Both the position numbers and the translations under genes were made by a program. A DNA stretch of 64,000 nt, from the NCBI GenBank assembly GCA_039586755.1, contig JBDHJU010000029.1, positions 3,007 to 67,006 on the forward strand, in the 5' to 3' direction. The notes beneath the pieces are model-generated. The model worked only from the letters and a program-made list of their open reading frames with translations, was not told where the DNA came from and did not search any database. This DNA is from Gemmatimonadota bacterium. Its GTDB lineage: Bacteria > Gemmatimonadota > Gemmatimonadetes > Palauibacterales > KS3-K002. Of this stretch, positions 1-64,000 are shown piece by piece; position 1 is the stretch's first letter, and each line of letters begins with the position of its first letter.

Positions 1-513
1 CTTGGTCACCCTCTCGCCGCCGGCCACATCAACCGCGCGAGCGATACCGAAGTCTGCGAGGACCGCGTGGCCCTGCGAGAGCAGTATGTTCTCCGGCTTG
101 ATATCGCGGTGGACGACGCCCTGGGCGTGCGCGTAGGTCAGGGCTCCGGCAATTTCGCGTGTAATGGTGAGAGCATCATCCAGAGGAATCTGTTTCTCTC
201 GATCGAGGCGGGCGCGAAGCGATTCGCCCTCGATGTATGGCATTACGTAGTAAAGGAACCCATCCGACTGACCCGAGTCGTGAACGGGCAGTATATTGAT
301 ATGCTGGAGGTTTGCTTCGATTTGGATCTCGCGGAGAAAGCGCTCCGGTCCTACCGATGAAGCCAGGTCGGGTCTCAGGACCTTGATGGCCACGGGGCGG
401 CTGTGCTTCAGATCTTCCGCGAGGTAGACCGTTGCCATGCCACCGTGGCCGATCTCTCTTTCGACCCGATAGCTGTCGGCGACTGCTGAGCGCAGGCGAT
501 CAAGCTCGTCCAT
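1..513 (-). CDS. Ser/Thr protein kinase, N-terminal catalytic domain (C-terminus runs off window at position 1)
   Basis: Reverse-strand translation from ATG(513) gives MDELDRLRSAVADSYRVEREIGHGGMATVYLAEDLKH...VAIKVL...HRDIKPENILL...LADFGIARA. It has the canonical Gly-loop, VAIK, HRD and DFG motifs. The ORF is open to the window edge. Confidence 0.8.
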   Translation of the reverse strand, partial: MDELDRLRSAVADSYRVEREIGHGGMATVYLAEDLKHSRPVAIKVLRPDLASSVGPERFLREIQIEANLQHINILPVHDSGQSDGFLYYVMPYIEGESLRARLDREKQIPLDDALTITREIAGALTYAHAQGVVHRDIKPENILLSQGHAVLADFGIARAVDVAGGERVTK

Positions 514-773
514 CCCGGTGACAGATCCTCGGCCGGCTGGCACCCGGGCGGTGGCAGGGTAGGTGGAAGGGCTCCACTGCCAGATACCACCAGGCCGTTG
601 GAGTTTCGTTCACTTCCCTTGCCCAACGTCAGCTGCAAAAATATACCGATCGTGCCTGTGACAGACTAGTATCCATACCTGATCGTCATAGGCTGGCGAT
701 CCGTACCTATAGAAGCCAACTTGTGGTGGGTGGTGGCGTGGCGTCCAGCCTAAGGGATTGGAGTTTCCCCGCC

Positions 774-2756
774 ATGATTGAGCTGGCTACCCTCGGCGGT
801 GCCTTGATTCGGCGCGATGGTTCGGAGTTCACCGGGCTGTCGGCGCACAAACAGAAGATCGCTCTTCTCTCCTACCTTGCGGTTGAAGGTCCTGTACCGC
901 GCGAATGTCTCGTCACGGTTTTTTGGCCCGACCGCGAGCAGGAAAAAGCCAGCCATTCGCTCTCCCAGGCGCTCTACGCACTCAAGAGAGAGGTCGGCAA
1001 AGAGATAGTCGGCGTCGCAGGCGAAGTGATCGACCTGATGTCGGAGTCCGTCTCCGTAGACATAAGGGAGATGCAAGCTGCAGGGCAAAAGGAGTGCTGG
1101 GAAGGCGTCGTTGGGCTCTATCGGGGAGCGTTCCTCGAAGGCTTCCATCTCCCGAAGGTGCCGGCTTTCGACGAGTGGCAGACGCGCACCCGGGCGTGGG
1201 TATGGAGTATGGCACGTAAGGCGTTCGGGAAGGTCATCGGGTCGCGCGCGGCAGCCGGTGATGTGGCGGGAGCGCTCGACATAGCCTGGCGTTGGGCGCG
1301 ACTCGAGCCGTTGGAGGACGAGGCGCAGCACGCACTTATCGCGCTGTTGGCGATGCACGGCGACCGGGTGGTGGCTCTGGAACAATACGATGCGTTCCGG
1401 GCACGCATGGTGGCTGAGTTCGAGGTGGAGCCGCTGCAGAACACGGTGGCGCTGGTGGAAGGCATCCGAGCGGGCGTGCGGCCAACGAGTCCGCTGATCG
1501 ACGAGGCACCGCTGGAATCAGTGGAGAGCCGCCCCGGGGTCGCGCCGATGAGCGGAACGGCGCCAGAAGTCGCCGCGGTGGTACCGCAGACGGAAGCCGA
1601 TGTCGAGCAGCTCTTGAGAGAAGAACTGGGGCCGAGCCTCGAGATCATTCGTAAGCTGGCAGAAGGCACCACCTCCACGGTCTACCTCGCCCATGAGCCA
1701 GCGTACCGGCGCTACGTTGCGGTCAAGGTCTTTTTGCCGAAGCTCGCCCCGGATCGTCGCGCGCGCCTGCGCTTCGGGCGTGAGGTGTTAGCCATCGGTT
1801 CTCTCACACACCCGAACGTCGTGGGGCTTTACTGGGGGGGAGCCCTGTCGAACGGGCTGCCGTACTTCGTCATGCAGTACGTCCCGGGCCCGTCGATGGC
1901 GCACAAGCTGAAGACACAAGGGAGGCTCCAAGTTTCCGATGCTCGCAAAGTGCTGGCGGGGATCGCTTGGGCGCTTGCCGCGGCGCACAGGCGCGCAATA
2001 GTGCACCGTGACGTCCAGCCGGGGAACGTACTCTGCGATGAGGACACCCAGCGCTGTCTTCTGGTCGACTTCGGAATCGCATCGATTCTGGCCACGGCGG
2101 AAGAACGGCCGGTGAGCATCACCGAGTCGGGTGAGCTGGTCGGCGATCCCGCCTGGATGAGCCCGGAACAGGTCAAAGCAGAGGAGGTCACGGGGCGGAG
2201 CGACGTCTACAGCCTGGGATTGCTGGGATACGCGCTGTTGGCGGAAGAGGGACCGTACATAGTGAAGTCGAGGGCGGATTGGTACGCTGCCCACGTCAAG
2301 CACGAGCCGCGGAGATTGTCCCAGCTCCGCCCCGAGGTCGACCCGGATCTGGACGATTTGCTCCTCGAGTGCCTGGCCAAGGACCCGCGGGATAGACCGA
2401 GCGCGGCCCGAGTCGCTGAACGGCTCACGTCACCTGTGCAAGAACGCCGTTTGGCACCTAGTTGGCTCCAACGGCTAATCGAGCGTCGCGTGCCGCACTA
2501 CGTTGGCGTGTACCTGGCGGCCGGCTTCGGGCTGTTCGAGCTGACCGATATCGCAATCGGGTGGCAGACTCTTCCGAGGTATGCCATGCCCCTCTACCTG
2601 GCCTCTTATTTCCTCGGTGTTCCCGTCGTTTCGATTGTGACGTGGTTTCACGGTAAGAAGGGCCCCCAGAAGGCCGAGAAGGTCGAGTTGGTGCTGCTAG
2701 GGGCAGCGCTCCTGCTCTGGGTCGTGGTCGGTGCGGCCATCCTGTCTTTGTTCTAG
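774..2756 (+). CDS. Membrane-anchored SARP-family (OmpR/PhoB-type winged-helix + BTAD) regulator fused to a degenerate Ser/Thr (pseudo)kinase domain and C-terminal 3-TM anchor
   Basis: N-terminus MIELATLGGALIRRDGSEFTGLSAHKQKIALLSYLAVEG...VFWPD...LSQALYALKREVG...VDIREMQ matches the SARP DNA-binding pattern, followed by a BTAD-like helical region. The kinase-like core has VAVKV and DFG, but the Gly-loop is degenerate (LAEGTTSTV) and the catalytic loop reads HRDVQPGN in place of HRDxKPxN. The C-terminus has 3 hydrophobic helices. The ORF track starts at 723 (GTG). ATG 774 was chosen because SARP proteins begin near the LGPL motif. Confidence 0.7.
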   Translation: MIELATLGGALIRRDGSEFTGLSAHKQKIALLSYLAVEGPVPRECLVTVFWPDREQEKASHSLSQALYALKREVGKEIVGVAGEVIDLMSESVSVDIREMQAAGQKECWEGVVGLYRGAFLEGFHLPKVPAFDEWQTRTRAWVWSMARKAFGKVIGSRAAAGDVAGALDIAWRWARLEPLEDEAQHALIALLAMHGDRVVALEQYDAFRARMVAEFEVEPLQNTVALVEGIRAGVRPTSPLIDEAPLESVESRPGVAPMSGTAPEVAAVVPQTEADVEQLLREELGPSLEIIRKLAEGTTSTVYLAHEPAYRRYVAVKVFLPKLAPDRRARLRFGREVLAIGSLTHPNVVGLYWGGALSNGLPYFVMQYVPGPSMAHKLKTQGRLQVSDARKVLAGIAWALAAAHRRAIVHRDVQPGNVLCDEDTQRCLLVDFGIASILATAEERPVSITESGELVGDPAWMSPEQVKAEEVTGRSDVYSLGLLGYALLAEEGPYIVKSRADWYAAHVKHEPRRLSQLRPEVDPDLDDLLLECLAKDPRDRPSAARVAERLTSPVQERRLAPSWLQRLIERRVPHYVGVYLAAGFGLFELTDIAIGWQTLPRYAMPLYLASYFLGVPVVSIVTWFHGKKGPQKAEKVELVLLGAALLLWVVVGAAILSLF

Positions 2757-2759
2757 GAG

Positions 2760-3269
2760 AAGACGCCAAGAATCCCGCCGATGCGAGGGATTTCGCGATC
2801 GCCGACGCGGCGATCTTCACCCGGGGGTTGAATCGTGAGAAGAAGCTCGCGGACTAGATCGCGCCGCTGGATCTGGCCGGTTCCCTCACGAAAGTCGCCG
2901 ACAACACGGAGGCGCTGGAGAAGCTATTCAAACAGGACCCGGACAAGATCCGCGACGCCAAGGTCTACTACAGCGTAGCCGAGACCTCGACTCACTACTT
3001 CCTCGTTTATGCCGCCTATCATTGGGGCCCACCGCTTCAGGCGCTCAGTGTTCAGGCCGAACAATGACGGCAAGTGGGGGTTCGTGTATCGAGACAAGAA
3101 CAAGCTAAAGGGCGGGGCGGCCAATCCGCTCTGGTCGTGGAACGACCGTAACGACACCAGTCCATTCGGTGAGATCGCCGCCGATCCCGCTCGCTTCATT
3201 ATTCGGTACGCGCAGGGCTGGGGACCGGTGAGCACCCACTACACGCACAATCCTCATCTAAATGTCTAG
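2760..3269 (+). pseudogene. Possible gene remnant: one reading frame interrupted by an in-frame TAG (2856-2858) and then a frameshift near 3010-3066
   Basis: Frame 1 reads EDAKNPADARDFAIADAAIFTRGLNREKKLAD*IAPLDLAGSLTKVADNTEALEKLFKQDPDKIRDAKVYYSVAETSTHYFLVYAAYHWG. Coding-like sequence then continues in another frame, as MPPIIGAHRF...GKWGFVYRDKNKLKGGAANPLWSWNDRNDTSPFGEIAADPARFIIRYAQGWGPVSTHYTHNPHLNV. There is no clean start, and the local GC is lower. Confidence 0.3.
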
Positions 3270-3395
3270 CGGAAGTAAGCCGCTCCACGCTTCGGGAGAT
3301 GCCGGCTCTGCGCAGCCGGAACGCCTGGAGAAGCACGGCGAAGAAAGAGAGGGCAGCTCCGGACTGCCCTCTCCGAACCCGCATCAACAGGCAGT

Positions 3396-3686
3396 TCATT
3401 CATCGACGATCAACTCCGGGTCATCCTCGTACCATGTGTCACCCCTAAACAACCTCACCACGTACTTGATCCGCTGACCCGGAGATGCGTTGTAAGTGAA
3501 TTTGACCTTTGGCGAATTCTTGTTCGCTGTCTTTGGATGCACGGGGTCTCGGGCCTCGAAGATGACCTCCCAGTCATCGTTATCTTTGGCATCCCATTTG
3601 GCCGTTCCTTTCGCAGGTGCGGGGTTAGGGTCGCACACTGGCAACTTGTGCTTACTGCCTTCCAGGCGAATCTGAATCGTAGCCAT
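3396..3686 (-). CDS. Hypothetical small protein (96 aa), lower-GC orphan
   Basis: ATG at 3684-3686 is preceded by GGGAGG (RBS) with a 5-nt spacer. Product is MATIQIRLEGSKHKLPVCDPNPAPAKGTAKWDAKDNDDWEVIFEARDPVHPK...YVVRLFRGDTWYEDDPELIVDE. No family was recognised. Confidence 0.55.
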   Translation of the reverse strand: MATIQIRLEGSKHKLPVCDPNPAPAKGTAKWDAKDNDDWEVIFEARDPVHPKTANKNSPKVKFTYNASPGQRIKYVVRLFRGDTWYEDDPELIVDE

Positions 3687-3986
3687 GGTAACCTCCCTGC
3701 TGTTGGCCGCATTGTACGGCTTGTTTATGGCGGCAACTGGTGTAGGCCGCCAACTCAGTCGCATATTTGGGGCGGAGCGAACCACGATTCGTCAGGGTAC
3801 CAGGTCGCTGTGGCACACCTGGAGCGGGGTTCCGATAGGTATGAGTGCTGCAGAGAATCGGCACTGCTCAGGTTGTCCTGGTTCTGAACATCAACGGACA
3901 CGACCCAGGACCCAACCCCTATCCAGACTACGGATCCGCGACGCGGGGCACGGGCGACCGCGGCGCGCGTGTACACTGCTCGCTGT

Positions 3987-6476
3987 CTATTCTGCCACTA
4001 AGCCTTTGAATCTCGAGTCTTCTCTGAGTGGCTTAAACCACCAGTCCTTGGCAATTCGCGATCTCCTGGCGGGTTGTGCGTTGAGGTAGCGTTCGAGTAG
4101 GCGAAGCGTCTCCTCGACCTCGCCGAATTGCAGCCGGGCGTTTGCCTCGTGGTAGTCGAGTCGGGGATTCTCCTCGGGAGAAGCGGCTCGCGCTCGACCG
4201 ATCACAGCCCGGGCGCTGTCCTCCAAACCCGCCCGAGCCAGGACCGCGGCTACATCCATATCTACCCAGAGGCGGGTCCCTGCCCGCCGCTGCGGCCTCA
4301 TTAACTGAACGAGCGTATCGGCTAGTCCCCACGCCCGGTTGACATCGGGAAAGACCCCCACCACATCGGATGCCAGTACGGTAAGCTCGACATGAACGAA
4401 AGTCGGATTAGCGGGAAAACGCAGACGGCCCTCTTCAATGCACCAGTGACTGACTTCCTGGAACTGCTCGAGCTCGAGCACGGCCTGGCATAGCCGTATC
4501 ATGGTGATCGCATCGTTGTGCAGCCAAACATCCTCCTCGAGTGCTCGCTCCGCCGCGGACTTGGCCCGCTCGAAATTCCCCCTCTCCCAATAGACGTAGC
4601 TCAGGCGGCTCCAAGCCGCCGCGAGGGACGGCTTTAACCCAACCGCCTGTTCCAGGTCGCTCTGAGCGCCCTCCCATAAGCGCGCCATCTCTTCGGGATC
4701 GCCCGAGTTCTCGGCAAGATAAATTCGCAGATTACCGCGGAGTTGAAATGCTCTGGCATCGGACGGGTCGGTTTCGAGAGCGCGCTCCGCGTGACCCATT
4801 CCGAGGTGAGTCCAGTCGGCATCGTAGGTGCGCATGACGCCGGTGAGTCCCGCACGGTCGGCTGCCATCCAGCCCCGTTCCACGATGGGATCGCTCCATT
4901 CCGGGTCGCCGGATTCCGCCAGCGCGAGCAGCGAATCGGCCTGTTCTAGAGCCACCATTGCACCACTGCTGTCACCGGCAGTTCGGCGAGACCATGCCTG
5001 CTCCCTGAATGCTCTGGCCTCGAAAAAGTTCTCGAGGCACTGGGCACACGTGGTCACGGCCTCTGCTTCGATCCGCTCGATCCTGCTCCCCAGCTGCCTA
5101 CGAAGCAACCGGCCGACCTCTTCGGCGAGATCGCGCAACAGCAAGGCTTCCTCGGCCCGCGGTCTTGTCAGGGGGTCGATATTCGCAGTCCGCACGCGAG
5201 AGGCGGCGTCGGTCAAACCGGCCGACACTTCGATCTGCTGATCGGTTACGCCCACGCTGCCTCCGATCAGCATGTCGAGTCCGTGCCGCGCCACTATGCT
5301 GTCGACAGGAAAGCCCTCTCTGTCATAGCGGTGCATCGACTCCGGTGAGACTACGGCAAGTCCGCGAATGGCTCCGAGGTACTCGGCCAGGTAGTATGTA
5401 AAGCCTGCGGCCAAATGACTCGCGCCGTCCGCGCCGAACTCTTGAAAGGGAAGCACCGCGATGGTGGCAACCGGTGAGCTGCTTCGGCCAAGGATCCCGC
5501 CCTCTCTGAACAGCTTGTCGATCGCGTACGCCCCGCCAATCAGCAGCAGTGCGATAACGGCCCCGTAGGCGAACTGGCGCCGGCGGCGCAGGCGCGTCAC
5601 CCAGCGCCGCCAGACTGCGGCACGGAGCCGGCGCCGCGGCGCCACATGGGCCGTCAGCGACTGCGAGAATTGCTCGGCGGAGGGGAGCCGCTCGTCGGGC
5701 GAATTCGCGAGCGCGGTGCGTACGACGCGCTCGAGCCAGGGCGGTGTCTCCGGCCTGACTTCGCGCAGCGGCGGCGGTGCCTCGGTCAAGTGCTGGGCGA
5801 TAACGGCCTGAAGGGTGCGGCCGCTGAACGGCGGCTTGCCGGTGACCATCTCTTGGAGCACACAACCCAACGCGAAGATGTCGGTTCGGGCGTCCAGGTC
5901 GTGCTCGCCCGTCGCCTGCTCGGGACTCATATAAGAGGGGGTGCCGACGACGAAGCCGCTGGCGGTGAGCGTGCCACCGCCCGCCGCGGTGACGGCGCGC
6001 GCGATCCCGAAATCGGCGACCACCGCCTCGCCTTCCTCCAAGAGGATGTTCTCCGGCTTGATGTCCCGGTGAACGATGCCCCGCTTGTGAGCGTAGCCCA
6101 GCGCGTCCGCCGCCTGCCGTGCGATCTGGATCGCGTCCTCCAGCGGCAGCTGCTTCTCTCTCTTTAGCCGATCCCGTAGCGACTCACCCTCCACGTACGG
6201 CATGACGTAGTAGAGGAAGCCGTCGGATTGGCCGGAGTCATAGAGTGGAAGGATATGCGGGTGGGTCATCTTCGCCGCGATTTCGATCTCACGCAGGAAC
6301 CGCTCGCTGCCCAGGCTGGCCGCGCAGTCGCTCTTTAGAACCTTGAGGGCGACCAAGCGGTCATGCTTGAGGTCGCGGGCCAGGTAGACCGTCGCCATAC
6401 CGCCACTGCCCAGCGGTCGCTCGATGGGATAGCGGTCCGCTAGTGCCGAGCGCAGGTCGTCGGGCACCTGCGTCAT
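3987..6476 (-). CDS. Ser/Thr protein kinase with single TM segment and C-terminal TPR-repeat sensor domain
   Basis: MTQVPDDLRSALADRYPIERPLGSGGMATVYLARDLKHDRLVALKVL...HRDIKPENILL...ADFGIARA...GTPSYMSPEQ. It has a TM helix FAYGAVIALLLIGGAYAI and TPR-like helical repeats in the C-terminal half. The ORF track extends to 6599. ATG 6474-6476 was chosen because it is about 20 aa before the Gly-loop. Confidence 0.85.
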   Translation of the reverse strand: MTQVPDDLRSALADRYPIERPLGSGGMATVYLARDLKHDRLVALKVLKSDCAASLGSERFLREIEIAAKMTHPHILPLYDSGQSDGFLYYVMPYVEGESLRDRLKREKQLPLEDAIQIARQAADALGYAHKRGIVHRDIKPENILLEEGEAVVADFGIARAVTAAGGGTLTASGFVVGTPSYMSPEQATGEHDLDARTDIFALGCVLQEMVTGKPPFSGRTLQAVIAQHLTEAPPPLREVRPETPPWLERVVRTALANSPDERLPSAEQFSQSLTAHVAPRRRLRAAVWRRWVTRLRRRRQFAYGAVIALLLIGGAYAIDKLFREGGILGRSSSPVATIAVLPFQEFGADGASHLAAGFTYYLAEYLGAIRGLAVVSPESMHRYDREGFPVDSIVARHGLDMLIGGSVGVTDQQIEVSAGLTDAASRVRTANIDPLTRPRAEEALLLRDLAEEVGRLLRRQLGSRIERIEAEAVTTCAQCLENFFEARAFREQAWSRRTAGDSSGAMVALEQADSLLALAESGDPEWSDPIVERGWMAADRAGLTGVMRTYDADWTHLGMGHAERALETDPSDARAFQLRGNLRIYLAENSGDPEEMARLWEGAQSDLEQAVGLKPSLAAAWSRLSYVYWERGNFERAKSAAERALEEDVWLHNDAITMIRLCQAVLELEQFQEVSHWCIEEGRLRFPANPTFVHVELTVLASDVVGVFPDVNRAWGLADTLVQLMRPQRRAGTRLWVDMDVAAVLARAGLEDSARAVIGRARAASPEENPRLDYHEANARLQFGEVEETLRLLERYLNAQPARRSRIAKDWWFKPLREDSRFKGLVAE

Positions 6477-6840
6477 GGTAGCCACTCCGACCTGGAGCGC
6501 TGCGGGAGGGCGCAATGGTTGACAGGCGCAGGGCGCTGATGCGGTAGGTGGGTCCGTGGGTACGACAATACCACGGCTGAAGCCCGGTTTTGGGGACACT
6601 CACGTCTGAGCCTCAGCCCTTCCCCGTGACTCTATTATTCTGCCTGTTCTCCGGAGACGCAACCAGATCGAGTATTCCCTTGGAAACAGCCCTCCTCTTG
6701 CGCCCGGACGGTTTGACATACCCAACGGGCTTCCGTCCGCAATCGCGAGGACCGCTCATGCGTGGGCTCGGCGACGATGCGTCGTCCGTACGCGCCGCGG
6801 CGCTGGCCCTCGGTAGCATGCACTAGTTAAAGCGTCGCAG

Positions 6841-6890
6841 GCGCGAAAAAAGAAAGGGGCCACCCCGAACTCATCAGGGTGACCCCTTTG
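6841..6890 (-). terminator. Rho-independent terminator downstream of cspA (minus strand)
   Basis: On the minus-strand RNA, GGGGUCACCC-11 nt loop-GGGUGGCCCC forms a 10-bp stem with one G.U pair, followed by UUUCUUUUUUCGCGC. It lies immediately 3' of the csp stop codon. Confidence 0.7.
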
Positions 6891-6911
6891 TCGTGGCTGT
6901 GTCGAGCGGTT

Positions 6912-7124
6912 TTAGCTGCCCAGTTTCACCACGTTCTGAGCGGCCGGGCCCTTGTCGCCCTGCACGATGTCGAACTCCACACGCTCACCCTCGGCGAGGC
7001 TCTTGAAGCCGTCGGCCTGGATGGCAGTGTGATGGACGAAGCAATCCTTCTGCCCGTCCTCGGGCGTGATGAACCCGAAGCCCTTGCTGTCGTTGAACCA
7101 CTTGACTGTGCCAGTCGTACGCAT
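6912..7124 (-). CDS. cspA: Cold-shock protein (CspA family)
   Basis: [68 protein letters not shown]. This is a full-length 70-aa S1-like cold-shock domain with the RNP1/RNP2 motifs. Confidence 0.95.
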
Positions 7125-7470
7125 CTGCCGTACTCCTTTGTTCGTTCTTGTAATCGGAGTCCGGCTTTGCCGTACGTACCGACTACACGTTCTGCGCGGA
7201 CCTTAGCCCCCGCGCTGGGCATGCAAAACGAGGGGCCTGTGCGTTTGAACCAGGTCCCTCGAGTGTTCGCTGGTAATCTCAACGGCGCATAAGCATAGCA
7301 CTATATCCGGTGCTGTCAACAGGCCGCCTAGACAGGAAACAGGCGTTGTGCTAGCTTCAGTCACCTGCATTTATGCCGATCGCGCAGGTCGCCCGGAAAC
7401 CGCCAATCGGTCACGGGATCCGAGCTTTGGCTGGGTCCTGTGTTTTTATGCTTATCTGAAAGGGTGGGTC

Positions 7471-7665
7471 ATGGTCGAGGTGAGGCTGGAAGAAGGCGAC
7501 AACATCGAGTGGGCGCTCAAGACGTTTCGCCGCAAGGTGATCCGCTCCGGGCTGTTCAAGGATATGAAGAAGCGGCGCTACTACGAGAAGCCTAGCGCGG
7601 CCAAGAAGCGGAAGGCCGCGGCGGCGCGGCGGAGAAACGCCCGCGCCCGCCGGCGACCTCGGTAG
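7471..7665 (+). CDS. rpsU: 30S ribosomal protein S21
   Basis: MVEVRLEEGDNIEWALKTFRRKVIRSGLFKDMKKRRYYEKPSAAKKRKAAAARRR... matches S21 (the RRFKR / YYEKPS / Lys-Arg tail pattern). An AAGGGTGGG RBS-like sequence lies upstream. The ORF track's GTG 7348 start would add an implausible 41-aa extension. Confidence 0.85.
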   Translation: MVEVRLEEGDNIEWALKTFRRKVIRSGLFKDMKKRRYYEKPSAAKKRKAAAARRRNARARRRPR

Positions 7666-7669
7666 GGGG

Positions 7670-8710
7670 CTAGCGGCGCAACTCCCTCAGCCACTCCTCA
7701 AGCATGTCCAAGTACTGCGGCGCGTAGTTCGCCCAGCCCCGGCGGCCCCTTCGCCTTCGCTCTTCCAGGCAGCCGGTCTCCGATAAAATGATGTTATGGT
7801 CGGCGCCCCGGATCAGCTCGACGCGGAAGTTCGGGTTCCCGGCGCGCTCCAACAACGCTAGGTAGGCCTCCGCGCCCTGGAGCGGATCGGCCTGCGTGTC
7901 CAGCTCGCCGAAGAAGGCCAGCACGGGGATCTGGATTCCCTCGATCGCCGCCAGAGGATCGCGATAATACTCGCCGTTTAAGTCGTCCGCGTGCCATTCC
8001 GACTCCGGCCGCGGCTCGACGCTGAAGCCCAGCAACGTCATCTGTGCCAGGACCGGATGTTTTGCCTGTCCTGCCTTGTACCCGAGGTACTCGTCGTACG
8101 TCTGCGCGCGACCGGCTCCGTCGATCAGACGCTCGACCTCTTCTTTGTCATCGGCGGGGAGCCCGGCGCAAACCGCCTGCGCGGTTAGCAGGAAGACGCC
8201 CTGGTCGGCGCCTGCTTCGCCAGGGCAAGAGACCGCGATCATGAACGCGATGTTGTCGCTAAGCGAGAGCACTCGCGGCATCACGTAGCCCGCCTGACTG
8301 ATCCCCCAGAGTCCGATCATCTCGGCGTCTATGTCAGGGCGATCCTCGAGGAGCGCGATCGCGTCGAGAACGATCTGGGCCCGCTCCTCGACCAGGCGAC
8401 CCCGGTCGATGCGGCCGGTCGATTCGCCGGTGCCCGGCTTGTCCCAGGCGAAGGTCGCATAGCCGGCCCGCTGCATGCGCTCCATGATCGGCGGGTACGT
8501 CACTCCCGAGGTGCGGTTGTTCGGTCCGTCCCCGTGCACGAAGAGGACGACGGGATATGGACCGCTCCCTCCCGGCAGCTTGAGATCGCCCACGACCTTG
8601 AACGGCCCGGAGTGAAAGACGAGTTCCTCGGTCCGGGGCTCCTGGTCCCGCCCCGAGCAGGCGACTAGCAGTCCGATGATCAACGCTACTACTAACATGC
8701 CGCACCTCAT
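7670..8710 (-). CDS. Alpha/beta-hydrolase fold lipoprotein (dienelactone hydrolase/peptidase S9-like)
   Basis: Signal peptide plus lipobox (LLVACSG). Hydrolase motifs VVLFVHGDGPNN and the nucleophile elbow GLWGISQAGY (GxSxG). There is a C-terminal Asp/His region. Confidence 0.75.
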   Translation of the reverse strand: MRCGMLVVALIIGLLVACSGRDQEPRTEELVFHSGPFKVVGDLKLPGGSGPYPVVLFVHGDGPNNRTSGVTYPPIMERMQRAGYATFAWDKPGTGESTGRIDRGRLVEERAQIVLDAIALLEDRPDIDAEMIGLWGISQAGYVMPRVLSLSDNIAFMIAVSCPGEAGADQGVFLLTAQAVCAGLPADDKEEVERLIDGAGRAQTYDEYLGYKAGQAKHPVLAQMTLLGFSVEPRPESEWHADDLNGEYYRDPLAAIEGIQIPVLAFFGELDTQADPLQGAEAYLALLERAGNPNFRVELIRGADHNIILSETGCLEERRRRGRRGWANYAPQYLDMLEEWLRELRR

Positions 8711-8986
8711 TCTTGATCGTGTCTAACGCACGGAAATCGTCGCCCGCCCTATTTGGCAGAGGCCGTGCCATTCGAGCCTCTCCCGTAACTCGTTGACTGG
8801 AATGACCTTGCGTGGCCGGGCGATGTGACGTCGGACCGGCAGGCTGACCGCCTGCGGGACGGACTTTTCCCGATTCTGGGAAGCCCGGAAGATTCGGCGC
8901 GGAGCGGGGCTTGAGCGACCACACCACACCGGTTAACGTTGGGCGCGCGACTGGAACGTGAGACCCCAACCACAAGGAGTACCGCC

Positions 8987-9805
8987 ATGCTCGGCAAGGC
9001 GATCCGCGTAGCTCTGCAGTCCCTTTTCCTCACTCTTGTACTCGCCCCAGGGGCCGCCGGCCAATCGGCGGCGGATGTGCTCGAGACCGCCATGGCGCGG
9101 TTCGAGGAGCGTACCTCCGGGATCGACAACTACACCGTCGTCATGGACGTGATGGGGTACGAGGTCGTCAACTACTTCGAGAAAGAGATAATCGACGGGC
9201 GGCCGACCTTTGTCCTCAGGAACCGCAGCGGCTCCGAGCAGCAGGGGGCCGGTCTGTTCTACAACGGCTTCCTGCAGGTGGCCGATCGCGCGGCCCTGGC
9301 GGGTAGGCAGTCGGTGAACGGATACGACTGTCACATCGTGAGGGTCGACGACTTCAGCGGGGTCGACCTCGATCCCGAAACGCCCGACGATCAGGAAGAC
9401 TTCAAGCCGCGCGAAGGCACGTTCTTCCTCGATGCCGGCCAATACCTACTCCGTGGCGTGGAGATGGAGGGCGACTTCCAGCGAGATGGGCGTTGGCACC
9501 CGACCACCATCAAGATCGACCTCAAGGACTATCGCGAGACCGACGGAATGCTCCACCCGTACCTGCTCGAGATGTCCGTCACCGGTCTGGACAACGCGAT
9601 GAGCGAGGAGGAGATGCAGCAGGCTCGCGAGTCGCTGGAAGAGATGAAGCGGCAAATGGAGGAGATGCCCGCCAACCAGCGCGCGGCCGTGGAGCGGATG
9701 ATGGGGCCGCGCATGGAAGAGTTGGAGCGCATGCTGAACTCGGGCAGCATCCAGGTGACCACCCGGGTGACGGAGCTCAAGGTCAACTCCGGCCCGCCCA
9801 ACTAG
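8987..9805 (+). CDS. Secreted hypothetical protein (signal peptide; C-terminal Met/Glu-rich coiled segment)
   Basis: ATG 8987 gives MLGKAIRVALQSLFLTLVLAPGAAGQSAADV..., a typical Sec signal. The C-terminal end is MSEEEMQQARESLEEMKRQMEEMPANQRAAVERMMGPRMEELERM. No family was assigned. Confidence 0.6.
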   Translation: MLGKAIRVALQSLFLTLVLAPGAAGQSAADVLETAMARFEERTSGIDNYTVVMDVMGYEVVNYFEKEIIDGRPTFVLRNRSGSEQQGAGLFYNGFLQVADRAALAGRQSVNGYDCHIVRVDDFSGVDLDPETPDDQEDFKPREGTFFLDAGQYLLRGVEMEGDFQRDGRWHPTTIKIDLKDYRETDGMLHPYLLEMSVTGLDNAMSEEEMQQARESLEEMKRQMEEMPANQRAAVERMMGPRMEELERMLNSGSIQVTTRVTELKVNSGPPN

Positions 9806-9818
9806 CCGAGAACCGAGG

Positions 9819-10373
9819 ATGAGCCCGACCAATACCGCCGGAACGGCGGAGCCGCGTTGCCGTGGAACTTACGACGCCCTGTTGAAACAGTGCGACCAGT
9901 TGCAGGAGCTGGCCGCCGAAAACGACGAACGACTGTTCTACCGGGCCGAGAAGGTCTCGACCTGGAGCGTTGCCGAACAGCTCGAGCACATCGCGCGGGC
10001 CACGCAGCTCATGGCCGGCGCCATCGAGAAGGCGTTGCAGCCTGAGACCGCCGGCTCTGGCCGCCCGTCGCTGGTTGGCCGAGCTGTGCTCTTCACCGGC
10101 TGGATTCCTAGAGGAGTCGGGAAGGTGCCGGCGTCGACCGAGCCGGAATCGGCTTCGAAAGAGCAGCTGGGCAGCCTGCTGGCCGATGCCCGTCGGGCGC
10201 TCGACCGCTTGACGTCCCGGCTGCCGGAGATCGACGGCGCTCCGGGCCGCGTCAATCACTTCGCGTTCGGTGACCTGACGCCGCGCCAGTGGCTGAGCGT
10301 CATCGACATTCACACCCGGCATCACCTGAAGATCATTCGCGATATCCAGAGCGCCCCCGGGTCACCGTGGTAG
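9819..10373 (+). CDS. DinB/YfiT-like (DinB_2/DUF1569) metal-dependent four-helix-bundle protein
   Basis: About 180 aa, with a conserved His-containing helix ...LSVIDIHTRHHLKIIRDI, and EQLEHIARATQL earlier. The size and pattern fit the DinB_2 family. Confidence 0.65.
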   Translation: MSPTNTAGTAEPRCRGTYDALLKQCDQLQELAAENDERLFYRAEKVSTWSVAEQLEHIARATQLMAGAIEKALQPETAGSGRPSLVGRAVLFTGWIPRGVGKVPASTEPESASKEQLGSLLADARRALDRLTSRLPEIDGAPGRVNHFAFGDLTPRQWLSVIDIHTRHHLKIIRDIQSAPGSPW

Positions 10374-10410
10374 AGCGGACCCTCGCCGCGTTTTCTTGCC
10401 TAACGATTAT

Positions 10411-10419
10411 TGTTATAAT
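10411..10419 (+). promoter_or_regulatory. Extended -10 promoter element TGtTATAAT (putative sigma70-type), TSS near 10426
   Basis: tgTTATAAT at 10411-10419 sits in an AT-rich patch (ttgcctaacgattattgttataattag) that is unusual for this GC-rich genome. A weak -35 (TTTTCT) lies 17 bp upstream. Confidence 0.45.
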
Positions 10420-10701
10420 TAGCTTGTGCGCTGGCCCCTCCCGTTGATACGCGAGGCTAATCGTATGGCTGCTAGACGCGTGAGGAGGAGCCGACCCCAC
10501 CGCACCCTGACCCTCCGTGGGACGTGGGGCTGTCCATTGACGAAGAGCCGCACCAACTGGTGTTACCGTATGTGCGAGCCGGTGAATGGGTTAGGGGTCT
10601 GTGGGCGGGTAGCGCCCCACACCCTGAGGGGCCGCACCGACCTGGCTATCGAGAAACATCTGATGCAGAGCAGATAGCCGGCCCTTTGACGATACAACAG
10701 A

Positions 10702-10743
10702 CGCCCCGCAGTTCGATCCGAGCTGCGGGGCGTTTTCTTTTCG
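10702..10743 (+). terminator. Rho-independent terminator
   Basis: CGCCCCGCAG-11 nt loop-CTGCGGGGCG is a perfect 10-bp GC-rich stem, followed by TTTTCTTTTCG. It lies about 190 bp upstream of the cytochrome gene start. Confidence 0.7.
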
Positions 10744-10933
10744 ATTTGGGTTGCCGCTGCAAGACCGGGCCCTAGATTACACTTGCTTTTCCGAGAAAGA
10801 TGTGACGTGCCTGGCCGATGGCACGCCATGCTGTTCCTGTGCGTTCGCCTGCGATGATTGGGAGCGGTGGACGCGGCGGAGGGCGGTGTGAGGCGAGCGC
10901 ATGGGCGACCTCATCGGACGGAGGGATGCTTCC

Positions 10934-13042
10934 ATGCGCCGGCCCAGCTGGAGCCGCAGGAGCGGCTACCTCATCGCGATCACCTCGGCCCTCTTGACCC
11001 TCAACACGTGCGGCGGCGGAGACGGTGGTGGAATCACCAACGTCATCACCGTGCCTACGAACATGGGGCCCGATGGTGGCACCCTGACGTTCGAGGGTGG
11101 CGACGTCACGGTGGTGTTTCCTGCCGGCGCAGTGTCGAGAGAGATCAAGGTCACCTGTGCGGAAGCAACCAGCTACCCCCAGGACGCTCGCGTCGTCGGC
11201 GGCGCGGTGTACCAGTTCGGGCCCGCCGGCACCAACTTCGCCCTCCCGGTCCAGCTGACCGTCAGGTATGACGAGAGCGGGGTGTCGGGCGGCGTTCGCG
11301 AAAACGAGCTTCGCCTGTTCGAGGCCGTAGGCTCGAATTGGGACGAGGTCGGTGGAAGCGCTGCTAACACGGTAGCCAACCAGGTGAGCGGTGCGATCGA
11401 CGGCTTCAGCACCTACGGCGTCCTCGGCGTCCCGGTGTCCTCGGTCGAGCTGGATGCCTACGAGAAGACGCTCCATATCGGCTGGGACCACGAGTTCCAG
11501 GCTACGCCCAAGGACGCCGACGGGAACCCGCTGCCCGACCGCCCGGTCGGCTGGTCGACCTCGAACCCCGCCGTCGCCACCCTCGCCCCGGAGCCGCCGG
11601 GCGTGGTCGTCGGTCTGAGGGGAGGTCGCGCGACGATCAGCGCTACCAGTGAAGATGTGGTCGTCGATGCGGACGTGACGGTGGAGGGTGACCCGTTCGG
11701 CCTCTACGGTTACATAGACATATTCGAAAAGGTGACGCCGTGCGCCGGCTGTCACTCGACACAGCACTTGAGTTGGGTGTCGACGCTCCACTCGGTCGCC
11801 TGGGGCGGTCTGCAGGCGAGCGCCTCCGTCCAACCGATGTGCGAGGGCTGCCACTCGGTGTCGGAGCGCGGCAATACGATAGAGGAGCCGGCCGGCCACG
11901 ACTTGGAGCCCGTCGAAGAGTTTACCGACGTGCAGTGCGAGTCGTGCCACGGAGCTGGCCCCGAGCACTGGCTGGGTCTCCCCGGCCCGGCCCCGCTGGC
12001 GCCGATCGCCGTCGGCCCAGAGCTCCCGAAGGGCTGCGGTGAATGCCACACCGGCACTCACCATCCTTACGTCGACCAGTGGAGCCAGTCGCGACACGCC
12101 ACCGTGCCTGCACAGGAGGGTTCGGCCGGCTCGATGCCGACCTGCATGGCGTGCCACGAGGGCAAGGCGGCGTTGGCGGAGAAGTTCTTCGAATCGACGG
12201 CTTACCTGGAGGAGGGCGACGGCGAGAACCAGCCCATCGTCTGTTCCGTCTGTCACGACCCGCACGGCTCGTTCTTCTCCGCCGATCTGCGCGCCGATGT
12301 CGCCGATCACTCGTTCGAGAACAACCTCTGTGTCAGGTGTCACGCTCGTCGCGGGTCGCCGCCCAGCCAGTTCGGCCCGCACGCGGCCCAGGGGCCAGTG
12401 GTATTGGGCTACAACGTCGGTTGGTGGCCCGGTGAGCCATTGATGCTGGGGCCCAGCGCACACGGAGACGAAATGAACGAGCGACTGTGCGCGACCTGCC
12501 ACGTCTCGGCATTCGAAGTCCTGGACCCGAACAGCGAGTTCGTCTTTCGGTCGGTGGGCCATCTCTTCACGGCGCTCACGTGCTTGGACCCCGAAGGAGT
12601 GCCCTGGCCCGGCCCGTGCGAGATCTTCGAGCGCGACTTCAGCGCCTGCGTGCCCTGCCACTTCAGTGCCGACGAGGCGCTGCAGCTCTATCTGGGCCTT
12701 CAGGGAGAGCTGCATTTCTACCTCGACTCGCTCTGGCTGGACACCGATGGCGACCATGTCATCGACGCGTCGGATCGTGGCCTGCTTCCGCGTGTAGTCG
12801 GACTGGGTGACCCGTTCGAGCTCGACATCACCGACGACGTGGTCACGGTGGCCGAGGGGGCGCTGTGGAACGCGCAGCTCGCCTTCACCACGGACCGCCC
12901 CTACTTCGGCGACGGCCAGGTGTTTGGGACTACGTTCTCCACATCTCCCAGCAGCGGCAACGGGATCCACAACCCCGTTCTGTTGCGCACGCTGCTCCAG
13001 ACTTCGATCGAAGCGGTGGTCGCTACTTACTTCAGCCAGTGA
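10934..13042 (+). CDS. Multiheme c-type cytochrome (9 CxxCH) lipoprotein/secreted protein with Big_2 bacterial Ig-like domain
   Basis: Signal peptide/lipobox-like LIAITSALLTLNTCGGGDGG. A Big_2-like segment (GWSTSNPAVATLAPEPPGVVVGLRGGRATISATSEDVVVDADVTV). Nine heme-binding motifs: CAGCH, CEGCH, CESCH, CGECH, CMACH, CSVCH, CVRCH, CATCH and CVPCH. Confidence 0.85.
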   Translation: MRRPSWSRRSGYLIAITSALLTLNTCGGGDGGGITNVITVPTNMGPDGGTLTFEGGDVTVVFPAGAVSREIKVTCAEATSYPQDARVVGGAVYQFGPAGTNFALPVQLTVRYDESGVSGGVRENELRLFEAVGSNWDEVGGSAANTVANQVSGAIDGFSTYGVLGVPVSSVELDAYEKTLHIGWDHEFQATPKDADGNPLPDRPVGWSTSNPAVATLAPEPPGVVVGLRGGRATISATSEDVVVDADVTVEGDPFGLYGYIDIFEKVTPCAGCHSTQHLSWVSTLHSVAWGGLQASASVQPMCEGCHSVSERGNTIEEPAGHDLEPVEEFTDVQCESCHGAGPEHWLGLPGPAPLAPIAVGPELPKGCGECHTGTHHPYVDQWSQSRHATVPAQEGSAGSMPTCMACHEGKAALAEKFFESTAYLEEGDGENQPIVCSVCHDPHGSFFSADLRADVADHSFENNLCVRCHARRGSPPSQFGPHAAQGPVVLGYNVGWWPGEPLMLGPSAHGDEMNERLCATCHVSAFEVLDPNSEFVFRSVGHLFTALTCLDPEGVPWPGPCEIFERDFSACVPCHFSADEALQLYLGLQGELHFYLDSLWLDTDGDHVIDASDRGLLPRVVGLGDPFELDITDDVVTVAEGALWNAQLAFTTDRPYFGDGQVFGTTFSTSPSSGNGIHNPVLLRTLLQTSIEAVVATYFSQ

Positions 13043-13065
13043 CTAGGTCTGAACAGGGGGACAAG

Positions 13066-13659
13066 GTGAGCGGCGAAAAGGGACACGACGAAGACGCCAT
13101 TGTCATCGACCCGCGTCGGCGTGATGAGATCCTGCGCGAGCTGAGGGAGCAAAGCGGCGAGAAGGCGGTCCGCGAGTACATAGTCGACGAATCGGTGGAC
13201 CGCCTATCGAAGGCCAAACCAGACGATGTCCAGGAAATAGCGACAGCTTCGATGCGCCTTCTCAACGCTTACCACAATGAAGCCTTGGGTCAGTCGCGAA
13301 AGAGCTTCAATTGGGCCCTGGTTCTGGCGGCGGTGGGCTTCGGTTTCTTCTTGTTTGCGGTTGCCGTGCTGTTGTTCACAACGATTCAAGAGGTCACGCT
13401 CGTTGGTGTGGTGGGTGGCGCGATCTCCGAACTTGTCGCTGGCATCGTCTTCTACCTCTACGGTAAGAGCTCAGAACAGCTCGCTGAGTCTCAAAGTCAA
13501 CTCGATAGGACACAACGGTTTCTTCTGGCCAACAGCGTATGTAGCGCGATTGAGGGTGAGGACCGGGACAAGACACGTGCCGAGCTCGTTCGGGCTATCA
13601 GTGGAATCGTCCCGCTGCAGGACGAAAAACCGGTGGTAGATCAAGATCAGGAAGAGTGA
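13066..13659 (+). CDS. Hypothetical 2-TM membrane protein (about 197 aa; cytoplasmic N-terminal region, TM hairpin, acidic C-terminal tail), lower GC
   Basis: GTG 13066 is preceded by GGGGGA. The N-terminus is charged (IVIDPRRRDEILRELREQSGEK...). Two adjacent hydrophobic helices follow: NWALVLAAVGFGFFLFAVAVLLF and VTLVGVVGGAISELVAGIVFYLY. The tail is acidic (...PLQDEKPVVDQDQEE). GC is visibly lower than in the flanking sequence. The ORF track's 12865 start overlaps the cytochrome gene. Confidence 0.6.
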   Translation: MSGEKGHDEDAIVIDPRRRDEILRELREQSGEKAVREYIVDESVDRLSKAKPDDVQEIATASMRLLNAYHNEALGQSRKSFNWALVLAAVGFGFFLFAVAVLLFTTIQEVTLVGVVGGAISELVAGIVFYLYGKSSEQLAESQSQLDRTQRFLLANSVCSAIEGEDRDKTRAELVRAISGIVPLQDEKPVVDQDQEE

Positions 13660-13666
13660 GGGGATC

Positions 13667-14167
13667 GTGGGCAATCCGACGAATGCCGAGCTTGCCGAGC
13701 AGATCGCGGCAGTGACTCACATTACCGCGGGCAAAGTAGAGAGCATGTGTCCCGCCAAGGCCGAGAAGGACCTGCTGGTCCACCTTTTGGGGGTCGCGAG
13801 GTCAGGCAGCCGGTCGTGGAACGCCAGGGTTGCAGAATTGGAGGCGCAAGTCCGACCGCTCGCCGACCTGATCCTGAGGTTGGTGAGACACATGCACAGT
13901 CTCACCGGCCTGACGGCGTTGAGGAAGGCGGCAACAAATAGAAAGATCACCAACGATGAGCTCGCGCAAGAAATCAGGAAGTCAACGCGTCTAAGGGCGG
14001 AACAGATACATAGCGTGGCACCGCGGCGCTCCGACAAGGAGAAACTCATCGCTCTGTTGGACATTACCTACTCGCGTAAGAGCAGGGATGCCCGCAAAGC
14101 TGCGTTGAGGAGGCAGATTTCTGACCTGGCAGATGTGATCTTGAAGTTGGTCAAGCACGTCCTCTAA
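13667..14167 (+). CDS. Hypothetical helical protein composed of an internal tandem duplication (2 x ~72 aa)
   Basis: GTG start lies 8 nt after the upstream stop, preceded by GAGGGG. Repeat 1 is TNAELAEQIAAVTHITAGKVESMCPAKAEKDLLVHLLGVARSGSRSWNARVAELEAQVRPLADLILRLVRH. Repeat 2 is TNDELAQEIRKSTRLRAEQIHSVAPRRSDKEKLIALLDITYSRKSRDARKAALRRQISDLADVILKLVKH. The two align position by position. Confidence 0.6.
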   Translation: MGNPTNAELAEQIAAVTHITAGKVESMCPAKAEKDLLVHLLGVARSGSRSWNARVAELEAQVRPLADLILRLVRHMHSLTGLTALRKAATNRKITNDELAQEIRKSTRLRAEQIHSVAPRRSDKEKLIALLDITYSRKSRDARKAALRRQISDLADVILKLVKHVL

Positions 14168-14316
14168 TCGACCAAGCTCCCCGGGCTGGACCCAACCTTG
14201 ACCTCGGCCCGGACCTCCGCCTTCACCCCGAGGTAGCCTGTTGACCGAAACAGCGGAGTGTTAATATCGGGCCTCGAGAAACAGGTCCGCCGATCCCCGA
14301 CTAGAAGGGACTCACC

Positions 14317-14871
14317 ATGTCCGCACGGATCTCGCGCACGCTGTGGCTGCTCGCCGTACTCGTGACCACCGCAACGGTTTGGCCACATCCAGTTGCAGCT
14401 CAGACTGGGGCAGGGTCCGGCGCGACAAGGCAGCACGAAGTGGGTTTCTTTCTGGGCGGGTTCTATACCCAGAACAAGCTGCCGCTCAACGCCGGCTTCA
14501 ATACCGGCTTCCGATACGCCTACGGTGCCTTCCAGAAGGTCTGGCTGGAGCTCGAGAGCGGATTGACCTTCACGAACGATGCCGAGACCGATGGTCTCCT
14601 TGGCCATGCTCAGCTGCAAGTACGCTGGCATCCGTTGCGCTCGTTGAGGCCCGTCGATCCCTTCCTGCTGGTCGGGGCGGGAGCGGCCGGCTACAACACG
14701 GTCAGCGGTAGCGAGAGTACTCCGGTCATCGTCCTGGGAATCGGCGTCGAGTTGCAGTGGCTGGAGGGCGTGGGCTTCCGCCTGGACGCGGGCGACTTCT
14801 GGCTGACTGACATGTTGGGCGAATCATCCCACAACTTTCGCGTAAACTGGGGTCCGGCCTTCTGGTTCTGA
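14317..14871 (+). CDS. Outer-membrane beta-barrel protein (OmpA-like/OMP_b-brl family)
   Basis: Signal peptide MSARISRTLWLLAVLVTTATVWPHPVAAQ. The sequence shows alternating hydrophobic beta-strand patterns, Gly/aromatic-rich segments and a C-terminal ...GPAFWF with terminal Phe. An upstream promoter-like TTGACC...TGtTAATAT sits at about 14255-14285. Confidence 0.7.
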   Translation: MSARISRTLWLLAVLVTTATVWPHPVAAQTGAGSGATRQHEVGFFLGGFYTQNKLPLNAGFNTGFRYAYGAFQKVWLELESGLTFTNDAETDGLLGHAQLQVRWHPLRSLRPVDPFLLVGAGAAGYNTVSGSESTPVIVLGIGVELQWLEGVGFRLDAGDFWLTDMLGESSHNFRVNWGPAFWF

Positions 14872-14914
14872 GTCTAGCCGCGCCTGCGGCAGCTACGACA
14901 ATCCGTGTAGCCCT

Positions 14915-16348
14915 ATGGCATCCGACGCACACGACGTCCGATACATCTGCCTCTCCGATCTCCACCTCGGTGAGCCGGACAGCATCCTCACACCCCTCAT
15001 GCCGACTAGCCACGAGGTCGACCCTTCCAGGGTGGGACCCGTGCTCGAGCAATTGGTCCTCTGTCTCGAGCAGGTGGTCGAGAGGAATCGCGGCGACCGG
15101 CGTCCCATACTCATCCTCAACGGCGACGTTCTCGAGCTCGCCTTCGGCACCTTCAGCCAGGCGCTGACCAACTTCGAGCGACTGGCCGGACTGCTGCTCG
15201 AGCGCGAGCTGTTCGAGAAGCTGGTCTACATCCCCGGCAACCACGACCATCACATCTGGGAGGTCGCCCGCGAGACGCAGTACGGGATTACGCTCGCCGG
15301 CCGTAGATCGGGCCAAGGCGGCCTGCCGCCGCTTCGGCATGTGACATCGCTCAGCCTCGAGGAGGCCGTCCCCGCCTTCCTGCTGGGCAAGATCATCGAG
15401 GGGATCCACCCGCCGCATGGCCCGGAAGATGAAGGCCACGAAGTCCTCGTCGTCTACCCGAACCTGGCCCTGTTCGATGAGTCGAGGGACCGGGGCGTCC
15501 TGTTTCATCACGGCCATTACGTCGAGCCGCTATACCATTTCTTCAGCAAGCTCAGGCGCTGGTTATTCCCCGACCGCCCGCAGGCGCAGACTATCGATGA
15601 GATCGAGGAGGAGAACTTCGCCTGGATCGAGTTCGTCTGGTCGCTGCTCGGTCGTTCGGGCGGCGCCGGCGCCGACATGCGCCTGCTTTATCGCATGTTC
15701 CGCACTCCCGACGAGTACGAGGCCTTCGCCGATGCGCTGGCCAAACGATCCGTCGCTGTGATCGACCTGCCGTGGATTCCGGGCGACAAGCTGGAGCGCC
15801 TGGCGCTAAAAAAGCTCTTTACCTGGGTGGGCCCGAAGCTTTCCGGCGAGCGATCCAAACGCCAGGTCGTTGAATCGCCGGAGCTGCGGAGCGGGATCGA
15901 GACTTATCTCTTCGGCCCGGCGTACAAGCAGATGCGCGACGAACTGGGCCACGTGCCCGAGGACCTGACCTTTGTGTTCGGACATACCCACAAGCCGTTC
16001 GAGGACGTCTTCGACGATCCATCCGGGAACGGCCAGGTCAAAGTCTTCAACACGGGAGGCTGGCCCATCGACTCGATAGAGCCCAGCAACGCGATGGGTG
16101 CTTCGATGCTCTTCTTGAACGAGAGGCTCGATGTCGCCTGCCTGCGCATCTTCAACGATGGGGAAGAGGGAGGGGAAGTGACTCTGGAGGTTCGCGGGCC
16201 CAAGGGAGCTGGGGACGGCGATGAATTTTGCGCGTCACTCGAGGAGTGCGTGACCGGCACGGCGGGCGAGCCCTGGCAGGAGCTGGAGGCGCGCATACAC
16301 AAGGCGATCGCGCGCCGGCGGCGCGACCTGCGGGAGGAACCACATTGA
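14915..16348 (+). CDS. Metallophosphoesterase (calcineurin-like phosphoesterase) family protein
   Basis: Motifs ICLSDLHLG, ILNGDVLE and GNHDHH are the characteristic metallophosphoesterase metal-binding signatures. Confidence 0.8.
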   Translation: MASDAHDVRYICLSDLHLGEPDSILTPLMPTSHEVDPSRVGPVLEQLVLCLEQVVERNRGDRRPILILNGDVLELAFGTFSQALTNFERLAGLLLERELFEKLVYIPGNHDHHIWEVARETQYGITLAGRRSGQGGLPPLRHVTSLSLEEAVPAFLLGKIIEGIHPPHGPEDEGHEVLVVYPNLALFDESRDRGVLFHHGHYVEPLYHFFSKLRRWLFPDRPQAQTIDEIEEENFAWIEFVWSLLGRSGGAGADMRLLYRMFRTPDEYEAFADALAKRSVAVIDLPWIPGDKLERLALKKLFTWVGPKLSGERSKRQVVESPELRSGIETYLFGPAYKQMRDELGHVPEDLTFVFGHTHKPFEDVFDDPSGNGQVKVFNTGGWPIDSIEPSNAMGASMLFLNERLDVACLRIFNDGEEGGEVTLEVRGPKGAGDGDEFCASLEECVTGTAGEPWQELEARIHKAIARRRRDLREEPH

Positions 16349-17133
16349 AACTGCTGGCCGAGCTCGATGCGGCGAGCTGCCGGGCGATGATCGGCGTCGC
16401 CTTCGATATCGACGACACCGTCACGCGCGCCGGGCGTCTCGAGCTCGCCGCCTTTCAAGCGATGCACGAGCTCGGCGGGTCCGGCCTGCACCTCGTCGCC
16501 GTTACCGGGCGACCGCTGGGCTGGGTTGACGTCGTAGCGAACCACTGGCCCGTCGATGCCGCTGTCGGCGAGAACGGCGCCGGCTGGGTGTGGCGCGACG
16601 GTGAAACGCCGCGGGAAGGTTACTTCGAGCCCGAGGAAAAGCGGCGCGCCTACCCCGAGCTCTTCGAGCGCGTGCGCAGCCGCGTCGCCGCAGAACTGCC
16701 GCACGTCAGGCCGGCCCTCGACCAGCGAGCCCGCCGCTGCGACCTCGCCTTCGACGTCGGCGAAACGGTTAAGCTACCGACTGCGGAGATAGAGGCGCTG
16801 GTCGACCTCATCGAGGCCGAGGGCGCGCGTAGCGCTGTCTCCAGCGTCCACGCCCACGCCATACCCGGCGACTGGGACAAGGCACGCGGGATCGAGCGGG
16901 CGGTGCGAGATGCGCTGGGCCTCGACGCTGATGCGCACAGGGAGCGCTGGCTATTCATCGGCGACAGCGGCAACGACGCCGCCGCGTTCGAGTACTTCCC
17001 GCTGAGCGTCGGGGTGAGCAACGTCCGCGACTACGTGTCGCGACTGACAGTCCCACCACGTTTTGTCACTGATAAGGATCGGGGCAGAGGTTTCGCCGAG
17101 ATGGCGGAGCACTTGCTGGAGGCACGACGATGA
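16345..17133 (+). CDS. HAD-superfamily hydrolase (Cof/HAD-IIB-like phosphatase)
   Basis: Motif I is AFDIDDTVT and the C-terminal motif is FIGDSGNDAAAFE. The start is either TTG 16345, which overlaps the upstream TGA as TTGA, or ATG 16387 (MIGVAFDIDDT). It is translationally coupled to the upstream gene. Confidence 0.75.
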   Translation: MKLLAELDAASCRAMIGVAFDIDDTVTRAGRLELAAFQAMHELGGSGLHLVAVTGRPLGWVDVVANHWPVDAAVGENGAGWVWRDGETPREGYFEPEEKRRAYPELFERVRSRVAAELPHVRPALDQRARRCDLAFDVGETVKLPTAEIEALVDLIEAEGARSAVSSVHAHAIPGDWDKARGIERAVRDALGLDADAHRERWLFIGDSGNDAAAFEYFPLSVGVSNVRDYVSRLTVPPRFVTDKDRGRGFAEMAEHLLEARR

Positions 17134-17723
17134 GAAGAGGTCGATGCCTGGCGATCGGTCCCATCCTAGCGGTTGCACTGTGCGTGGCCGAAACGGCATC
17201 GGCTCAGCGGCCGCTCCCCCAAGCGCCCGACTCGCTCGCCGCCGAGTTCCAAACCGCCATTCGCGTCGCCGCCTGGAGCGCCGCGGCGCGGCGCATGCAC
17301 CCCGAAGCCCTGGAACGCATCCGTCAGCGCATCGAAGTCCTGGTAGAGGCCGACACGACGGGCAAGGTCATCGCCGGCATCTTCGGGGACATGAGCGAGG
17401 CCGAGTACCAAGAGCTCGCATCGACCGAAGTTTTCGTCGCCCTGATGGAGGCGATCAGCCGTCACATGTTCGGGTTGCTCTACTACCTGACGATCGAGGA
17501 GATCGAGGTGCTCGGGACGGTCGAGGAGCCACCGGAACTTGCCCACGTCGTCTACCGCAGCAGCCCCCAGCTGAGCGGCGCCGTGCCCGAGGTCCGGGTG
17601 ATGACGCTCAAGAGGACCGAAGAAGGCTGGCGCGTACTCAAGAGCCCGGAGCTCGAGACGATCCGCGAGGCGGCGCGCGGGTTCATCATGCGACCGGACC
17701 CGCCCCCACCGCCGGGCTTGTAA
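17130..17723 (+). CDS. Secreted hypothetical protein (Pro-rich C-terminus)
   Basis: ATG overlaps the upstream stop as ATGA. Signal peptide MRRGRCLAIGPILAVALCVAETASAQ. Ends ...MRPDPPPPPGL. Confidence 0.6.
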   Translation: MRRGRCLAIGPILAVALCVAETASAQRPLPQAPDSLAAEFQTAIRVAAWSAAARRMHPEALERIRQRIEVLVEADTTGKVIAGIFGDMSEAEYQELASTEVFVALMEAISRHMFGLLYYLTIEEIEVLGTVEEPPELAHVVYRSSPQLSGAVPEVRVMTLKRTEEGWRVLKSPELETIREAARGFIMRPDPPPPPGL

Positions 17724-18027
17724 TTAGGGTCTGGGAGCTGAGACGGTCCCTCGGCGACCTTCAGGCGTGGTCGGCGAGGTGCTAGGGATCAGGCCGACCC
17801 CGAACTGCAGAAGCGCGTCAGGGCAGCCCGCCAAGCCATAGAACGACTGACCGCCGAATGACGCTCGTGCTTAGGGTGAGGCGGTCGCCGAGGGGTCGTT
17901 TCGCTCCATGTCGTGCGGCTCGATTGCGGGAAGGGCGGCTCCGCCGCCCCGCGCTCCGAATTGCGCTCGACGACACCCTCGGCTCCCTGCGCACCCTGGA
18001 AAGACCGCCCCTCGGCGACCCTCTCCC

Positions 18028-19983
18028 CTAATCAGGCTTTAGCAGCTTATCGACCTCGAGCTGTGCCTCGAGCAGTTGATCGATATCGTCCGCCACCTCA
18101 CGCGCCGCCGCCAGATCACCGGTCAGACTCTCGACGCTACCCGAACCGGCCTGCATGCGCAGCAGGCTCAGGCGAATCGTTTCCAGCGCCGCCACGGCGT
18201 CGGCCAGACGTTGCTGGGTGGCGTCACGGGCCGCAAACAGGTCGTCCGACAGCTTCTGACGTTGCAGGGCGACCTTGCTGCTCTCGTCGGGTGACGGCGA
18301 CGCCTCCAGGGCACGGCTTTCGGACCGCTCGCTGCCGACTTCTGCGAGTACCTCGTTCAAGTCCTCGATCCGGGTGCGCATCTTCTGGGCATCGAACTGC
18401 AACTTGCGCACGATATCAGGAAGCTCCTTGAGCGACCTGCGCAGCTCGCGGGGCAGCCCTTCGAACAAGCGGTCGGCGGCCAGGCCGATCGCCAGCTCGG
18501 TGGGTCGATAGGTTGCCGACCCTGCGGCCGGGACTCGCTTGAGGCCGAGGCCGGCGATCTTGAAGACCCAGCGCCCGAGGCGCGACTTCCAGAACCAGCC
18601 GCGTATCTCGCGGTCGATGCCGCGGCGCCACTGGAGACGAACGAGCGCCAGGACGCCGGCACCGAGTCCGACGGTCAACGAGTAGAAGATCGTGGTGTAC
18701 AGACCCACGCCAGCGGCGCTTCCGGTGAGTGCCAGGGCACCAAGGCCGGCGGCGCCGGCCAGACCGACGCCGCTGATCACGCGCACGACCTTCTCGTATC
18801 TCGACGGGCCGTGCCCGAACTGGAAGGCGCCCTCCTCGCGCGCGCGATCGATATCCGCTTTGAAGGCGATGGGCAGCTCTTCCTGGCCGTAGCCGGCCTT
18901 GAGCAGGCGGCGGGCGCGATTGACAATGATGCCGGCGGGAACCAGGGTGACCCCGGCGACGGCCGTGCCGATCCCCGCACCGACTCCCAGGCTATAACCG
19001 AGGAACTCGCCAACCGTCGCCCCAACCATGGCCGAGATTACCGTCAGCGCCCACAGGTAGACGATGATTCCGCCGGTGCCCATCCGGCCTTCTCGTTTGA
19101 CGAAGACGCGTAACGGCACGGGAAGTTCTCGGCGCTCGGGGAGCGCCTGTCCGAACGATTCGGCCAGTTCGTCATCGCTGGCGAAGCGCTTGACCGGGTC
19201 CTTGGCCAGGCAGCGATCGATGGCACGGGCCAGCCTGCCGGGCACGTTTTGCGCGACCTTCACCACGGGTAGCGGTGCCTCGCTGATGTGCTTGGCGAGT
19301 ATCACCTGGGGGGTGGAGCCCTCGAACGGGAAGTGGCCGCTCAGCGCGTAGTAGCCGACCACGCCGAGGGAGTATGTGTCGCTGGCCGGTCCCACCGCCT
19401 CGCCTCTCGCCTGTTCGGGGCTGATGAACTCCGCTGTGCCCGATACCTGGCCCGGTTCGGCCGTCCCGGCGCTCTCCGCCACGCTCGCGATGCCGAAATC
19501 CACCACCAGGGCCCGCCCGCTTCCCGATTCGAGAAGGATGTTGTCCGGCTTGATGTCACGGTGAACGACTCCCTGAGCGTGCGCGTAGCCCAACGCCCAG
19601 GCGACCTCGCGGAGGATACGGGCGACTTCAGAAGGTGGCCGCGGGCCGCGGGCCCGGATACACTCTCCAAGCGACTCGCCGTCGATGTAGGCCATCGCGA
19701 ACAGTACAAACTCGCCGACCTCATCTACCGAGAAGATCGGCACGATGTTTGGGTGCGACAGCCTGGCCGCGGTGCGCGCCTCGTCGAGGAACCGCTCGCG
19801 CGCTGCCGGCTTCTCCGCCAGTTCGGGCGGCAGGATCTTGATGGCCACCGGCCGGTCGAGGCTGACCTCGCGGGCCAGGTAGACGATCCCCATACCGCCG
19901 CGACCCAGCTCGCGTTCCAGCGAATAACGACCGGCCAGCGCTTCTTGGAGCTTGTAAAAGTCGGCGCTCGGCTCGTCGGGCAT
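18028..19983 (-). CDS. Ser/Thr protein kinase with multi-TM C-terminal region and terminal coiled-coil
   Basis: MPDEPSADFYKLQEALAGRYSLERELGRGGMGIVYLAREVSLDRPVAIKIL...HRDIKPDNILL...VDFGIA...SPEQ. Several Gly/Ala-rich hydrophobic helices follow, and the C-terminal end is helical and Leu/Glu/Ala-rich. ATG 19981-19983 was chosen over the ORF track's GTG 20058. Confidence 0.85.
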   Translation of the reverse strand: MPDEPSADFYKLQEALAGRYSLERELGRGGMGIVYLAREVSLDRPVAIKILPPELAEKPAARERFLDEARTAARLSHPNIVPIFSVDEVGEFVLFAMAYIDGESLGECIRARGPRPPSEVARILREVAWALGYAHAQGVVHRDIKPDNILLESGSGRALVVDFGIASVAESAGTAEPGQVSGTAEFISPEQARGEAVGPASDTYSLGVVGYYALSGHFPFEGSTPQVILAKHISEAPLPVVKVAQNVPGRLARAIDRCLAKDPVKRFASDDELAESFGQALPERRELPVPLRVFVKREGRMGTGGIIVYLWALTVISAMVGATVGEFLGYSLGVGAGIGTAVAGVTLVPAGIIVNRARRLLKAGYGQEELPIAFKADIDRAREEGAFQFGHGPSRYEKVVRVISGVGLAGAAGLGALALTGSAAGVGLYTTIFYSLTVGLGAGVLALVRLQWRRGIDREIRGWFWKSRLGRWVFKIAGLGLKRVPAAGSATYRPTELAIGLAADRLFEGLPRELRRSLKELPDIVRKLQFDAQKMRTRIEDLNEVLAEVGSERSESRALEASPSPDESSKVALQRQKLSDDLFAARDATQQRLADAVAALETIRLSLLRMQAGSGSVESLTGDLAAAREVADDIDQLLEAQLEVDKLLKPD

Positions 19984-20120
19984 GGGGGAGCATGCATGCG
20001 CGGACCTCCGTACGCAAGGCGCAGCGGGCGGCAGCCGTCCTGTGGACTCGGGACCCACCGGGGCCTAGTTTGGCGCGGATTGCGAGCGACCCAACCCCAC
20101 ACGATTCTGGAGTGATTGCC

Positions 20121-23069
20121 ATGCTGAGATACGCGTGTGCCGTTGCCGTGCTGCTGGCCTGCTCCGCGGACGCATTCGCCCAGCGGCGACCGCAGCCCGC
20201 CGACCCGCCGACGCTGGAAGAGCGGCGGCAGGCCTGGGAGCGCCACCAGGAGCTCGATCGTACGACCTTGTTCAAGGGGCTCGAATGGCGCGACGTCGGT
20301 CCGGTCGTCCAGGGCGGCCGACTGGTCGACATCGAGGGCGTGCCCGGCGAGCCGTACACCTTCTACGTCGCCTACGCGTCTGGCGGCGTCTGGAAGACGA
20401 CGAACAACGGTATCAGCTTCGAACCGCTGTTCGACGACCAGCCGTCCATCATCATAGGCGACATGGCCCTCGATCCCTCGAACCCGCAGCGCATCTTCGT
20501 TGGAACGGGTGAGAACAACTCGTCGCGCTCCTCCTACGGCGGTGAGGGAGTCTTCCGATCGGAGGATGGCGGCGAAACCTGGACGCGCGTCGGGCTCGAG
20601 GAGTCGGACCGTATCGGGCGGATTCTCGTCGACCCGCGGGACCCCGATCGCGTCTTCGTCGCCGTACTTGGCAAGCTCTACACGCCGGGCGGCCAGCGTG
20701 GCGTGTATCGCTCGGACGATGGCGGTGACACCTGGCAGCTCGTGCTAGCCGGCGAAAACGACCTCACCGGCTACGTCGACCTGGCCTTCCAGCCGGGTAA
20801 CCCCGACGTCATCTACGCCGCGGCCTGGGAGCGGATCCGCCGGCCGTGGAACTTCATCGAGGGCGGCGGCGGCACCGGCGTCTGGAAGTCGACGGATGGC
20901 GGCGATACATGGGAGCGCGTGGACGGTGGTTTCCCACGCGGCGAGCACGTTGGCCGCGTCGGACTGGCGGTCACAGCGGCGAACCCGCAGGTCCTCTACG
21001 CCTCAGTGGACAATCAAGAGATACTGCCAGAGGACGAGTGGGACCTCGGCAGTGGTGCGGTGACGGCCAAGCGCCTGCGTGACATGAGCAAGGAGGAATT
21101 CCTCGCCCAGGACCCCGAAGAGATCGAGGACTTCATCCGCGGCAACGATCTTGATCCACGACTCGACGCGCGCCGACTCATCGCCGCCGTGCGTAGCGAC
21201 TCGATAACGATAGCCGACCTGCTGCAGGCGTTGCAGGACGCGAACGCCGCGCTCTTCTCCGCCGACATCCGCGGGATCGAGGTCTGGCGCTCCGACGATG
21301 CCGGCAATACCTGGCGGCGGATGAACCCGGAACCGATTCGCCAGGCGGTCTACACCTATGGCTATTACTTCGGCCAGATCCGCGCCGCCCCCGATGATGT
21401 CGACCGCGTGTACGTCCTCGGCGTTCCGCTCCTCGTGTCGGAGGACGGCGGCGTGACCTGGCGCGGTACCGCCGGTCGCGGCGTGCACGGCGACCACCAG
21501 GCGATGTGGATTGACCCGGAGTACTCCGAGCACGTGATACTCGGCAACGACGGTGGCCTGGACGTCACCTTCGACGGCGGCAAGACGTGGCTCAGCCTGT
21601 CGAGCGTATCAGTCGGCCAGTTCTATACCGTCGCCGTCGACATGGCAGACCCTTATAACATCTACGGCGGTCTGCAGGACAACGGGGTGCTGAAAGGGTC
21701 GAGCCGTTCGCGGCCCAACATCACGGGCAGTTGGACGCGCGCCGGTGGTGGCGACGGCATGTGGGCGCAGATCGATCCGCGCGACAATAGCACCTACTAC
21801 GCGGGCTCGCAGTTCGGCTACTACTTCCGCAGCGGCGCGGCCGGCTATCAGCGCGTGAAGCCGCGCAACGGGGTCCTGGAAGAGCCGCTGCGCTACAACT
21901 GGCTGACGCCGATCTTGCTCTCATCGCACAACGCCGACGTGCTCTACTACGGCGCGAACAAGCTGTTCCGCTCGATGGACCAGGGCGAGACGTTTACGGC
22001 GTTGAGCGATGATCTGACACAGAGCTCGAACCGTGGCGACGTGCCGTTCGCCACCCTCACAGTTGTCGCCGAGTCGCCGAAGCGCTTCGGCCTACTGTGG
22101 GCCGGCACCGACGACGGTCACGTGTACGTGACACGGAGCAGTGGCGCCGAGTGGACCGAGGTGAGCGGTGGCCTGCCTCGCGACCGCTGGGTCTCGCGGG
22201 TCGAGGCGTCGAACCACGACGAGAACGTCGCCTACGTCAGCCTCAACGACGACGACATCACGGCCTACGTCTACCGCACCAATAACCTCGGCCGCACCTG
22301 GCGCGACATTTCCGACGGCCTACCCGACGAAGCGGTGAACGTGATCCGCGAGGATCCCGTCAATCCGGCCGTGCTCTACGTCGGCACCGACCGCGGCGCC
22401 TACGTCTCCCTCGATACCGGCCGCACCTGGCAGGCGGTGGGCTCCGGGCTGCCCAACGTCCCGGTCCACGACCTGATCGTGCATCCGCGCGAGCGCGAAC
22501 TGGTCGCTGGCACCCACGGCCGCAGCGTCTGGATTCTCGACGTGCTTCCGGTTCAGGAGCTGAGCGACGAGGTGCGTGCCTCAGAGGTCCACGTCTTCCC
22601 TGTGGACGGCGTAACGTACTCGCGCGGCTGGAGCTCGCGCCGCTCGCTCTGGTACTACCGGCCCGAGGACGCGCGGTACCAGAACTTCCCGTTCTGGGTC
22701 GATACCGACGGCCGCGTCGAGTGGAGCGTGCTCGACGAGGACGAGAACGTGCTGCGCCGCGGTGAGATGGACGTGGTGCGAGGCGTCAACACGTTGCGCT
22801 GGGATCTGATGCTCGATCCTGAGCTCGCCCTGCCAGTCGAGGAGGCGCGCGTCGCTGACAAAGAAGAGGTCAAGCCGGCCGACACGCCGTGGGCCGAGGT
22901 GGTCCGGCTCGACCGCCAGCTTTACGTCACGCCCGGCACCTACACCGTGCGTGTTCAAGCGGGCGAAAGTCATGCCGAGACCGAGTTCAAGGTGAACGCG
23001 CCGCGGCCGCGACAGCCTCAGGTCAAGCCGGCGCCACTTATCCGCGGACAGAAGAGGGGAGAGCGCTAG
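20121..23069 (+). CDS. Secreted BNR/Asp-box repeat protein (Sortilin/VPS10-like beta-propeller; 'glycosyl hydrolase BNR repeat' family)
   Basis: Signal peptide MLRYACAVAVLLACSADAFAQ. There are many S-x-D-x-G-x-T-W Asp-box repeats: SEDGGETWTRV, SDDGGDTWQLV, STDGGDTWERV, SDDAGNTWRRM, SEDGGVTWRGT, FDGGKTWLSL, SMDQGETFTAL, TRSSGAEWTEV, TNNLGRTWRDI and LDTGRTWQAV. Confidence 0.8.
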   Translation: MLRYACAVAVLLACSADAFAQRRPQPADPPTLEERRQAWERHQELDRTTLFKGLEWRDVGPVVQGGRLVDIEGVPGEPYTFYVAYASGGVWKTTNNGISFEPLFDDQPSIIIGDMALDPSNPQRIFVGTGENNSSRSSYGGEGVFRSEDGGETWTRVGLEESDRIGRILVDPRDPDRVFVAVLGKLYTPGGQRGVYRSDDGGDTWQLVLAGENDLTGYVDLAFQPGNPDVIYAAAWERIRRPWNFIEGGGGTGVWKSTDGGDTWERVDGGFPRGEHVGRVGLAVTAANPQVLYASVDNQEILPEDEWDLGSGAVTAKRLRDMSKEEFLAQDPEEIEDFIRGNDLDPRLDARRLIAAVRSDSITIADLLQALQDANAALFSADIRGIEVWRSDDAGNTWRRMNPEPIRQAVYTYGYYFGQIRAAPDDVDRVYVLGVPLLVSEDGGVTWRGTAGRGVHGDHQAMWIDPEYSEHVILGNDGGLDVTFDGGKTWLSLSSVSVGQFYTVAVDMADPYNIYGGLQDNGVLKGSSRSRPNITGSWTRAGGGDGMWAQIDPRDNSTYYAGSQFGYYFRSGAAGYQRVKPRNGVLEEPLRYNWLTPILLSSHNADVLYYGANKLFRSMDQGETFTALSDDLTQSSNRGDVPFATLTVVAESPKRFGLLWAGTDDGHVYVTRSSGAEWTEVSGGLPRDRWVSRVEASNHDENVAYVSLNDDDITAYVYRTNNLGRTWRDISDGLPDEAVNVIREDPVNPAVLYVGTDRGAYVSLDTGRTWQAVGSGLPNVPVHDLIVHPRERELVAGTHGRSVWILDVLPVQELSDEVRASEVHVFPVDGVTYSRGWSSRRSLWYYRPEDARYQNFPFWVDTDGRVEWSVLDEDENVLRRGEMDVVRGVNTLRWDLMLDPELALPVEEARVADKEEVKPADTPWAEVVRLDRQLYVTPGTYTVRVQAGESHAETEFKVNAPRPRQPQVKPAPLIRGQKRGER

Positions 23070-23090
23070 CACGGCTAGCCGGAATCCTCA

Positions 23091-23129
23091 ATAAAGAAGG
23101 CGGCCTCCGTGGCCGCCTTCTTCGTTTCG
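23091..23129. terminator. Bidirectional Rho-independent terminator between convergent genes
   Basis: GAAGGCGGCC-tccgt-GGCCGCCTTC is a perfect 10-bp stem. TTCGTTTCG follows on the plus strand, and AATAAA precedes it, which reads as a T-tract on the minus strand. Confidence 0.7.
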
Positions 23130-23145
23130 AGCAACTCGTAACGAG

Positions 23146-25575
23146 CTACTCGTAGCGCAGCGCCGTCACCGGCTCCACCTTTGCCGCGCGCCGTGCCGGC
23201 AGATAACTCGCCGCCAGGGCCACCAGCGTAAGCAGCAGGGCGACCCCGGCGAACGTCGGGATGCCGGGCATCTCGGCGCCCGCTACCGCACCCGCCATGA
23301 CTTTGGTCAGCCCCACCGAGATCAGCAGGCCGATGGCGACCCCGACCCCGGCGAGGATCGCTCCGTGCCTTATCACCAGCGTAAGTATATCGGCACGGTC
23401 CGCACCCAGCGCCATGCGGATGCCGAACTCGCTGACGCGCCGACTGACCGAGTACGCGACCACGCCGTAGAGACCGACGCAGGCCAGCAGCAGCGCCAGC
23501 AGGCCGAACAGGCTGAGCAGTCCGGAGACGATCTGGAATGGCCCCAGCGATTGGGCGAGCACCTGGCGTAGCGTGCGCGCTCCGCCGACCGGCAACCCGG
23601 GATCCACCGACCAGATCGCCTCGCGCACCGCGGCGGCGACGGAGCTGGGCTCGCCGGCCGTGCGCACGATGATGCTGATCGCCCGCGTGGCGCTCTGGCC
23701 CTGCGGGATGTAGATCTGTGGGTCGACTTCGCGGGTGAGCAGGCGATGCCTGACGTCGCCCACTACGGCCACGATCGTGGCCCATTCGGCCGCATCCTCG
23801 TCCGGGTCGAGCAGCACGCGCCGCCCCACCGGATCGTTGCCCGGCCAGTAGCGCTCCGCCATAGTCTGGTTGATCGCAATGACTCGGGGTGCGTCCTCGC
23901 TGTCTCCCTGCTCGAACGGTCGACCGCGCAGCAATGGGATCCCCATCGCGGCGAAGTAACCCGGAGTAACCCTGTTTTCGTTGGCGAAGAGCCGCTCGTC
24001 CGGCGTCGCGGGCGGGCGCCCCTCCACTTCGAAGCCCATGTAGCTGGTGGAAAAGTCGAGCGGCAGCGATGCGACGCCGCCGGCCGCCTCCACCTGGGGC
24101 AGCGCCTCGACCCTACGCATCACCTCCTCCTGGAACGCCGCGCGCTGTGACACCTCCCGGTACTTCGACACAGACAGCCGGACCCGCATCGTCAACGCTC
24201 GGTCCGTATCGAAGCCGGGGTCGATGCGCTGCATCCCGATGAGCGTCTGGATGGTTATCGCGGCTCCGATTAGCAGCACCAGCGTCATGGCGACCTGCGC
24301 GACGACGAGGGCGCTGCGGAGTCGCTTGCCCTTGGCTCCGGCGCTCGAGCCCCTGCCGCCTTCCTTTATAGTAGCCGCCATATCGAGTCGCGAAGCTTGC
24401 AGCGCCGGCGCGAGTCCGAAGAACAGGACCGCCACCACGGCCACGAGAACCGTGAAGCCGAGCGCCGCCCCGTCCACACTGGCATTACCTACCCTGTACA
24501 GATCCTCGGGCATGGTCGGCCCGATCTGCCTGACCACCCCCGTGGCGATCGCCACCCCCATTATGCTGCCCACCCCGGCCAGCACCGCGCTCTCCGTCAG
24601 GAACTGGCGGATCAGGCGCAGCCGGTTCGAGCCAAGCGCCGCGCGGATCGCGACCTCACGCTCCCGGGCAGTCGCACGAGCCAGCATGATGTTGCCCACG
24701 TTCGCTGCGACGATCATCAGCACGAAGCCGACCGCGGCCATCAGCAGCAGCAGCATGCCGCGGATCACGTCGTAGAAAAACATTAGCCCGGCGCGGATCG
24801 GCACGGCTCTCACCCCAAACCGTCCGTCCAGATCCGGGTACTCGGCGCTCAGCCGCCCGTGGATCGTCTGCATCTCGACTTGGGCCCGCTCGAGTGTCGC
24901 CCCCGACTTCAGCCGCCCTATGATGAGGTAGCTGCCCTGTGCGCGATCGGCCGTCGCCGGTTCCTCCTGCAGCGCCGTCCACATCTTCACCCCGCCGTAC
25001 GGGAAGACGAAGTCTCGGGGCATGATCCCTATCACATTGTGCGGGACCTCGTCCAGCTTGATCGTCTGGCCGATGATACCCCGGTCGCCTGCGTAGCGAC
25101 GCTGCCAGAGCCCGTGCGACAGGATGGCCACCGGCGGGGCTCCGGGGCGGTCCTCGTCCGGCAGGAAAGCTCTCCCGAGCGCCGGCTCGACTGCCAAAAG
25201 ACTCATCGTGTTGGCCGTGACCCTGCCCACGGTCACCGACTCGGGCTCGCCGTGGCCGGTCACGTTCTTGACCCCGTAGGTGTAGAGGCCCAGGTCCTCG
25301 AACGACTCGAAGCCGGCCTCGTAGTCTGCGTACTGCGGCAGCGAGAAGCGCGCTTGATTGAACCCGAGGTCGTAGTCGATGTGGAACAGATGGACCAACC
25401 GGTCGGCGTCGCCGAACGGTAGGGCTTTGAACAAGTACGGGCTTACGAGGCTGAAGATCGCCGTGTTCGCACCAATCCCCAGTGCCAGCGTGACCACCGC
25501 CACCGCGGTGAACCCGGGATTGCGGCGCATCGTGCGTAAGGCGTATAGCGAGTCTTGTCTGAGTGTGTCAAACAT
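23146..25575 (-). CDS. ADOP-family ABC transporter permease (duplicated FtsX/MacB-like permease)
   Basis: N-terminus MFDTLRQDSLYALRTMRRNPGFTAVAVVTLALGIGANTAIFSLV is the hallmark of acidobacterial duplicated orphan permeases. It has two MacB_PCD-plus-FtsX modules over about 809 aa, and ends ...VTALRYE. Confidence 0.9.
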   Translation of the reverse strand: MFDTLRQDSLYALRTMRRNPGFTAVAVVTLALGIGANTAIFSLVSPYLFKALPFGDADRLVHLFHIDYDLGFNQARFSLPQYADYEAGFESFEDLGLYTYGVKNVTGHGEPESVTVGRVTANTMSLLAVEPALGRAFLPDEDRPGAPPVAILSHGLWQRRYAGDRGIIGQTIKLDEVPHNVIGIMPRDFVFPYGGVKMWTALQEEPATADRAQGSYLIIGRLKSGATLERAQVEMQTIHGRLSAEYPDLDGRFGVRAVPIRAGLMFFYDVIRGMLLLLMAAVGFVLMIVAANVGNIMLARATAREREVAIRAALGSNRLRLIRQFLTESAVLAGVGSIMGVAIATGVVRQIGPTMPEDLYRVGNASVDGAALGFTVLVAVVAVLFFGLAPALQASRLDMAATIKEGGRGSSAGAKGKRLRSALVVAQVAMTLVLLIGAAITIQTLIGMQRIDPGFDTDRALTMRVRLSVSKYREVSQRAAFQEEVMRRVEALPQVEAAGGVASLPLDFSTSYMGFEVEGRPPATPDERLFANENRVTPGYFAAMGIPLLRGRPFEQGDSEDAPRVIAINQTMAERYWPGNDPVGRRVLLDPDEDAAEWATIVAVVGDVRHRLLTREVDPQIYIPQGQSATRAISIIVRTAGEPSSVAAAVREAIWSVDPGLPVGGARTLRQVLAQSLGPFQIVSGLLSLFGLLALLLACVGLYGVVAYSVSRRVSEFGIRMALGADRADILTLVIRHGAILAGVGVAIGLLISVGLTKVMAGAVAGAEMPGIPTFAGVALLLTLVALAASYLPARRAAKVEPVTALRYE

Positions 25576-25741
25576 GACTGACGTCCTGCTGGTTTGTGGT
25601 TGACTCTCCCGGTGCCTTGGCGACCGGCCGGGCCGGTCGGGCCGTTACTGCACTCCTCATACTACGAGCGGCTTTTTCCTGCGGTTTCGAGGTGCGGGCG
25701 CCGGTGGCATATTGGCACCGACACGCGGAACGCGCGGGACG

Positions 25742-26860
25742 ATGACCGGTCAAATCAACCAAATCAACTTCCTCTATACAGACATCGGGCGGGGGCATCC
25801 CCACTATCTCGATGGGATCGTCGAGTGCCTGCCGAAGGACTCGATCGGCGACGTCACCGACGTCTTCACTGAGACCTCCGGCCTCTCCCGAGCCGCCTGG
25901 GGGCTGGCGCGGTCGGTTTACGAGCGCGGCGGCCGGAACCCCGCGCTTGCAGCTCTCTACAACCGCCTGCGGACTCACGGCGACTACAATCGTGGTGGAA
26001 CCCTGCAGAACGTCATGAGTCGCCCGCTGCGACGTCGTTACGACGATGATCCGGCGCCGCTCGTCGTGGCCCACCCCGTCCTTGCTGCGGTTCTGAAAGA
26101 CAGGCGAAGCCTCTTCTACCAGCACGGCGAAATCGCGGCGCCGCGGGAGTCGTGGGTGAGAGGTCTACATCGCACCATCGTCCCGACCGGGGCTACCGCG
26201 GACGCGTTCGTCGCCGCGGGCATCGAGGCTGAGAGCCTGTTCGTCTCGGGTCTGTGTATCGAGCCGGGGCTCGTCGCTCAGGCGGACGGCGCCTTTAGCT
26301 CGAGGCTCGAACGTCTCTCCGGATCGGACCCGCTCTGCGGGGCCTTCTTCTCCTCGGGCGCGGAGCCCCGCGCCCACGTCGAGGCGCTGGCTGCCGCTGC
26401 GGCGTCTGTAGTCTCCGCCGGAGGCCGAGCCCTGGTCTTCGCGCGCCGCGGAGGGGCTCTGGCGGGGCGTCTGGCTCAGACGCCCGGCGCTGAGCCTCGG
26501 CCTACCCAAATTCTCCATGACGGACGCCTAGAGCTGAACGAGCTTACCCGGACCTGGTTCGGCGACTTCGACTACGTCGTCGCTCCATCTCACGAGCGGA
26601 CACATTGGGCGCTCGGTCTCGGCCTGCCGATGTTCATCGTCGGGCCGTCTGTGGGGAGTTTCGCGCCGCTCAATCGCGAGGCGCTACTGGCCGGTGGCGT
26701 TGCGAGAGATCTGGAAGATAAACGGGCCGCGTCGGTTATCTATGCAGCTCTCGAGAACCTCCGGCGTAGGGGAGCGCTGCAGGCGATGGCCGAGGCCGGT
26801 TGGGGTCGATTCGATACGCGCGGGTTCCACAACATCGCGGAGATGCTCCAGTCCCTCTAA
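25742..26860 (+). CDS. Hypothetical protein, possibly GT-B-fold glycosyltransferase-like
   Basis: N-terminus MTGQINQINFLYTDIGRGHPHYLDGI resembles the Gly-rich N-terminal motif of MGDG-synthase/GT28-type glycosyltransferases. The rest is alpha/beta-like. Assignment is weak. Confidence 0.5.
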   Translation: MTGQINQINFLYTDIGRGHPHYLDGIVECLPKDSIGDVTDVFTETSGLSRAAWGLARSVYERGGRNPALAALYNRLRTHGDYNRGGTLQNVMSRPLRRRYDDDPAPLVVAHPVLAAVLKDRRSLFYQHGEIAAPRESWVRGLHRTIVPTGATADAFVAAGIEAESLFVSGLCIEPGLVAQADGAFSSRLERLSGSDPLCGAFFSSGAEPRAHVEALAAAAASVVSAGGRALVFARRGGALAGRLAQTPGAEPRPTQILHDGRLELNELTRTWFGDFDYVVAPSHERTHWALGLGLPMFIVGPSVGSFAPLNREALLAGGVARDLEDKRAASVIYAALENLRRRGALQAMAEAGWGRFDTRGFHNIAEMLQSL

Positions 26861-26893
26861 CCGCTGTCGGCCCGGCAGCGGCGGACCTATAGT

Positions 26894-27985
26894 ATGACCA
26901 TGCACGAGGTCGTGGATTCGGTCGTACCGACCAAGTATTGGCACAAGCTCGAGGACGGACGGGTGCAGTGCGATCTCTGTCCGCGGTTCTGTCGGCTGCG
27001 GGAGGGTCAGCGCGGCATGTGCTTCGTCCGCATGTGCCAGGACGAGCAGGTCGTCCTCACGACCTACGGCCGCTCCAGCGGCTTCTGCGTCGATCCTATA
27101 GAGAAGAAGCCGCTCAACCACTTCCTGCCGGGGACGCCGATTCTCTCGTTCGGCACCGCCGGTTGCAATCTGGCGTGCAAGTTCTGTCAAAACTGGGACA
27201 TCAGTAAGTCGCGTGAGATGGATAGGCTGGCGGACACGGCGTCGCCCGAGAAGTTGGCCGAGGCGGCGGTGCGGCTCGGGTGCCGTAGCGTCGCCTTCAC
27301 CTACAACGACCCGGTGATCTTCCACGAGTACGCCATCGACGTGGCGCAGGCCTGTCGCGAGCGCGGTGTCAGAACCGTCGCCGTGACGGCGGGCTACGTG
27401 TGCGCCGAGCCGCGCCAAGAGTTCTATCGCTACATGGATGCCGCCAACGTCGACCTCAAGGCCTTCACCGACGACTTCTACTACAAGCTCGCCAAGGGTC
27501 ATCTGGAGCCCGTGCTCGAGACGCTCGTCTTCCTCAAGCACGAAACCGACGTCTGGTTCGAGCTGACGACCCTGCTCATCCCCGGCAACAACGACTCCGA
27601 CGGCGAACTGGACGAGTTGACGCGCTGGGTGGTGGAGCAGCTCGGGCCCGATGTCCCGATGCACTTCACCGCCTTCCACCCCGACTGGAAGATGACCGAC
27701 GTGCCGCCGACGCCACCTGCCACCCTGTCGCGGGCGCGCGAGATAGCGCTTCGCAACGGAGTCCGCTACGCCTACACCGGCAACGTCCACGACCTCGATG
27801 GCGGCAGCACGATCTGCCACAACTGTGGCCACACATTGGTCGCCCGCGATTGGTACATCCTGCAGACTTGGCAGCTGACCGACGACGGCCGCTGCACGAA
27901 GTGCGGCGAGCCGTGCGCCGGTGTGTTCGATGGGCCGCCGGGCGATTGGGGTGCCCGGCGACTGCCTGTGCGGATAGGGCCTTAG
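26894..27985 (+). CDS. amrS: AmmeMemoRadiSam system radical SAM enzyme
   Basis: MHEVVDSVVPTKYWHKLEDGRVQCDLCPRFCRL...VDPIEKKPLNHFLPGTPILSFGTAGCNLACKFCQNWDISKS. It has the CxxxCxxC radical-SAM cluster, an N-terminal Cys pair and the C-terminal Cys pattern CHNCGH...CTKCG typical of AmrS. Confidence 0.9.
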   Translation: MTMHEVVDSVVPTKYWHKLEDGRVQCDLCPRFCRLREGQRGMCFVRMCQDEQVVLTTYGRSSGFCVDPIEKKPLNHFLPGTPILSFGTAGCNLACKFCQNWDISKSREMDRLADTASPEKLAEAAVRLGCRSVAFTYNDPVIFHEYAIDVAQACRERGVRTVAVTAGYVCAEPRQEFYRYMDAANVDLKAFTDDFYYKLAKGHLEPVLETLVFLKHETDVWFELTTLLIPGNNDSDGELDELTRWVVEQLGPDVPMHFTAFHPDWKMTDVPPTPPATLSRAREIALRNGVRYAYTGNVHDLDGGSTICHNCGHTLVARDWYILQTWQLTDDGRCTKCGEPCAGVFDGPPGDWGARRLPVRIGP

Positions 27986-30048
27986 TGTCCTTACCCTCCG
28001 TCGCACTCGCTCTGCTGGCCTCGGTCGCCTCGGCCCAGGAGCCCGACTCGTCCTTCGTGCTGCAGGCGGTGAGAGCGGCCGCGCCGCCGACCATCGATGG
28101 GGTCATCGGGGAAGGCGAGTGGGCCGGCGCAGCGATAGCCGAGAACTTCATCCAATTCGAGCCGCGCGTCGGCGAGCCGTCGGTGGTCTTCTCGCAGGCA
28201 CTCGTGATGTACGATTCGACTGCGCTCTACGTCGCCTTCCGCCTCCGCGACTCCGAGCCGCCTACCGCCCAACTCACGCGCCGCGACGCCGACCTGCTCG
28301 AAGACGATGCCGTCGTCATACTGCTCGATACGTACAACGACAACCGCTCCGGCTTCCTCTTCGTGACCAATGCTCTGGGCACTCAGGGCGACGGACAGAT
28401 CAGGGACGACGGTCGGACGGTCGATGCCACGTGGGACGCGACCTGGAGCTCCGCTGCGCAGCTGACCAGAACGGGTTGGACGGCCGAGTTCGCCATCCCG
28501 TTTGGCTCTATGAGCTATAAGGCCGGCGACGAGGTCACCTGGGGCATCAACTTCGGTCGCAGCCGCAGGCGAACGTTGGAGCTCAGCTACTGGGCGGGCC
28601 CACTCGACAACCAGTGGCGGATGTCGCAGGCGGGGTCCATTGTCGGGCTCCAGGTAGCTCCGCCGGCACGCCGTTACCGCCTCATCCCGTACGGCCTCTC
28701 ACGCATCGAGCAGGGCGGAGGCGAGCTCGATTACAGGGCCGACTGGCAGGCCGGCCTCGACGTGCGCTACGCCATCACGCCCGAGATGGCGGCCTTCCTC
28801 ACCGTGAATCCCGACTTCGCCATCATCGAGGCCGACCAGGAAAGGGTGAATCTGACACGCTTCGAGTTGGCACTCGACGAGAAGCGGCCCTTCTTCCTGG
28901 AGAGCGCCCAGCAGTTTCGGCAGCGGATCCGCACCTTCTACACCCGGCGGATCTCCGACGTCAGGGTCGGTGGCCAGGTCCTGGGGAAACAGGGCCCCTG
29001 GAACCTGACAGGCATCGCGACCTGGTCCGAGGTCGATACCGGCCCCCCGTTGCCGGGGGCGCCCGACGTTGAGCAGCCGAGAGCGGCCTACTCGATCGCC
29101 CGAGCGCAGCGCGATGTGTTGGGCTCATCCAATGTGGCGCTGATGATCGCCAACCGTACGCTGGAAGGAGAGAGCCAGGGGTCGGCGAGCAGCGACGCTA
29201 CTTTGTTCTTCACCAGGACACTGGGCATGACGGCGCAGGTCGCCCAGAGCTGGGGCCCGTCCAACACCGGGACCTGGGCCTACTTCATACGGCCGGCCTA
29301 CGATTCGCCGACCAGCCACTTCCACGTCCGCTACACGCACCTCGGCCATAGCTTCGCCGACAACGTCAACGTCATTGGGTTCATTCGCGACGACGACAGG
29401 CGCGAGATCGACTCGGCGCTCGACCACACGTTCTGGATCCGCCGTGGCGCGTTCGAGCGCATCGCTTACGACTCGAACTACAACATCTACTGGAGCCAGC
29501 AGGGCACTCTGCGTAGCTGGCAGATCGACCAGGAGCTCGAGGTCGAGCTGCGCAGCCGCTGGTCGATGGAGCTCGAATACCAGGAGGAGTTCAAGCGCTT
29601 CGAGAAGGACTTCCGCAATCGCCAGCTCGGCGTAGAGATCGGCTACAACACCCGCCAGTTCCAGTCGGCCCGCGCCGGAGTCCTCGCCGGTAGGAACTTC
29701 GATGCCGACTTCCAATTGTGGACCGCCAGCGCCGCAGTCAAACCGACCGCCCAGCTCTCACTCGAGTACGAGCTGGAGCGCCTGGTGCTGGACCCGGATC
29801 CGGAAAACGAGAGTACCTGGATCCATGTCGTTCGCGCCGACCAGTTCTTCACCCCGGATCTCTTCTTGAAGGTCTTCTTTCAAACCAATTCCGCGATCAG
29901 TAAAGAGAACATCCAGGCCGTCTTCGTCTACCGTTATCGCCCGCCCTTCGGTACCATCCAGCTGGCCTACCAGCGCGGCACGGGGGAGTTCGGCGAACGC
30001 TCCCAGCAGGGGAACACCCTCTTCTTGAAGGTGACCGCCGTTTTCTGA
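27985..30048 (+). CDS. DUF5916/carbohydrate-binding-family-9-like outer-membrane protein (CBM9-like N-domain + beta-barrel)
   Basis: Signal peptide ...SLPSVALALLASVASAQEP, then IDGVIGEGEWAGAAIAENFIQFEPRVGEPS...ALYVAFRL (CBM9-like). A long beta-rich region ends ...LFLKVTAVF (terminal Phe). The start is uncertain: either GTG 27985, which overlaps the amrS stop, or TTG 27946. Confidence 0.65.
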   Translation: MSLPSVALALLASVASAQEPDSSFVLQAVRAAAPPTIDGVIGEGEWAGAAIAENFIQFEPRVGEPSVVFSQALVMYDSTALYVAFRLRDSEPPTAQLTRRDADLLEDDAVVILLDTYNDNRSGFLFVTNALGTQGDGQIRDDGRTVDATWDATWSSAAQLTRTGWTAEFAIPFGSMSYKAGDEVTWGINFGRSRRRTLELSYWAGPLDNQWRMSQAGSIVGLQVAPPARRYRLIPYGLSRIEQGGGELDYRADWQAGLDVRYAITPEMAAFLTVNPDFAIIEADQERVNLTRFELALDEKRPFFLESAQQFRQRIRTFYTRRISDVRVGGQVLGKQGPWNLTGIATWSEVDTGPPLPGAPDVEQPRAAYSIARAQRDVLGSSNVALMIANRTLEGESQGSASSDATLFFTRTLGMTAQVAQSWGPSNTGTWAYFIRPAYDSPTSHFHVRYTHLGHSFADNVNVIGFIRDDDRREIDSALDHTFWIRRGAFERIAYDSNYNIYWSQQGTLRSWQIDQELEVELRSRWSMELEYQEEFKRFEKDFRNRQLGVEIGYNTRQFQSARAGVLAGRNFDADFQLWTASAAVKPTAQLSLEYELERLVLDPDPENESTWIHVVRADQFFTPDLFLKVFFQTNSAISKENIQAVFVYRYRPPFGTIQLAYQRGTGEFGERSQQGNTLFLKVTAVF

Positions 30049-30282
30049 GCCACCGGGGCGGCGTTGCTACGCGGCGGTCCTGGCCGCATCTTGTGCCCCA
30101 AGCCCCGATACTAGGTGACGGAGCCAGCGTGGGAGGCGCTGGGGTCCTGCGAGCGTAACTCGCGAGCGGGCACGATGGCGCTACGTCCTCGCTCGCGTAC
30201 GCGAGCGGTAAAGCGAAAGGACCCCACGCCGACCCGTAACCACCGGAGTGGAGATATTCGCTAACCCTGGGAGGATCACGAG

Positions 30283-31740
30283 ATGTCGGATGCTATCGCT
30301 GGACTGAAGCCTGAACCCGTGTGGAGATACTTCGCCGAGATCAGCCAGATCCCGCGCGAGTCGAAGAACGAGAAGCAGATCTCGAACTACGTCATGGGGG
30401 TCGCCAAGCGGCTCGGCCTCGAGGCGAAGCAGGACGGTGCGCTGAACGTCGTGGTCAAGAAACCAGCCACCGCCGGCCGCGAGGGCACGCCCAGCGTCTG
30501 CCTGCAGGGTCACCTCGACATGGTCTGCGAGAAGAACAAGGGCGTCGAGCACGATTTCGAGAAGGACCCGATCCGGCTCGTTCGCCAGGGCAATCTTCTT
30601 ATGGCTGACGGAACGACGCTGGGCGCCGACAACGGCATCGCCGTCGCCACGAACCTGGCGATCATGGAGGATCGCTCGCTGGAGCACGGGCCACTCGAGT
30701 TCCTGTTCACCGTCGATGAGGAGACCGGGCTCACCGGCGCCGGCTTCCTCAAGCCCGGGTTCGTCGAGAGTAGGATCCTCCTCAACCTCGATTCCGAGGA
30801 AGAAGGCGAGATCTTCGTGGGCTGCTCCGGTGGCCGCGATACCTCCGGTACCTGGCGCGTGAACTTCATGCGGGCGCCGGGCGGCTCGGTCCCCATGCGA
30901 CTCAAGGTGCAGGGCCTGGTCGGCGGTCACTCGGGCCTCGAGATCGACAAGGGGCGCGGCAACTCGATCAAGACGCTTGCTCGAGTGCTCTATGAGTTGC
31001 ACGAGATCGGCGCGCGCCTCGCCCACATCGAAGGCGGAAACAAGCGGAACGCGATTCCCCGCGAGGCCGAGGCCCTGGTCTTCGTGCCCAAGGACAAAGT
31101 CCGCAAGGCACAGGCGATCGCCAAGAAGTTGGACGAGACGATAGGTGCCGAGCTGGCCAGCGTCGACCCCGACCTGTCGATCACGCTGGAGCGCGAGAGC
31201 GGCGATGTCGAGCGCCAGGTTATGAAGAAGGACCAGCAGGAGGGGATAATCAAAGCGCTCGTCGCGCTGCCCCACGGCGTCACCAAGATGAGCGTTGACA
31301 TTCCGGGACTGGTGGAGACGTCGACCAACGTCGCGGTCCTCAGCACGGCGGGGAGCAAGATCATGCTGGAGACCAGCCAGCGCAGCTCGGTGGCATCCGA
31401 GATCGAGGAGATCGTCCAGACGGTCGCGACGATCCTCGAGCTCAGCGGCGCCAAGGTCGTTCAGGATTCCGGCTACCCCGGTTGGAAGCCGAACCTCGAC
31501 TCGCCGATTCTCAAGATCGCCAAATCGACTTACCAACAGCTCTACGGCAAACAACCCGGCGTCCAGGCCGTACACGCCGGACTCGAGTGCGGCATCATCG
31601 GCGAAAAATATCCGGGCATGGACATGATTTCGTTCGGCCCGACGCTCGAAGGCGTTCATTCGCCCGACGAAAAAATGCACATCGACACGGTGGAGAAATT
31701 CTGGGACTACCTGCTGGCGATCTTGAAAAACGTGAGCTGA
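30283..31740 (+). CDS. pepD: Aminoacyl-histidine (Xaa-His) dipeptidase, M20C family
   Basis: MSDAIAGLKPEPVWRYFAEISQIPRESKNEKQISNYV...CLQGHLDMVCEKN...DNGIAVA...HSGLEI is a full-length PepD-like sequence. Confidence 0.9.
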   Translation: MSDAIAGLKPEPVWRYFAEISQIPRESKNEKQISNYVMGVAKRLGLEAKQDGALNVVVKKPATAGREGTPSVCLQGHLDMVCEKNKGVEHDFEKDPIRLVRQGNLLMADGTTLGADNGIAVATNLAIMEDRSLEHGPLEFLFTVDEETGLTGAGFLKPGFVESRILLNLDSEEEGEIFVGCSGGRDTSGTWRVNFMRAPGGSVPMRLKVQGLVGGHSGLEIDKGRGNSIKTLARVLYELHEIGARLAHIEGGNKRNAIPREAEALVFVPKDKVRKAQAIAKKLDETIGAELASVDPDLSITLERESGDVERQVMKKDQQEGIIKALVALPHGVTKMSVDIPGLVETSTNVAVLSTAGSKIMLETSQRSSVASEIEEIVQTVATILELSGAKVVQDSGYPGWKPNLDSPILKIAKSTYQQLYGKQPGVQAVHAGLECGIIGEKYPGMDMISFGPTLEGVHSPDEKMHIDTVEKFWDYLLAILKNVS

Positions 31741-31825
31741 ACGCCAAACCTTGCGCAGGCGGCTCGTTAGACTGCAAATTATACCGACTCCAGCGCCGGC
31801 CGCATTACACGAGGGAGGGGCGAAG

Positions 31826-32029
31826 ATGGCGAAGACGACTTTCGTGGTGAAAAGCCACAAGGACGGCTGGCACGTGCAGAAGGAAGGCAAGAGGTCGCCG
31901 GAGAGCTTCCACAAGAAGAAAGCCATCGCCGTCAAGAAGGGAAGATCGCTGGCGAAGAAATCGAAAGGCTACCTGAAGATCAAGGCCAAGACGGGCAAGA
32001 TCCAGGCGAAGCGCTACTACGGCGAATAA
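31826..32029 (+). CDS. DUF2188 domain small protein
   Basis: MAKTTFVVKSHKDGWHVQKEGKRSPESFHKKKAIAVKKGRSLAKKSKGYLKIKAKTGKIQAKRYYGE has the characteristic DUF2188 pattern. A GAGGGAGGGG RBS lies 6 nt upstream. Confidence 0.75.
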   Translation: MAKTTFVVKSHKDGWHVQKEGKRSPESFHKKKAIAVKKGRSLAKKSKGYLKIKAKTGKIQAKRYYGE

Positions 32030-32208
32030 CTTCGTAGCGTGCGGGATGATCGCCTTCTGTCATCCCTCAATCACGAAGACGCCAATCCAAGTCGATCAAC
32101 CGGGTGGGCACCAGTGTCTCTGGTGCTCACCTTTTCTTTCGCGCATCTTGTTGCCGTAGCCCAGGTCTCCTACATAGTCGAAACTCGTTTTGCAGGCCGG
32201 TCCTCACG

Positions 32209-34566
32209 GTGAACGATAGGCGCAGCAAGCTGGGCCTCGCGCTGTCCGGCGGCGGTTTCCGGGCATCCTTCTTCCATCTCGGCGTCCTGCGGCGCCTGGC
32301 CGAGCTCGACGTTCTCAGGCACGTGGAGGTCCTCTCCACCGTATCCGGCGGTTCCATACTGGCGGCCCTCTACATCCTCGTCCTAAAAAAGTACATCGAT
32401 CGCAAAGCCGACCTAGACCGCGACGACTACGTCGAGATCGTCAAGGAGGTCGAGGACGATTTCCTCGCGGGTGTTCGCAAGAACCTGCGCACGCGGCTGC
32501 TGTTGAACCCGTTCGCGACACTCTGGATCATCGTGTCGAACTCGACCCTGGCTCAGCGGATGAGCCGTCTGTACCAACGTCATCTCTACAGGCGGATCGT
32601 CGACGAGCTTCGCCACAAAGGCCAGCTGAAGCGCGCGGGGAAGGCGGGCGAGGTCGCCCTCAAAGATGCTCGTTTCCTGCCAGGAGGCGAAGAAGTCGTC
32701 GGTGGGGTGGAGGAGTACAACCGCACGCACTCGACCAAAATCCCGCAGCTCGTCCTCAACGCCACGACCCTCAATTCCGGGCGCGATTGGCGGTTCACCA
32801 GTGTCGAGGTCGGCGATTCGGTGCTCGGGTTCCTGCGTTACGACGAGATCGACGACCTCGTCGACTACCGGCGCGAGCTGGCAGAGAGAGCGCTCGAGGA
32901 CCTCATACGGAGCGTTGAGACACCGCCGCAGCGCTTCGGGTCCGAGGTGGTGGTGGCGGCCATCTTCCGGCTGCTGTGGCAGGAAGCCGACGCCGAGGCT
33001 AGGGCCGATTTCGGGAAGCACGCCCGAGAGGTACTGACGGGTGCAGGCATCGACCTCGGCCCTTGGCCGGTTCTCGACGGGATCTGTAAAGAGGGGTTCC
33101 CCCTTCGCCGCTTCATGTCCTGCGAGCTGGGTGAATTGCGGGCGGCCAAGCAGGAAGCGTGGTATGTGTGCCGCGGCCCGCGTGACGGTGTGCCGGCGGG
33201 ATTACCGCGCGGCCAGCGCGCCCGTCGCTTCTGGTTGGCGATACGCGAAATCGGAGCGGATGTCTGGGGCGAGTGCCGACGGCTAGTCGGCGAGTCGCCC
33301 GAGCGGCTAGAAGCTCTGATGGCGTTCGTTATCGATCTCTACCAGCTGCGCACGAGTCTTCTCATCGGTTCGAAAGCGAAGCGTGACTTCGAGAAGATCA
33401 CGCTTGCCGATGCGGTGGCGGCCTCGGCCTGCTTCCCGCCCGTGTTTCCGCCCTACACGATCCTCGGCCTCTACGATGATACACACGTTGCCACGCTGCG
33501 CCTCACCGACGGCGGCGTCTTCGACAATCAAGGCATGTCAGCGCTCTTCGAGGAAGAGTGCACGCACATCATCGCCAGCGATGCCGGCGGCCTGATGCAG
33601 GTCGAGCGGCGCGTGACGGCGGGTCGCTTCGGGATGATGGGACGGATCTTCTCGATCCTGATGGACAACGTTCGTAACCTCCAGATTCGTAGGTTGAGGG
33701 AGGAGCGGCGCGTCACGGCGGGCCTCAGCGGAGTCGACGGCCAGGATCCTGCCCTGGACGATCTCAAGCAGCGATACGGGCTGGATGGCGCCGCGTTCTT
33801 CCATATGACCACACCTCCCGAGGACGGCGATCCGGAGGGCCTGCCGCCTCACCCGGAAGCGAAAGCAATCGCCTGCATCCGCACCGACCTCGACGCCTTC
33901 GGCGACGGCGAGATAGCTGCACTTTTCTACCAGGGCTATTCGCTCGCCGATCGCTTCGTGCGCCGGTACCTCGGCCGCTCGCCGTTCGCTTCGTCCGACT
34001 GGAAACCGGCCGACCGCGCACCGCTGCCGCGGATGAGGCAAGAGGATTGCCCGGCCCGGAGATTCGCCGAGGGAGGTGAACGGAGGGTCATCGAGGCGGG
34101 CGCACTACGTTTCTTCAGGTCGCTGAAATTGAGGGCCTGGGAAGCGTGGCTGTTCACCCTCGCCTTGCTTGCCGGTGCGATCGTCGCTGGCTGGGAGGTT
34201 AGCCTATCGCTCGCCGGTCTTTTGGCGGCGCTCGGCGACGCGCTGGAAAGAATATGGCCTTTTGCGGTGGACCGACCGGTGCCGGTGGTCGTATGGGTTC
34301 TGGGTATAGCGCTGCTCATCGCCTGGTACGTCCTCTGGCCGAAGCTGATGCGGAAGCTTGGAAAGGTGCGCCCGTTCGTTACCATCGTTAAGTGGATACG
34401 CGCCATCGCCGGAAACTTCCTGTGGGTCTTCGGGCTGCTTCCGGTCTGGGTGTCCCTCGCTGGCGCGTTGATCGCCACGACAAGTCACGTCGTATATAAT
34501 GGTGCATTCCTACGCGTCACAGGTTACTTCGATCGTTGCCTCGAGTCCTGGTTGGGAGAGGGCTGA
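32209..34566 (+). CDS. Patatin-like phospholipase with large C-terminal extension ending in a multi-TM domain
   Basis: Oxyanion hole LALSGGGFRASFFHLGVL. Nucleophile region VLSTVSGGSILAAL, a GxSxG variant. Catalytic Asp motif LRLTDGGVFDNQG. C-terminal hydrophobic helices are WLFTLALLAGAIVAGW, VPVVVWVLGIALLIAWYVLW and NFLWVFGLLPVWVSLAGALIA. The start is uncertain between GTG 32209 and GTG 32104. Confidence 0.8.
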   Translation: MNDRRSKLGLALSGGGFRASFFHLGVLRRLAELDVLRHVEVLSTVSGGSILAALYILVLKKYIDRKADLDRDDYVEIVKEVEDDFLAGVRKNLRTRLLLNPFATLWIIVSNSTLAQRMSRLYQRHLYRRIVDELRHKGQLKRAGKAGEVALKDARFLPGGEEVVGGVEEYNRTHSTKIPQLVLNATTLNSGRDWRFTSVEVGDSVLGFLRYDEIDDLVDYRRELAERALEDLIRSVETPPQRFGSEVVVAAIFRLLWQEADAEARADFGKHAREVLTGAGIDLGPWPVLDGICKEGFPLRRFMSCELGELRAAKQEAWYVCRGPRDGVPAGLPRGQRARRFWLAIREIGADVWGECRRLVGESPERLEALMAFVIDLYQLRTSLLIGSKAKRDFEKITLADAVAASACFPPVFPPYTILGLYDDTHVATLRLTDGGVFDNQGMSALFEEECTHIIASDAGGLMQVERRVTAGRFGMMGRIFSILMDNVRNLQIRRLREERRVTAGLSGVDGQDPALDDLKQRYGLDGAAFFHMTTPPEDGDPEGLPPHPEAKAIACIRTDLDAFGDGEIAALFYQGYSLADRFVRRYLGRSPFASSDWKPADRAPLPRMRQEDCPARRFAEGGERRVIEAGALRFFRSLKLRAWEAWLFTLALLAGAIVAGWEVSLSLAGLLAALGDALERIWPFAVDRPVPVVVWVLGIALLIAWYVLWPKLMRKLGKVRPFVTIVKWIRAIAGNFLWVFGLLPVWVSLAGALIATTSHVVYNGAFLRVTGYFDRCLESWLGEG

Positions 34567-34567
34567 T

Positions 34568-35032
34568 ATGAGACATAGCGGGAGAGATACGGGGAAGGCG
34601 CTGCGTCGAGCGCTGCAGCTGACCGTCCTGGCCGCGACATTGGCCGGGCTAGGCTGCCAGATCAAGCTGGTCGCCGACTACGATGAGATCACCGACCGCT
34701 CGATCACTGCACTGCAGCGCGAGTTCGAGCTCTTCTTCATCGACGTAGAGCGCAATCTCCACACGCCCGATGCGGTTCATGACAACTACATCGGGTTCTA
34801 CGACGAGGTGCGGGCCGAATTGAGCGTCATAAGGGTGCGCGCCGCCGCCCGGCCGAAGAACGAGATCACAGTCGAGCAACTCGACCTCGTGGCGCAGAAC
34901 GTCGACAATCTCGAGGAGCTGCACAAATTAGGGTTCGACAGTCCGGAGGAGCTGGAACCGCTACGCGCCGCGTTTCAGCAGAGCTTCCAGGCGATACTGA
35001 CGCTTGAGCTGGCCAAGAAGCGGGGCCAGTAG
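34568..35032 (+). CDS. Hypothetical secreted (possibly lipo-)protein, translationally coupled to patatin gene
   Basis: ATG lies 1 nt after the patatin TGA. Signal peptide MRHSGRDTGKALRRALQLTVLAATLAGLGCQIKL. The mature region is DYDEITDRSITALQREFELFFIDVERNLHTPDAVHDNYIGFYDEV.... No family was recognised. Confidence 0.55.
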   Translation: MRHSGRDTGKALRRALQLTVLAATLAGLGCQIKLVADYDEITDRSITALQREFELFFIDVERNLHTPDAVHDNYIGFYDEVRAELSVIRVRAAARPKNEITVEQLDLVAQNVDNLEELHKLGFDSPEELEPLRAAFQQSFQAILTLELAKKRGQ

Positions 35033-35040
35033 GAGGGTAT

Positions 35041-35370
35041 ATGGCTATCAGGGTGCCGAGTCTGGCGAAACAGATGTTGGACGCATCCCGTGCGGTCCTC
35101 GAGGACAGCTGGCCCGAGATCAAGGACTACGCGAAGGCCGAGTTCAAAAAGACCGCGGAGAGCATAGCGATGATCGTGCGGCTCCACGCGGCGGGTAAGT
35201 TGACAAAGAAAAAAGCCCGCTTGCACCTGGAGATCCAGAAGAACGCATCCCGCACCGTCCTGCTGACGATCGAAGGCATGGGCATCATAGCGGTCGAGCG
35301 AGCGATCAACGCCGCGCTGGGTGCGGTAAGGGATACTGTAAACACGGCCGTCGGCTTCAGGCTCATCTGA
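35041..35370 (+). CDS. Hypothetical small cytosolic protein (109 aa)
   Basis: AGGAGGGTAT-ATG RBS, 8 nt after the upstream stop. Product MAIRVPSLAKQMLDASRAVLEDSWPEIKDYAKAEFKKTAESIAMIVRLHAAGKLTKKKARLHLEIQKNA.... Confidence 0.55.
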   Translation: MAIRVPSLAKQMLDASRAVLEDSWPEIKDYAKAEFKKTAESIAMIVRLHAAGKLTKKKARLHLEIQKNASRTVLLTIEGMGIIAVERAINAALGAVRDTVNTAVGFRLI

Positions 35371-35471
35371 GTATACCGCGACCGTCCAACGAAGCCCTCA
35401 GTTCTGCCTGCAAGTCGAGGAGCGTCCTGCTCGCAGAGAAGTCGACGGTCAAAGAAGAGGGAGATCAGGAA

Positions 35472-35834
35472 ATGGACACAGCAGTCGTCGTCATTCAGAT
35501 CATAGTCGCCTTGGGTATTCTCAATGTCTGGATACTGCGGTATGGAAAGCCCACGAGTTGGCGAGGTGGCGATGCTAAGAACATGAAGGAAGAGTTCGAG
35601 GTATATGGCCTCCCGGGTTGGTTCACGAATTTAGTCGGTTTTCTGAAGTTGCTCTTAGCCGCACTATTGATCGCGGGCCTTTGGGTCCCGGCCTTGACGA
35701 GACCCGCAGCAGTTGGATTGGCTGTCCTGATGCTCGGTGCAGTATCGATGCATGTCAAAGTCAAAGACCCTCTGAAGAAGTCTTTGCCCGCTCTAACCAT
35801 GCTCGTGCTTTCTGTGATCGTAGCAGTCATGTAA
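35472..35834 (+). CDS. DoxX-family small membrane protein
   Basis: 120 aa with 3-4 TM helices. ILNVWILRYGKPTSWRGGDAKNMKEEFEVYGLPGWFTNLVGFLKLLLAALLIAG fits the DoxX pattern. GC is about 52%, much lower than the genome. Confidence 0.65.
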   Translation: MDTAVVVIQIIVALGILNVWILRYGKPTSWRGGDAKNMKEEFEVYGLPGWFTNLVGFLKLLLAALLIAGLWVPALTRPAAVGLAVLMLGAVSMHVKVKDPLKKSLPALTMLVLSVIVAVM

Positions 35835-35903
35835 GAGCGAAGAGACAGGGTGGGCGGTTCAGGCCGCCGCCCCCGGTCGGCCTGAAGAATCTCCCGGACG
35901 ATA

Positions 35904-38171
35904 CTATGCCGATTGTGCCGTCTCGAGATCGAATTCAGGTGGGCCAATCGTCGCGATCCCCAGATACCCATCGACTGTCACGATCTCGCCGTCGGTGATA
36001 GACAAGATCGCGTCACTCACGCCGTTGACACATGGAATCCCAAGCTCTCTCGCGATAATTGCGCCGTGTATCAACATGCCGCCGCGACGTTCAACGATGG
36101 CGGCGGCGAGTGGTACGATGTGCGACATGGTTGGCTGGATAGCGTCGCAGATCAGTACCTCACCGGCAGAAAAGCGGTTGAAGTCATCTGTCGATCGCAC
36201 CACGCGTGCCCGCGCCGTGGCAAGGCCGGGGGCCGCCGGTTGTCCGATGATCTGCCGCGGTGTCTCGCCTTCGCTTCCAGACAACGCCTTTCGCGCTGCT
36301 TCGCCGGGCTCAGGTAGGAGGACCCGTCCGCCAGCGGCGTCGCGAAGTGCTGCACTCAGCAGTGGTGCCGCTTCGACACTGACGCGGGCGCCGGGTTCGA
36401 GGCGCCCCGAACCCTCGAGTCGTTGCGCAGCGGTATTCGCAGCACGGAGCAGTTGTTTCTCGACGCGGCCGAGCAACACATTGTCGTCATCGCGGAGTCT
36501 CCAGCTCAGACGAGCTATCGCTATGACAGATGTTGCCTCTTCCTGCCGCTCGGGCCCGACGGCATCAAGCAGGCGTTTCTCGTAGTCGGCCGGAGTCGCC
36601 GTGTCCGTCGTTGTGGCTCCAACCGCAGGGGCCGTCCTGGAGCCGGCCATTTCGAGTACGGTGTGCAATACGATATCGGGACGTTTGTCGAGCTGTTCTC
36701 CATCGTACGCCACATCCATGTATCTTTGGCAGACGCGGTCCAATTTATCAACGAACTCGGGGCCGCCGTCTACTTGGGCTGCCGCCTCCCGAACAGAGTG
36801 CCAGGCTTCGCTCGAGAACGATGGGCCGGATGTCTCTATTTTCCGCAGGACGGCGTGAAGCGCGGGATGATTCTCCAAGTAATCAGCGAGTTTGCCGAAC
36901 GCGGCGTTTCTTTCGGCTGCGATCATCGGCTGATGCTTGAGAATGCCAACGAACTCATAGGGGTCGTCCGGCTTGACCGCGTCGTTGTAGTACGTTCCCA
37001 GTTGCCGGACCCCGTGCGCGAACGGGATGAACTCGTCCCAATATTTCGTCTTCCATCCAGTATGAATCGCGGCGCGTGCACTTATTGCATCGGCTAGCGC
37101 ATCATCCGTGAGATCCTCGATCGGCTCACTGGCCAGGCGGCGGCCTTCCGCCTCGAGCTCGGGAATCAGGTCCTCCGTCACCCGTTTGCAGAGCGCCTCT
37201 AGCTTTGACATGCCCGGGCGTAGCGACAGGTACCACTCGCGCTGATCGCCCTCATCGCGGGATGCTGTGGTTGTGACGGGTCGTGCCTGGAGCACGGTGA
37301 AATCGGCGCCGCGCCCCGTCCATTCGATGTCCGGCGGCCAACCAAGCGTCGTCTCTATCCTGTTGAGGGTTCGGTGTATCAAGCCGACATCTTCGTCAGC
37401 AAGCAGGGGCTCCTCCGTCCGCCCTGTCCGGATACCCGGATGCCACTCGATGATTTCGCCACTCGAACGACGGATCAGCCAGCGATCGGGGTCGACGGCG
37501 CCGTCGACCAGGTCTCGACAGAGCCCGGGCACCGCTTCGATGAGTTGTCGGTCCTCGGTAAGATCCCTTGGATCTCTCCCGAAACCGACGCCTGAGCGGT
37601 CCATTGCAACGAGCCGTTGAACGACCACCGCCATCGCGCTCCGCGTGACATCGAGGCCGAGCTCCTTACGGTAGAGCAGCGCTGCGTCGGACCATAGCGA
37701 CGCCCACACCACGCGAACCGCATCGAGCAGCGCCTTCTCGCCCATCACACCGACTACAGACTCGTGAAGCCCCGCGTATGACCGTGCTGCGGAATCCTCA
37801 CCGACCGCCGAAGAGCGCACGGCGAGAGATTGTCCCTCGAAACCATGGAGCGCATCGCTGATCGCTTGCTCAACGTCGCGGGGAACCGGTGTCCGTAAGA
37901 AGGCCGTTCTGATTCTCAGTGCGGCATCCCAGATCTCCTCCCAGCGCATAGACGACATGGACTTCCGCCCGACCTCCATGTCTATCCGCTTTTTGAGACC
38001 GCCGTCTTCGAGAAATCGGTGGTATGCCCGGGTGGTAATACAAAAGCCCTGCGGGACCCGATAGCCGGAGGCGATGAGTTCCGAGAGTTTCACCGCCTTG
38101 CCGCCGATCCCTCCGTCGCCGATCGCTGCCGCTTCCGGGAGAGGTACGACTAACGGGAGGGTGGCACCCAT
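35904..38171 (-). CDS. PEP-utilizing enzyme family phosphotransferase (PpsA N-terminal ATP-grasp/PPDK_N + mobile His domain; rifampin-phosphotransferase/PEP-synthase-like)
   Basis: N-terminus MGATLPLVVPLPEAAAIGDGGIGGKAVKLSELIASGYRVPQGFCITTRAY is PPDK_N. The C-terminus ...AIQPTMSHIVPLAAAIVERRGGMLIHGAIIARELGIPCVNGV is the PEP-utilizers phospho-His swivel domain. No C-terminal PEP/pyruvate TIM-barrel domain is present. Confidence 0.8.
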   Translation of the reverse strand: MGATLPLVVPLPEAAAIGDGGIGGKAVKLSELIASGYRVPQGFCITTRAYHRFLEDGGLKKRIDMEVGRKSMSSMRWEEIWDAALRIRTAFLRTPVPRDVEQAISDALHGFEGQSLAVRSSAVGEDSAARSYAGLHESVVGVMGEKALLDAVRVVWASLWSDAALLYRKELGLDVTRSAMAVVVQRLVAMDRSGVGFGRDPRDLTEDRQLIEAVPGLCRDLVDGAVDPDRWLIRRSSGEIIEWHPGIRTGRTEEPLLADEDVGLIHRTLNRIETTLGWPPDIEWTGRGADFTVLQARPVTTTASRDEGDQREWYLSLRPGMSKLEALCKRVTEDLIPELEAEGRRLASEPIEDLTDDALADAISARAAIHTGWKTKYWDEFIPFAHGVRQLGTYYNDAVKPDDPYEFVGILKHQPMIAAERNAAFGKLADYLENHPALHAVLRKIETSGPSFSSEAWHSVREAAAQVDGGPEFVDKLDRVCQRYMDVAYDGEQLDKRPDIVLHTVLEMAGSRTAPAVGATTTDTATPADYEKRLLDAVGPERQEEATSVIAIARLSWRLRDDDNVLLGRVEKQLLRAANTAAQRLEGSGRLEPGARVSVEAAPLLSAALRDAAGGRVLLPEPGEAARKALSGSEGETPRQIIGQPAAPGLATARARVVRSTDDFNRFSAGEVLICDAIQPTMSHIVPLAAAIVERRGGMLIHGAIIARELGIPCVNGVSDAILSITDGEIVTVDGYLGIATIGPPEFDLETAQSA

Positions 38172-38665
38172 TGGCCGACCTCCTGAAAGCGGGTCACGTG
38201 GAAAAAGCGAACGATGTCGATTCGGAACAGCGCACAGGATGGCGCTCTGACGAACGATTCGAGCTGTGAATGTCGATTGACGAGAAGTCGTGAGTACTGG
38301 TCGAACTCGGGACCGCGCGGGATCTCCGTCGTCTGACCGGTCGCGGTCAACGCCTCAACCTTCATCATGTCATTGGGATGGTCGGGGCGGTTGTCCACGA
38401 CGAGGGCGACATGGTCGCATTCAGACAACAAACGGTATTTTCGGGTAGCGATTGGCGTGGTGAACACAGCGACAGAGAGGTTGTCCGAAAAGGCGAACGC
38501 AACCATCGAACCGTACGGTTGTCCCTGTCCCTGTGTGCACAAGACACCATAGGGTTGCGTGGTAACGAGGCATCGGATCCGCTCTTCGAGTCCTGGATTG
38601 GCTTCCGTGTTACCTGGCTCCACCGGACTATCCTCGGGTAAAGGGTTCGTGTCTTCTATTGACAT
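38150..38665 (-). CDS. Pyridoxamine 5'-phosphate oxidase-like FMN-binding split-barrel protein
   Basis: LVTTQPYGVLCTQGQGQPYGSMVAFAFSDNLSVAVFTTPIATRKYRLLSECDHVALVVDNR fits the PNPOx-like fold. It overlaps the downstream gene start by about 22 nt. Confidence 0.65.
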   Translation of the reverse strand: MSIEDTNPLPEDSPVEPGNTEANPGLEERIRCLVTTQPYGVLCTQGQGQPYGSMVAFAFSDNLSVAVFTTPIATRKYRLLSECDHVALVVDNRPDHPNDMMKVEALTATGQTTEIPRGPEFDQYSRLLVNRHSQLESFVRAPSCALFRIDIVRFFHVTRFQEVGQWVPPSR

Positions 38666-38706
38666 CTCAAGTCCCACTCGTCTCGGCGTGAGGGTCTACT
38701 GGTGCT

Positions 38707-40449
38707 CTATCTTCGCCGGGACTGCAGATCCTCCAGCGCCTCGAGTGCCGCCTTGACGATGTCGCCCACCTTAACTATGTGCCTTTCTTCTTGATCGCGC
38801 CGCTTGAGCTCGACCCCGCCTGCCTGCAACGATCGGCGACCCAGCGTCAACCTCACCGGCAACCCGATGAGATCGGCGTCGTTGAACTTCACGCCGCCGC
38901 TGGCATCGCGGTCGTCGTAGAGCACCTCGATCCCTCCTTCGTGTAAGGACGTGTAAAGATCATCACCCCGTCGCGCGATCTCTTCTTCGCCGCCTGATAA
39001 TACGACGAGGTGGACCTGGTACGGTGCCACCTCGGCGGGCCAGCACAGGCCGTGCTCGTCGTGGTGCGTCTCGGCTACACAGGCCAGCAGGCGGCCGATT
39101 CCCATCCCGTGGGAACCGATGGCCGGCGTCCGCTGTGTTCCGTCCTGGTCCTGGAACGTGATGCCCAGAGTCTCGCCGTACGCCGGGCTGAAGCGGTGGA
39201 GGCTGCCGATCTCCAGGCTGGCGGCCAGGCGCAGCGGCGCGCCGCACCCGGGGCAGGGAGCACCCGAAAAAGCGGCGGCGATGTCCGTCACGACGTCGGC
39301 GGCGTAGTCACGCTCGAAGTTCACGTTGCTGAGGTGGTAGCCCTCCTGGTTGGCGCCCGACACCAGGTTGGCGGAGCCGGCGACCAGGTCATCGACGACG
39401 ACGATGAGGTCGTCCGACTCGAGGCCGACCGGCGAGGCGAAGCCCGGCACCGCCCCGACGGCGCGGATCGCCCCGGCCTCCGCCGGGGACATGCGGCGCG
39501 CCGCCACGGCGGCGGCGAGCTTGCTCTCGCTCACCTCCATGTCACCGCGAACCAGCGCCATCACAACTACATCACGCTCGCTGTCCTCCTCCCCTTCGTC
39601 GGCCACGGCGGCTGAAAAGAAGACGACCTTCGCCGTGCGCTCGGTGGGGACGCCCAGGTAGTTCGCCAACGAAGCGATGGTGTCGGTCCCGGGAGTGGCG
39701 ACCTTTTCCAATGGTTCAGCTGCTTCAGGTGTGGGCTCGGGCTTCGCGAAGCGTGCCGTGCGCAGGTTCGCCGCGTAGTCGCACCCATCGCAGACCGCCA
39801 GACTGTCGTCGCCGAAGCCGCTCAGAAGATAGAACTCGTCCTCGATCTCATCCTGACGCTCCGATCTCGCGACCAGGATCTCCGACAGCCCGACCCGCCG
39901 GAAGATCCGCTCGAACGCCCCGCGGACGCTCTCGCAGCGCTCCTCCAGGCCCGCCCGGTCACGATCGAAGCTGTAACAGTCCATCAGGTCGAACTCACGG
40001 GCCCGGAGCAGGCCGCGCCCCGGACGCGGCTCGTCGCGGAACGTGGGTCGTATCTGGTATAGGAGGGCCGGAAGCTGCCTATAGGATGTGATGTCGCTCC
40101 GGGCCAGTTCGGCGGCGACCCCCTCGTGCGACGTCCCCAGCAGCAGACTCCTGCCGCCACGGTCGCTGAATCGCACCAACTCTTCGCCGTGGATCCTGCC
40201 GGCCTCGCGCCACAGCCTTGCCGGCTGCACGAGCGGCATGGCGACTTCCTGAGCGCCGATCCCCTCCATCTCCTGGCGCACGATCGCCTCGATCTTTGCG
40301 GCCGTCCGTAGCCCCAGCGGGAGGTAGCTGAAGATCCCCGGCGCCACTCCGCGTAGGTACGAAGCCCTTAGGAGCAGCCCGTGGCCCTCCGATTCGGCCT
40401 CCGCAGGCGTCGTCCTCAGCGTTTCCCCGAAGAGCCGCGACATACGCAT
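38707..40449 (-). CDS. proS: Proline--tRNA ligase
   Basis: MRMSRLFGETLRTTPAEAESEGHGLLLRASYLRGVAPGIFSYLPLGLR...FRDEPRPGRGLLRAREFDLMDCYSF has the class II motifs 1-3 and a C-terminal anticodon-binding domain. Confidence 0.9.
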   Translation of the reverse strand: MRMSRLFGETLRTTPAEAESEGHGLLLRASYLRGVAPGIFSYLPLGLRTAAKIEAIVRQEMEGIGAQEVAMPLVQPARLWREAGRIHGEELVRFSDRGGRSLLLGTSHEGVAAELARSDITSYRQLPALLYQIRPTFRDEPRPGRGLLRAREFDLMDCYSFDRDRAGLEERCESVRGAFERIFRRVGLSEILVARSERQDEIEDEFYLLSGFGDDSLAVCDGCDYAANLRTARFAKPEPTPEAAEPLEKVATPGTDTIASLANYLGVPTERTAKVVFFSAAVADEGEEDSERDVVVMALVRGDMEVSESKLAAAVAARRMSPAEAGAIRAVGAVPGFASPVGLESDDLIVVVDDLVAGSANLVSGANQEGYHLSNVNFERDYAADVVTDIAAAFSGAPCPGCGAPLRLAASLEIGSLHRFSPAYGETLGITFQDQDGTQRTPAIGSHGMGIGRLLACVAETHHDEHGLCWPAEVAPYQVHLVVLSGGEEEIARRGDDLYTSLHEGGIEVLYDDRDASGGVKFNDADLIGLPVRLTLGRRSLQAGGVELKRRDQEERHIVKVGDIVKAALEALEDLQSRRR

Positions 40450-40608
40450 GGGCCCAAGGTGCCGGACGGGGTTCGGGAACCGCAAGACCCTCCCGGCCTG
40501 TTGCAGACCGGGTCGGGGCTGCTAGACTAGTGACCGTTCACGTGGAATTCGTCGAATCCCGGTGAGCGCCAGGTAGTCCGCCGGCGCCGCCGCACTTGGG
40601 AGGCTCGA

Positions 40609-42675
40609 ATGAGCGACCGGACCGACCTGGATATTCTCTCCATTAACACGATCCGTACTCTCTCGATGGACGCCGTGCAGAAGGCGAATTCCGGCCACCC
40701 GGGAGCGCCGATGGGCCTGGCGCCGTTGGCCTATTGCCTCTGGCAGCGGTTCCTTCGCTACGATCCAGGGGACCCGATCTGGCCGAACCGGGACCGCTTC
40801 GTGCTCTCGGCCGGGCACGCCTCGATGCTGCTCTACTCGGTACTCCACCTGGCCGGCGTCAAACAGGTCGACGGCAGCTACAAGGTCCTCGATGAGCCTG
40901 CGGTCTCGCTGGACGATATCAAGAACTTCCGGCAGCTGGAGAGTCGCACTCCCGGCCACCCGGAGTATCGCCTGACCTCGGGTGTGGAGACGACCACCGG
41001 GCCGCTGGGACAGGGCGCCGCGGCCAGCGTCGGGATGGCCATCGCGGGTCGCTGGATGGCCGAGCACTTCAACCGGCCAAACTTCGACCTCTTCGATTAC
41101 AACGTCTACGCGCTGGCCGGCGACGGCTGCATGATGGAGGGTATCTCGTCCGAGGCGGCGTCGCTGGCCGCACACCTCAAGCTGTCGAACCTCTGCTGGA
41201 TCTACGACAACAACAAGATCAGCATCGACGGGCCGACCACCCTCGCATTCACCGAGGATGTCGCTTCGCGCTTCAAAGCCTACGGCTGGCGCGTCACCCA
41301 AGTAACCGATGCCAATGACCTGGAGGCGTTGGCCGAGGCGTTCACCACGTTCAAGGAGACCGACGACCGACCCACTCTCATCGTCGTCGACAGCCACATC
41401 GCTTACGGCGCACCGAACCTGCAGGACAATAGCGAGGCGCACGGCTCGCCGCTGGGCGAGGACGAGATCCGCGCAACGAAGAAGAACTACGGCTGGCCAG
41501 AGGACGAGCACTTCCATGTGCCCGACGGCGTTCGCGAGCATCTCGCTGCCGGTGTCGGAGCCCGCGGCCGCGTGCTGCGCGACAAGTGGATGGAGAGGTT
41601 CGCGGCATACGAGGCGGAGTATCCCGAGCTGGCCGGGCAGGTTCAGATGATGCAGCTTCGCAAGCTACCGGCCGGTTGGGACAGCGAGGTCCCTAACTTC
41701 CCGGCCGACCCGAAGGGGATGGCTACCCGTGCATCTTCGGGCAAAGTCTTGAACGCCATCGCCAAAAACGTCCCCTGGCTGATGGGCGGTTCGGCCGATC
41801 TCACGCCTTCGACGAAGACGTTGTTGACCTTCGAGGATGCGGCGGGTGACTTCCAGGCGGGGGACTATCGGCCCCGAAACCTGCGCTTCGGGGTGCGTGA
41901 ACATGCGATGGGCGCGATCCTCAACGGTCTCTCGCACTGCAAGGTGCGTCCGTACGGAGCAACCTTCCTCGTCTTCAGCGACTACATGCGCCCGTCGATC
42001 CGACTGGCCGCGTTGATGGAGATCCCCGTCGTCTACGTCTTCACACACGATTCCATCGGTGTCGGCGAAGATGGGCCGACCCACCAGCCCGTCGAGCAGC
42101 TAGCCGCGCTCCGTGCCATACCCGGCCTCGTCGTCATCAGACCGAGCGACGCCAACGAGACCGCCGAGGCGTGGCGTATGGCGATGGAGCTCCACCACGG
42201 GCCAACGGCTCTCGCTCTCAGCCGCCAGAACCTGCCCACGCTCGACCGTACGAAGTACGCACCGGCCGACGGTCTGCGCCGGGGCGCCTACGTGCTCGCC
42301 GACGCCGATTCCGGCGACCCCGAGGTCCTGCTCTTGGCCAGCGGTAGCGAGGTCGCGCTCTGCCTAGAGGCCTACGAGCGGCTCACAGCGGAGGGCGTGC
42401 GCGCCCGCCTGGTTAGCGTGCCGTCGTGGGAGTTGTTCGAGCGCCAAGATCAGAAGTACCGCGAGGGCGTCCTACCACCGGCCGTCGTGGCGCGGGTAGC
42501 GGTGGAGCAGGCGCTGGGACAGGGGTGGGAGAAATACGTCGGTATTGGCGGCGCGATCGTCGGTATGGAAACCTTCGGTGCCTCTGCGCCGATTAAGGAT
42601 GTACAGAAGCATTTCGGTTTCACCGTCGACCAGGTCGTAGCAGCCGCCAAGGCGCAGATCGAGGCGGCTGGCTAA
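40609..42675 (+). CDS. tkt: Transketolase
   Basis: MSDRTDLDILSINTIRTLSMDAVQKANSGHPGAPMGLAPLAYCLWQRFLRYDP...GHASMLLYSVLHLAG. Full length with all three transketolase domains. Confidence 0.95.
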   Translation: MSDRTDLDILSINTIRTLSMDAVQKANSGHPGAPMGLAPLAYCLWQRFLRYDPGDPIWPNRDRFVLSAGHASMLLYSVLHLAGVKQVDGSYKVLDEPAVSLDDIKNFRQLESRTPGHPEYRLTSGVETTTGPLGQGAAASVGMAIAGRWMAEHFNRPNFDLFDYNVYALAGDGCMMEGISSEAASLAAHLKLSNLCWIYDNNKISIDGPTTLAFTEDVASRFKAYGWRVTQVTDANDLEALAEAFTTFKETDDRPTLIVVDSHIAYGAPNLQDNSEAHGSPLGEDEIRATKKNYGWPEDEHFHVPDGVREHLAAGVGARGRVLRDKWMERFAAYEAEYPELAGQVQMMQLRKLPAGWDSEVPNFPADPKGMATRASSGKVLNAIAKNVPWLMGGSADLTPSTKTLLTFEDAAGDFQAGDYRPRNLRFGVREHAMGAILNGLSHCKVRPYGATFLVFSDYMRPSIRLAALMEIPVVYVFTHDSIGVGEDGPTHQPVEQLAALRAIPGLVVIRPSDANETAEAWRMAMELHHGPTALALSRQNLPTLDRTKYAPADGLRRGAYVLADADSGDPEVLLLASGSEVALCLEAYERLTAEGVRARLVSVPSWELFERQDQKYREGVLPPAVVARVAVEQALGQGWEKYVGIGGAIVGMETFGASAPIKDVQKHFGFTVDQVVAAAKAQIEAAG

Positions 42676-42712
42676 CCCGAAGAAGCCCTGCTCTAGTTCC
42701 GGAGGCATATGT

Positions 42713-45568
42713 ATGAACCCGCTGGTCAAGCTTGGCGATTATGGCCAGTCTGTCTGGCTCGACTACATCCGTCGAAGCCTGATCACGGGCGGCGAGCTCG
42801 AGCGCCTGATCGCCGAGGACGGACTCAGAGGCGTGACGTCGAACCCAGCGATCTTCGGCAAGGCCATCACCGGCAGCAACGACTACGCCGACGCGCTGGC
42901 CCGATTGGCGGCTGAGCGGGACCTCGACGCAAAGGGTATCTACGAGCGGCTGGCGATCGAGGACATCCAGATGGCCGCGGACGTGATGACCTCGGTCTAC
43001 GGGACGTCGAATCGTCGCGACGGATACGTCAGCCTAGAGGTTTCGCCGGATCTGGCCCACGACACGGAAGGCACCGTCGAGGAGGCGCGTCGCCTCTGGC
43101 AAGCCGTCGATCGACCAAACGCCATGATCAAGGTGCCGGCCACCGCCGAGGGGATTCCGGCCGTCGAGCAGCTCATCTCCGAAGGGGTCAACATCAACGT
43201 CACCCTCCTCTTCGCGCGGGACACGTACGAGCGGGTGGCTGAGGCCTATCTGAGAGGCCTCGAACGCTACGTCGAGAACGGCGGCGACCCCTCCGGCGTC
43301 GCCAGTGTGGCCAGCTTCTTCATCAGCAGGATCGACTCGGCCGTCGACTCGATAATCGCCGATCAACTCGAGGGTGCTACGGATGCCGGACGCAGGGCGC
43401 GGCTGCGAACGTTGCCGGGCAAAGTGGCGATCGCCAATGCCAGGCTCACCTACCAGCGCTATAAGGGAATCTTTAGTGGTCCGCGCTGGGAGAAGCTGGC
43501 GGGAGCGGGCGCCCAGACCCAGCGACTGCTCTGGGCCAGCACCAGCACCAAGGCCCCGGAGTACCGAGACGTACTCTACGTGGAAGAGCTCATCGGGCCG
43601 GATACCGTCAACACGATTCCACCGGCAACGTATGATGCCTTTCGCGAGCACGGGCGACCACGGAATTCGCTCGAGGAGAATCTCGCCGGCGCGCAAGCTA
43701 CGCTCGCCGATCTCCAAGGACTCGATATCTCTTTGAAGGACGTCACCGATCGCCTGCTCGCCGATGGTGTGCGTCTGTTCGCCGATGCCTTCGCCGAGTT
43801 GCTGGCCGCCGTCGATGCGAGTTGCGCCGCGCCCGCGCAGGCGATGGCCGGGCGCCAGACCTACACGATGCCAGAAGAACTCGCTGCACAGGTCGCGGCG
43901 ACACTCGACGATTGGGCGACGAGCGGCAGGGTGCGGCGACTCTGGGAACGGGATTCGAAAGTCTGGACCGGGAGCGACGAATCGAACTGGCTGGGCTGGC
44001 TGGGGATTACCGAGGACCAGCTGAAGACGCACATGAGTCGTTTCCAGCGGATCTCGGAGGTGGCAAAGCAGGAGGACATCTCCCACGCTCTGCTCTTGGG
44101 GATGGGCGGCTCGAGCCTTTGTCCCGAGGTCCTCAGCGTGACCTTCGGAGCGACGGAGGGTTATCCCGAGCTGCACGTCCTCGATTCCACCGACCCGGCG
44201 CAGGTCAAAGCCTTCGAGGAAAAAGTCGACCTGGAGCGCACGCTGTTCATCGTCTCTAGCAAGTCGGGCTCGACGCTCGAGCCCAACATCTTCAAGGACC
44301 ACTTCTTCGAGCTGTTAAAAGGACGGGTTGGCGGAGAGGCGGCGGGACGCCAGTTCATCGCCATTACCGATCCGGGGTCCAAGCTCCAGTCGGTCGCCGA
44401 AGCGGACGGGTTCCGCAGCGTCTTCTTCGGCGTACCAAGCATCGGCGGGCGTTACTCGGCCCTGTCGGACTTCGGCATGGTGCCTGCCGCGATCATCGGG
44501 CTCGACGTGCATCGCCTGCTTGATCGAGCCGAGGAGATGGTGCAGGCTTGCGCCGGCTGTGTGCCGCCGACGGAGAACCCCGGTCTCGTGCTGGGCGTGA
44601 TACTCGGTGCCCTGGGCCGCGCCGGTCGCGACAAGGTCACGGTCGTCACCTCGCCGCCGCTCTGGGATCTGGGCGCCTGGCTGGAACAGCTGATCGCCGA
44701 GTCCACTGGGAAAGAGGGGAAAGCCCTCATCCCCGTCGACAGGGAAGCGTTGGGCCCGCCCGAGGTCTACGGCGACGACCGCGTATTCGTCTACCTGCGA
44801 TTGGCCGACGCCGCGGACGCCGACCAGGACGCTGCTGTGGCCCGGTTGGCAGATGCGGGGCAACCCGTAGTCCGTATCGAGGTCGGCGACTGCTACGATC
44901 TGGGCCAGGAGTTCTTCCGCTGGGAGTTCGCCACCGCTGTGGCGGGCTCGGTCTTAGGGATCAATCCGTTCAACCAGCCGGACGTCGAAGCCAGCAAGCT
45001 GGCGACCCGCGCTCTCACCGACGAGTACGAGAAGATGGGGTCGCTGCCCGCCGAGTCGCCGGTCCTCGAGGAAGGGTCGGTTTCTCTGTTCACCGATGAA
45101 CGGAACGCCAAGCAGCTGGCCGCGGCCGCCGGAGAGCAGACGGTAGCAGCGTACCTGAAGGCCCATCTGGATCGGCTGAGCTTCGGCGACTACCTGGGCC
45201 TGCTCGCCTACGTCGAGATGAACGACGAGCATGATGCCGAGCTCCAGGCCATCCGCCACCGCGTGCGGGACGCCAGGTGCGTCGCCACCTGCCTGGGCTA
45301 TGGTCCCCGCTTCCTCCATTCGACGGGCCAGGCTTACAAGGGCGGACCCAATTCCGGTGTCTTTCTGCAGATCACCAGCGACGACGCAGCGGATCTTCCG
45401 GTGCCGGGTCGCAGTTACACTTTCGGCACCGTCAAGTCGGCGCAGGCACGCGGCGACTTCGAGGTCCTGGTGGAGAGGGGCCGCCGCGCGCTCCGCGTTC
45501 ACCTGGGCGCCGACGTAGCCGCCGGGCTGAGGAACTTGCGCGAACTGATCGAGCGGGCGTTCACCTGA
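42713..45568 (+). CDS. tal-pgi: Bifunctional transaldolase / glucose-6-phosphate isomerase fusion
   Basis: The N-terminal ~370 aa are MNPLVKLGDYGQSVWLDYIRRSLITGGELERLIAEDGLRGVTSNPAIFGKAI...MIKVPAT, a transaldolase. The C-terminal ~580 aa have a SIS/PGI-type fold (...LLGMGGSSLCPEV...). Confidence 0.9.
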   Translation: MNPLVKLGDYGQSVWLDYIRRSLITGGELERLIAEDGLRGVTSNPAIFGKAITGSNDYADALARLAAERDLDAKGIYERLAIEDIQMAADVMTSVYGTSNRRDGYVSLEVSPDLAHDTEGTVEEARRLWQAVDRPNAMIKVPATAEGIPAVEQLISEGVNINVTLLFARDTYERVAEAYLRGLERYVENGGDPSGVASVASFFISRIDSAVDSIIADQLEGATDAGRRARLRTLPGKVAIANARLTYQRYKGIFSGPRWEKLAGAGAQTQRLLWASTSTKAPEYRDVLYVEELIGPDTVNTIPPATYDAFREHGRPRNSLEENLAGAQATLADLQGLDISLKDVTDRLLADGVRLFADAFAELLAAVDASCAAPAQAMAGRQTYTMPEELAAQVAATLDDWATSGRVRRLWERDSKVWTGSDESNWLGWLGITEDQLKTHMSRFQRISEVAKQEDISHALLLGMGGSSLCPEVLSVTFGATEGYPELHVLDSTDPAQVKAFEEKVDLERTLFIVSSKSGSTLEPNIFKDHFFELLKGRVGGEAAGRQFIAITDPGSKLQSVAEADGFRSVFFGVPSIGGRYSALSDFGMVPAAIIGLDVHRLLDRAEEMVQACAGCVPPTENPGLVLGVILGALGRAGRDKVTVVTSPPLWDLGAWLEQLIAESTGKEGKALIPVDREALGPPEVYGDDRVFVYLRLADAADADQDAAVARLADAGQPVVRIEVGDCYDLGQEFFRWEFATAVAGSVLGINPFNQPDVEASKLATRALTDEYEKMGSLPAESPVLEEGSVSLFTDERNAKQLAAAAGEQTVAAYLKAHLDRLSFGDYLGLLAYVEMNDEHDAELQAIRHRVRDARCVATCLGYGPRFLHSTGQAYKGGPNSGVFLQITSDDAADLPVPGRSYTFGTVKSAQARGDFEVLVERGRRALRVHLGADVAAGLRNLRELIERAFT

Positions 45569-45604
45569 GCGGCTCGCCCTGTTAGCTGCAATGGGAGAAC
45601 GGTA

Positions 45605-46564
45605 ATGCAACTTGGAATGGTTGGACTAGGAAGGATGGGCTCCAACATGGTCCGCCGCCTGATGCGCGGCGGCCACGACTGCGTCGTCTTCGACCTGAGT
45701 CCCGAGAGCGTGAAGCAGCTGGAGGGCGAAGGTGCCGGTGGGGCCAAGTCGTTGGAGGACTTCGCCGATAATTTGAGTAAGCCCCGCGCCGCCTGGGTCA
45801 TGGTACCCGCCGGCGAGCCAACCGACCAGACGGTGATGGCGCTGGCCGAGCTATTCGAGCCCGGCGACATCATCATCGACGGTGGTAACTCGTACTTCAA
45901 GGACGACCTGCGCCGCGAACAGCAGTTGGCGGAGAAGGGAATCCACTACGTCGACGTGGGTACGAGCGGCGGCGTCTGGGGACTCGAGCGCGGCTACTGC
46001 ATGATGATCGGTGGCCCTGAGGAGGCGGTGGAGCGCCTCGACCCCGTCTTCGCGACGTTGGCCCCCGGCCCCGGCGAAATCGAGCGCACGCCGGGCCGCG
46101 ACGGTGCAACGGCCCGCGTCGAGCACGGCTACCTGCACTGCGGGCCGGCCGGTGCCGGCCATTTCGTCAAGATGATCCACAACGGCATCGAGTACGGCAT
46201 GATGCAGGCGTACGCCGAGGGGTTCGATATCTTGAAAAGCGTCGGCCGCTATAACCTCGACCTGGCCGAGATCGCTGAGGTCTGGCGCCGCGGCAGTGTC
46301 GTCACCTCGTGGCTCCTCGACCTCACCGCCACGGCGCTGCTGAAGGACCCGCAGCTGTCGGCCTATAGTGGCTTCGTCCAGGACTCGGGCGAAGGCCGCT
46401 GGACGGTTCTCACGGCCGTCGAGGAGGCCGTGCCCGCAGACGTGCTCTCGGCTTCGCTCTACGCCCGCTTCCGCTCGCGCCAGGAGCACACTTTTGCCGA
46501 GAAGGTTCTGTCGGCCATGAGGCACGGGTTTGGAGGACACACGGAGCCGCCGGGTGGAAAGTAG
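45605..46564 (+). CDS. gnd: 6-phosphogluconate dehydrogenase (decarboxylating), short-chain type
   Basis: [31 protein letters not shown]... has a Rossmann GxGxxG, and the length of about 319 aa fits the short Gnd/YqeC-type 6PGDH. Confidence 0.85.
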
Positions 46565-46640
46565 CCAGTAGCCGGTAGCCAGTAGCCGGTAGCTGACAGC
46601 CTGGTCCACCGGCCACCGACTACCGGCCACCGGCCACCAA
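46561..46640. repeat. Two arrays of heptanucleotide tandem repeats: 5 x GTAGCCR (46561-46595), then 5 x CCACCGR/CTACCGG (46606-46640), partly reverse-complementary to each other
   Basis: Read directly as gtagcca gtagccg gtagcca gtagccg gtagctg ... ccaccgg ccaccga ctaccgg ccaccgg ccaccaa. The first unit overlaps the gnd stop codon. The array ends 9 bp before the zwf ATG. Confidence 0.8.
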
Positions 46641-46649
46641 AACCCAGAC

Positions 46650-48172
<1,523 letters not shown>

Positions 48173-48176
<4 letters not shown>

Positions 48177-49165
48177 AGATCCTCGCCGGTGACATTGGAG
48201 GAACCAACGCCAGGCTGACCGTCTACGACGTGCAACTGACCCACTACCAGACGCTCGTCGCCGAGACATTTCCCAGCCGCGAATACGGCACGCTGGAAGA
48301 GATCGTCTCGGGGTTCATGACGGGCCACGGCATCGCGTGCCAGCGCGCCTGCTTCGGCGTGCCGGGACCCGTCAAGGACGGCCGGGCGCAGACGACGAAC
48401 CTGCCCTGGCTGGTCGAGACCTCGAAGCTCGCCGGCGCCGCCCAGGTCGAGGCCCTCGCATTGATCAACGACCTGAAAGCGCAGGCCTACGGCATCGCCG
48501 TGCTCGGGCCGCAGGACCTCGAGGTGCTCAACCGGGGCAGCGAGACGGCCAGCGGCAACGCGGCTCTCATCGCCGCGGGCACCGGCCTCGGTCAGGCGGG
48601 CCTCTACTGGGATGGACAGGCTTATCACCCCTTTGCCACCGAGGGTGGCCACACCTCCTTCGGGCCGACCGGTGAACGGCAGGTCGCCCTGCTCGATTTC
48701 CTCGCCCAGCGCTTCGGCCGCGTAAGCTGGGAGCGCATCGTATCCGGCCCCGGCTTCATGAACATCTTCGAGTTCCTGCTCGAGTACCGGGACGCTACAA
48801 AGCCTGCCTGGGTGGACGACGAGGTCGGTGAGGGCGGGGACCCGGCTCCGGTAATCACGAAAGCCGCGTTGGAGGGACGCTGTGAGATCTGCGTCGAGAC
48901 CCTCGAGCTTTTCGTCGAGCTGTATGGTGCCGAGGCCGGAAACCTCGCCCTCAAGATGCTGGCAAGCGGCGGCTTGTTCGTCGGCGGTGGCATCGCGCCC
49001 AAGATCATCGATGCGCTGAGAGAACCGCCGTTCATGAACGCGTTCCTCGACAAGGGTCGCATGCGACCGCTGCTCGAGGCGACGCCGGTCCGCGTGATCA
49101 TGAACAAAAGTACCGCGCTTCTGGGCGCCGCCCGCTACGCGGCCAGCCTCGGAGCAGCAGCGTAG
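48173..49165 (+). CDS. glk: Glucokinase (ROK-like/Glk family)
   Basis: [20 protein letters not shown].... The ATG overlaps the zwf stop as ATGA. Length about 330 aa. Confidence 0.85.
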
Positions 49166-49181
49166 CGAGGGCAGCGACGAC

Positions 49182-50186
49182 ATGTCAGATCAGGCGGTCG
49201 ATCTAGGCCGCAGACTCCAGGAACAGCGTCGCCAGGCCGGTGGAGGGGTCGGCGAGCTTCCAGCTCTTATCCTCGAGATGGGTCTTGCCGCGAAGATCCT
49301 GACTCGCGAGATCCGCAGGGCCGCCCTGGTCGGAAACCTGGGGCTCGCAGGTGAACAGAACCCGAGCGGCGACACGCAGAAGAAACTGGACGTCTACTCG
49401 AACGAGGTCGTGGTCAAGGCGTTCACCGATACGGGCCTGGTTGCCGCAATCGTATCCGAAGAGATGGAAGAGCTGCGCACGATCAGCTGCAACGATGAGG
49501 CCGAGTATCTGTTGTGCGTCGATCCGCTCGACGGTTCATCGAACACCGATATCAACGGAGCTGTGGGTACGATCTTCAGCTTCTATCGCCGCGGCGTCTC
49601 GGGTGCCTGCATCGATTGCGAGGGCGAGCTACGGGAGGGCGCCGAGCTGGTTGCGGCGGGCTACGTGCTTTACGGGCCGAGCACCGTTCTCGTCTACAGC
49701 ATGGGTGACGCGGTCGATGCGTTCACACTCGATGACGATGTCGGTGAGTTTCTTCTCTCGCATGCGAAGGTTCGCTGCCCGGATCGCGGCTCGTACTACA
49801 GCGCCAACTTGGGCCGCTACCACGGCTGGGATCAAAACATCCGTGCCTATGCCGACCACGTGATCGAGCCCGACCCGGCGAGCGGCAGGCCGTACTCGTT
49901 GCGCTACAGCGGCGCGCTGGCCGCCGACCTACATCGGGTCCTCCTCGAGGGCGGGATCTATCTCTACCCGGCTGATGAAGACTACCCCGAAGGCAAGTTG
50001 CGCCTGCTCTACGAGTGTGCGCCCCTCGCCTTTGTCGTCGAGGCGGCTGGTGGACGAGCCAGCACCGGTCGTGGGCGCGTACTCGACCTGCGGGCCGATT
50101 CGCTACACCAGCGCGCCCCGCTGGCCATCGGCAGTAGCGATGAGGTGGCGACCTTCGAACGCTTCGTAGCGACGCGTGGGCGCTGA
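49182..50186 (+). CDS. fbp: Fructose-1,6-bisphosphatase class I
   Basis: ...LLCVDPLDGSSNTDINGAVGTIFSF... and GELREGAELVAAGYVLYGPSTVLVY are FBPase class I signatures. Confidence 0.9.
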   Translation: MSDQAVDLGRRLQEQRRQAGGGVGELPALILEMGLAAKILTREIRRAALVGNLGLAGEQNPSGDTQKKLDVYSNEVVVKAFTDTGLVAAIVSEEMEELRTISCNDEAEYLLCVDPLDGSSNTDINGAVGTIFSFYRRGVSGACIDCEGELREGAELVAAGYVLYGPSTVLVYSMGDAVDAFTLDDDVGEFLLSHAKVRCPDRGSYYSANLGRYHGWDQNIRAYADHVIEPDPASGRPYSLRYSGALAADLHRVLLEGGIYLYPADEDYPEGKLRLLYECAPLAFVVEAAGGRASTGRGRVLDLRADSLHQRAPLAIGSSDEVATFERFVATRGR

Positions 50187-50187
50187 C

Positions 50188-50931
50188 GTGGCGATTCGCA
50201 TCTTCGATAGCCCCGATCTAGTGGCCGAGGCTGCCGCCGACGTCTTCGTGGCTCGGGCGAGGCAGGCGGTCGAGTCGGGGGTGGCACTACATGTCGCGCT
50301 CTCGGGTGGTTCCACCCCGCTGCGGCTCTTCAAGCTGCTTGCCGCCGTGCCCTACCGCGATGCGGTCCCCTGGGACCGGGTTCACTTCTTCTGGGGCGAT
50401 GAGCGGACCGTTCCGCCGGACCATCCCGACAGCAACTTCGGGGCGGCAAACGAGGCGCTGCTCTCGAAGCTCGAGCTACCTGAAGCGAATGTGCACCGGA
50501 TCCACGGCGAGCATCGCGATCCGCAAGAGGCTGCCGCCGACTACGAGGCGGAGCTGCGACGCCACTTCGGGCTGGCGGATGGCGAGTTTCCCCGCTTCGA
50601 TCTCGTCTTCCTTGGGATGGGCGCCGACGGGCATACGGCCTCGCTCTTCCCGGGAACTGAGGTGCTGGAAGAGCGCCGGCGCCTGGCCGTCGCCCAGTGG
50701 CTCGAGACGATGAGCGCCCAACGTATCACCCTGACTTGCCCTGTCTTCAACAACGCTGCATGTATACTGTTGCTGGTGACGGGCGGGGAGAAAGCGGAGA
50801 CGCTGCGCGAGGTGCTGGAAGGCGCGACAGACCCGCCCCGTTACCCCGTCCAGCTGATCCGCCCCGAGGGCGGGGAACTTAACTGGTATATCGATGAGTC
50901 GGCGGGTCGGCTGCTCGGCCGGGAGCCTTAG
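50188..50931 (+). CDS. pgl: 6-phosphogluconolactonase
   Basis: VAIRIFDSPDLVAEAAADVFVARARQAVESGVALHVALSGGSTPLRLFKLLA...VHFFWGDERTVPPDHPDSNF. The GTG start lies immediately after the fbp stop. The ORF track's alternative start is 50176. Confidence 0.85.
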   Translation: MAIRIFDSPDLVAEAAADVFVARARQAVESGVALHVALSGGSTPLRLFKLLAAVPYRDAVPWDRVHFFWGDERTVPPDHPDSNFGAANEALLSKLELPEANVHRIHGEHRDPQEAAADYEAELRRHFGLADGEFPRFDLVFLGMGADGHTASLFPGTEVLEERRRLAVAQWLETMSAQRITLTCPVFNNAACILLLVTGGEKAETLREVLEGATDPPRYPVQLIRPEGGELNWYIDESAGRLLGREP

Positions 50932-50976
50932 TACCGGCCCAGCGACCCGACTGAACCTGAAGGGAGAAGGAGAATC

Positions 50977-52053
<1,077 letters not shown>

Positions 52054-52063
52054 GGGCTCTACG

Positions 52064-52309
52064 CTAGGAGCCGGGTTCCGGTAGAGGAACGCACTTGTAG
52101 CGCACTTCATTGGCCACCTGGTAGCCAATACAGTAGAGCCCCGTACAGCAAGCGGGGTCGTTCCCTCCGCACTTGCCCTCTAACTCAACGCAGATGGGCT
52201 CCTCGGGGTCCGTGCATCCCGGCGTGGTGGACGGTATGGCGGCTACCCCGACGATCAGAAGTATCCGGACAATCTTCTTCCCGAGCTTTCTTATCACCGT
52301 TCGCGGCAC
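52064..52309 (-). CDS. Small secreted cysteine-rich peptide with knottin (inhibitor-cystine-knot)-like Cys spacing
   Basis: GTG start. Signal/lipobox-like N-terminus RKLGKKIVRILLIVGVAAIPSTTPGC. Mature region is TDPEEPICVELEGKCGGNDPACCTGLYCIGYQVANEVRYKCVPLPEPGS, with spacing C-x6-C-x6-CC-x4-C-x12-C. No strong RBS was seen. Confidence 0.45.
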   Translation of the reverse strand: MPRTVIRKLGKKIVRILLIVGVAAIPSTTPGCTDPEEPICVELEGKCGGNDPACCTGLYCIGYQVANEVRYKCVPLPEPGS

Positions 52310-52387
52310 CAGTAAGGGTCGGGGCGCTCAGAAGATGCGGCCTGCGGGTGTCGTCGGCAATATGCTTGGCGCCTAGAATATTCCCTT

Positions 52388-53278
52388 CTAGTCCACCTCC
52401 AGCTCCTCCAGCGTCCGCGGCCAATCATCTTTCAGCAATCGCGACAGCGCTCGGTCGCGCAGCAGTCTCCCCTCCGTCTGGCAGCCTGCACAGTAGTTCG
52501 TCTCGTTCGCCGCGTAGACGATCCGTTGGATCGGCGAGCCGCAATGTGGGCACGGCTGCCCGTACTTCCCGTGCACTTTCATCGCCGGGTGGAACGCGGT
52601 CACCTTCTCCGGGAACCCGTCACCGACCTCCGAGCGCAGCCGTTCTGTCCACTCTCGCAGCGTCTCGCGGACCGCGCTGTGCAGCCGAGTCAATTCATCC
52701 TCGCTCAGTTGCTGCGTCCGTTTGACCGGCGAGAGCCGCGCCACCAGCAGGATCTCGTCGGAGTGGGCGTTGCCGATCCCACTGAGGATTCGCTGGTCGG
52801 TCAGCGCGCGTTTGAGTGAGCGATTATCGTGCACGAGTGCGGCTCGAAACTCCTCGAGCGAGGCCTCCAGTGGGTCGATGCCCCCGCGCTCGAAGGCCGC
52901 AAGGGACGCGGCGCCTTGCACCAGATGCAGCGATGCTCGCTTCGCCTTCGCAGCCTCCGTCAGCAGCAGCGAGCCGTCTTCGAAGTCGAACGCGGCGTGT
53001 CCCGCCCTTTTCGGAACCGCCACCCCTCTCTCACGCCAACGGAGTCGGCCGGTGATCATCAGGTGAAAAACAAGGTAGAGTTCGCCGTCCAACTCCCAGA
53101 CGATCCGCTTGGCCATCCTGCGCAGGCCTCGAACGCGCTTGCCCTCGGCCAGCGAGATGGGGGGATCGAAAGTCTTGAGGAGAGATGGCGAGTGAAGCCT
53201 AACTCGCTCCAGCGTCGCGCCGCGGATCCGGCGCTCCAGCGCCTCGACGTAAACCGCGACTTCGGGCAGTTCCGGCAT
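52388..53278 (-). CDS. Fpg/Nei-family DNA glycosylase (formamidopyrimidine-DNA glycosylase or endonuclease VIII)
   Basis: N-terminus MPELPEVAVYVEALERRIRGATL (catalytic Pro2/Glu3). H2TH region. C-terminal zinc finger CPHCGSPIQRIVYAANETNYCAGCQ. Confidence 0.85.
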   Translation of the reverse strand: MPELPEVAVYVEALERRIRGATLERVRLHSPSLLKTFDPPISLAEGKRVRGLRRMAKRIVWELDGELYLVFHLMITGRLRWRERGVAVPKRAGHAAFDFEDGSLLLTEAAKAKRASLHLVQGAASLAAFERGGIDPLEASLEEFRAALVHDNRSLKRALTDQRILSGIGNAHSDEILLVARLSPVKRTQQLSEDELTRLHSAVRETLREWTERLRSEVGDGFPEKVTAFHPAMKVHGKYGQPCPHCGSPIQRIVYAANETNYCAGCQTEGRLLRDRALSRLLKDDWPRTLEELEVD

Positions 53279-53293
53279 GCCAGCAGGCGACCC

Positions 53294-55132
53294 TTAGTCG
53301 TGCGCTCCCAACGCCCGGTCCAGGTTGAACGCCGCGCTGATCAGGCTGATATGAGTGAACGCCTGGGGGAAGTTGCCCAGCGCCTCGCCCTGCGGACCGG
53401 TTTCTTCGGCGTAAAGCCCCAGGTGGTTCGCGTAGCCCAGCATCTCCTCGAACATTAGCCGGGCGTCGCGAAGCCGGGTCGGGTCGCGCCGGCCGGCGCG
53501 GGCCAGCGCTTCGACCAGCCAGAAGGTGCACATATTGAACGAGCCTTCCTCGCCTTCCAGGCCGTCTTCGGTCTCGTAAACGTTGTAGCGGAAGACCAGG
53601 TTGTTCTCGAGCAATCCGCCTTCTGCCGGTGGTCGGACCGTGGCGTCGATCGTACTCAGCATGCGCGGGTCGTTCGGCGAGATGAAGAAGACCAGCGGCA
53701 TGATCAGGTTCGAGGCGTCGAGCGAGTCGCTACCGTAATGCTGGACGAACGCCTGGCGCTTGTCGCTCCACCCGCTATCGAAAATCTCCTCGTAGATCTG
53801 ATCACGGATCGTGAGCCAGCGCATACGGTCGGCGGGCAGCGACCGCTTGTCCGCCAGCCGGATGGCGCGGTCGAGAGCGACCCAGCACATGAGCTTCGAG
53901 TAGACGAAATGCTGGCGCGGGCCTCGCACCTCCCAGATCCCCTCGTCTTCCGTCTGCCAATTTTCGCAGACCCAATCGACCATGCGGCGCAGCCAGACCC
54001 AGCCGTCGTAGGCGACAGGAGCGCCGTACTTGTTGAACAAGTAAACCGAGTCCATCAGCTCGCCGTAGATGTCGAGCTGTAGCTGGTTGTAGGCCCCGTT
54101 GCCTATGCGCACGGGACGCGAGGCCCTGTAGCCTTCCAGGTGATCGAGGGTCTCCTCGACGAGCTCGTGCCGCCCGTCGATACCGTACATGATCTGCAGC
54201 GAACCGTCCGGCTCGGGCTCCTGGATGCGCTGCCGCAAGAACTGTCCGAAGCGAGCCGCCTCCTCCGTGAATCCTACCCTGATGAAGGCGTAGAGCGTGA
54301 AGGCGGCATCTCGAATCCACGTATAGCGATAATCCCAGTTGCGCACGCCGCCGATATCCTCGGGAAGGCTGCAGGTTGGGGACGCGACGATCGCACCCGT
54401 GGGCTCGTACGTCATCAGCTTCAGAGCGAGCACCGAGCGGTGTACCGCTTCGCGCCAGCGGCCGGTGTACGTGCACTTGTTCAGCCAGTGTCGCCACCAT
54501 TCCACCGTGCCGTTGAACAGCTCGAACTCTTCTTCGCGAGACAGCCCCTGGCCACAGCCGGCCCCGCCCTCGATTTCGCGTAGTACGAAGATCGCCGTCT
54601 GGCCACGTTCGAGGGAGAACTCGGCCCTGACTCCCGTACCGTCCTTTGTCAGTTCGATGTCGGTGACGAGCCCCAGGTTCAGCCCCGGCCCCCGGAAGCA
54701 GGCGCCTTCGGGGCTCACTTCCAGCGAGTGCTCGTCCCGGGCGTAGTTGAATGCCGGTTTGCACTCCATGCCGAAGGCCATCGAACCGCGTACGACCTGT
54801 ACGCGCCGCACCAACCAGTGGCTACCCCGATCACCGTGCGGGACACCAACCGGCATATAGTCGACTATTTGGCCCACACCGTCCGTCGACAGGAAGCGCG
54901 TGACCAGTACATTCGTATCGGGCCAGTAATACTGCTTGGTGGTGACATTCGTGACATCACGCGGGCAGATCTTGAAATGGCCGCCCTTCTTCTCGTCGAG
55001 GATCGCCGCGAAGACGCTCGGCGAGTCGAAGTGTGGATAGCAGAACCAGTCGATCGATCCGTCCATCCCGACCAGCGCCGCGCTGTGCATGTCGCCGATG
55101 ACGCCGTAATCCTCGATGGGCTTGTATGCCAT
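53294..55132 (-). CDS. Glycoside hydrolase family 15 (glucoamylase/trehalase-like)
   Basis: [46 protein letters not shown] is the conserved GH15 N-terminus. The (alpha/alpha)6 catalytic region has ...[27 protein letters not shown] 55130-55132 was chosen over the ORF track's 55321. Confidence 0.85.
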
Positions 55133-55235
55133 ATCCTTGTCCTCGAGCCTCGTCCTTGAGAGGACTGCCAATATCGCCCCGCCCCCCGCGGCGTCAACCT
55201 CGGGGGCGGGGGCAAAGTTCCCTTCTATAGAGCCT

Positions 55236-56819
55236 CTATTTGCTGTCCTTGAGGATCTCTCGGGCGGCATTGTACCCTGGAGCGCCGGTGACGCCGCCCC
55301 CCGGGTGCGTGCCCGCGCCACACAGATACAGGCCCTCGACTGGTGAGCGGTAGCGTGCCCAGCCGGGCACCGGCCGCATGAAGAAGAGCTGGTCGAGTGT
55401 CATCTCGCCGTGGTAGATGTTTCCTTCCGTCAGCCCGAAGACAGCCTCGAGGTCCAGCGGGGTCAACACCTGCCGGTGAAGGATCGCCGACTCGATGTTC
55501 GGCGCGTAGCCGGCGAGAGTCTTCACGACCAGCTCACCCAGGGCTTCGCGCTTCGCGTCGTCCCACTCGCCGTCCTTCAGATTGTAGGGGGCGTACTGGA
55601 CCAGGATCGACATCACGTGCTGACCGTCGGGCGCTAGACTCGGGTCGGTAAGCGAGGGGATGATCGCCTCGAGGTACGGCTCGCGTGAGGGCTCGCCGTA
55701 TTTTGCGTCGTCGAAGGCACGCTCCAGATACTTGAGGCTGGGGCTGATGGAGATCAGGCCGCCCAGATGTGGTCCGTCGCCCGGCAGACAACTGAAATCG
55801 GGAAGTTCGCCCAGCGCCAAGTTAACTCTGGCGACGACGCCCTTGAACTTGATGTTGCGCACGCGGCGTACGAAGTCGGGGTCCAGATTGAACGGGTCCA
55901 GCAGCCCGCAGAAGGTCCGGCTGGGGTCGGCGTTGGAGATGACATGTCGCCCTGCGATCTCCTCACCGTCTACCAAGGCAACGCCGGTCGCCGCCCCGGC
56001 TTCGGCCACAATCCGCTCCACCCAGGCGTTCGTCCTTATCTCGACCCCGGCGCTGCGGGCGGCACTCTCCAGTGCCCGCGTCAGGCCGCCCAGGCCGCCG
56101 CGCGCGCGCAGCGGGGCGCGCAGGACGCCCTGCTTGGCTCCGACGTGATGGTGCAAGAAGAGGAAGGCGGTCCCTGCCGCCATCGGTCCCTGGAGGATTC
56201 CGGTGATCCCGACCGCGCCCAGTGTGCCCTTCAGCAGGTCGTTCTCGAACCACTCGTCCAGAAGCTCGACCGCGGTCATCGGCAGGACCCGAAGCACCTC
56301 CGTCATGTCCCGTTTGCCCAAACGACGCAGGCGGCCGGCCATCTTTAGCAGCTCCCATACGTCTTTCTTCTTCTTCGAGAGGACGTCTGGGGGGGTCGAG
56401 TAGATCGACTCGAGTAACCCGGTCGCCTTCGCGACCAGAGCGGCAAAGCCGTTCCAGCGCTTGGCGTCTTTCTCTGAGAGCTGCCCGATCGAATCGACCG
56501 TGACCTCTGGCGTCCGCCAAAGGAGCAGGTGGTCGCCGTTCTGACCAGGCGAGAAGACGGCAGGGTCGAGCGGCAGCAGTTCCAGTCCGTGCTTGGCTAG
56601 CTGCAGGTCGCTCAGCACCGTGGGGTGTAAGCGGTTTATGGAATGGGCCCCCGTGTCGAACTTGAAGCCCGGGAACACCTCCTCGGTCACCGCTGCGCCA
56701 CCGACCATCTCGCGCCGTTCGAGGACGAGAACCTTGAGTCCGGCTTTGGCCAGGTAGGTGGCGGTGACGAGGCCATTGTGCCCGGCACCGATAACGATGG
56801 CGTCGTATTGGTCGTTCAT
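55236..56819 (-). CDS. Phytoene desaturase (CrtI)-family FAD-dependent oxidoreductase, paralog 1
   Basis: [54 protein letters not shown] has the dinucleotide-binding motif. Full length about 527 aa, CrtI/CrtD-like. Confidence 0.8.
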
Positions 56820-56821
56820 CG

Positions 56822-58402
56822 TTACCAGTCCTTCAGGATTTCCAGTGCCGCGAGTCGGCCGGAGGCGCCCGTGATCCCGCCACCCGGATGAGTTCCCGAT
56901 CCGCACTGATAGAGGTTCTTGAGCGGCGTCCGGTAGTCCGCCCACGGGTGAGTCGGTCGCATGAAGAACAGCTGATTCAACGAAAGCTCGCCGTGGAAGA
57001 TGTTCCCCTGGGTGAGCCCGTACGTCTCCTGCATATCCCACGGCGTTACGACGTGGCGGTGAATGATGGCGTTCTTCAGGTTCGGCGCGAACTGTGAGAC
57101 CGTATCGACGACGGCGTCACCGAACGCCTCGCGTTGCTCGTCGTTCCATCCGCCGTTCAGCTCGAACGGCGCCCACTGGCAGAAGATCGACATCACGTGC
57201 TTGCCCGGTGGCGCCATTCCCGGATCTATCATCGACGGGATGATGATGTCCATGTACGGGTTTCTCGAGAAGTTACCGTACTTGGCGTCATCGTAGGCGC
57301 GTTCCATATAATCGAGGCTTGGACTTATCGAGATCGCGCCGCGAAGATGCGGCCCCTTACCCGGCAGGCACGTGAGGTTCGGAAGTTCGCCCAGCGCTAG
57401 GTTCACCTTGCCGGACGACCCACGGATCTTGAAGCGACGAATCGCATCTAGGAAATCGCTCGGCAAGTGCTGTTCCTCGACCAGTTTCAAGAAGGTGAGC
57501 TTCGGATCGACGCCGGTCACGACGACACGTCCGTAGATCTCCTCACCGCTCTCCAGCGCCACACCAACGGCCTTCTCGTTCTTGACGATCACCTGCTCGA
57601 CGCTGGCCTCGGTGCGGATCTCCGCGCCCAGCTCTCTGGCCGACGAAGCGATCGATTCGCTCACCGCACCGGTGCCGCCTTTGGCGAACCCCCAGGCTCT
57701 GAACACCCCATCGATCTCGCCCATGTAGTGGTGCAGCAGCACGTATGCCGTGCCCGGTGAGCGGACACCGAGGAAAGTGCCGATGATGCCGCTGGCCGAC
57801 ATCGTGGCCTTGAGCGGCTCGGTTTCGAACCACTCGTCCAGGAAGTCGGCGGCGCTCATCGTCATCAGCTTGCAGAGCGCGTAGAACTGTTCGGGCGGTA
57901 GGCCGAGAAAGTGCTTGCCGAAGTCGAGCAGGCCTAGCAGGTCGCGCGGGCGCAGTGACGTGGGGTTGGGGGGAACGACGTCTAGTATGTGCTTCATCGC
58001 GAAGGCGAGGTGATACATCAGCTTGCCGAAGTCATCGTAGGCTTCGGCGTCCTTCGGAGAGTGGCGATAAAGCTGGCGCCGAGTCTCGTCGTGGTCGGCC
58101 CCGCGCATCAGGTACTCGCCGTTCGGCAGCGGTGTCAGCGTGCTTTCCAGCGGCAAGAGCTCCAGTCCGTGGCGCGCCAACTCGAGGTCGCGGATGATGT
58201 CGGGCCGCAGCAGGCTTACCACGTATGAGAGGGCCGAGAACTTGAATCCTGGAAAGATCTCCTCGGTGACGGCCGAGCCGCCTACGAGATGGCGCCTCTC
58301 GAGTACGACAACGCGCTTGCCGGCCCGCGCTAGATACGCGGCGGTAACCAGTCCGTTGTGGCCGCCGCCGATGATCACGGCGTCGTAACGCTTCGTTCCC
58401 AT
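56822..58402 (-). CDS. Phytoene desaturase (CrtI)-family FAD-dependent oxidoreductase, paralog 2
   Basis: [55 protein letters not shown], with a GGAG RBS. About 50% identical to the downstream paralog throughout. Confidence 0.8.
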   Translation of the reverse strand: MGTKRYDAVIIGGGHNGLVTAAYLARAGKRVVVLERRHLVGGSAVTEEIFPGFKFSALSYVVSLLRPDIIRDLELARHGLELLPLESTLTPLPNGEYLMRGADHDETRRQLYRHSPKDAEAYDDFGKLMYHLAFAMKHILDVVPPNPTSLRPRDLLGLLDFGKHFLGLPPEQFYALCKLMTMSAADFLDEWFETEPLKATMSASGIIGTFLGVRSPGTAYVLLHHYMGEIDGVFRAWGFAKGGTGAVSESIASSARELGAEIRTEASVEQVIVKNEKAVGVALESGEEIYGRVVVTGVDPKLTFLKLVEEQHLPSDFLDAIRRFKIRGSSGKVNLALGELPNLTCLPGKGPHLRGAISISPSLDYMERAYDDAKYGNFSRNPYMDIIIPSMIDPGMAPPGKHVMSIFCQWAPFELNGGWNDEQREAFGDAVVDTVSQFAPNLKNAIIHRHVVTPWDMQETYGLTQGNIFHGELSLNQLFFMRPTHPWADYRTPLKNLYQCGSGTHPGGGITGASGRLAALEILKDW

Positions 58403-58404
58403 CT

Positions 58405-59592
58405 TCAGCTCCGTTTCCTTTCCGGGTCGAAGAAGGGTAGCTCGACCACGCGTGCGGCTGCCTTCTTGCGCTGGTGTTCTACGGTCACCTCCATCTCGAC
58501 TTGCGTTCCGCGTTCGGTATGGCTCGACTGCAGGTGGGCCAAAGCGATGTACTTCTTCAAGGTCGGCGACCAGCAGCCGCTCGTCGCGTAGCCGACCTGC
58601 TTGCCTCCCGAGTAGACGGGCACGCTGGTCCGCCATGTCATCTGCGGCAGCTCGGCCGGCAGCCCGAACTCCCGGTAGACTTTTTGCAGCGAACCCCGGT
58701 CGATCTCCAGGCCCTTGAATCCCCAGGCCGGACCCCTACGCCACTCGTCGAGAAGGGCGCGCCGCCCTACGAAATGGTCTTTCTCCAGTTTGACGGCCCA
58801 GCCCAGACCCAGCTCGAACGGCGAAGATTTGCGTGACTCGATAAGCGCACGGTTTGCCGGTACGTAATCGACACCGATCAGCAGCAGGCCTGCCTCGACG
58901 CGGGCCATGTCCAGCGCCAGTATCCCGGCCGGCGTGATTCCGTAGGGCTCACCGCCTGCTATCAGCGCGTCCCAGAGTTTAACCGCCTGATCGGCCGCCA
59001 CCCAGATCTCGTAACCCAGGTCGCCGGTGTATCCCGTCCGCGCGATGGTCACCGGGATATCCCTGATCCGGGCGAACGCGAGACGGAAGTACTTCAGGTC
59101 CTCCAGGTCGGCGTCCGACAAGTTCTTCAGTATCTCTCGCGATGTCGGTCCCTGCAGGGCGAGCGCCGCCGTCGAGTCGGTATCGTCCTCGATCGTGACC
59201 CGCAGACCGACCGCGTTATCGCAGAGCCAGCGCAGGTTGGGTTCCGCTGCGGTGAGTCGGAAGCTGTCCTCGCCGAGACGCTGCAGCGTGCCGTCGTCGA
59301 TGACCTTGCCATCCTCGTCGCACCACGGCCCATACATGACCTGATGCACGGCGCACTTCGCTATGTCGCGCGTCAGGACGCGATTGAGGAACCGTTCCGC
59401 GTCCGTTCCGCGGATCAGGTACTTGTACAAGGGGGAGACGTCGATCAGTGCGCTGGCACCGCGGATGGCGAAGTACTCGCGATCGTGGACCAGCTCGTAC
59501 GAGCTGGCCGACAGATAGCCTGCCCAGCGCCGCCAGTTTTGCCCTTCGCAGAGCGGCGCCGTTCGCTCGTGGAATGGTGTGCCTCTGAGCAT
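58405..59592 (-). CDS. Aminomethyltransferase (glycine-cleavage T protein, GcvT) family protein
   Basis: ...RGASALIDVSPLYKYLIRGTDAERFLNRVLTRDIAK...ALQGP...TGYTGDLGYEIW... is the GcvT fold. Confidence 0.8.
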   Translation of the reverse strand: MLRGTPFHERTAPLCEGQNWRRWAGYLSASSYELVHDREYFAIRGASALIDVSPLYKYLIRGTDAERFLNRVLTRDIAKCAVHQVMYGPWCDEDGKVIDDGTLQRLGEDSFRLTAAEPNLRWLCDNAVGLRVTIEDDTDSTAALALQGPTSREILKNLSDADLEDLKYFRLAFARIRDIPVTIARTGYTGDLGYEIWVAADQAVKLWDALIAGGEPYGITPAGILALDMARVEAGLLLIGVDYVPANRALIESRKSSPFELGLGWAVKLEKDHFVGRRALLDEWRRGPAWGFKGLEIDRGSLQKVYREFGLPAELPQMTWRTSVPVYSGGKQVGYATSGCWSPTLKKYIALAHLQSSHTERGTQVEMEVTVEHQRKKAAARVVELPFFDPERKRS

Positions 59593-59788
59593 AGCCGGAG
59601 CGTGTTTTTTCGTTATGAAGTATGTAAGTGGGCTGGGGCCGCGAACAAACTAAGCTTTCGGCCGCGACTGGGAAACCCGGTCGGGGCGGCGCCGACCCGG
59701 CTGTCTCGAGCCGCTCTGGCACGCCCCACGGCCCCTTCCTAACTTGGCGCCAGATAGCGGTTCCGGCCCTCATTAATCGTAAGAAGCC

Positions 59789-60478
59789 ATGAGAGAAATA
59801 AAGTTGTTACTCCGTGCCCCGCTCGAGTACCGCTACGGTACGCTCTTCATGTCGCTGCTCCTGCTGTTGTCAGTCCCAGCGCTTCTCCCGGAACGCCTGG
59901 AGATGCTCGGAACGTCGATCGTCTTCACTTTGGTTTTGTCGGCGGGTGTTGGAGCAGTCGCACAGACCAAACGCACGTTCCGTGTGGCGTTGATGATCGC
60001 CGCACCGGCGTTGCTCTTGTTCTGGGTCGGCCCCGGCCTTGGTACACAAGTGCCGGTGTTCCTGGGCGACATCCTGCTGGCGGGGTTTCTGGTCTACGCC
60101 GCTGCGACGATCCTCAACCGTGTTCTGCATGCGGATGAAGTCGATGCCGAGACCATTTACGGCGCTGTCTGCGTTTACTTCCTGGCCGCGGCGTTTTGGG
60201 GGGTGCTATTCGTCCTGGTGGAGTTCGTGGCGCCGGGGTCTTTCAATCTGCCTGATTCCGTGAACTTCACGGGTGGTAGCCGGTTCGATTCAGGCCCGAT
60301 GATGTATTACAGCTTCGTCACTATCACGACGCTGGGATATGGTGACATCACACCCGCCACGGAGTTAACGCGCCTGCTGGCTCTGCTCGAGGCCGTGCTG
60401 GGACAACTCTACCTGGTGATCTTGATCGCACGGCTTGTCGGCCTGTACACGGTGCGCGGGCCTGCGGCAAGAGAGTAG
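59789..60478 (+). CDS. Potassium channel family protein (pore-loop ion channel)
   Basis: Selectivity filter TITTLGYGDI, with flanking TM helices. About 229 aa. Confidence 0.8.
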   Translation: MREIKLLLRAPLEYRYGTLFMSLLLLLSVPALLPERLEMLGTSIVFTLVLSAGVGAVAQTKRTFRVALMIAAPALLLFWVGPGLGTQVPVFLGDILLAGFLVYAAATILNRVLHADEVDAETIYGAVCVYFLAAAFWGVLFVLVEFVAPGSFNLPDSVNFTGGSRFDSGPMMYYSFVTITTLGYGDITPATELTRLLALLEAVLGQLYLVILIARLVGLYTVRGPAARE

Positions 60479-60587
60479 TGGAGGGGGAGATTCGCGCTGC
60501 CGGCGGCTTCTGGGGACGTTCGATCTGGGTCACGTCGGTCCTAGTTCTCTTCGCTGAGCGGCGAACTCGCTGAGCGGACTGCCAACG

Positions 60588-61367
60588 TCAGAGTTCGAGG
60601 CGTTTGAAGATCGGCTCGGGGATGTTTCGGATCACGAACATGATGAGGCGCCAGATCCGGGGAACATAGATAACGGAACTTTTCTTCCTCACAGCCCTGA
60701 TGATGGCGCGTGCGACGGCCGCGGGCTCGGCGGCCATGCCTGGCTTCACCGCGCCGTACGTCATGCGCGTATCGATAAACCCCGGCTTCACCGTCAGCAC
60801 GTGGACGCCCGACTTGTGGAGCCGGTTGCGTAGCCCCTGGAGATAGAGCGAGAAGCCGCCCTTGGCCGAACCGTACGTGTAGATGCTTCCCCGGCCGCGG
60901 TCGCCCGACACCGACGAGATCCCGACGATAAACCCGCTCTTCTTCCGCTCGAAGTAAGGGACGAGGTGCGTCAGCACACTGACGGCCCCCACGTAGTTTG
61001 CCGCTATGATCTCGTGCGCCTGATCGAAGTCGGTCGCGGCGCGCTCCGCGTCGCCCAGCACCCCGAAGGCGACCACGACTCCGGCCAGCGCGTCCCCCGT
61101 CTCACCTGTGACGGCCTCCACGAACCGCTCGTGATCGTCGGTGTCCAGCGCATCGAACCTGTCCGCGCCGGCCCGCACACCGTGTCGGATCGAGATGTCC
61201 GCCGCGACCCGCTCCACTTCCGTAAGGTCCCTGCCCGCCAGGATCAGGTCGTAGCCGGCGTCGGCGAAGGCGGCGGCCGTCGCCCGCGCGATCATCGATG
61301 TGGCACCGAGGATCAGAACGGTCTCGGCCCCGTTCGATTCGGGCGGCCTTGCCTCCCGGTGGCTCAT
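60588..61367 (-). CDS. DprE2-like short-chain dehydrogenase/reductase (decaprenylphosphoryl-2-keto-ribose reductase homolog)
   Basis: MSHREARPPESNGAETVLILGATSMIARATAAAF...YTYGSAKGG...C-terminus IWRLIMFVIRNIPEPIFKRLEL. This parallels the M. tuberculosis DprE2 C-terminus (...VLRHIPRSIFRKLPI). The ATG overlaps the upstream stop as ATGA. Confidence 0.8.
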   Translation of the reverse strand: MSHREARPPESNGAETVLILGATSMIARATAAAFADAGYDLILAGRDLTEVERVAADISIRHGVRAGADRFDALDTDDHERFVEAVTGETGDALAGVVVAFGVLGDAERAATDFDQAHEIIAANYVGAVSVLTHLVPYFERKKSGFIVGISSVSGDRGRGSIYTYGSAKGGFSLYLQGLRNRLHKSGVHVLTVKPGFIDTRMTYGAVKPGMAAEPAAVARAIIRAVRKKSSVIYVPRIWRLIMFVIRNIPEPIFKRLEL

Positions 61368-62710
61368 GGCACGAGCTCCAGTCGCCGGGCCAGGTCGGAC
61401 GTCAGGCGGCGGTCGGGATCGACGCGTGCCTTGAGCTCGAGCCACGCATCCAGACCCTTGTACATCTCGCGCACCGCGCCGGCCGCCAGCCGGGCGTCCT
61501 TGCCGAGGTAGATCCGGCCGCCCGCCGCGCTGACGACCCGATCGACCTCGTTTAAGAAATCGAACACGCCTGCGTCCCGACACGGAAGGTCCGCCGCCAG
61601 GGTATAACCTGGCATCGGGAACGACAGGGCGCTGGACGCTTCGCCGGGCCCGAACCGCTTGAGCACGGCCAGGAACATCCCGTACCTCGACTTGGTGAAC
61701 AACTCGAGTACCTCGATCAACGCCTCGCGGCCGCCCTCATATGGGACGGCGAACTGATACTGCAGGAATCCCTTCTTCCCGTAGAGGCGGTTCCAGTTGG
61801 ACAGTCGATCGAGCGGGAAGAAGAAGGATTCGTAGTGTGTAAGCACGTCCCGCGCCTTTCGCGGGTGCTTCCTATAGTAGACCGTGTTGAACGCGCTTAC
61901 CGACAGTCTGTTGAGCAGGAAGCCGGGAAACACGTCGGGTAAGGAGAACGAGCTACTCGAGTGGCGGCTCAGGTCGGTAGCGGGTCCGGCGGCGGCCGGG
62001 TTGCCTCGCATCAGCACCGATCGACCCAGCGAGCGACCGCCGACGATGCCGTCGAGCCAGGCCACCGAGTACTTGTAGTTCTCGTCGGATTCGTGGAATA
62101 GCTCGATCGCCTTGTCGATGTTCTCGGCGCGGTCATAGTCCACCGACACATACGAGCTTTCCAAAGGGATCAGCTTGATACGTAGGTCGGTCACGATGCC
62201 CGTCAAACCCAGGCCACCGACCGTCGCCCAGAATAGGTCGGCGTGCTTCTCGCGGCTACAGAGAACCAGCTCACCTGACGGGGTCAGGAGCCGGAAGTCC
62301 GTCACGTGCCGGCTCAGCGAGCCGTCTTTGTGATGGTTCTTGCCGTGTACGTCGCAGGCCAGGGCGCCGCCCATCGTGACGTACTTGGTGCCGGGCACGA
62401 CCGGCAGGAAGAAACCTCGCGGTACGAGGACCGAGAGTATCTCGTCCACGGTAACTCCCGCCTCGCAGTCGAGAACCCCGCTCTCGGCGTCGAAGGCCAC
62501 GAACCGATTCAAACGTTCGGTCAAGATCGTGTAGCCGGCGCTGTTGAATGCAGCGTCTCCGTAGCTCCTGCCGAGGCCGCGCGCGACGAGCGACGCGCCC
62601 TCCGACAGGCATTCGCGAAGGTCGCTCAATCGTTCGGGCCGGCACACCTCCGTCGTTCCGCTGGGATATCGACCCCAACCCGACAGTCGTTTTTCTATCG
62701 AGCCCGTCAT
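61364..62710 (-). CDS. DprE1-like FAD-dependent oxidase (decaprenylphosphoryl-beta-D-ribose 2'-oxidase homolog)
   Basis: MTGSIEKRLSGWGRYP...ARGLGRSYGDAAFN...PGTKYVTMGGALACDVHGKNHH...FWATVGGLGLTGI...C-terminus RVDPDRRLTSDLARRLEL. Matches the DprE1 motifs and order (GWGR, GRSYGD, CDxHGKNHH, ...DMARRLELL). Confidence 0.85.
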   Translation of the reverse strand: MTGSIEKRLSGWGRYPSGTTEVCRPERLSDLRECLSEGASLVARGLGRSYGDAAFNSAGYTILTERLNRFVAFDAESGVLDCEAGVTVDEILSVLVPRGFFLPVVPGTKYVTMGGALACDVHGKNHHKDGSLSRHVTDFRLLTPSGELVLCSREKHADLFWATVGGLGLTGIVTDLRIKLIPLESSYVSVDYDRAENIDKAIELFHESDENYKYSVAWLDGIVGGRSLGRSVLMRGNPAAAGPATDLSRHSSSSFSLPDVFPGFLLNRLSVSAFNTVYYRKHPRKARDVLTHYESFFFPLDRLSNWNRLYGKKGFLQYQFAVPYEGGREALIEVLELFTKSRYGMFLAVLKRFGPGEASSALSFPMPGYTLAADLPCRDAGVFDFLNEVDRVVSAAGGRIYLGKDARLAAGAVREMYKGLDAWLELKARVDPDRRLTSDLARRLELVP

Positions 62711-62712
62711 GG

Positions 62713-64000
62713 TCAACTAGCTATCCAGACTACGGCCAGAAACACTGCCGCCACCACGTAGGTGATCGGGTCCTTGAGGGCGAAGGCGACCGGGTCCTCC
62801 TGTAGGGTGCCGCGGTCGGCGAACAGCCAGAGGCGCAGGTTCCAGTAGAGAAACAGAGGTAGCCCTATCCAGAGCAGGTCGGGATTCGCGTAGAGACGCG
62901 TCACGTCGTCGCCGGTGATGTAGAGACAATAGACGAGCGCGCTGGCGGCGGCTGCTGCGACTCCCATGGCGCTCAGGGTCGGCAGGTCCTCGGGCCGATA
63001 CCCGCGGCCCGCGATCTTCGTCGCGTTCCTGGCGGCGGCTCCGCGCAACTCCAACGCTCGCTTCGCCAGCGCCAGCGAGAGGAACAGGAAGATCGAGAAC
63101 GCGAGGAACCACCTGGACAGCGGCACCTCGACCAGGACGGCGCCGGCGACGATGCGCACGGTGTAGAGCGTCGCCAGCGTGATGACGTCGATGGCCAGAT
63201 GCTGCTTCAGGCTGAGCGAGTAGGCGTACGTGATGACGAGATAGGCGGCGAGCACGCCGGCGAACCTGGGTGAGAGTTGCCAGGCCACGACGGCCGCCGC
63301 CGCGACTAACAACAGGCCCACGACCAGGGCCGCCGGGATCGAGATCTCACCCGCTGCGAGCGGGCGATGCCGCTTTCGCGGGTGCGCCCGGTCGCTCGCC
63401 AGGTCCGCCAGGTCGTTGAACAGGTAGACGGCCGAAGCAGTCGCCGAGAAGGCGGCGAAGCCGGCTAGCAGCTGAACGGCGAGTCCGACGCTGGGACCCA
63501 GGTGAGCGGCCAGCGCAGGAACGAACAGCAGCGCGTTCTTCGCCCAATGGTGAGGGCGGAGCTGTCGCAGCCAGAGTCGCCAGGTCGAAGTCCGTATGCT
63601 GTGGATGATGATGTCGGGTCTCGAACGCACCGCTTTCCGCAGCGTGAGCGGGCCCGCGTTTACCGCTATAGGCCGCCGAGCCGCCTTCCACAGGGGCAGG
63701 TCGGCCATGCCGTTACCGGCGTAATCGAACTCGTCGAAGTGTTCCTGGATCAGTGCGAGCTTACGGGGCCCTTTCAGGTTCGTGGCTCCGTCGCTCCCCC
63801 AGGCCAGATCGGCTCCCACCCGATCCTTGAGGTCCTCGACCTGAGATTCGTGGGCGGCCGACGCGAGAACCACCTTCGCGCCCGCCGCGCGAGCGTTGTC
63901 GATCAGCTCGAGCGTCGCCGGCTCGATCGGTAGGTCATCGATGTTGACAGCGCTCTCACGCGCCAGGAATGCCTTGAGCGATGGTCGGCCGCGTGACAGG
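62713..64000 (-). CDS. HAD-IB phosphatase domain fused to UbiA-family prenyltransferase (decaprenyl-phosphate phosphoribosyltransferase-like); N-terminus beyond window
   Basis: The ORF is open to the window end. The upstream part reads ...LKAFLARESAVNIDDLPIEPATLELIDNARAAGAKVVLASAAHESQVEDL...YAGNGMADLPLWKAA, HAD motifs II-IV. It is followed by the UbiA TM domain, ...LYLFNDLADLASDRAHPRKRHRPLAAGEI..., with the Asp-rich prenyltransferase motif. HAD motif I (DxD) is presumably upstream of the window. Confidence 0.8.
   Translation of the reverse strand, partial: LSRGRPSLKAFLARESAVNIDDLPIEPATLELIDNARAAGAKVVLASAAHESQVEDLKDRVGADLAWGSDGATNLKGPRKLALIQEHFDEFDYAGNGMADLPLWKAARRPIAVNAGPLTLRKAVRSRPDIIIHSIRTSTWRLWLRQLRPHHWAKNALLFVPALAAHLGPSVGLAVQLLAGFAAFSATASAVYLFNDLADLASDRAHPRKRHRPLAAGEISIPAALVVGLLLVAAAAVVAWQLSPRFAGVLAAYLVITYAYSLSLKQHLAIDVITLATLYTVRIVAGAVLVEVPLSRWFLAFSIFLFLSLALAKRALELRGAAARNATKIAGRGYRPEDLPTLSAMGVAAAAASALVYCLYITGDDVTRLYANPDLLWIGLPLFLYWNLRLWLFADRGTLQEDPVAFALKDPITYVVAAVFLAVVWIAS

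Follow-up and report, generated by a model that had tools for sequence, protein, structure and literature searches.

A two-gene cassette combining a stand-alone CTA2TM membrane protein and a duplicated helical protein in a Gemmatimonadota genome

Introduction

Between a multihaem cytochrome gene and an OMP-like gene of a Gemmatimonadota genome lie two tightly linked + strand genes, which raise the question of how they came to be there and whether they encode a membrane-acting toxin with its regulator, a membrane sensor with its adaptor, or something else. Two-gene toxin-regulator and abortive-infection modules with a membrane-acting toxin form a generic class, and an initial annotation of the locus, made from the letters of the sequence, had likened the pair to a minimal module of this sort. 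We followed up this proposal by computational analysis of the 64,000-nucleotide stretch that carries the genes (hereafter the window; contig JBDHJU010000029.1, positions 3,007 to 67,006) and of related loci. The features of the pair are collected in Table 1.

Two kinds of system provide the background. The CTA2TM two-TM module has been tied to bacterial TRADD-N conflict proteins, for example those with the architecture TIR+TRADD-N+TM+TM (Kaur, Iyer, Burroughs & Aravind 2021, PMC8195603, supplement), and TRADD-N systems are concentrated in filamentous and multicellular bacteria (PMC8195603). SLATT two-TM effector domains, in turn, are predicted to be pore-forming (Burroughs et al. 2015, as described in PMC7159879).

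Table 1. Sequence features of the two-gene cassette, in window positions.
Feature	Positions	Strand	Description and basis
Variable cassette segment	13043–14300	+	From the stop codon of the multihaem cytochrome gene to ~15 nt 5′ of the ATG of the OMP-like gene
Shine-Dalgarno-like AGGGGGA	13055–13061	+	4 nt before the GTG of gene 1; read from sequence, conserved in L007
Gene 1, stand-alone CTA2TM (PF20712) protein of the inner membrane (predicted), 197 aa	13066–13659	+	Pfam match, homologues
N-terminal acidic cytoplasmic helical extension (predicted), residues 1–45	13066–13200	+	Motif DPxRREEILRELxExxGxEAVR
TM hairpin (predicted)	13312–13461	+	TM1 ~residues 83–105, loop TIQEV, TM2 ~111–132; hydropathy scan, Pfam match
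Post-membrane cytoplasmic motif LDRTQRFLLANSVC, residues 146–159	13501–13542	+	Most conserved stretch of the family, outside the Pfam model
Acidic C-terminal tail LQDEKPVVDQDQEE	13615–13656	+	Read from sequence
Intergenic spacer GGGGATC, 7 nt	13660–13666	+	Shine-Dalgarno-like GGGG at 13660–13663
Gene 2, basic all-helical protein (predicted), 166 aa	13667–14167	+	Tandem duplication of an unannotated ~87-aa unit
Repeat unit 1, residues 2–77	13670–13897	+	HMM domain 1, i-E 5.9e-17; near neutral (+1)
Repeat unit 2, residues 82–166	13910–14164	+	HMM domain 2, i-E 1.3e-24; strongly basic (+11)
Spacer before OMP-like gene, 149 nt	14168–14316	+	Sequence and comparison with L007

Results

The pair occupies a chromosomal slot with exchanged cargo

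Two linked genes with ribosome-binding sites of their own had been proposed, and both are indeed present, each preceded by a Shine-Dalgarno-like stretch and separated by a spacer of 7 nt (the coordinates differ by 8). Both reading frames start with GTG. Gene callers often pick for gene 1 another GTG, at 13039, which overlaps the cytochrome stop codon and gives a product of 206 aa, but the start at 13066 is better supported because the homologues P0010–P0012 start at the matching position. Among relatives the junction between the two genes ranges from a distance of 1 nt (L015) to overlaps of 8 nt (L076) and 14 nt (L070). The short spacer with its GGGG suggests translational coupling of gene 2 to gene 1. 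As the room for a promoter 5′ of gene 1 amounts to 23 nt, the pair is in this genome probably read through from the multihaem cytochrome gene that precedes it, on a common transcript. In the spacer that follows gene 2, a promoter-like TTGACC (14241–14246) and TAATAT (14262–14267), 15 nt apart, are conserved in L007, but their reading as a promoter is weak because a consensus scan for promoters and terminators gave nothing above shuffled expectation; no intrinsic terminator was called in this spacer either.

The composition of the pair differs from that of its surroundings, as had been claimed initially. At a GC content of 0.573 it ranks among the lowest 0.6% of 1.1-kb segments of the window, whose mean is 0.641 (sd 0.025 for such segments), and GC3 is 0.65 for gene 1 and 0.74 for gene 2 compared to 0.77–0.86 for the flanking genes. 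When 34 proxy genes are taken as a rough reference, z is -2.2 for gene 1 and only -0.8 for gene 2. The low GC3 is kept in all lineages compared. The dS of the pair is 0.28 versus 0.48 for the flanks, and its amino-acid divergence is about that of the flanks among related lineages with the pair at the same slot. Atypical composition and dS thus indicate an accessory, exchanged element. Moreover, dN/dS values of 0.27 for gene 1 (versus L007) and 0.52 for gene 2 point to purifying selection on both genes.

Exchange of the cargo is apparent in a close relative (L079/L080), in which flanks identical in kind to those of the window enclose an unrelated 351-aa gene. In the alignment with L080, similarity is lost directly after ...TACTTCAGCCAG at the cytochrome stop and regained ~15 nt before the OMP start. 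The pair is therefore dispensable, and it is not universally conserved at this locus. In all, four genomic contexts of the pair were found (that of the window, L016, L070 and L076), and in L076 the stretch from DinB to the OMP-like gene has no intervening cytochrome. Because the neighbours change while the two genes stay together, the pair is not tied to the cytochrome or to the OMP. Besides these two, its neighbours in the window are a metallophosphoesterase, a HAD hydrolase, DinB and kinases. No tRNA genes were found in the window and no convincing direct or inverted repeats flank the pair, and integrase and transposase genes are absent from every examined context.

Judged from these comparisons, the pair behaves as a self-contained two-gene cassette, mobile between genomic sites. 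The earlier proposal of horizontal acquisition accordingly holds for the cassette, given the other cargo in L080, the other contexts and the low GC3, and fails for a recent arrival: as several related lineages share the slot position, with flank-like amino-acid divergence and purifying selection, the presence of the pair at this slot is best read as an acquisition, but not a recent one.

Gene 1 encodes a stand-alone member of the CTA2TM family

The product of gene 1 matches the Pfam profile PF20712 (CyanoTRADDas_TM, 'CTA2TM') with E=2.7e-16 and 59.9 bits (cut-off 24.3), residues 72–139 covering profile positions 1–68 of 68. Its homologues number 42, all of which except P0047 contain PF20712. 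No TRADD-N match was obtained in gene 1 at E≤10, nor any in its neighbours; membership in PF20712 stands all the same, because TRADD-N is the context in which the module was discovered and not a requirement of the Pfam domain. PF20712 is not mentioned in the papers that were searched, and CTA2TM is known from computational work alone. The initial annotation had named CTA2TM, SLATT and DUF4231 as profiles worth trying on gene 1 while matching neither protein to a family. The first of these profiles now gives gene 1 a family, and the other two were rejected: for SLATT (PF18181 and relatives), SLATT_1 reached E=0.089 and 13.3 bits where 26.3 are required, and neither DUF4231 nor any further SLATT model appeared at E≤10. 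Gene 2, by comparison, matched no family in Pfam, PADLOC, NCBIfam or PHROG, of which NCBIfam and PHROG were also empty for gene 1.

The TM hairpin and acidic tail described from the outset were both recovered. A hydropathy scan revealed two adjacent hydrophobic segments within residues 80–133, with a loop of 4–5 residues, and the C-terminal 63 residues carry a net charge of -7 in a protein that is acidic as a whole (net -12, pI 4.7). When conservation was scored by column across 30 sequences from several phyla, Gly91 and Gly118 proved invariant and Glu122, inside TM2, at least 90% conserved (G100, G127 and E131 in the numbering of the 206-aa product). The motif that follows the membrane segments (LDRTQRFLLANSxC) contains the invariant columns L155, T158, Q159, L163, A164, N165, S166 and C168 (206-aa numbering). 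The invariant glycines, Glu122 and this invariant motif suggest that the hairpin may be more than an anchor. The AF2 model of gene 1, a long helical hairpin, is of low confidence (pLDDT 62.6), as are the helices 25–39 and 41–58 (206-aa numbering) predicted for the N-terminal extension. An HMM of this extension matches P0007–P0017 and L017 alone (E 1e-21 to 1e-26), all of ~80 other CTA2TM proteins giving E>0.1.

In the architecture of the CTA2TM family the C-terminal module is constant and the N-terminal modules vary (HTH_3, HEAT, SH3_3 or unannotated). Homologues of gene 1 are concentrated in filamentous or multicellular bacteria such as Thiothrix, Chloroflexia, Anaerolineae and Leptolyngbyaceae. 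In Thiothrix and Thiolinea, CTA2TM genes that occur solo are inherited stably, with housekeeping genes as their neighbours.

Gene 2 is a tandem duplication of an unannotated unit

The internal duplication of ~72 residues reported for gene 2 is far beyond chance, since its halves share 40% identity over 72 residues (BLASTP E=8e-17) and each half separately matches the single-unit profile. Unit 2 outscores unit 1 against the family profile, unit 1 clusters with the single-unit proteins P0051/P0052 in a neighbour-joining tree, and hhalign related gene 2 to the single-unit family with a probability of 99.4% (E=1.6e-21). The protein has a pI of 10.4 and a net charge of +12. Its AF2 model (pLDDT 93, pTM 0.87) shows a compact fold of ten helices, and the conserved residues of the unit (T, N, P, D and K) are helix caps; this conservation and the modelled fold suggest a non-enzymatic partner. 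Foldseek searches of the fold against PDB and BFVD returned uninformative matches at E≥1, and PDB sequence profiles gave composition-driven matches to designed helical repeats and nothing else.

An exhaustive search of 1.8 billion proteins for the unit yielded 111 hits, ~105 of them single-unit proteins of 83–118 aa (the family being counted as clusters at 50% identity, about 110). The median pI of the family is 6.2, whereas the unit proteins linked to CTA2TM all have a pI of 9.5–10.4. Single-unit relatives usually lie directly 3′ of the gene for a helical lipoprotein (L068, L072, L073/L077, L078 and L074), phage contigs included, and one basic single-unit branch follows CTA2TM genes bearing the clade-specific N-terminal extension. 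In the phage-borne branch of the family, P0195 lies on IMG/VR contigs 122.8 kb and 43 kb long.

The pairs of lipoprotein and unit resemble the present one in that a small protein homologous to each half of gene 2 is encoded directly after, and coupled to, the gene for a membrane-associated protein. They differ in their partner, a Sec-type exported lipoprotein for which homology to CTA2TM was rejected (hhalign probability of 0.2%), and in their unit, which is present in one copy, is acidic to neutral in most cases and is carried by phages in some. We also rejected the idea that the unit, which has no signal of its own, is exported as a Tat 'hitch-hiker' of the lipoprotein, as the signal peptides of the lipoproteins are of the ordinary Sec lipoprotein type and have no conserved twin arginine. 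A second low-GC pair of lipoprotein and small-protein genes in the window, at 34499–35370, is unrelated to the lipoprotein and unit families.

The duplicated unit accompanies CTA2TM genes with an N-terminal extension

Every two-unit homologue (7 clusters) is encoded directly after a CTA2TM gene, as is the single-unit protein P0052, with spacings in CTA2TM-linked loci that lie between a gap of 7 nt and an overlap of 14 nt. At 47 other CTA2TM loci in reference genomes no unit gene was found within 3.5 kb, and these loci revealed no conserved partner for CTA2TM genes in general, their neighbours being lineage-specific housekeeping genes. The N-terminal extension, for its part, co-occurs with the unit partner at every locus of known context and is absent from all other CTA2TM proteins. 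The charges of the two products are complementary (-12 for gene 1 and +12 for gene 2). We consider the extension a candidate docking site for gene 2.

The pair lies outside known defence and phage contexts

An association with defence islands, raised by the initial annotation, was not found: no defence genes lie near the pair, and the locus is not in a defence island. PADLOC-DB 2.0 returned 0 families at E≤10 for gene 1 and gene 2, and noise-level matches alone for seven neighbours and two unit proteins, by which a known or candidate defence system was rejected as the identity of the pair. Likewise, a viral origin was rejected by IMG/VR, where a pattern scan of 2.9 million viral contigs detected no CTA2TM, and where no two-unit or P0052-like proteins were found, a single weak match (L159) not being confirmed by HMMs. 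Phage genes, including those for endolysin and spanin, are absent from the vicinity of the pair in every one of its contexts.

Discussion

The reading that we tentatively favour is that the pair constitutes a partner-gated membrane effector, in other words a controlled membrane-damaging module. The doubled unit of gene 2 would be the single-chain version of a dimer and would dock on gene 1 where this is acidic and cytoplasmic, above all at the N-terminal extension unique to partnered CTA2TM proteins; as long as it is bound, it would keep the membrane protein inactive. If the partner were lost or displaced through stress, infection or proteolysis, the hairpins would oligomerise via their glycine faces and so conduct ions or disrupt the membrane, and the membrane potential would collapse, an outcome that may be likened to that of a toxin-regulator or abortive-infection pair. 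The evidence for a pair of this kind is circumstantial and consists of the coupling of the two genes, their complementary charges and their cassette-like behaviour. Several observations count against an effector. The stable housekeeping inheritance of solo CTA2TM genes in Thiothrix and Thiolinea is unusual for suicide effectors, the two-TM module occupies the position expected for a sensor or anchor in TIR+TRADD-N+TM+TM and HTH_3 fusions, most members of the unit family pair with an exported lipoprotein and not with a pore former, and neither PADLOC matches, nor a defence island, nor a CTA2TM protein in 2.9 million viral contigs were found.

Comparison with known systems gives a similarly mixed picture. 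Like toxin-regulator and abortive-infection modules, the pair is a small coupled two-gene unit in which one product is a membrane protein and the other its soluble partner, with cassette-like mobility and atypical composition; unlike them, it has no PADLOC family match and lies outside a defence island. With SLATT proteins gene 1 shares a membrane hairpin of two helices and, after it, cytoplasmic helices, pore formation being the functional analogy that we would favour, but genes of nucleotide signalling (SMODS, SLOG, TIR, cyclase) are not found near it. To the TRADD-N systems it is linked by its match to the full PF20712 profile and by the filamentous or multicellular hosts of its homologues. 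It differs from them in that its locus has no TRADD-N, enzymatic effector domain, STAND or caspase neighbour, in that it stands alone, extended by a short helical segment and accompanied by a partner from a gene of its own, in a Gemmatimonadota host instead of a cyanobacterium, and in the LDRTQRFLLANSxC motif of its family, which lies beyond the Pfam model.

The main rival, in our opinion nearly as probable, takes gene 1 not for a toxin but for a membrane sensor or anchor with an adaptor, serving envelope physiology or stress signalling. Its hairpin would tether an output module that is fused to it elsewhere (HTH_3, TIR-TRADD-N, HEAT, SH3) and that here would be the separate helical partner, recruited or released onto another target; the buried glutamate would suggest proton-motive force or lipid state as the property sensed. 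Such a role is consistent with the position of CTA2TM, always C-terminal to variable cytoplasmic modules including the DNA-binding HTH_3 and TIR+TRADD-N, and with the repeats and small-molecule-binding, adaptor or DNA-binding domains that hold the C-terminal position in the TRADD-N study (PMC8195603). Conserved housekeeping synteny of the solo members in Thiothrix, the lack of defence genes or PADLOC matches nearby, the probable co-transcription with the multihaem cytochrome gene, the adjoining OMP-like gene and the pairing of unit-family relatives with another envelope protein, the lipoprotein, all point in the same direction. However, the pair stays intact while its neighbours change over four contexts, in L076 without the cytochrome, an unrelated gene replaces it in a close relative, and its composition and dS are those of an accessory, exchanged element; moreover, a downstream target of the partner is not evident.

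That gene 2 is a basic tandem HTH-like nucleic-acid binder, sequestered by gene 1 in the manner of sigma and anti-sigma factors and released onto DNA or RNA, seems quite improbable. The strongly basic nature of gene 2 and of all CTA2TM-linked unit proteins would suit such a function, but most proteins of the unit family are acidic to neutral. Similarly, a helix-turn-helix-like pattern can be seen where the unit begins (TNxELAxxIxxxTxLxxxxI), and sub-threshold matches were obtained to HU-HIG (E=0.021), to MerR/HTH_17 for P0049 (E 0.04–0.15) and to a PHROG 'HTH DNA binding protein' (E=0.056), yet no HTH model reached threshold in 59 scanned members of the family, and the conserved residues look like helix caps and not like a recognition helix. 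A fused HTH_3 in one member of the CTA2TM family would also fit this role. Finally, a remnant of a phage lysis cassette, with gene 1 as a class II-type holin and gene 2 as an antiholin-like regulator, would be consistent with the two TM helices and charged C-terminus, with a weak match to Phage_holin_3_6 (E=0.0093) and with the phage-borne P0195 branch of the unit family, but is very improbable: with 16.5 bits that match stays short of its cut-off of 28.4, on which score holin membership of gene 1 was rejected, class II holins are typically two to three times shorter than its product, lysis genes are missing from all contexts of the pair, CTA2TM is absent from the IMG/VR scan and the pair is under purifying selection in several lineages.

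An extension of the effector reading, which we regard as rather doubtful, would make the ~87-residue units a new and fairly widespread family of bacterial and phage adaptors that form obligate pairs with membrane-associated proteins, the doubled branch and its CTA2TM pore former representing a hitherto unrecognised minimal membrane-suicide system, akin to abortive infection, that hops between Gemmatimonadota slots. Should the effector reading be wrong, the pair would be an ordinary accessory membrane module. In any case, the cytochrome-OMP locus is an example of a chromosomal slot whose cargo is exchanged among close relatives, and the ~87-aa unit defines an unannotated family of small proteins, missed by the family databases and paired with either of two kinds of membrane-associated protein, of which one occurs on phage genomes. 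With its stand-alone CTA2TM protein and one small coupled partner, the pair offers the simplest setting for deciding whether this module forms pores as an effector or acts as a sensor in the membrane.

A CTA2TM protein and a tandemly duplicated partner

Two ORFs were found on the same strand at the positions given in the initial annotation, with 7 nt between them and a G-rich Shine-Dalgarno-like stretch ahead of each start. An alternative start for gene 1, GTG 13039, is often chosen by gene callers and overlaps the stop of the upstream gene, and the starts of the homologous proteins P0010-P0012 favour 13066. As only 23 nt precede gene 1, the cytochrome gene and the pair probably form one transcript in this genome; at L070, another locus with the pair, it has its own upstream spacer of 730 nt. 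The reported difference in composition from the flanks held for GC (0.573 vs a window mean of 0.641, within the lowest 0.6% of 1.1-kb windows) and for GC3 (0.65 in gene 1 and 0.74 in gene 2 vs 0.77-0.86 in adjacent genes). Judged by a rough set of proxy genes, the departure was clear for gene 1 (z=-2.2) but only mild for gene 2 (z=-0.8).

Coordinates of the gene pair and of other features in the window
Feature	Position	Strand	Details
Gene 1	13066-13659	+	GTG start, 197 aa
Gene 2	13667-14167	+	GTG start, 166 aa
Upstream multihaem cytochrome	10901-13042	+	713 aa, MtrC/MtrF-like domain, several CxxCH motifs
Downstream calcineurin-like metallophosphoesterase	14915-16348	+	477 aa, Metallophos 23.4 bits vs 21.5
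BTAD/SARP-like N-terminal domain, Ser/Thr kinase and C-terminal TM helices in one gene	723-2756	+	
Degraded remnant of the 351-aa slot gene of L080	2813-3263	+	two tblastn fragments
Second low-GC two-gene module	34499-35032, 35041-35370	+	lowest-GC patch of the window

Gene 1 has the TM hairpin ascribed to it, formed by neighbouring hydrophobic helices at about residues 83-105 and 111-132; its cytoplasmic parts are acidic (net -12). Among the three profiles proposed for it, SLATT_1 remained below threshold (E=0.089) and DUF4231 was not matched, so both identities were dropped, and CTA2TM (CyanoTRADDas_TM, Pfam PF20712, "Cyanobacterial TRADD-N associated 2-Transmembrane domain") covered the protein over the whole model with 59.9 bits vs a cut-off of 24.3. 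This family originates from a computational study of bacterial TRADD-N conflict proteins, the supplement of which gives architectures such as TIR+TRADD-N+TM+TM (PMC8195603); a literature search on PF20712 found no paper mentioning the family. Gene 1 belongs to it at the domain level, the TRADD-N context after which the family is named being absent, and although it is not a SLATT member, its mode of action may be similar. The AF2 model was a long helical hairpin of low confidence (pLDDT 62.6).

Gene 1 homologues numbered 42, and 51 CTA2TM loci were found in reference genomes, mostly of filamentous taxa such as Thiothrix/Thiolinea, Chloroflexia, Anaerolineae and Leptolyngbyaceae; Acidobacteriota and Rhodocyclaceae were also represented, and the nearest locus was from a Gemmatimonadota MAG. 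In an alignment of 30 members, conservation reached well outside the Pfam model: the pre-membrane helix was conserved, Gly91 and Gly118 (one per TM helix) and the cytoplasmic motif LDRTQRFLLANSxC were invariant, and Glu122 within TM2 was nearly so. Conservation this strong speaks for a specific role of the hairpin and against a passive anchor. Longer members carry a variable N-terminal module (HTH_3, HEAT or SH3_3) followed by the constant two-TM module. Solo CTA2TM genes (L030-L060) of many Thiothrix and Thiolinea species fall into two distinct conserved housekeeping neighbourhoods. In one they adjoin a divergent oligopeptide-type ABC ATPase; in the other a histidine-phosphatase-like gene lies on one side and a convergent cold-shock gene on the other. 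This placement suggests that inheritance of the genes in these filamentous bacteria is vertical and stable.

The internal duplication reported for gene 2 was confirmed, its halves being 40% identical over 72 residues (E=8e-17). No family library recognised the protein, and only six close relatives were retrieved by a word-indexed search of 5.8 billion proteins. When 1.84 billion representatives were searched exhaustively with a profile, 111 matches emerged, including two clusters of two-unit proteins (P0006 and P0049) and about 105 proteins of 83-118 aa with a single unit, each corresponding to one half of gene 2. Profile-profile comparison linked gene 2 to the single-unit family (probability 99.4%, E=1.6e-21), and since each half alone matches the single-unit profile, gene 2 is a small, undescribed helical protein duplicated in tandem. 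Its family is described in none of the libraries searched (Pfam, 0/59 members at any threshold; NCBIfam, nothing). In a rough neighbour-joining tree the correspondence between units 1 and 2 was the same in all two-unit proteins, which implies a single duplication, and the single-unit proteins P0051 and P0052 clustered with unit 1.

Linkage of the two genes

A CTA2TM gene lies directly upstream of every two-unit homologue and of single-unit P0052, the two being at most 7 nt apart or overlapping by up to 14 nt. At the other reference-genome CTA2TM loci no unit-like ORF was present within 3.5 kb (0/47), nor was any other conserved partner found across them. All CTA2TM proteins with a known partner, and the close relatives P0012, P0013 and P0015, whose gene context was not checked, share an N-terminal helical extension of ~45 residues (DPxRREEILRELxExxGxEAVR) that is missing in about 80 other members. 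Every unit protein linked to CTA2TM is basic (pI 9.5-10.4; family median 6.2), and gene 1 is acidic. From the adjacency, the clade-specific extension and the opposite charges, we infer that the two products are binding partners.

History of the cassette

Several related populations share the order multihaem cytochrome, pair, OMP-like gene, 477-aa metallophosphoesterase, the pair occupying the same slot at L001-L007, L013-L015 and L017. Amino-acid identity to L007 is 86% for gene 1, 73% for gene 2 and 76-89% for the flanks, and purifying selection acts on both genes (dN/dS 0.27 and 0.52). The horizontal acquisition proposed initially stands insofar as the pair behaves as a cassette, with a variable slot, varied contexts and distinct composition; a recent insertion does not, because the slot is shared, the identity to L007 is flank-like and selection is purifying. 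On five grounds the pair departs from universal conservation with typical codon usage.

In a close relative, L079/L080, the flanks are 77-89% identical in the same gene order and the slot is filled by an unrelated 351-aa gene without a family in Pfam or NCBIfam; at L080 similarity stops exactly at the cytochrome stop codon and returns about 15 nt before the OMP start. At L076 the flanks are 71-80% identical and the pair is far more divergent (gene 1 46%; a single-unit partner, 34-43%); there the pair lies between the OMP-like and 477-aa genes, and no cytochrome gene separates DinB from the OMP-like gene. L070/L071 and L016 carry the pair in neighbourhoods unrelated to that of the window. GC3 of the pair is low in every lineage.

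Compared with L007 (13066-14167 vs L007 4066-5164), dS was 0.28 for the pair (95% CI 0.21-0.36) and 0.48 for five flanking genes (0.43-0.535), and none of 5000 equal-size flank subsamples was as low (0/5000). A dS below that of the flanks suggests either a separate history of the cassette or unusual constraints on synonymous sites; later exchange between lineages is one possible cause. Despite this low dS, gene 2 has the highest dN/dS of the locus. No integrase, transposase, tRNA or flanking repeats marking the cassette were found.

Single units beside lipoproteins and other neighbours

Single-unit genes were found directly 3' of a gene for a helical Sec-type lipoprotein (188-265 aa) in five contexts (L068, L072, L073=L077, L078 and L074), comprising the four single-unit members with readable context and a protein from a viral-contig scan that is 80% identical to one of these four. 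The lipoproteins are mutually homologous and unannotated, and the pair recurs on unrelated metagenomic contigs; the family libraries recognised neither protein, and the lipoprotein is unrelated to CTA2TM. Two of the contigs, 122.8 kb and 43 kb long, are viral and come from IMG/VR. L073, a shorter copy of the former and identical over the compared stretch, has the pair beside DNA polymerase A, gp32 and 5'-3' exonuclease. The lipoprotein is exported and the unit protein is signal-less; Tat hitch-hiker export of the two was checked and not supported.

In the window, the remnant of the 351-aa gene lies within another low-GC patch, its fragments matching residues 39-108 (80% identity) and 262-350 (71%), while the middle is lost; this genome thus carries a broken copy of the alternative cassette gene elsewhere. 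The second low-GC module encodes a 177-aa helical lipoprotein-like protein (lipobox LAGLGC) and, 8 nt later, a 109-aa helical protein; it resembles the lipoprotein/unit pairs, but neither HMM matches (E>1). The N-terminal region of the cytochrome just exceeds the Pfam threshold for ZU5 (23.2 bits vs 21), an autoproteolytic domain found in death-signalling proteins of animals, and also resembles Big_1/Big_2. The ZU5 match may reflect no more than a likeness between beta-sandwiches. The 477-aa gene is widely conserved, with a relative in 93 metagenome stretches (the best 80 being kept as loci), and adjoins the pair in the window-type and L076 arrangements, unlike L070 or L016. At L016 the pair is directly followed by a homologue (L016 701-1273) of the N-terminal part of the BTAD/SARP-like gene. 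The window holds several further Ser/Thr kinase genes, including 3987-6599 and 18028-20058.

Possible function

Taking family assignment, duplication, strict adjacency, cassette behaviour and purifying selection as established, we tentatively read the pair as a partner-gated membrane effector. The doubled unit of gene 2 would form a single-chain dimer, which would dock on the acidic cytoplasmic regions of gene 1's product, mainly its clade-specific extension, and would control whether the conserved hairpin assembles into an oligomer that conducts ions or disrupts the membrane. In the main rival, nearly as probable, the hairpin would serve as a membrane sensor or anchor, with its partner as output or adaptor: the HTH_3 and TIR-TRADD-N fusions place the two-TM module where a sensor or anchor is expected, the solo genes of Thiothrix lie in stable housekeeping synteny, and no defence context was found for the pair. 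A membrane-sequestered nucleic-acid-binding regulator would suit the basic charge of gene 2 and its weak HTH-like matches but drew support from no profile or fold search, and is improbable. A holin remnant is very unlikely, Phage_holin_3_6 matching gene 1 below threshold (E=0.0093). Functions outside these readings take the remaining probability.

PADLOC did not return the two-gene architecture (stand-alone CTA2TM with extension plus doubled unit), and we rate the pair as a variant of a computationally predicted kind, new in architecture. Nothing in this analysis overturns current ideas; the pair offers a minimal system for testing the function of the CTA2TM module, and gene 2 exposes an unannotated family of small proteins.

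What the first reader, a model, noticed from the sequence alone, without database searches (positions are those of the whole stretch)
31750..35900. Lower-GC island: patatin-like phospholipase with multi-TM C-terminus, tightly coupled to a secreted/lipoprotein-like protein and a small cytosolic protein; flanked by DUF2188 and DoxX
The patatin gene (32209-34566) has the catalytic motifs intact: GGGFR, a VSGGS nucleophile region and DGG. Unusually, the protein ends in about 4 TM helices.

Two further genes follow with tight spacing:
- After a 1-nt gap (TGA-n-ATG), a gene for a signal-peptide or lipoprotein-like 154-aa protein.
- After 8 nt with a strong RBS, a 109-aa cytosolic protein.

The phospholipase-effector-plus-periplasmic-lipoprotein architecture resembles lipase effector/immunity (Tle/Tli-like) pairs. 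It also resembles patatin-containing antiphage modules such as the CBASS CapE type, but no T6SS, cyclase or other known partner is nearby.

The whole 31.8-35.9 kb segment has visibly lower GC than the flanks. DoxX is about 52% GC. This suggests an acquired accessory islet whose function is not explained by the neighbours.
Basis: partly seen in the sequence, partly recalled or inferred. Interest (0 to 1): 0.7.

Follow-up and report, generated by a model that had tools for sequence, protein, structure and literature searches.

The report
Membrane patatin lipase with unknown partner pair
A membrane-anchored phospholipase in a Gemmatimonadota genome is co-transcribed with an unannotated two-gene pair (a lipoprotein and a small helical protein) that in many other bacteria sits right behind unrelated membrane-damaging enzymes, which suggests an undescribed conflict or defence module, though its function is untested.

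Summary
The three genes are real: a patatin (32209-34566, Ser46/Asp434 dyad, three C-terminal TM helices), a lipoprotein g2 (34568-35032) and a helical g3 (35041-35370), spaced by 1 nt and 8 nt.

The "low-GC island" is only partly right. Patatin, g2 and g3 have native GC3 (0.78-0.81). The foreign-looking block is DoxX/PPDK-like/PNPOx (35.4-38.7 kb, GC3 0.60-0.68), which relatives lack.

Tle/Tli and CBASS readings are not supported. There is no cyclase or secretion feature. The patatin is self-anchored, and it persists intact without g2-g3 in one close relative and in all 17 distant full-length homologues examined.

The new result concerns g2-g3:
- It is an always-paired module with no match in any library searched, found across phyla (g2 precedes g3 in 82 of 85 informative loci).
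- Its upstream neighbour is a patatin in 5 of 43 independent loci (four architectures), SLATT_2 in 2 and DUF900 in 2, against 0 of 52 downstream (p = 5e-4).
- TIR, SIR2 and HD-CE genes lie nearby in some loci.

Best reading (about 0.45): a conflict or defence-type cassette in which the pair gates a membrane phospholipase. Main rival (about 0.28): envelope or lipid homeostasis.

The parts
31826..32029 (+). DUF2188 small basic protein (67 aa). It is conserved directly upstream of the patatin in this clade, in 1-2 copies, and is probably a separate transcription unit.
   Evidence: Pfam PF09954 E=1e-12. PADLOC candidate PDC-S16 E=3e-14. phrog_3220 E=5e-14. Present upstream of the patatin in L001, L002, L173, L174 and L175.
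32102..32132 (+). Terminator-like hairpin (13-bp stem, 8 GC pairs, followed by TTTCTTT) between DUF2188 and the patatin.
   Evidence: It lies inside the alternative upstream GTG extension (32104), which supports 32209 as the true patatin start, as do the homologue N-termini.
32209..34566 (+). Patatin-like phospholipase, 785 aa. The catalytic domain is split by an insert of about 270 aa. A conserved C-terminal extension carries an RTDLDxF motif and is followed by three TM helices.
   Evidence: More than 4000 homologues were found, many aligning over 97-98% of the length at 35-45% identity in several phyla.
32248..32262 (+). Oxyanion-hole motif GGGFR (aa 14-18).
   Evidence: G14 G15 G16 F17 R18 are invariant in alignment A1.
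32335..32355 (+). Nucleophile elbow STVSGGS (Ser46). This is a T-x-S-x-G variant of the G-x-S-x-G motif.
   Evidence: S43, V45, S46, G47 and G48 are invariant.
33502..33522 (+). Catalytic Asp motif LTDGGVF (Asp434).
   Evidence: D434 G435 G436 V437 are invariant.
34141..34479 (+). C-terminal membrane anchor with three hydrophobic helices at about aa 648-666, 691-709 and 737-755. Basic residues precede TM1 and fill the TM2-TM3 loop, so the catalytic domain is inferred to be cytoplasmic.
   Evidence: Hydropathy scan and sequence. The topology is inferred from the positive-inside rule.
34568..35032 (+). g2: a 154-aa lipoprotein. A signal helix is followed by the lipobox Cys30 (34655-34657) and a four-helix bundle.
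   Evidence: Cys30 is invariant in 33 and in 45 homologues. The AF2 model has pLDDT 90, with helices 40-62, 71-93, 99-121 and 126-153. No Pfam, PADLOC, NCBIfam, PHROG or PDB match was found.
35041..35370 (+). g3: a 109-aa helical-bundle protein with no signal peptide. It has a strongly conserved C-terminal half (QKNASRTVLLTIEGLG...AVE.AINAAL).
   Evidence: Alignment A2. AF2 pLDDT 94.6. A profile search found 904 clusters among 1.84 billion representatives; the 150 listed are all stand-alone proteins of 80-139 aa, mostly 109-111. No family or PDB match was found.
35371..38706 (.). A 3.3-kb block, not part of the triad, carrying DoxX_2 (35472-35834, +), a PPDK_N/PEP-utilizer protein (35904-38171, -) and PNPOx (38150-38677, -). 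It looks like a window-specific insertion between g3 and proS.
   Evidence: GC3 is 0.60-0.68 against 0.78-0.85 in the flanks. The block is absent in L175, L174, L173 and L002, where proS follows g3 or the patatin; L173 has only a methyltransferase in between.

Best explanation
Window 32209-35370 is a three-gene operon.

The components:
- The first gene encodes an inner-membrane-anchored patatin-like phospholipase. It has a cytoplasmic catalytic domain with a Ser46/Asp434 dyad and three C-terminal TM helices. This large family is usually solitary.
- It is translationally coupled to a two-gene module that is autonomous elsewhere. g2 is a lipoprotein whose four-helix bundle faces the periplasm. 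g3 is a 109-aa cytoplasmic helical bundle.
- g2 and g3 always travel together. They are patchily distributed across phyla. They repeatedly sit immediately downstream, on the same strand, of unrelated enzymes that attack membranes or the envelope: four patatin architectures elsewhere (five including this window's), DUF900 and another alpha/beta hydrolase, SLATT 2TM proteins and lysozymes.

Proposed mechanism: this is a conflict-type cassette (phage defence or abortive infection, or a related self-directed stress response). The g2-g3 pair would set the activity of the phospholipase. g2 would read the state of the envelope from the periplasmic side, possibly through the short periplasmic loop and tail of the patatin TM domain. 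g3 would act on the cytoplasmic side. Once released, the patatin would hydrolyse the cell's own membrane phospholipids.

Shown: gene structure, catalytic motifs, lipobox, predicted folds, obligate pairing, conservation of the triad in the clade, and the statistical association with lipase and SLATT genes.
Inferred: topology, any physical interaction, the direction of regulation, and the defence role.
For: Structure and coupling:
- The genes are spaced 1 nt and 8 nt apart, each with an RBS. In L175 the patatin and g2 overlap by 11 nt, and in L173 they are 1 nt apart.
- The triad is retained in L001, L003, L173, L174 and L175 (patatin 72-88% identical), although the genes further downstream differ.

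The g2-g3 pair:
- g2 lies directly upstream of g3 in 82 of 95 loci. Eleven of the 13 misses lie at a contig edge; the two clear exceptions are L130 and L141, and L124 is counted with the 82 only through a 12-nt overlap with g3, with no g2 detected.
- Upstream neighbours in 43 non-redundant loci outside this clade include Patatin in 5 (335, 339, 410, 597 and 812 aa), SLATT_2 in 2 and DUF900 in 2. There are also GH25, a GH19-like protein and two transglutaminases.
- L082 has a sub-threshold lipase-like alpha/beta hydrolase two genes upstream.
- PADLOC matches in the same upstream set are CBASS-type phospholipase effector in 2, TIR-like ThsB in 1 and IetS/subtilase in 1.
- The downstream control has 0 of 52 with Patatin, SLATT or DUF900. 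Fisher's exact test gives p=0.017 for patatin and p=5e-4 for the three families together. The binomial probability against a 0.1-0.5% background is 1e-9 to 3e-6.
- Effector-linked pairs are scattered over the g3 tree.
- Conflict genes lie nearby in several loci: TIR/SEFIR and PDDEXK_4 inside a prophage (L090), HD-CE and SIR2_2 (L091), TIR_2 in 2 and LSDAT_prok among the downstream genes.

DUF2188:
- The gene upstream of the patatin matches PADLOC candidate PDC-S16. A preprint notes that DUF2188 has been predicted to take part in defence (bioRxiv 10.1101/2022.04.27.489752).
Against: - Neither part needs the other. About 20 of the 43 pairs have housekeeping-looking, opposite-strand or distant upstream neighbours, such as pyrophosphatase, Dak, UbiD and methyltransferases.
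- All 17 distant full-length patatin homologues, and the close relative L002, lack g2-g3.
- g2 and g3 match no known or candidate defence model, no phage family, no phage genome and no viral contig.
- In this window the triad has native codon composition. It sits in conserved synteny between a peptidase gene and proS, not in a recognisable defence island.
- g2 (outside the membrane) and g3 (cytoplasm) cannot touch each other directly, so the proposed relay is speculative.
- The fold searches returned only generic helical bundles.
- The upstream genes were called with a simple longest-ORF rule, so a few neighbour assignments may be wrong.
Confidence: 0.45

Rival explanations
1. Envelope or lipid homeostasis. 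The membrane-anchored patatin is a housekeeping phospholipase or lysophospholipase that remodels or repairs inner-membrane lipids. g2-g3 is an accessory envelope-stress pair that tunes it. No conflict or defence role is involved.
For: - The patatin-TM family is very large, conserved over its full length across phyla, and solitary.
- In this clade the triad has native GC3 and stable synteny beside housekeeping genes.
- L002 keeps an intact patatin without g2-g3, so the enzyme is tolerated unregulated.
- The g2 fold resembles periplasmic four-helix sensor domains, although only generically.
Against: - g2-g3 is rare and patchy: 55 and 111 clusters at 90% identity, and 904 at 50% among 1.84 billion. 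A core envelope function would not be expected to show this distribution.
- The pair is linked to SLATT, TIR-like and CapV-like patatins, and it occurs in a prophage and near SIR2 and HD-CE genes. These contexts point to conflict systems.
Confidence: 0.28
2. Fortuitous adjacency. The patatin and the g2-g3 pair are two independent units that happen to be neighbours in this lineage. The pair simply tends to land in variable regions, which are also rich in effector genes.
For: - Both units occur alone far more often than together.
- The pair's neighbourhoods are very heterogeneous, and no other neighbour is shared.
- Tightly spaced downstream genes are unrelated to each other: HAD in 2, an exonuclease and a beta-lactamase.
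Against: - The 1-nt spacing or overlap with the patatin stop is kept over 72-100% patatin identity.
- The association is directional. The effectors lie upstream on the same strand within 200 nt, never downstream.
- It recurs with four different patatin architectures and in separate branches of the g3 tree.
Confidence: 0.15
3. Lipase toxin with immunity (Tle/Tli-like). The patatin is an antibacterial effector. The g2 lipoprotein, with g3, protects the producer.
For: - g2 is a genuine lipoprotein encoded immediately after a phospholipase.
- One g2-g3 pair lies two genes after a 5490-aa RHS protein (L081).
- Lysozyme-type enzymes also precede the pair in two loci.
Against: - The patatin has no signal peptide and no secretion or T6SS-associated domain, and no T6SS gene is adjacent.
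- Its three TM helices keep it in the producer's own membrane.
- The patatin is intact without g2-g3 in L002 and in 17 distant loci.
- Most of the pair's partners (short patatins, DUF900, SLATT) lack signal peptides and look like intracellular or self-membrane effectors.
- A cytoplasmic second 'immunity' protein has no counterpart among Tli proteins (own knowledge).
Confidence: 0.05
4. CBASS-like or other nucleotide-signalling system, with the patatin as the signal-activated effector.
For: Patatins are the commonest CBASS effectors (PMC12480259, seen). Two of the short patatins beside other g2-g3 pairs match PADLOC CBASS phospholipase-effector models.
Against: - There is no cyclase or other signal-generating enzyme in the operon, and g2 and g3 have no enzyme-family match.
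- The window patatin matches the effector model only weakly, over its first 70 residues.
- NCBIfam DS2_1 scores 14 bits against a cut-off of 400.
- The called genes in L086 and L087, with short patatins, show no cyclase either.
Confidence: 0.02

Closest known systems
Patatin-like phospholipases (Pfam PF01734), for example PlpD of Pseudomonas aeruginosa (PDB 5fqu)
   Same: The Pfam domain scores above the gathering threshold. It has the GGGxR oxyanion hole, a Ser nucleophile and a DGG aspartate. PlpD is the only sequence match in the PDB.
   Different: - The catalytic domain is interrupted by an insert of about 270 residues.
- The nucleophile motif is T-x-S-x-G rather than G-x-S-x-G.
- There is a conserved C-terminal extension with an RTDLDxF motif and three TM helices, instead of PlpD's POTRA and beta-barrel (the PlpD architecture is from my own knowledge).
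- The match to PlpD covers only about 50 residues (E=2.5e-4).
CBASS phospholipase effector CapV/CapE
   Same: Both are patatin enzymes thought to destroy the cell's own membrane. Short CapV-like patatins sit beside g2-g3 in other genomes (L086, L093).
   Different: There is no CD-NTase. The window patatin is 785 aa, membrane-anchored, and not a member of the CapV model families. Its partners are a lipoprotein and a small helical protein.
T6SS lipase effector/immunity pairs (Tle/Tli)
   Same: A phospholipase gene is followed at once by a lipoprotein gene.
   Different: The patatin has no secretion context and anchors itself in the membrane. It tolerates loss of the lipoprotein (L002). There is a second, cytoplasmic partner. 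The pair usually occurs without any lipase.
SLATT/2TM effector-containing conflict systems, described with SMODS/SLOG partners (Pfam PF18183 description)
   Same: The same g2-g3 pair follows SLATT_2 genes in L102 and L137. This fits the effector-swapping pattern typical of such systems.
   Different: There are no SMODS or SLOG genes in those operons (L137 neighbours). The conserved partner is the unannotated g2-g3 pair.
PADLOC candidate PDC-S16 (DUF2188)
   Same: The gene upstream of the patatin matches at E=3e-14.
   Different: PDC-S16 is only a candidate single-gene system. Here DUF2188 is separated from the patatin by a terminator-like hairpin, and it is absent from the distant patatin loci.

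Membership tests
Patatin-like phospholipase (PF01734) | Profile match above the curated threshold. | tested here: met
   75 bits against a 27.7 cut-off, in two stretches because of an internal insert.
Patatin-like phospholipase (PF01734) | Oxyanion hole G-G-x-[KR], Ser nucleophile in G-x-S-x-G, and catalytic Asp in D-G-[AG]. | tested here: met
   GGGFR 14-18, TVSGG with Ser46 (the first Gly is replaced by Thr) and DGG 434-436. All are invariant in 26 homologues.
Patatin-like phospholipase (PF01734) | Acyl-hydrolase or phospholipase A activity. | not testable with these tools
   Needs an enzyme assay with S46A and D434A controls.
Bacterial lipoprotein (g2) | N-terminal signal peptide ending in a lipobox with an invariant Cys. 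| tested here: met
   A hydrophobic helix (aa 7-27) is followed by LAGLGC. Cys30 is invariant in 33 and in 45 homologues, with [GAS]-C at -1/+1 in nearly all.
T6SS Tle/Tli effector-immunity pair | The effector is linked to T6SS genes (vgrG, hcp, PAAR) or carries a delivery domain. | tested here: not met
   The neighbours are an M20 peptidase, DUF2188, DoxX, a PPDK-like gene, PNPOx and proS. The patatin has only the Patatin domain. The rest of the 64-kb window was not screened for T6SS genes.
T6SS Tle/Tli effector-immunity pair | The immunity gene always accompanies the effector, because the effector is toxic without it. | tested here: not met
   L002 (81% identity) has an intact patatin followed directly by proS. 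Seventeen distant full-length homologues lack g2-g3.
T6SS Tle/Tli effector-immunity pair | The immunity protein is periplasmic or a lipoprotein encoded next to the effector. | tested here: met
   g2 is a lipoprotein encoded 1 nt after the patatin.
CBASS | A CD-NTase (cGAS/DncV-like cyclase) in the operon. | tested here: not met
   No gene between 30283 and 38677 has such a domain. g2 and g3 have no family match.
CBASS | The effector belongs to the CapV/CapE phospholipase models. | tested here: not met
   PADLOC PDLC00755 gives E=1.7e-3 and 15.6 bits, over residues 10-80 only. NCBIfam anti-phage phospholipase scores 14 bits against a cut-off of 400.
Any known or candidate defence system in PADLOC-DB v2.0.0 | g2 or g3 matches a system model. 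| tested here: not met
   g2 has none. g3 has only RmrA at E=0.003 and 14.8 bits over 40 residues. Newer DefenseFinder and PADLOC releases could not be run.
Phage lysis cassette (endolysin plus spanins) | Phage or prophage location, with an o-spanin lipoprotein and an i-spanin carrying an N-terminal TM helix. | tested here: not met
   There are no PHROG matches, no phage-genome matches and no viral-contig matches. g3 has no TM helix or signal peptide. Only 2 of 43 pairs follow a lysozyme-type gene.

The most novel reading that the evidence does not exclude
g2-g3 is the conserved core of an undescribed, phylogenetically broad conflict or defence system that recruits interchangeable cell-killing effectors (patatins of several architectures, DUF900 and other lipases, SLATT pores, TIR-like proteins). 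It would have an unusual trans-envelope design: one partner is lipid-anchored outside the cytoplasmic membrane, and the other is a small cytoplasmic helical bundle with a buried hydrophobic hairpin. The Gemmatimonadota patatin-TM operon would be one fixed, vertically inherited instance.
Probability: 0.3. Interest if true: 0.75.

Novelty: new variant of a known kind. Interest (0 to 1): 0.55.

Why it matters
If the pair really controls membrane-destroying effectors, it would add two new protein families and a new sensing layout to bacterial immunity or conflict systems. The layout includes a periplasm-facing lipoprotein, which could report on the envelope, where phages first act. It would also give a first functional handle on a very large family of about 800-aa membrane-anchored patatins (more than 4000 homologues found here) that are annotated only generically. 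If instead the triad is a lipid-homeostasis device, it would still define a regulator pair for bacterial membrane phospholipases. Either way the claim can be tested with a small operon.

Tried and rejected
- **Family and sequence searches for g2 and g3.** Pfam, NCBIfam, PADLOC and PHROGs gave nothing usable. PDB profile searches gave only noise: RsbR at E=0.08 and malonyl-CoA decarboxylase at E=0.8.
- **Fusions.** The g3 profile search against 1.84 billion representatives looked for fusions to known domains. All 150 listed hits are stand-alone proteins of 80-139 aa, mostly 109-111.
- **Shared neighbours.** All-vs-all clustering found no third conserved neighbour of the pair beyond antisense ORF shadows. 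It also found no conserved neighbour of the distant patatin-TM genes.
- **Downstream component.** I looked for a downstream 'fourth gene'. The tightly spaced downstream genes are unrelated: HAD, an exonuclease, a beta-lactamase and unknowns.
- **Phage origin.** There were no hits in INPHARED phages or IMG/VR contigs. Among plasmids only Variovorax megaplasmids matched, annotated as hypothetical.
- **Spanin idea.** I considered that g2 and g3 are spanins, because lysozyme genes precede two pairs. I rejected it because g3 has no TM helix and there is no phage link.
- **Insertion boundaries.** I looked for flanking repeats around the DoxX-PNPOx insertion and found none convincing.
- **Literature.** Searches on patatin, SLATT, DUF900, lipoprotein and HD-CE found no description of this pair.

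Full report
**1. What is in the window**

The best protein matches are to Gemmatimonadota metagenome-assembled genomes. The patatin is 100% identical to a JGI protein and 88% identical to a protein from a Gemmatimonadetes MAG. ORF listing and Pfam give the following gene order:

| Gene | Coordinates | Strand |
|---|---|---|
| M20 peptidase | 30283-31740 | + |
| DUF2188 | 31826-32029 | + |
| patatin | 32209-34566 | + |
| g2 | 34568-35032 | + |
| g3 | 35041-35370 | + |
| DoxX_2 | 35472-35834 | + |
| PPDK_N/PEP-utilizer protein | 35904-38171 | - |
| PNPOx-like | 38150-38677 | - |
| proS | 38707-40485 | - |

- The patatin starts at GTG 32209. This start is supported by the N-termini of its homologues. 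A strong terminator-like hairpin at 32102-32132 also lies inside the longer alternative ORF.
They are invariant in an alignment of 26 homologues from several phyla.
- The Pfam domain is split by an insert of about 270 residues.
- A hydropathy scan gives three strong C-terminal TM helices. Basic residues precede TM1 and fill the TM2-TM3 loop. I therefore infer that the catalytic domain is cytoplasmic, with a short loop and a tail of about 30 aa outside the membrane.
- g2 starts 1 nt after the patatin stop. g3 starts 8 nt after the g2 stop, behind GGAGGG.

**2. The GC claim**

The segment 31750-35900 is 61.1% GC, against 64.1 +/- 1.7% for windows of the same size. That is about 1.7 sd low, and almost all equally low windows overlap this region.

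Third-position GC separates two classes of gene:

| Native-like | GC3 | Outlier | GC3 |
|---|---|---|---|
| DUF2188 | 0.85 | DoxX | 0.60 |
| patatin | 0.78 | PPDK-like | 0.68 |
| g2 | 0.81 | PNPOx | 0.65 |
| g3 | 0.81 | | |
| M20 peptidase (flank) | 0.85 | | |
| proS (flank) | 0.83 | | |

The low overall GC of DUF2188 comes from its Lys-rich composition.

Synteny agrees with the GC3 split:
- In L175 (patatin 88% identical) and L174 (72%), g3 is followed directly by convergent proS.
- In L173 (78%), only a methyltransferase intervenes.
- In L002 (81%), proS follows the patatin itself.

The acquired block is therefore the 3.3 kb from DoxX to PNPOx, not the patatin triad.

**3. The patatin family**

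More than 4000 homologues were found. Many align over 97-98% of the query at 35-45% identity, in Proteobacteria, Nitrospirae, Bacteroidota, Elusimicrobia and other groups. The C-terminal membrane region is conserved in position.

Seventeen distant full-length loci share no neighbouring gene with each other. None of them carries g2, g3 or DUF2188. The family is therefore normally solitary. Its only PDB sequence relative is PlpD, matched over about 50 residues.

**4. The two small genes**

- g2 has 55 clusters and g3 has 111 clusters at 90% identity. A g3 profile finds 904 clusters at 50% identity among 1.84 billion representatives. The 150 listed are all stand-alone proteins of 80-139 aa, mostly 109-111.
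- Neither protein matches Pfam, NCBIfam, PADLOC, PHROGs or PDB sequences.
- g2 has an invariant lipobox cysteine after a signal helix. A confident AF2 model shows a four-helix bundle (pLDDT 90).
- g3 has no signal peptide. It is a compact helical bundle (pLDDT 94.6) with a very conserved and rather hydrophobic C-terminal half.

**5. Comparative genomics of the pair**

I collected 95 g3 loci: from a metagenome scan with the g3 alignment, from contig look-ups, and from the patatin scan.

- g2 lies directly upstream of g3 in 82 of them. Eleven of the 13 misses lie at a contig edge; the two clear exceptions are L130 and L141, and L124 is counted with the 82 only through a 12-nt overlap with g3, with no g2 detected. 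The pair is obligate.
- All-vs-all clustering finds no other widely shared neighbour. Many pairs sit among ordinary genes such as pyrophosphatase, Dak, UbiD and methyltransferases. The pair is therefore autonomous and mobile.
- It is absent from phage genomes and viral contigs. Among plasmids it occurs only on Variovorax megaplasmids, annotated as hypothetical.

**6. A directional association with membrane-damaging enzymes**

Upstream genes in 43 non-redundant loci outside the window's clade include the following:

| Upstream family | Loci | Detail |
|---|---|---|
| Patatin | 5 | 335 aa (L086), 339 aa (L093), 410 aa (L168), 597 aa with three TM helices (L042/L132), 812 aa with TM helices (L157) |
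| SLATT_2 | 2 | L102, L137 |
| DUF900 alpha/beta hydrolase | 2 | L090, L091 |
| GH25 lysozyme | 1 | L136 |
| GH19-like | 1 | L151 |
| Transglutaminase | 2 | L095, L096 |

- All of these genes are on the same strand as the pair, and all but the L095 transglutaminase (about 520 nt upstream) lie within 200 nt of it.
- In Polaromonas a 534-aa protein two genes upstream has sub-threshold matches to lipase and esterase families. In Pseudoalteromonas the pair lies two genes after a 5490-aa RHS protein.
- PADLOC flags two of the upstream proteins as CBASS-type phospholipase effectors, one as TIR-like and one as IetS/subtilase-like.
- As a control I took the downstream neighbours. Among 52 there are no Patatin, SLATT or DUF900 genes. 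They do include TIR_2 in 2, LSDAT_prok and SAD_SRA.
- Fisher's exact test, upstream against downstream, gives p=0.017 for patatin and p=5e-4 for the three families together. Against a generous genomic background of 0.1-0.5% patatin genes, five of 43 has a probability of 1e-9 to 3e-6.
- On an NJ tree of g3, the effector-linked pairs are scattered. The window clade groups with the short-patatin and one DUF900 lineage, and the other effector-linked pairs lie elsewhere. The tree is built on 109 residues, so its resolution is low.
- L090 lies in a prophage next to TIR/SEFIR and PDDEXK_4 genes. L091 lies next to HD-CE and SIR2_2 genes.
- Most partner enzymes lack signal peptides. They therefore look like intracellular or self-membrane effectors rather than secreted toxins.

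**7. Conservation of the triad in this clade**

Patatin-g2-g3 is found with spacings of 1 nt, an 11-nt overlap and 31 nt in L173, L175 and L174. It is also present in L001 and L003.

L002 is the exception. Its patatin is intact, with all motifs, and there is no g2-g3. This argues against an immunity or antitoxin role, because the enzyme is tolerated without the pair.

One or two DUF2188 genes precede the patatin throughout the clade. DUF2188 matches the PADLOC candidate PDC-S16. It has been predicted to take part in defence (Burroughs & Aravind 2020, as cited in bioRxiv 10.1101/2022.04.27.489752).

**8. Interpretation**

- The Tle/Tli reading fails on delivery context, on the self-anchoring TM domain, and on the dispensability of g2-g3.
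- The CBASS reading fails on the absence of a cyclase and on family membership.
- The best-supported reading is a conflict-type cassette. A conserved two-protein module, one partner on each side of the cytoplasmic membrane, would be coupled to exchangeable cell-damaging effectors. Here that effector is a membrane-anchored phospholipase.
- The steps that are shown are gene structure, motifs, pairing, association and clade conservation.
- The steps that are inferred are topology, physical contacts, the direction of control and the biological role.
- The main rival is a lipid or envelope homeostasis role. It is favoured by the native composition, the stable synteny and the huge solitary patatin family.
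- Mere adjacency is made unlikely by the conserved translational coupling and the directional recurrence.

**9. Limits**

- Neighbour genes were called with a longest-ORF heuristic, and only one neighbour on each side was tallied.
- The loci come from pattern-based scans capped at 80 rows, so sampling is incomplete.
- Current DefenseFinder and PADLOC releases, multimer structure prediction and a full census could not be run.
- No experiment bears on function.

Noticed in passing
window 35371-38706: A 3.3-kb block carries DoxX_2, a 755-aa PPDK_N plus PEP-utilizer protein (an architecture like PEP synthase or rifampicin phosphotransferase) and a PNPOx-like protein. Its GC3 is 0.60-0.68 against about 0.8 in the flanks. 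The block is absent between g3 and proS in four relatives, so it is probably a recent insertion. No flanking repeats were found.
   Followed up: partly
window 32030-32208, compared with L175:1820-2050, L174:6734-6964, L001:1945-2151 and L002:4143-4349: Relatives carry a second, diverged DUF2188 paralogue (about 45% identical, 76 aa) between the first DUF2188 and the patatin. The window has only a 180-bp spacer there, containing a strong terminator-like hairpin (32102-32132).
   Followed up: partly
window 31826-32029: The DUF2188 protein matches PADLOC phage-defence candidate PDC-S16 (E=3e-14) and phage family phrog_3220 (E=5e-14). A CBASS-regulation preprint notes that DUF2188 has been predicted to act in defence.
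   Followed up: partly
L090:1-12459: Here the DUF900-g2-g3 cassette lies inside a prophage-like region. Nearby are a terminase GpA, lysozyme, holin and Rz-like lysis genes, an antirepressor, and a SEFIR/TIR_2 protein and a PDDEXK_4 nuclease.
   Followed up: no
L091:4970-12465 (the same region as L092 and L113): DUF900-g2-g3 is followed on the same strand by genes of 117 and 303 aa with no family match, a 728-aa HD-CE protein, a 232-aa protein and a SIR2_2 protein. This looks like a multi-system conflict island, or possibly a larger operon.
   Followed up: no
L081:1-6330 (Pseudoalteromonas byunsanensis): A g2-g3 pair lies after a 5490-aa RHS/YD-repeat protein and a 204-aa two-TM protein. This is the position where RHS immunity genes and orphan modules usually sit.
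   Followed up: no
L086:4884-7869 and L093:3379-6349: Short CapV-like patatins (335-339 aa) with no cyclase among the called neighbouring genes of L086 are followed by g2-g3 and then, in both loci, by a luciferase-like monooxygenase.
   Followed up: no
L003:6001-7710 (CP070812.1): The patatin in this complete MAG chromosome matches only from residue 217 and is annotated as partial. It may be a truncation or an assembly problem. g2 and g3 downstream are intact.
   Followed up: no
window 35127-35366 (- strand) and the equivalent in 61 loci: An antisense ORF opposite g3 recurs in most loci (cluster 2). I take it to be an ORF shadow of the conserved g3 coding sequence, not a gene.
   Followed up: partly
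window 27400-30048 (+): A large ORF of up to 882 aa, probably shorter with an internal start and signal peptide, lies upstream of the M20 peptidase. I did not examine it.
   Followed up: no
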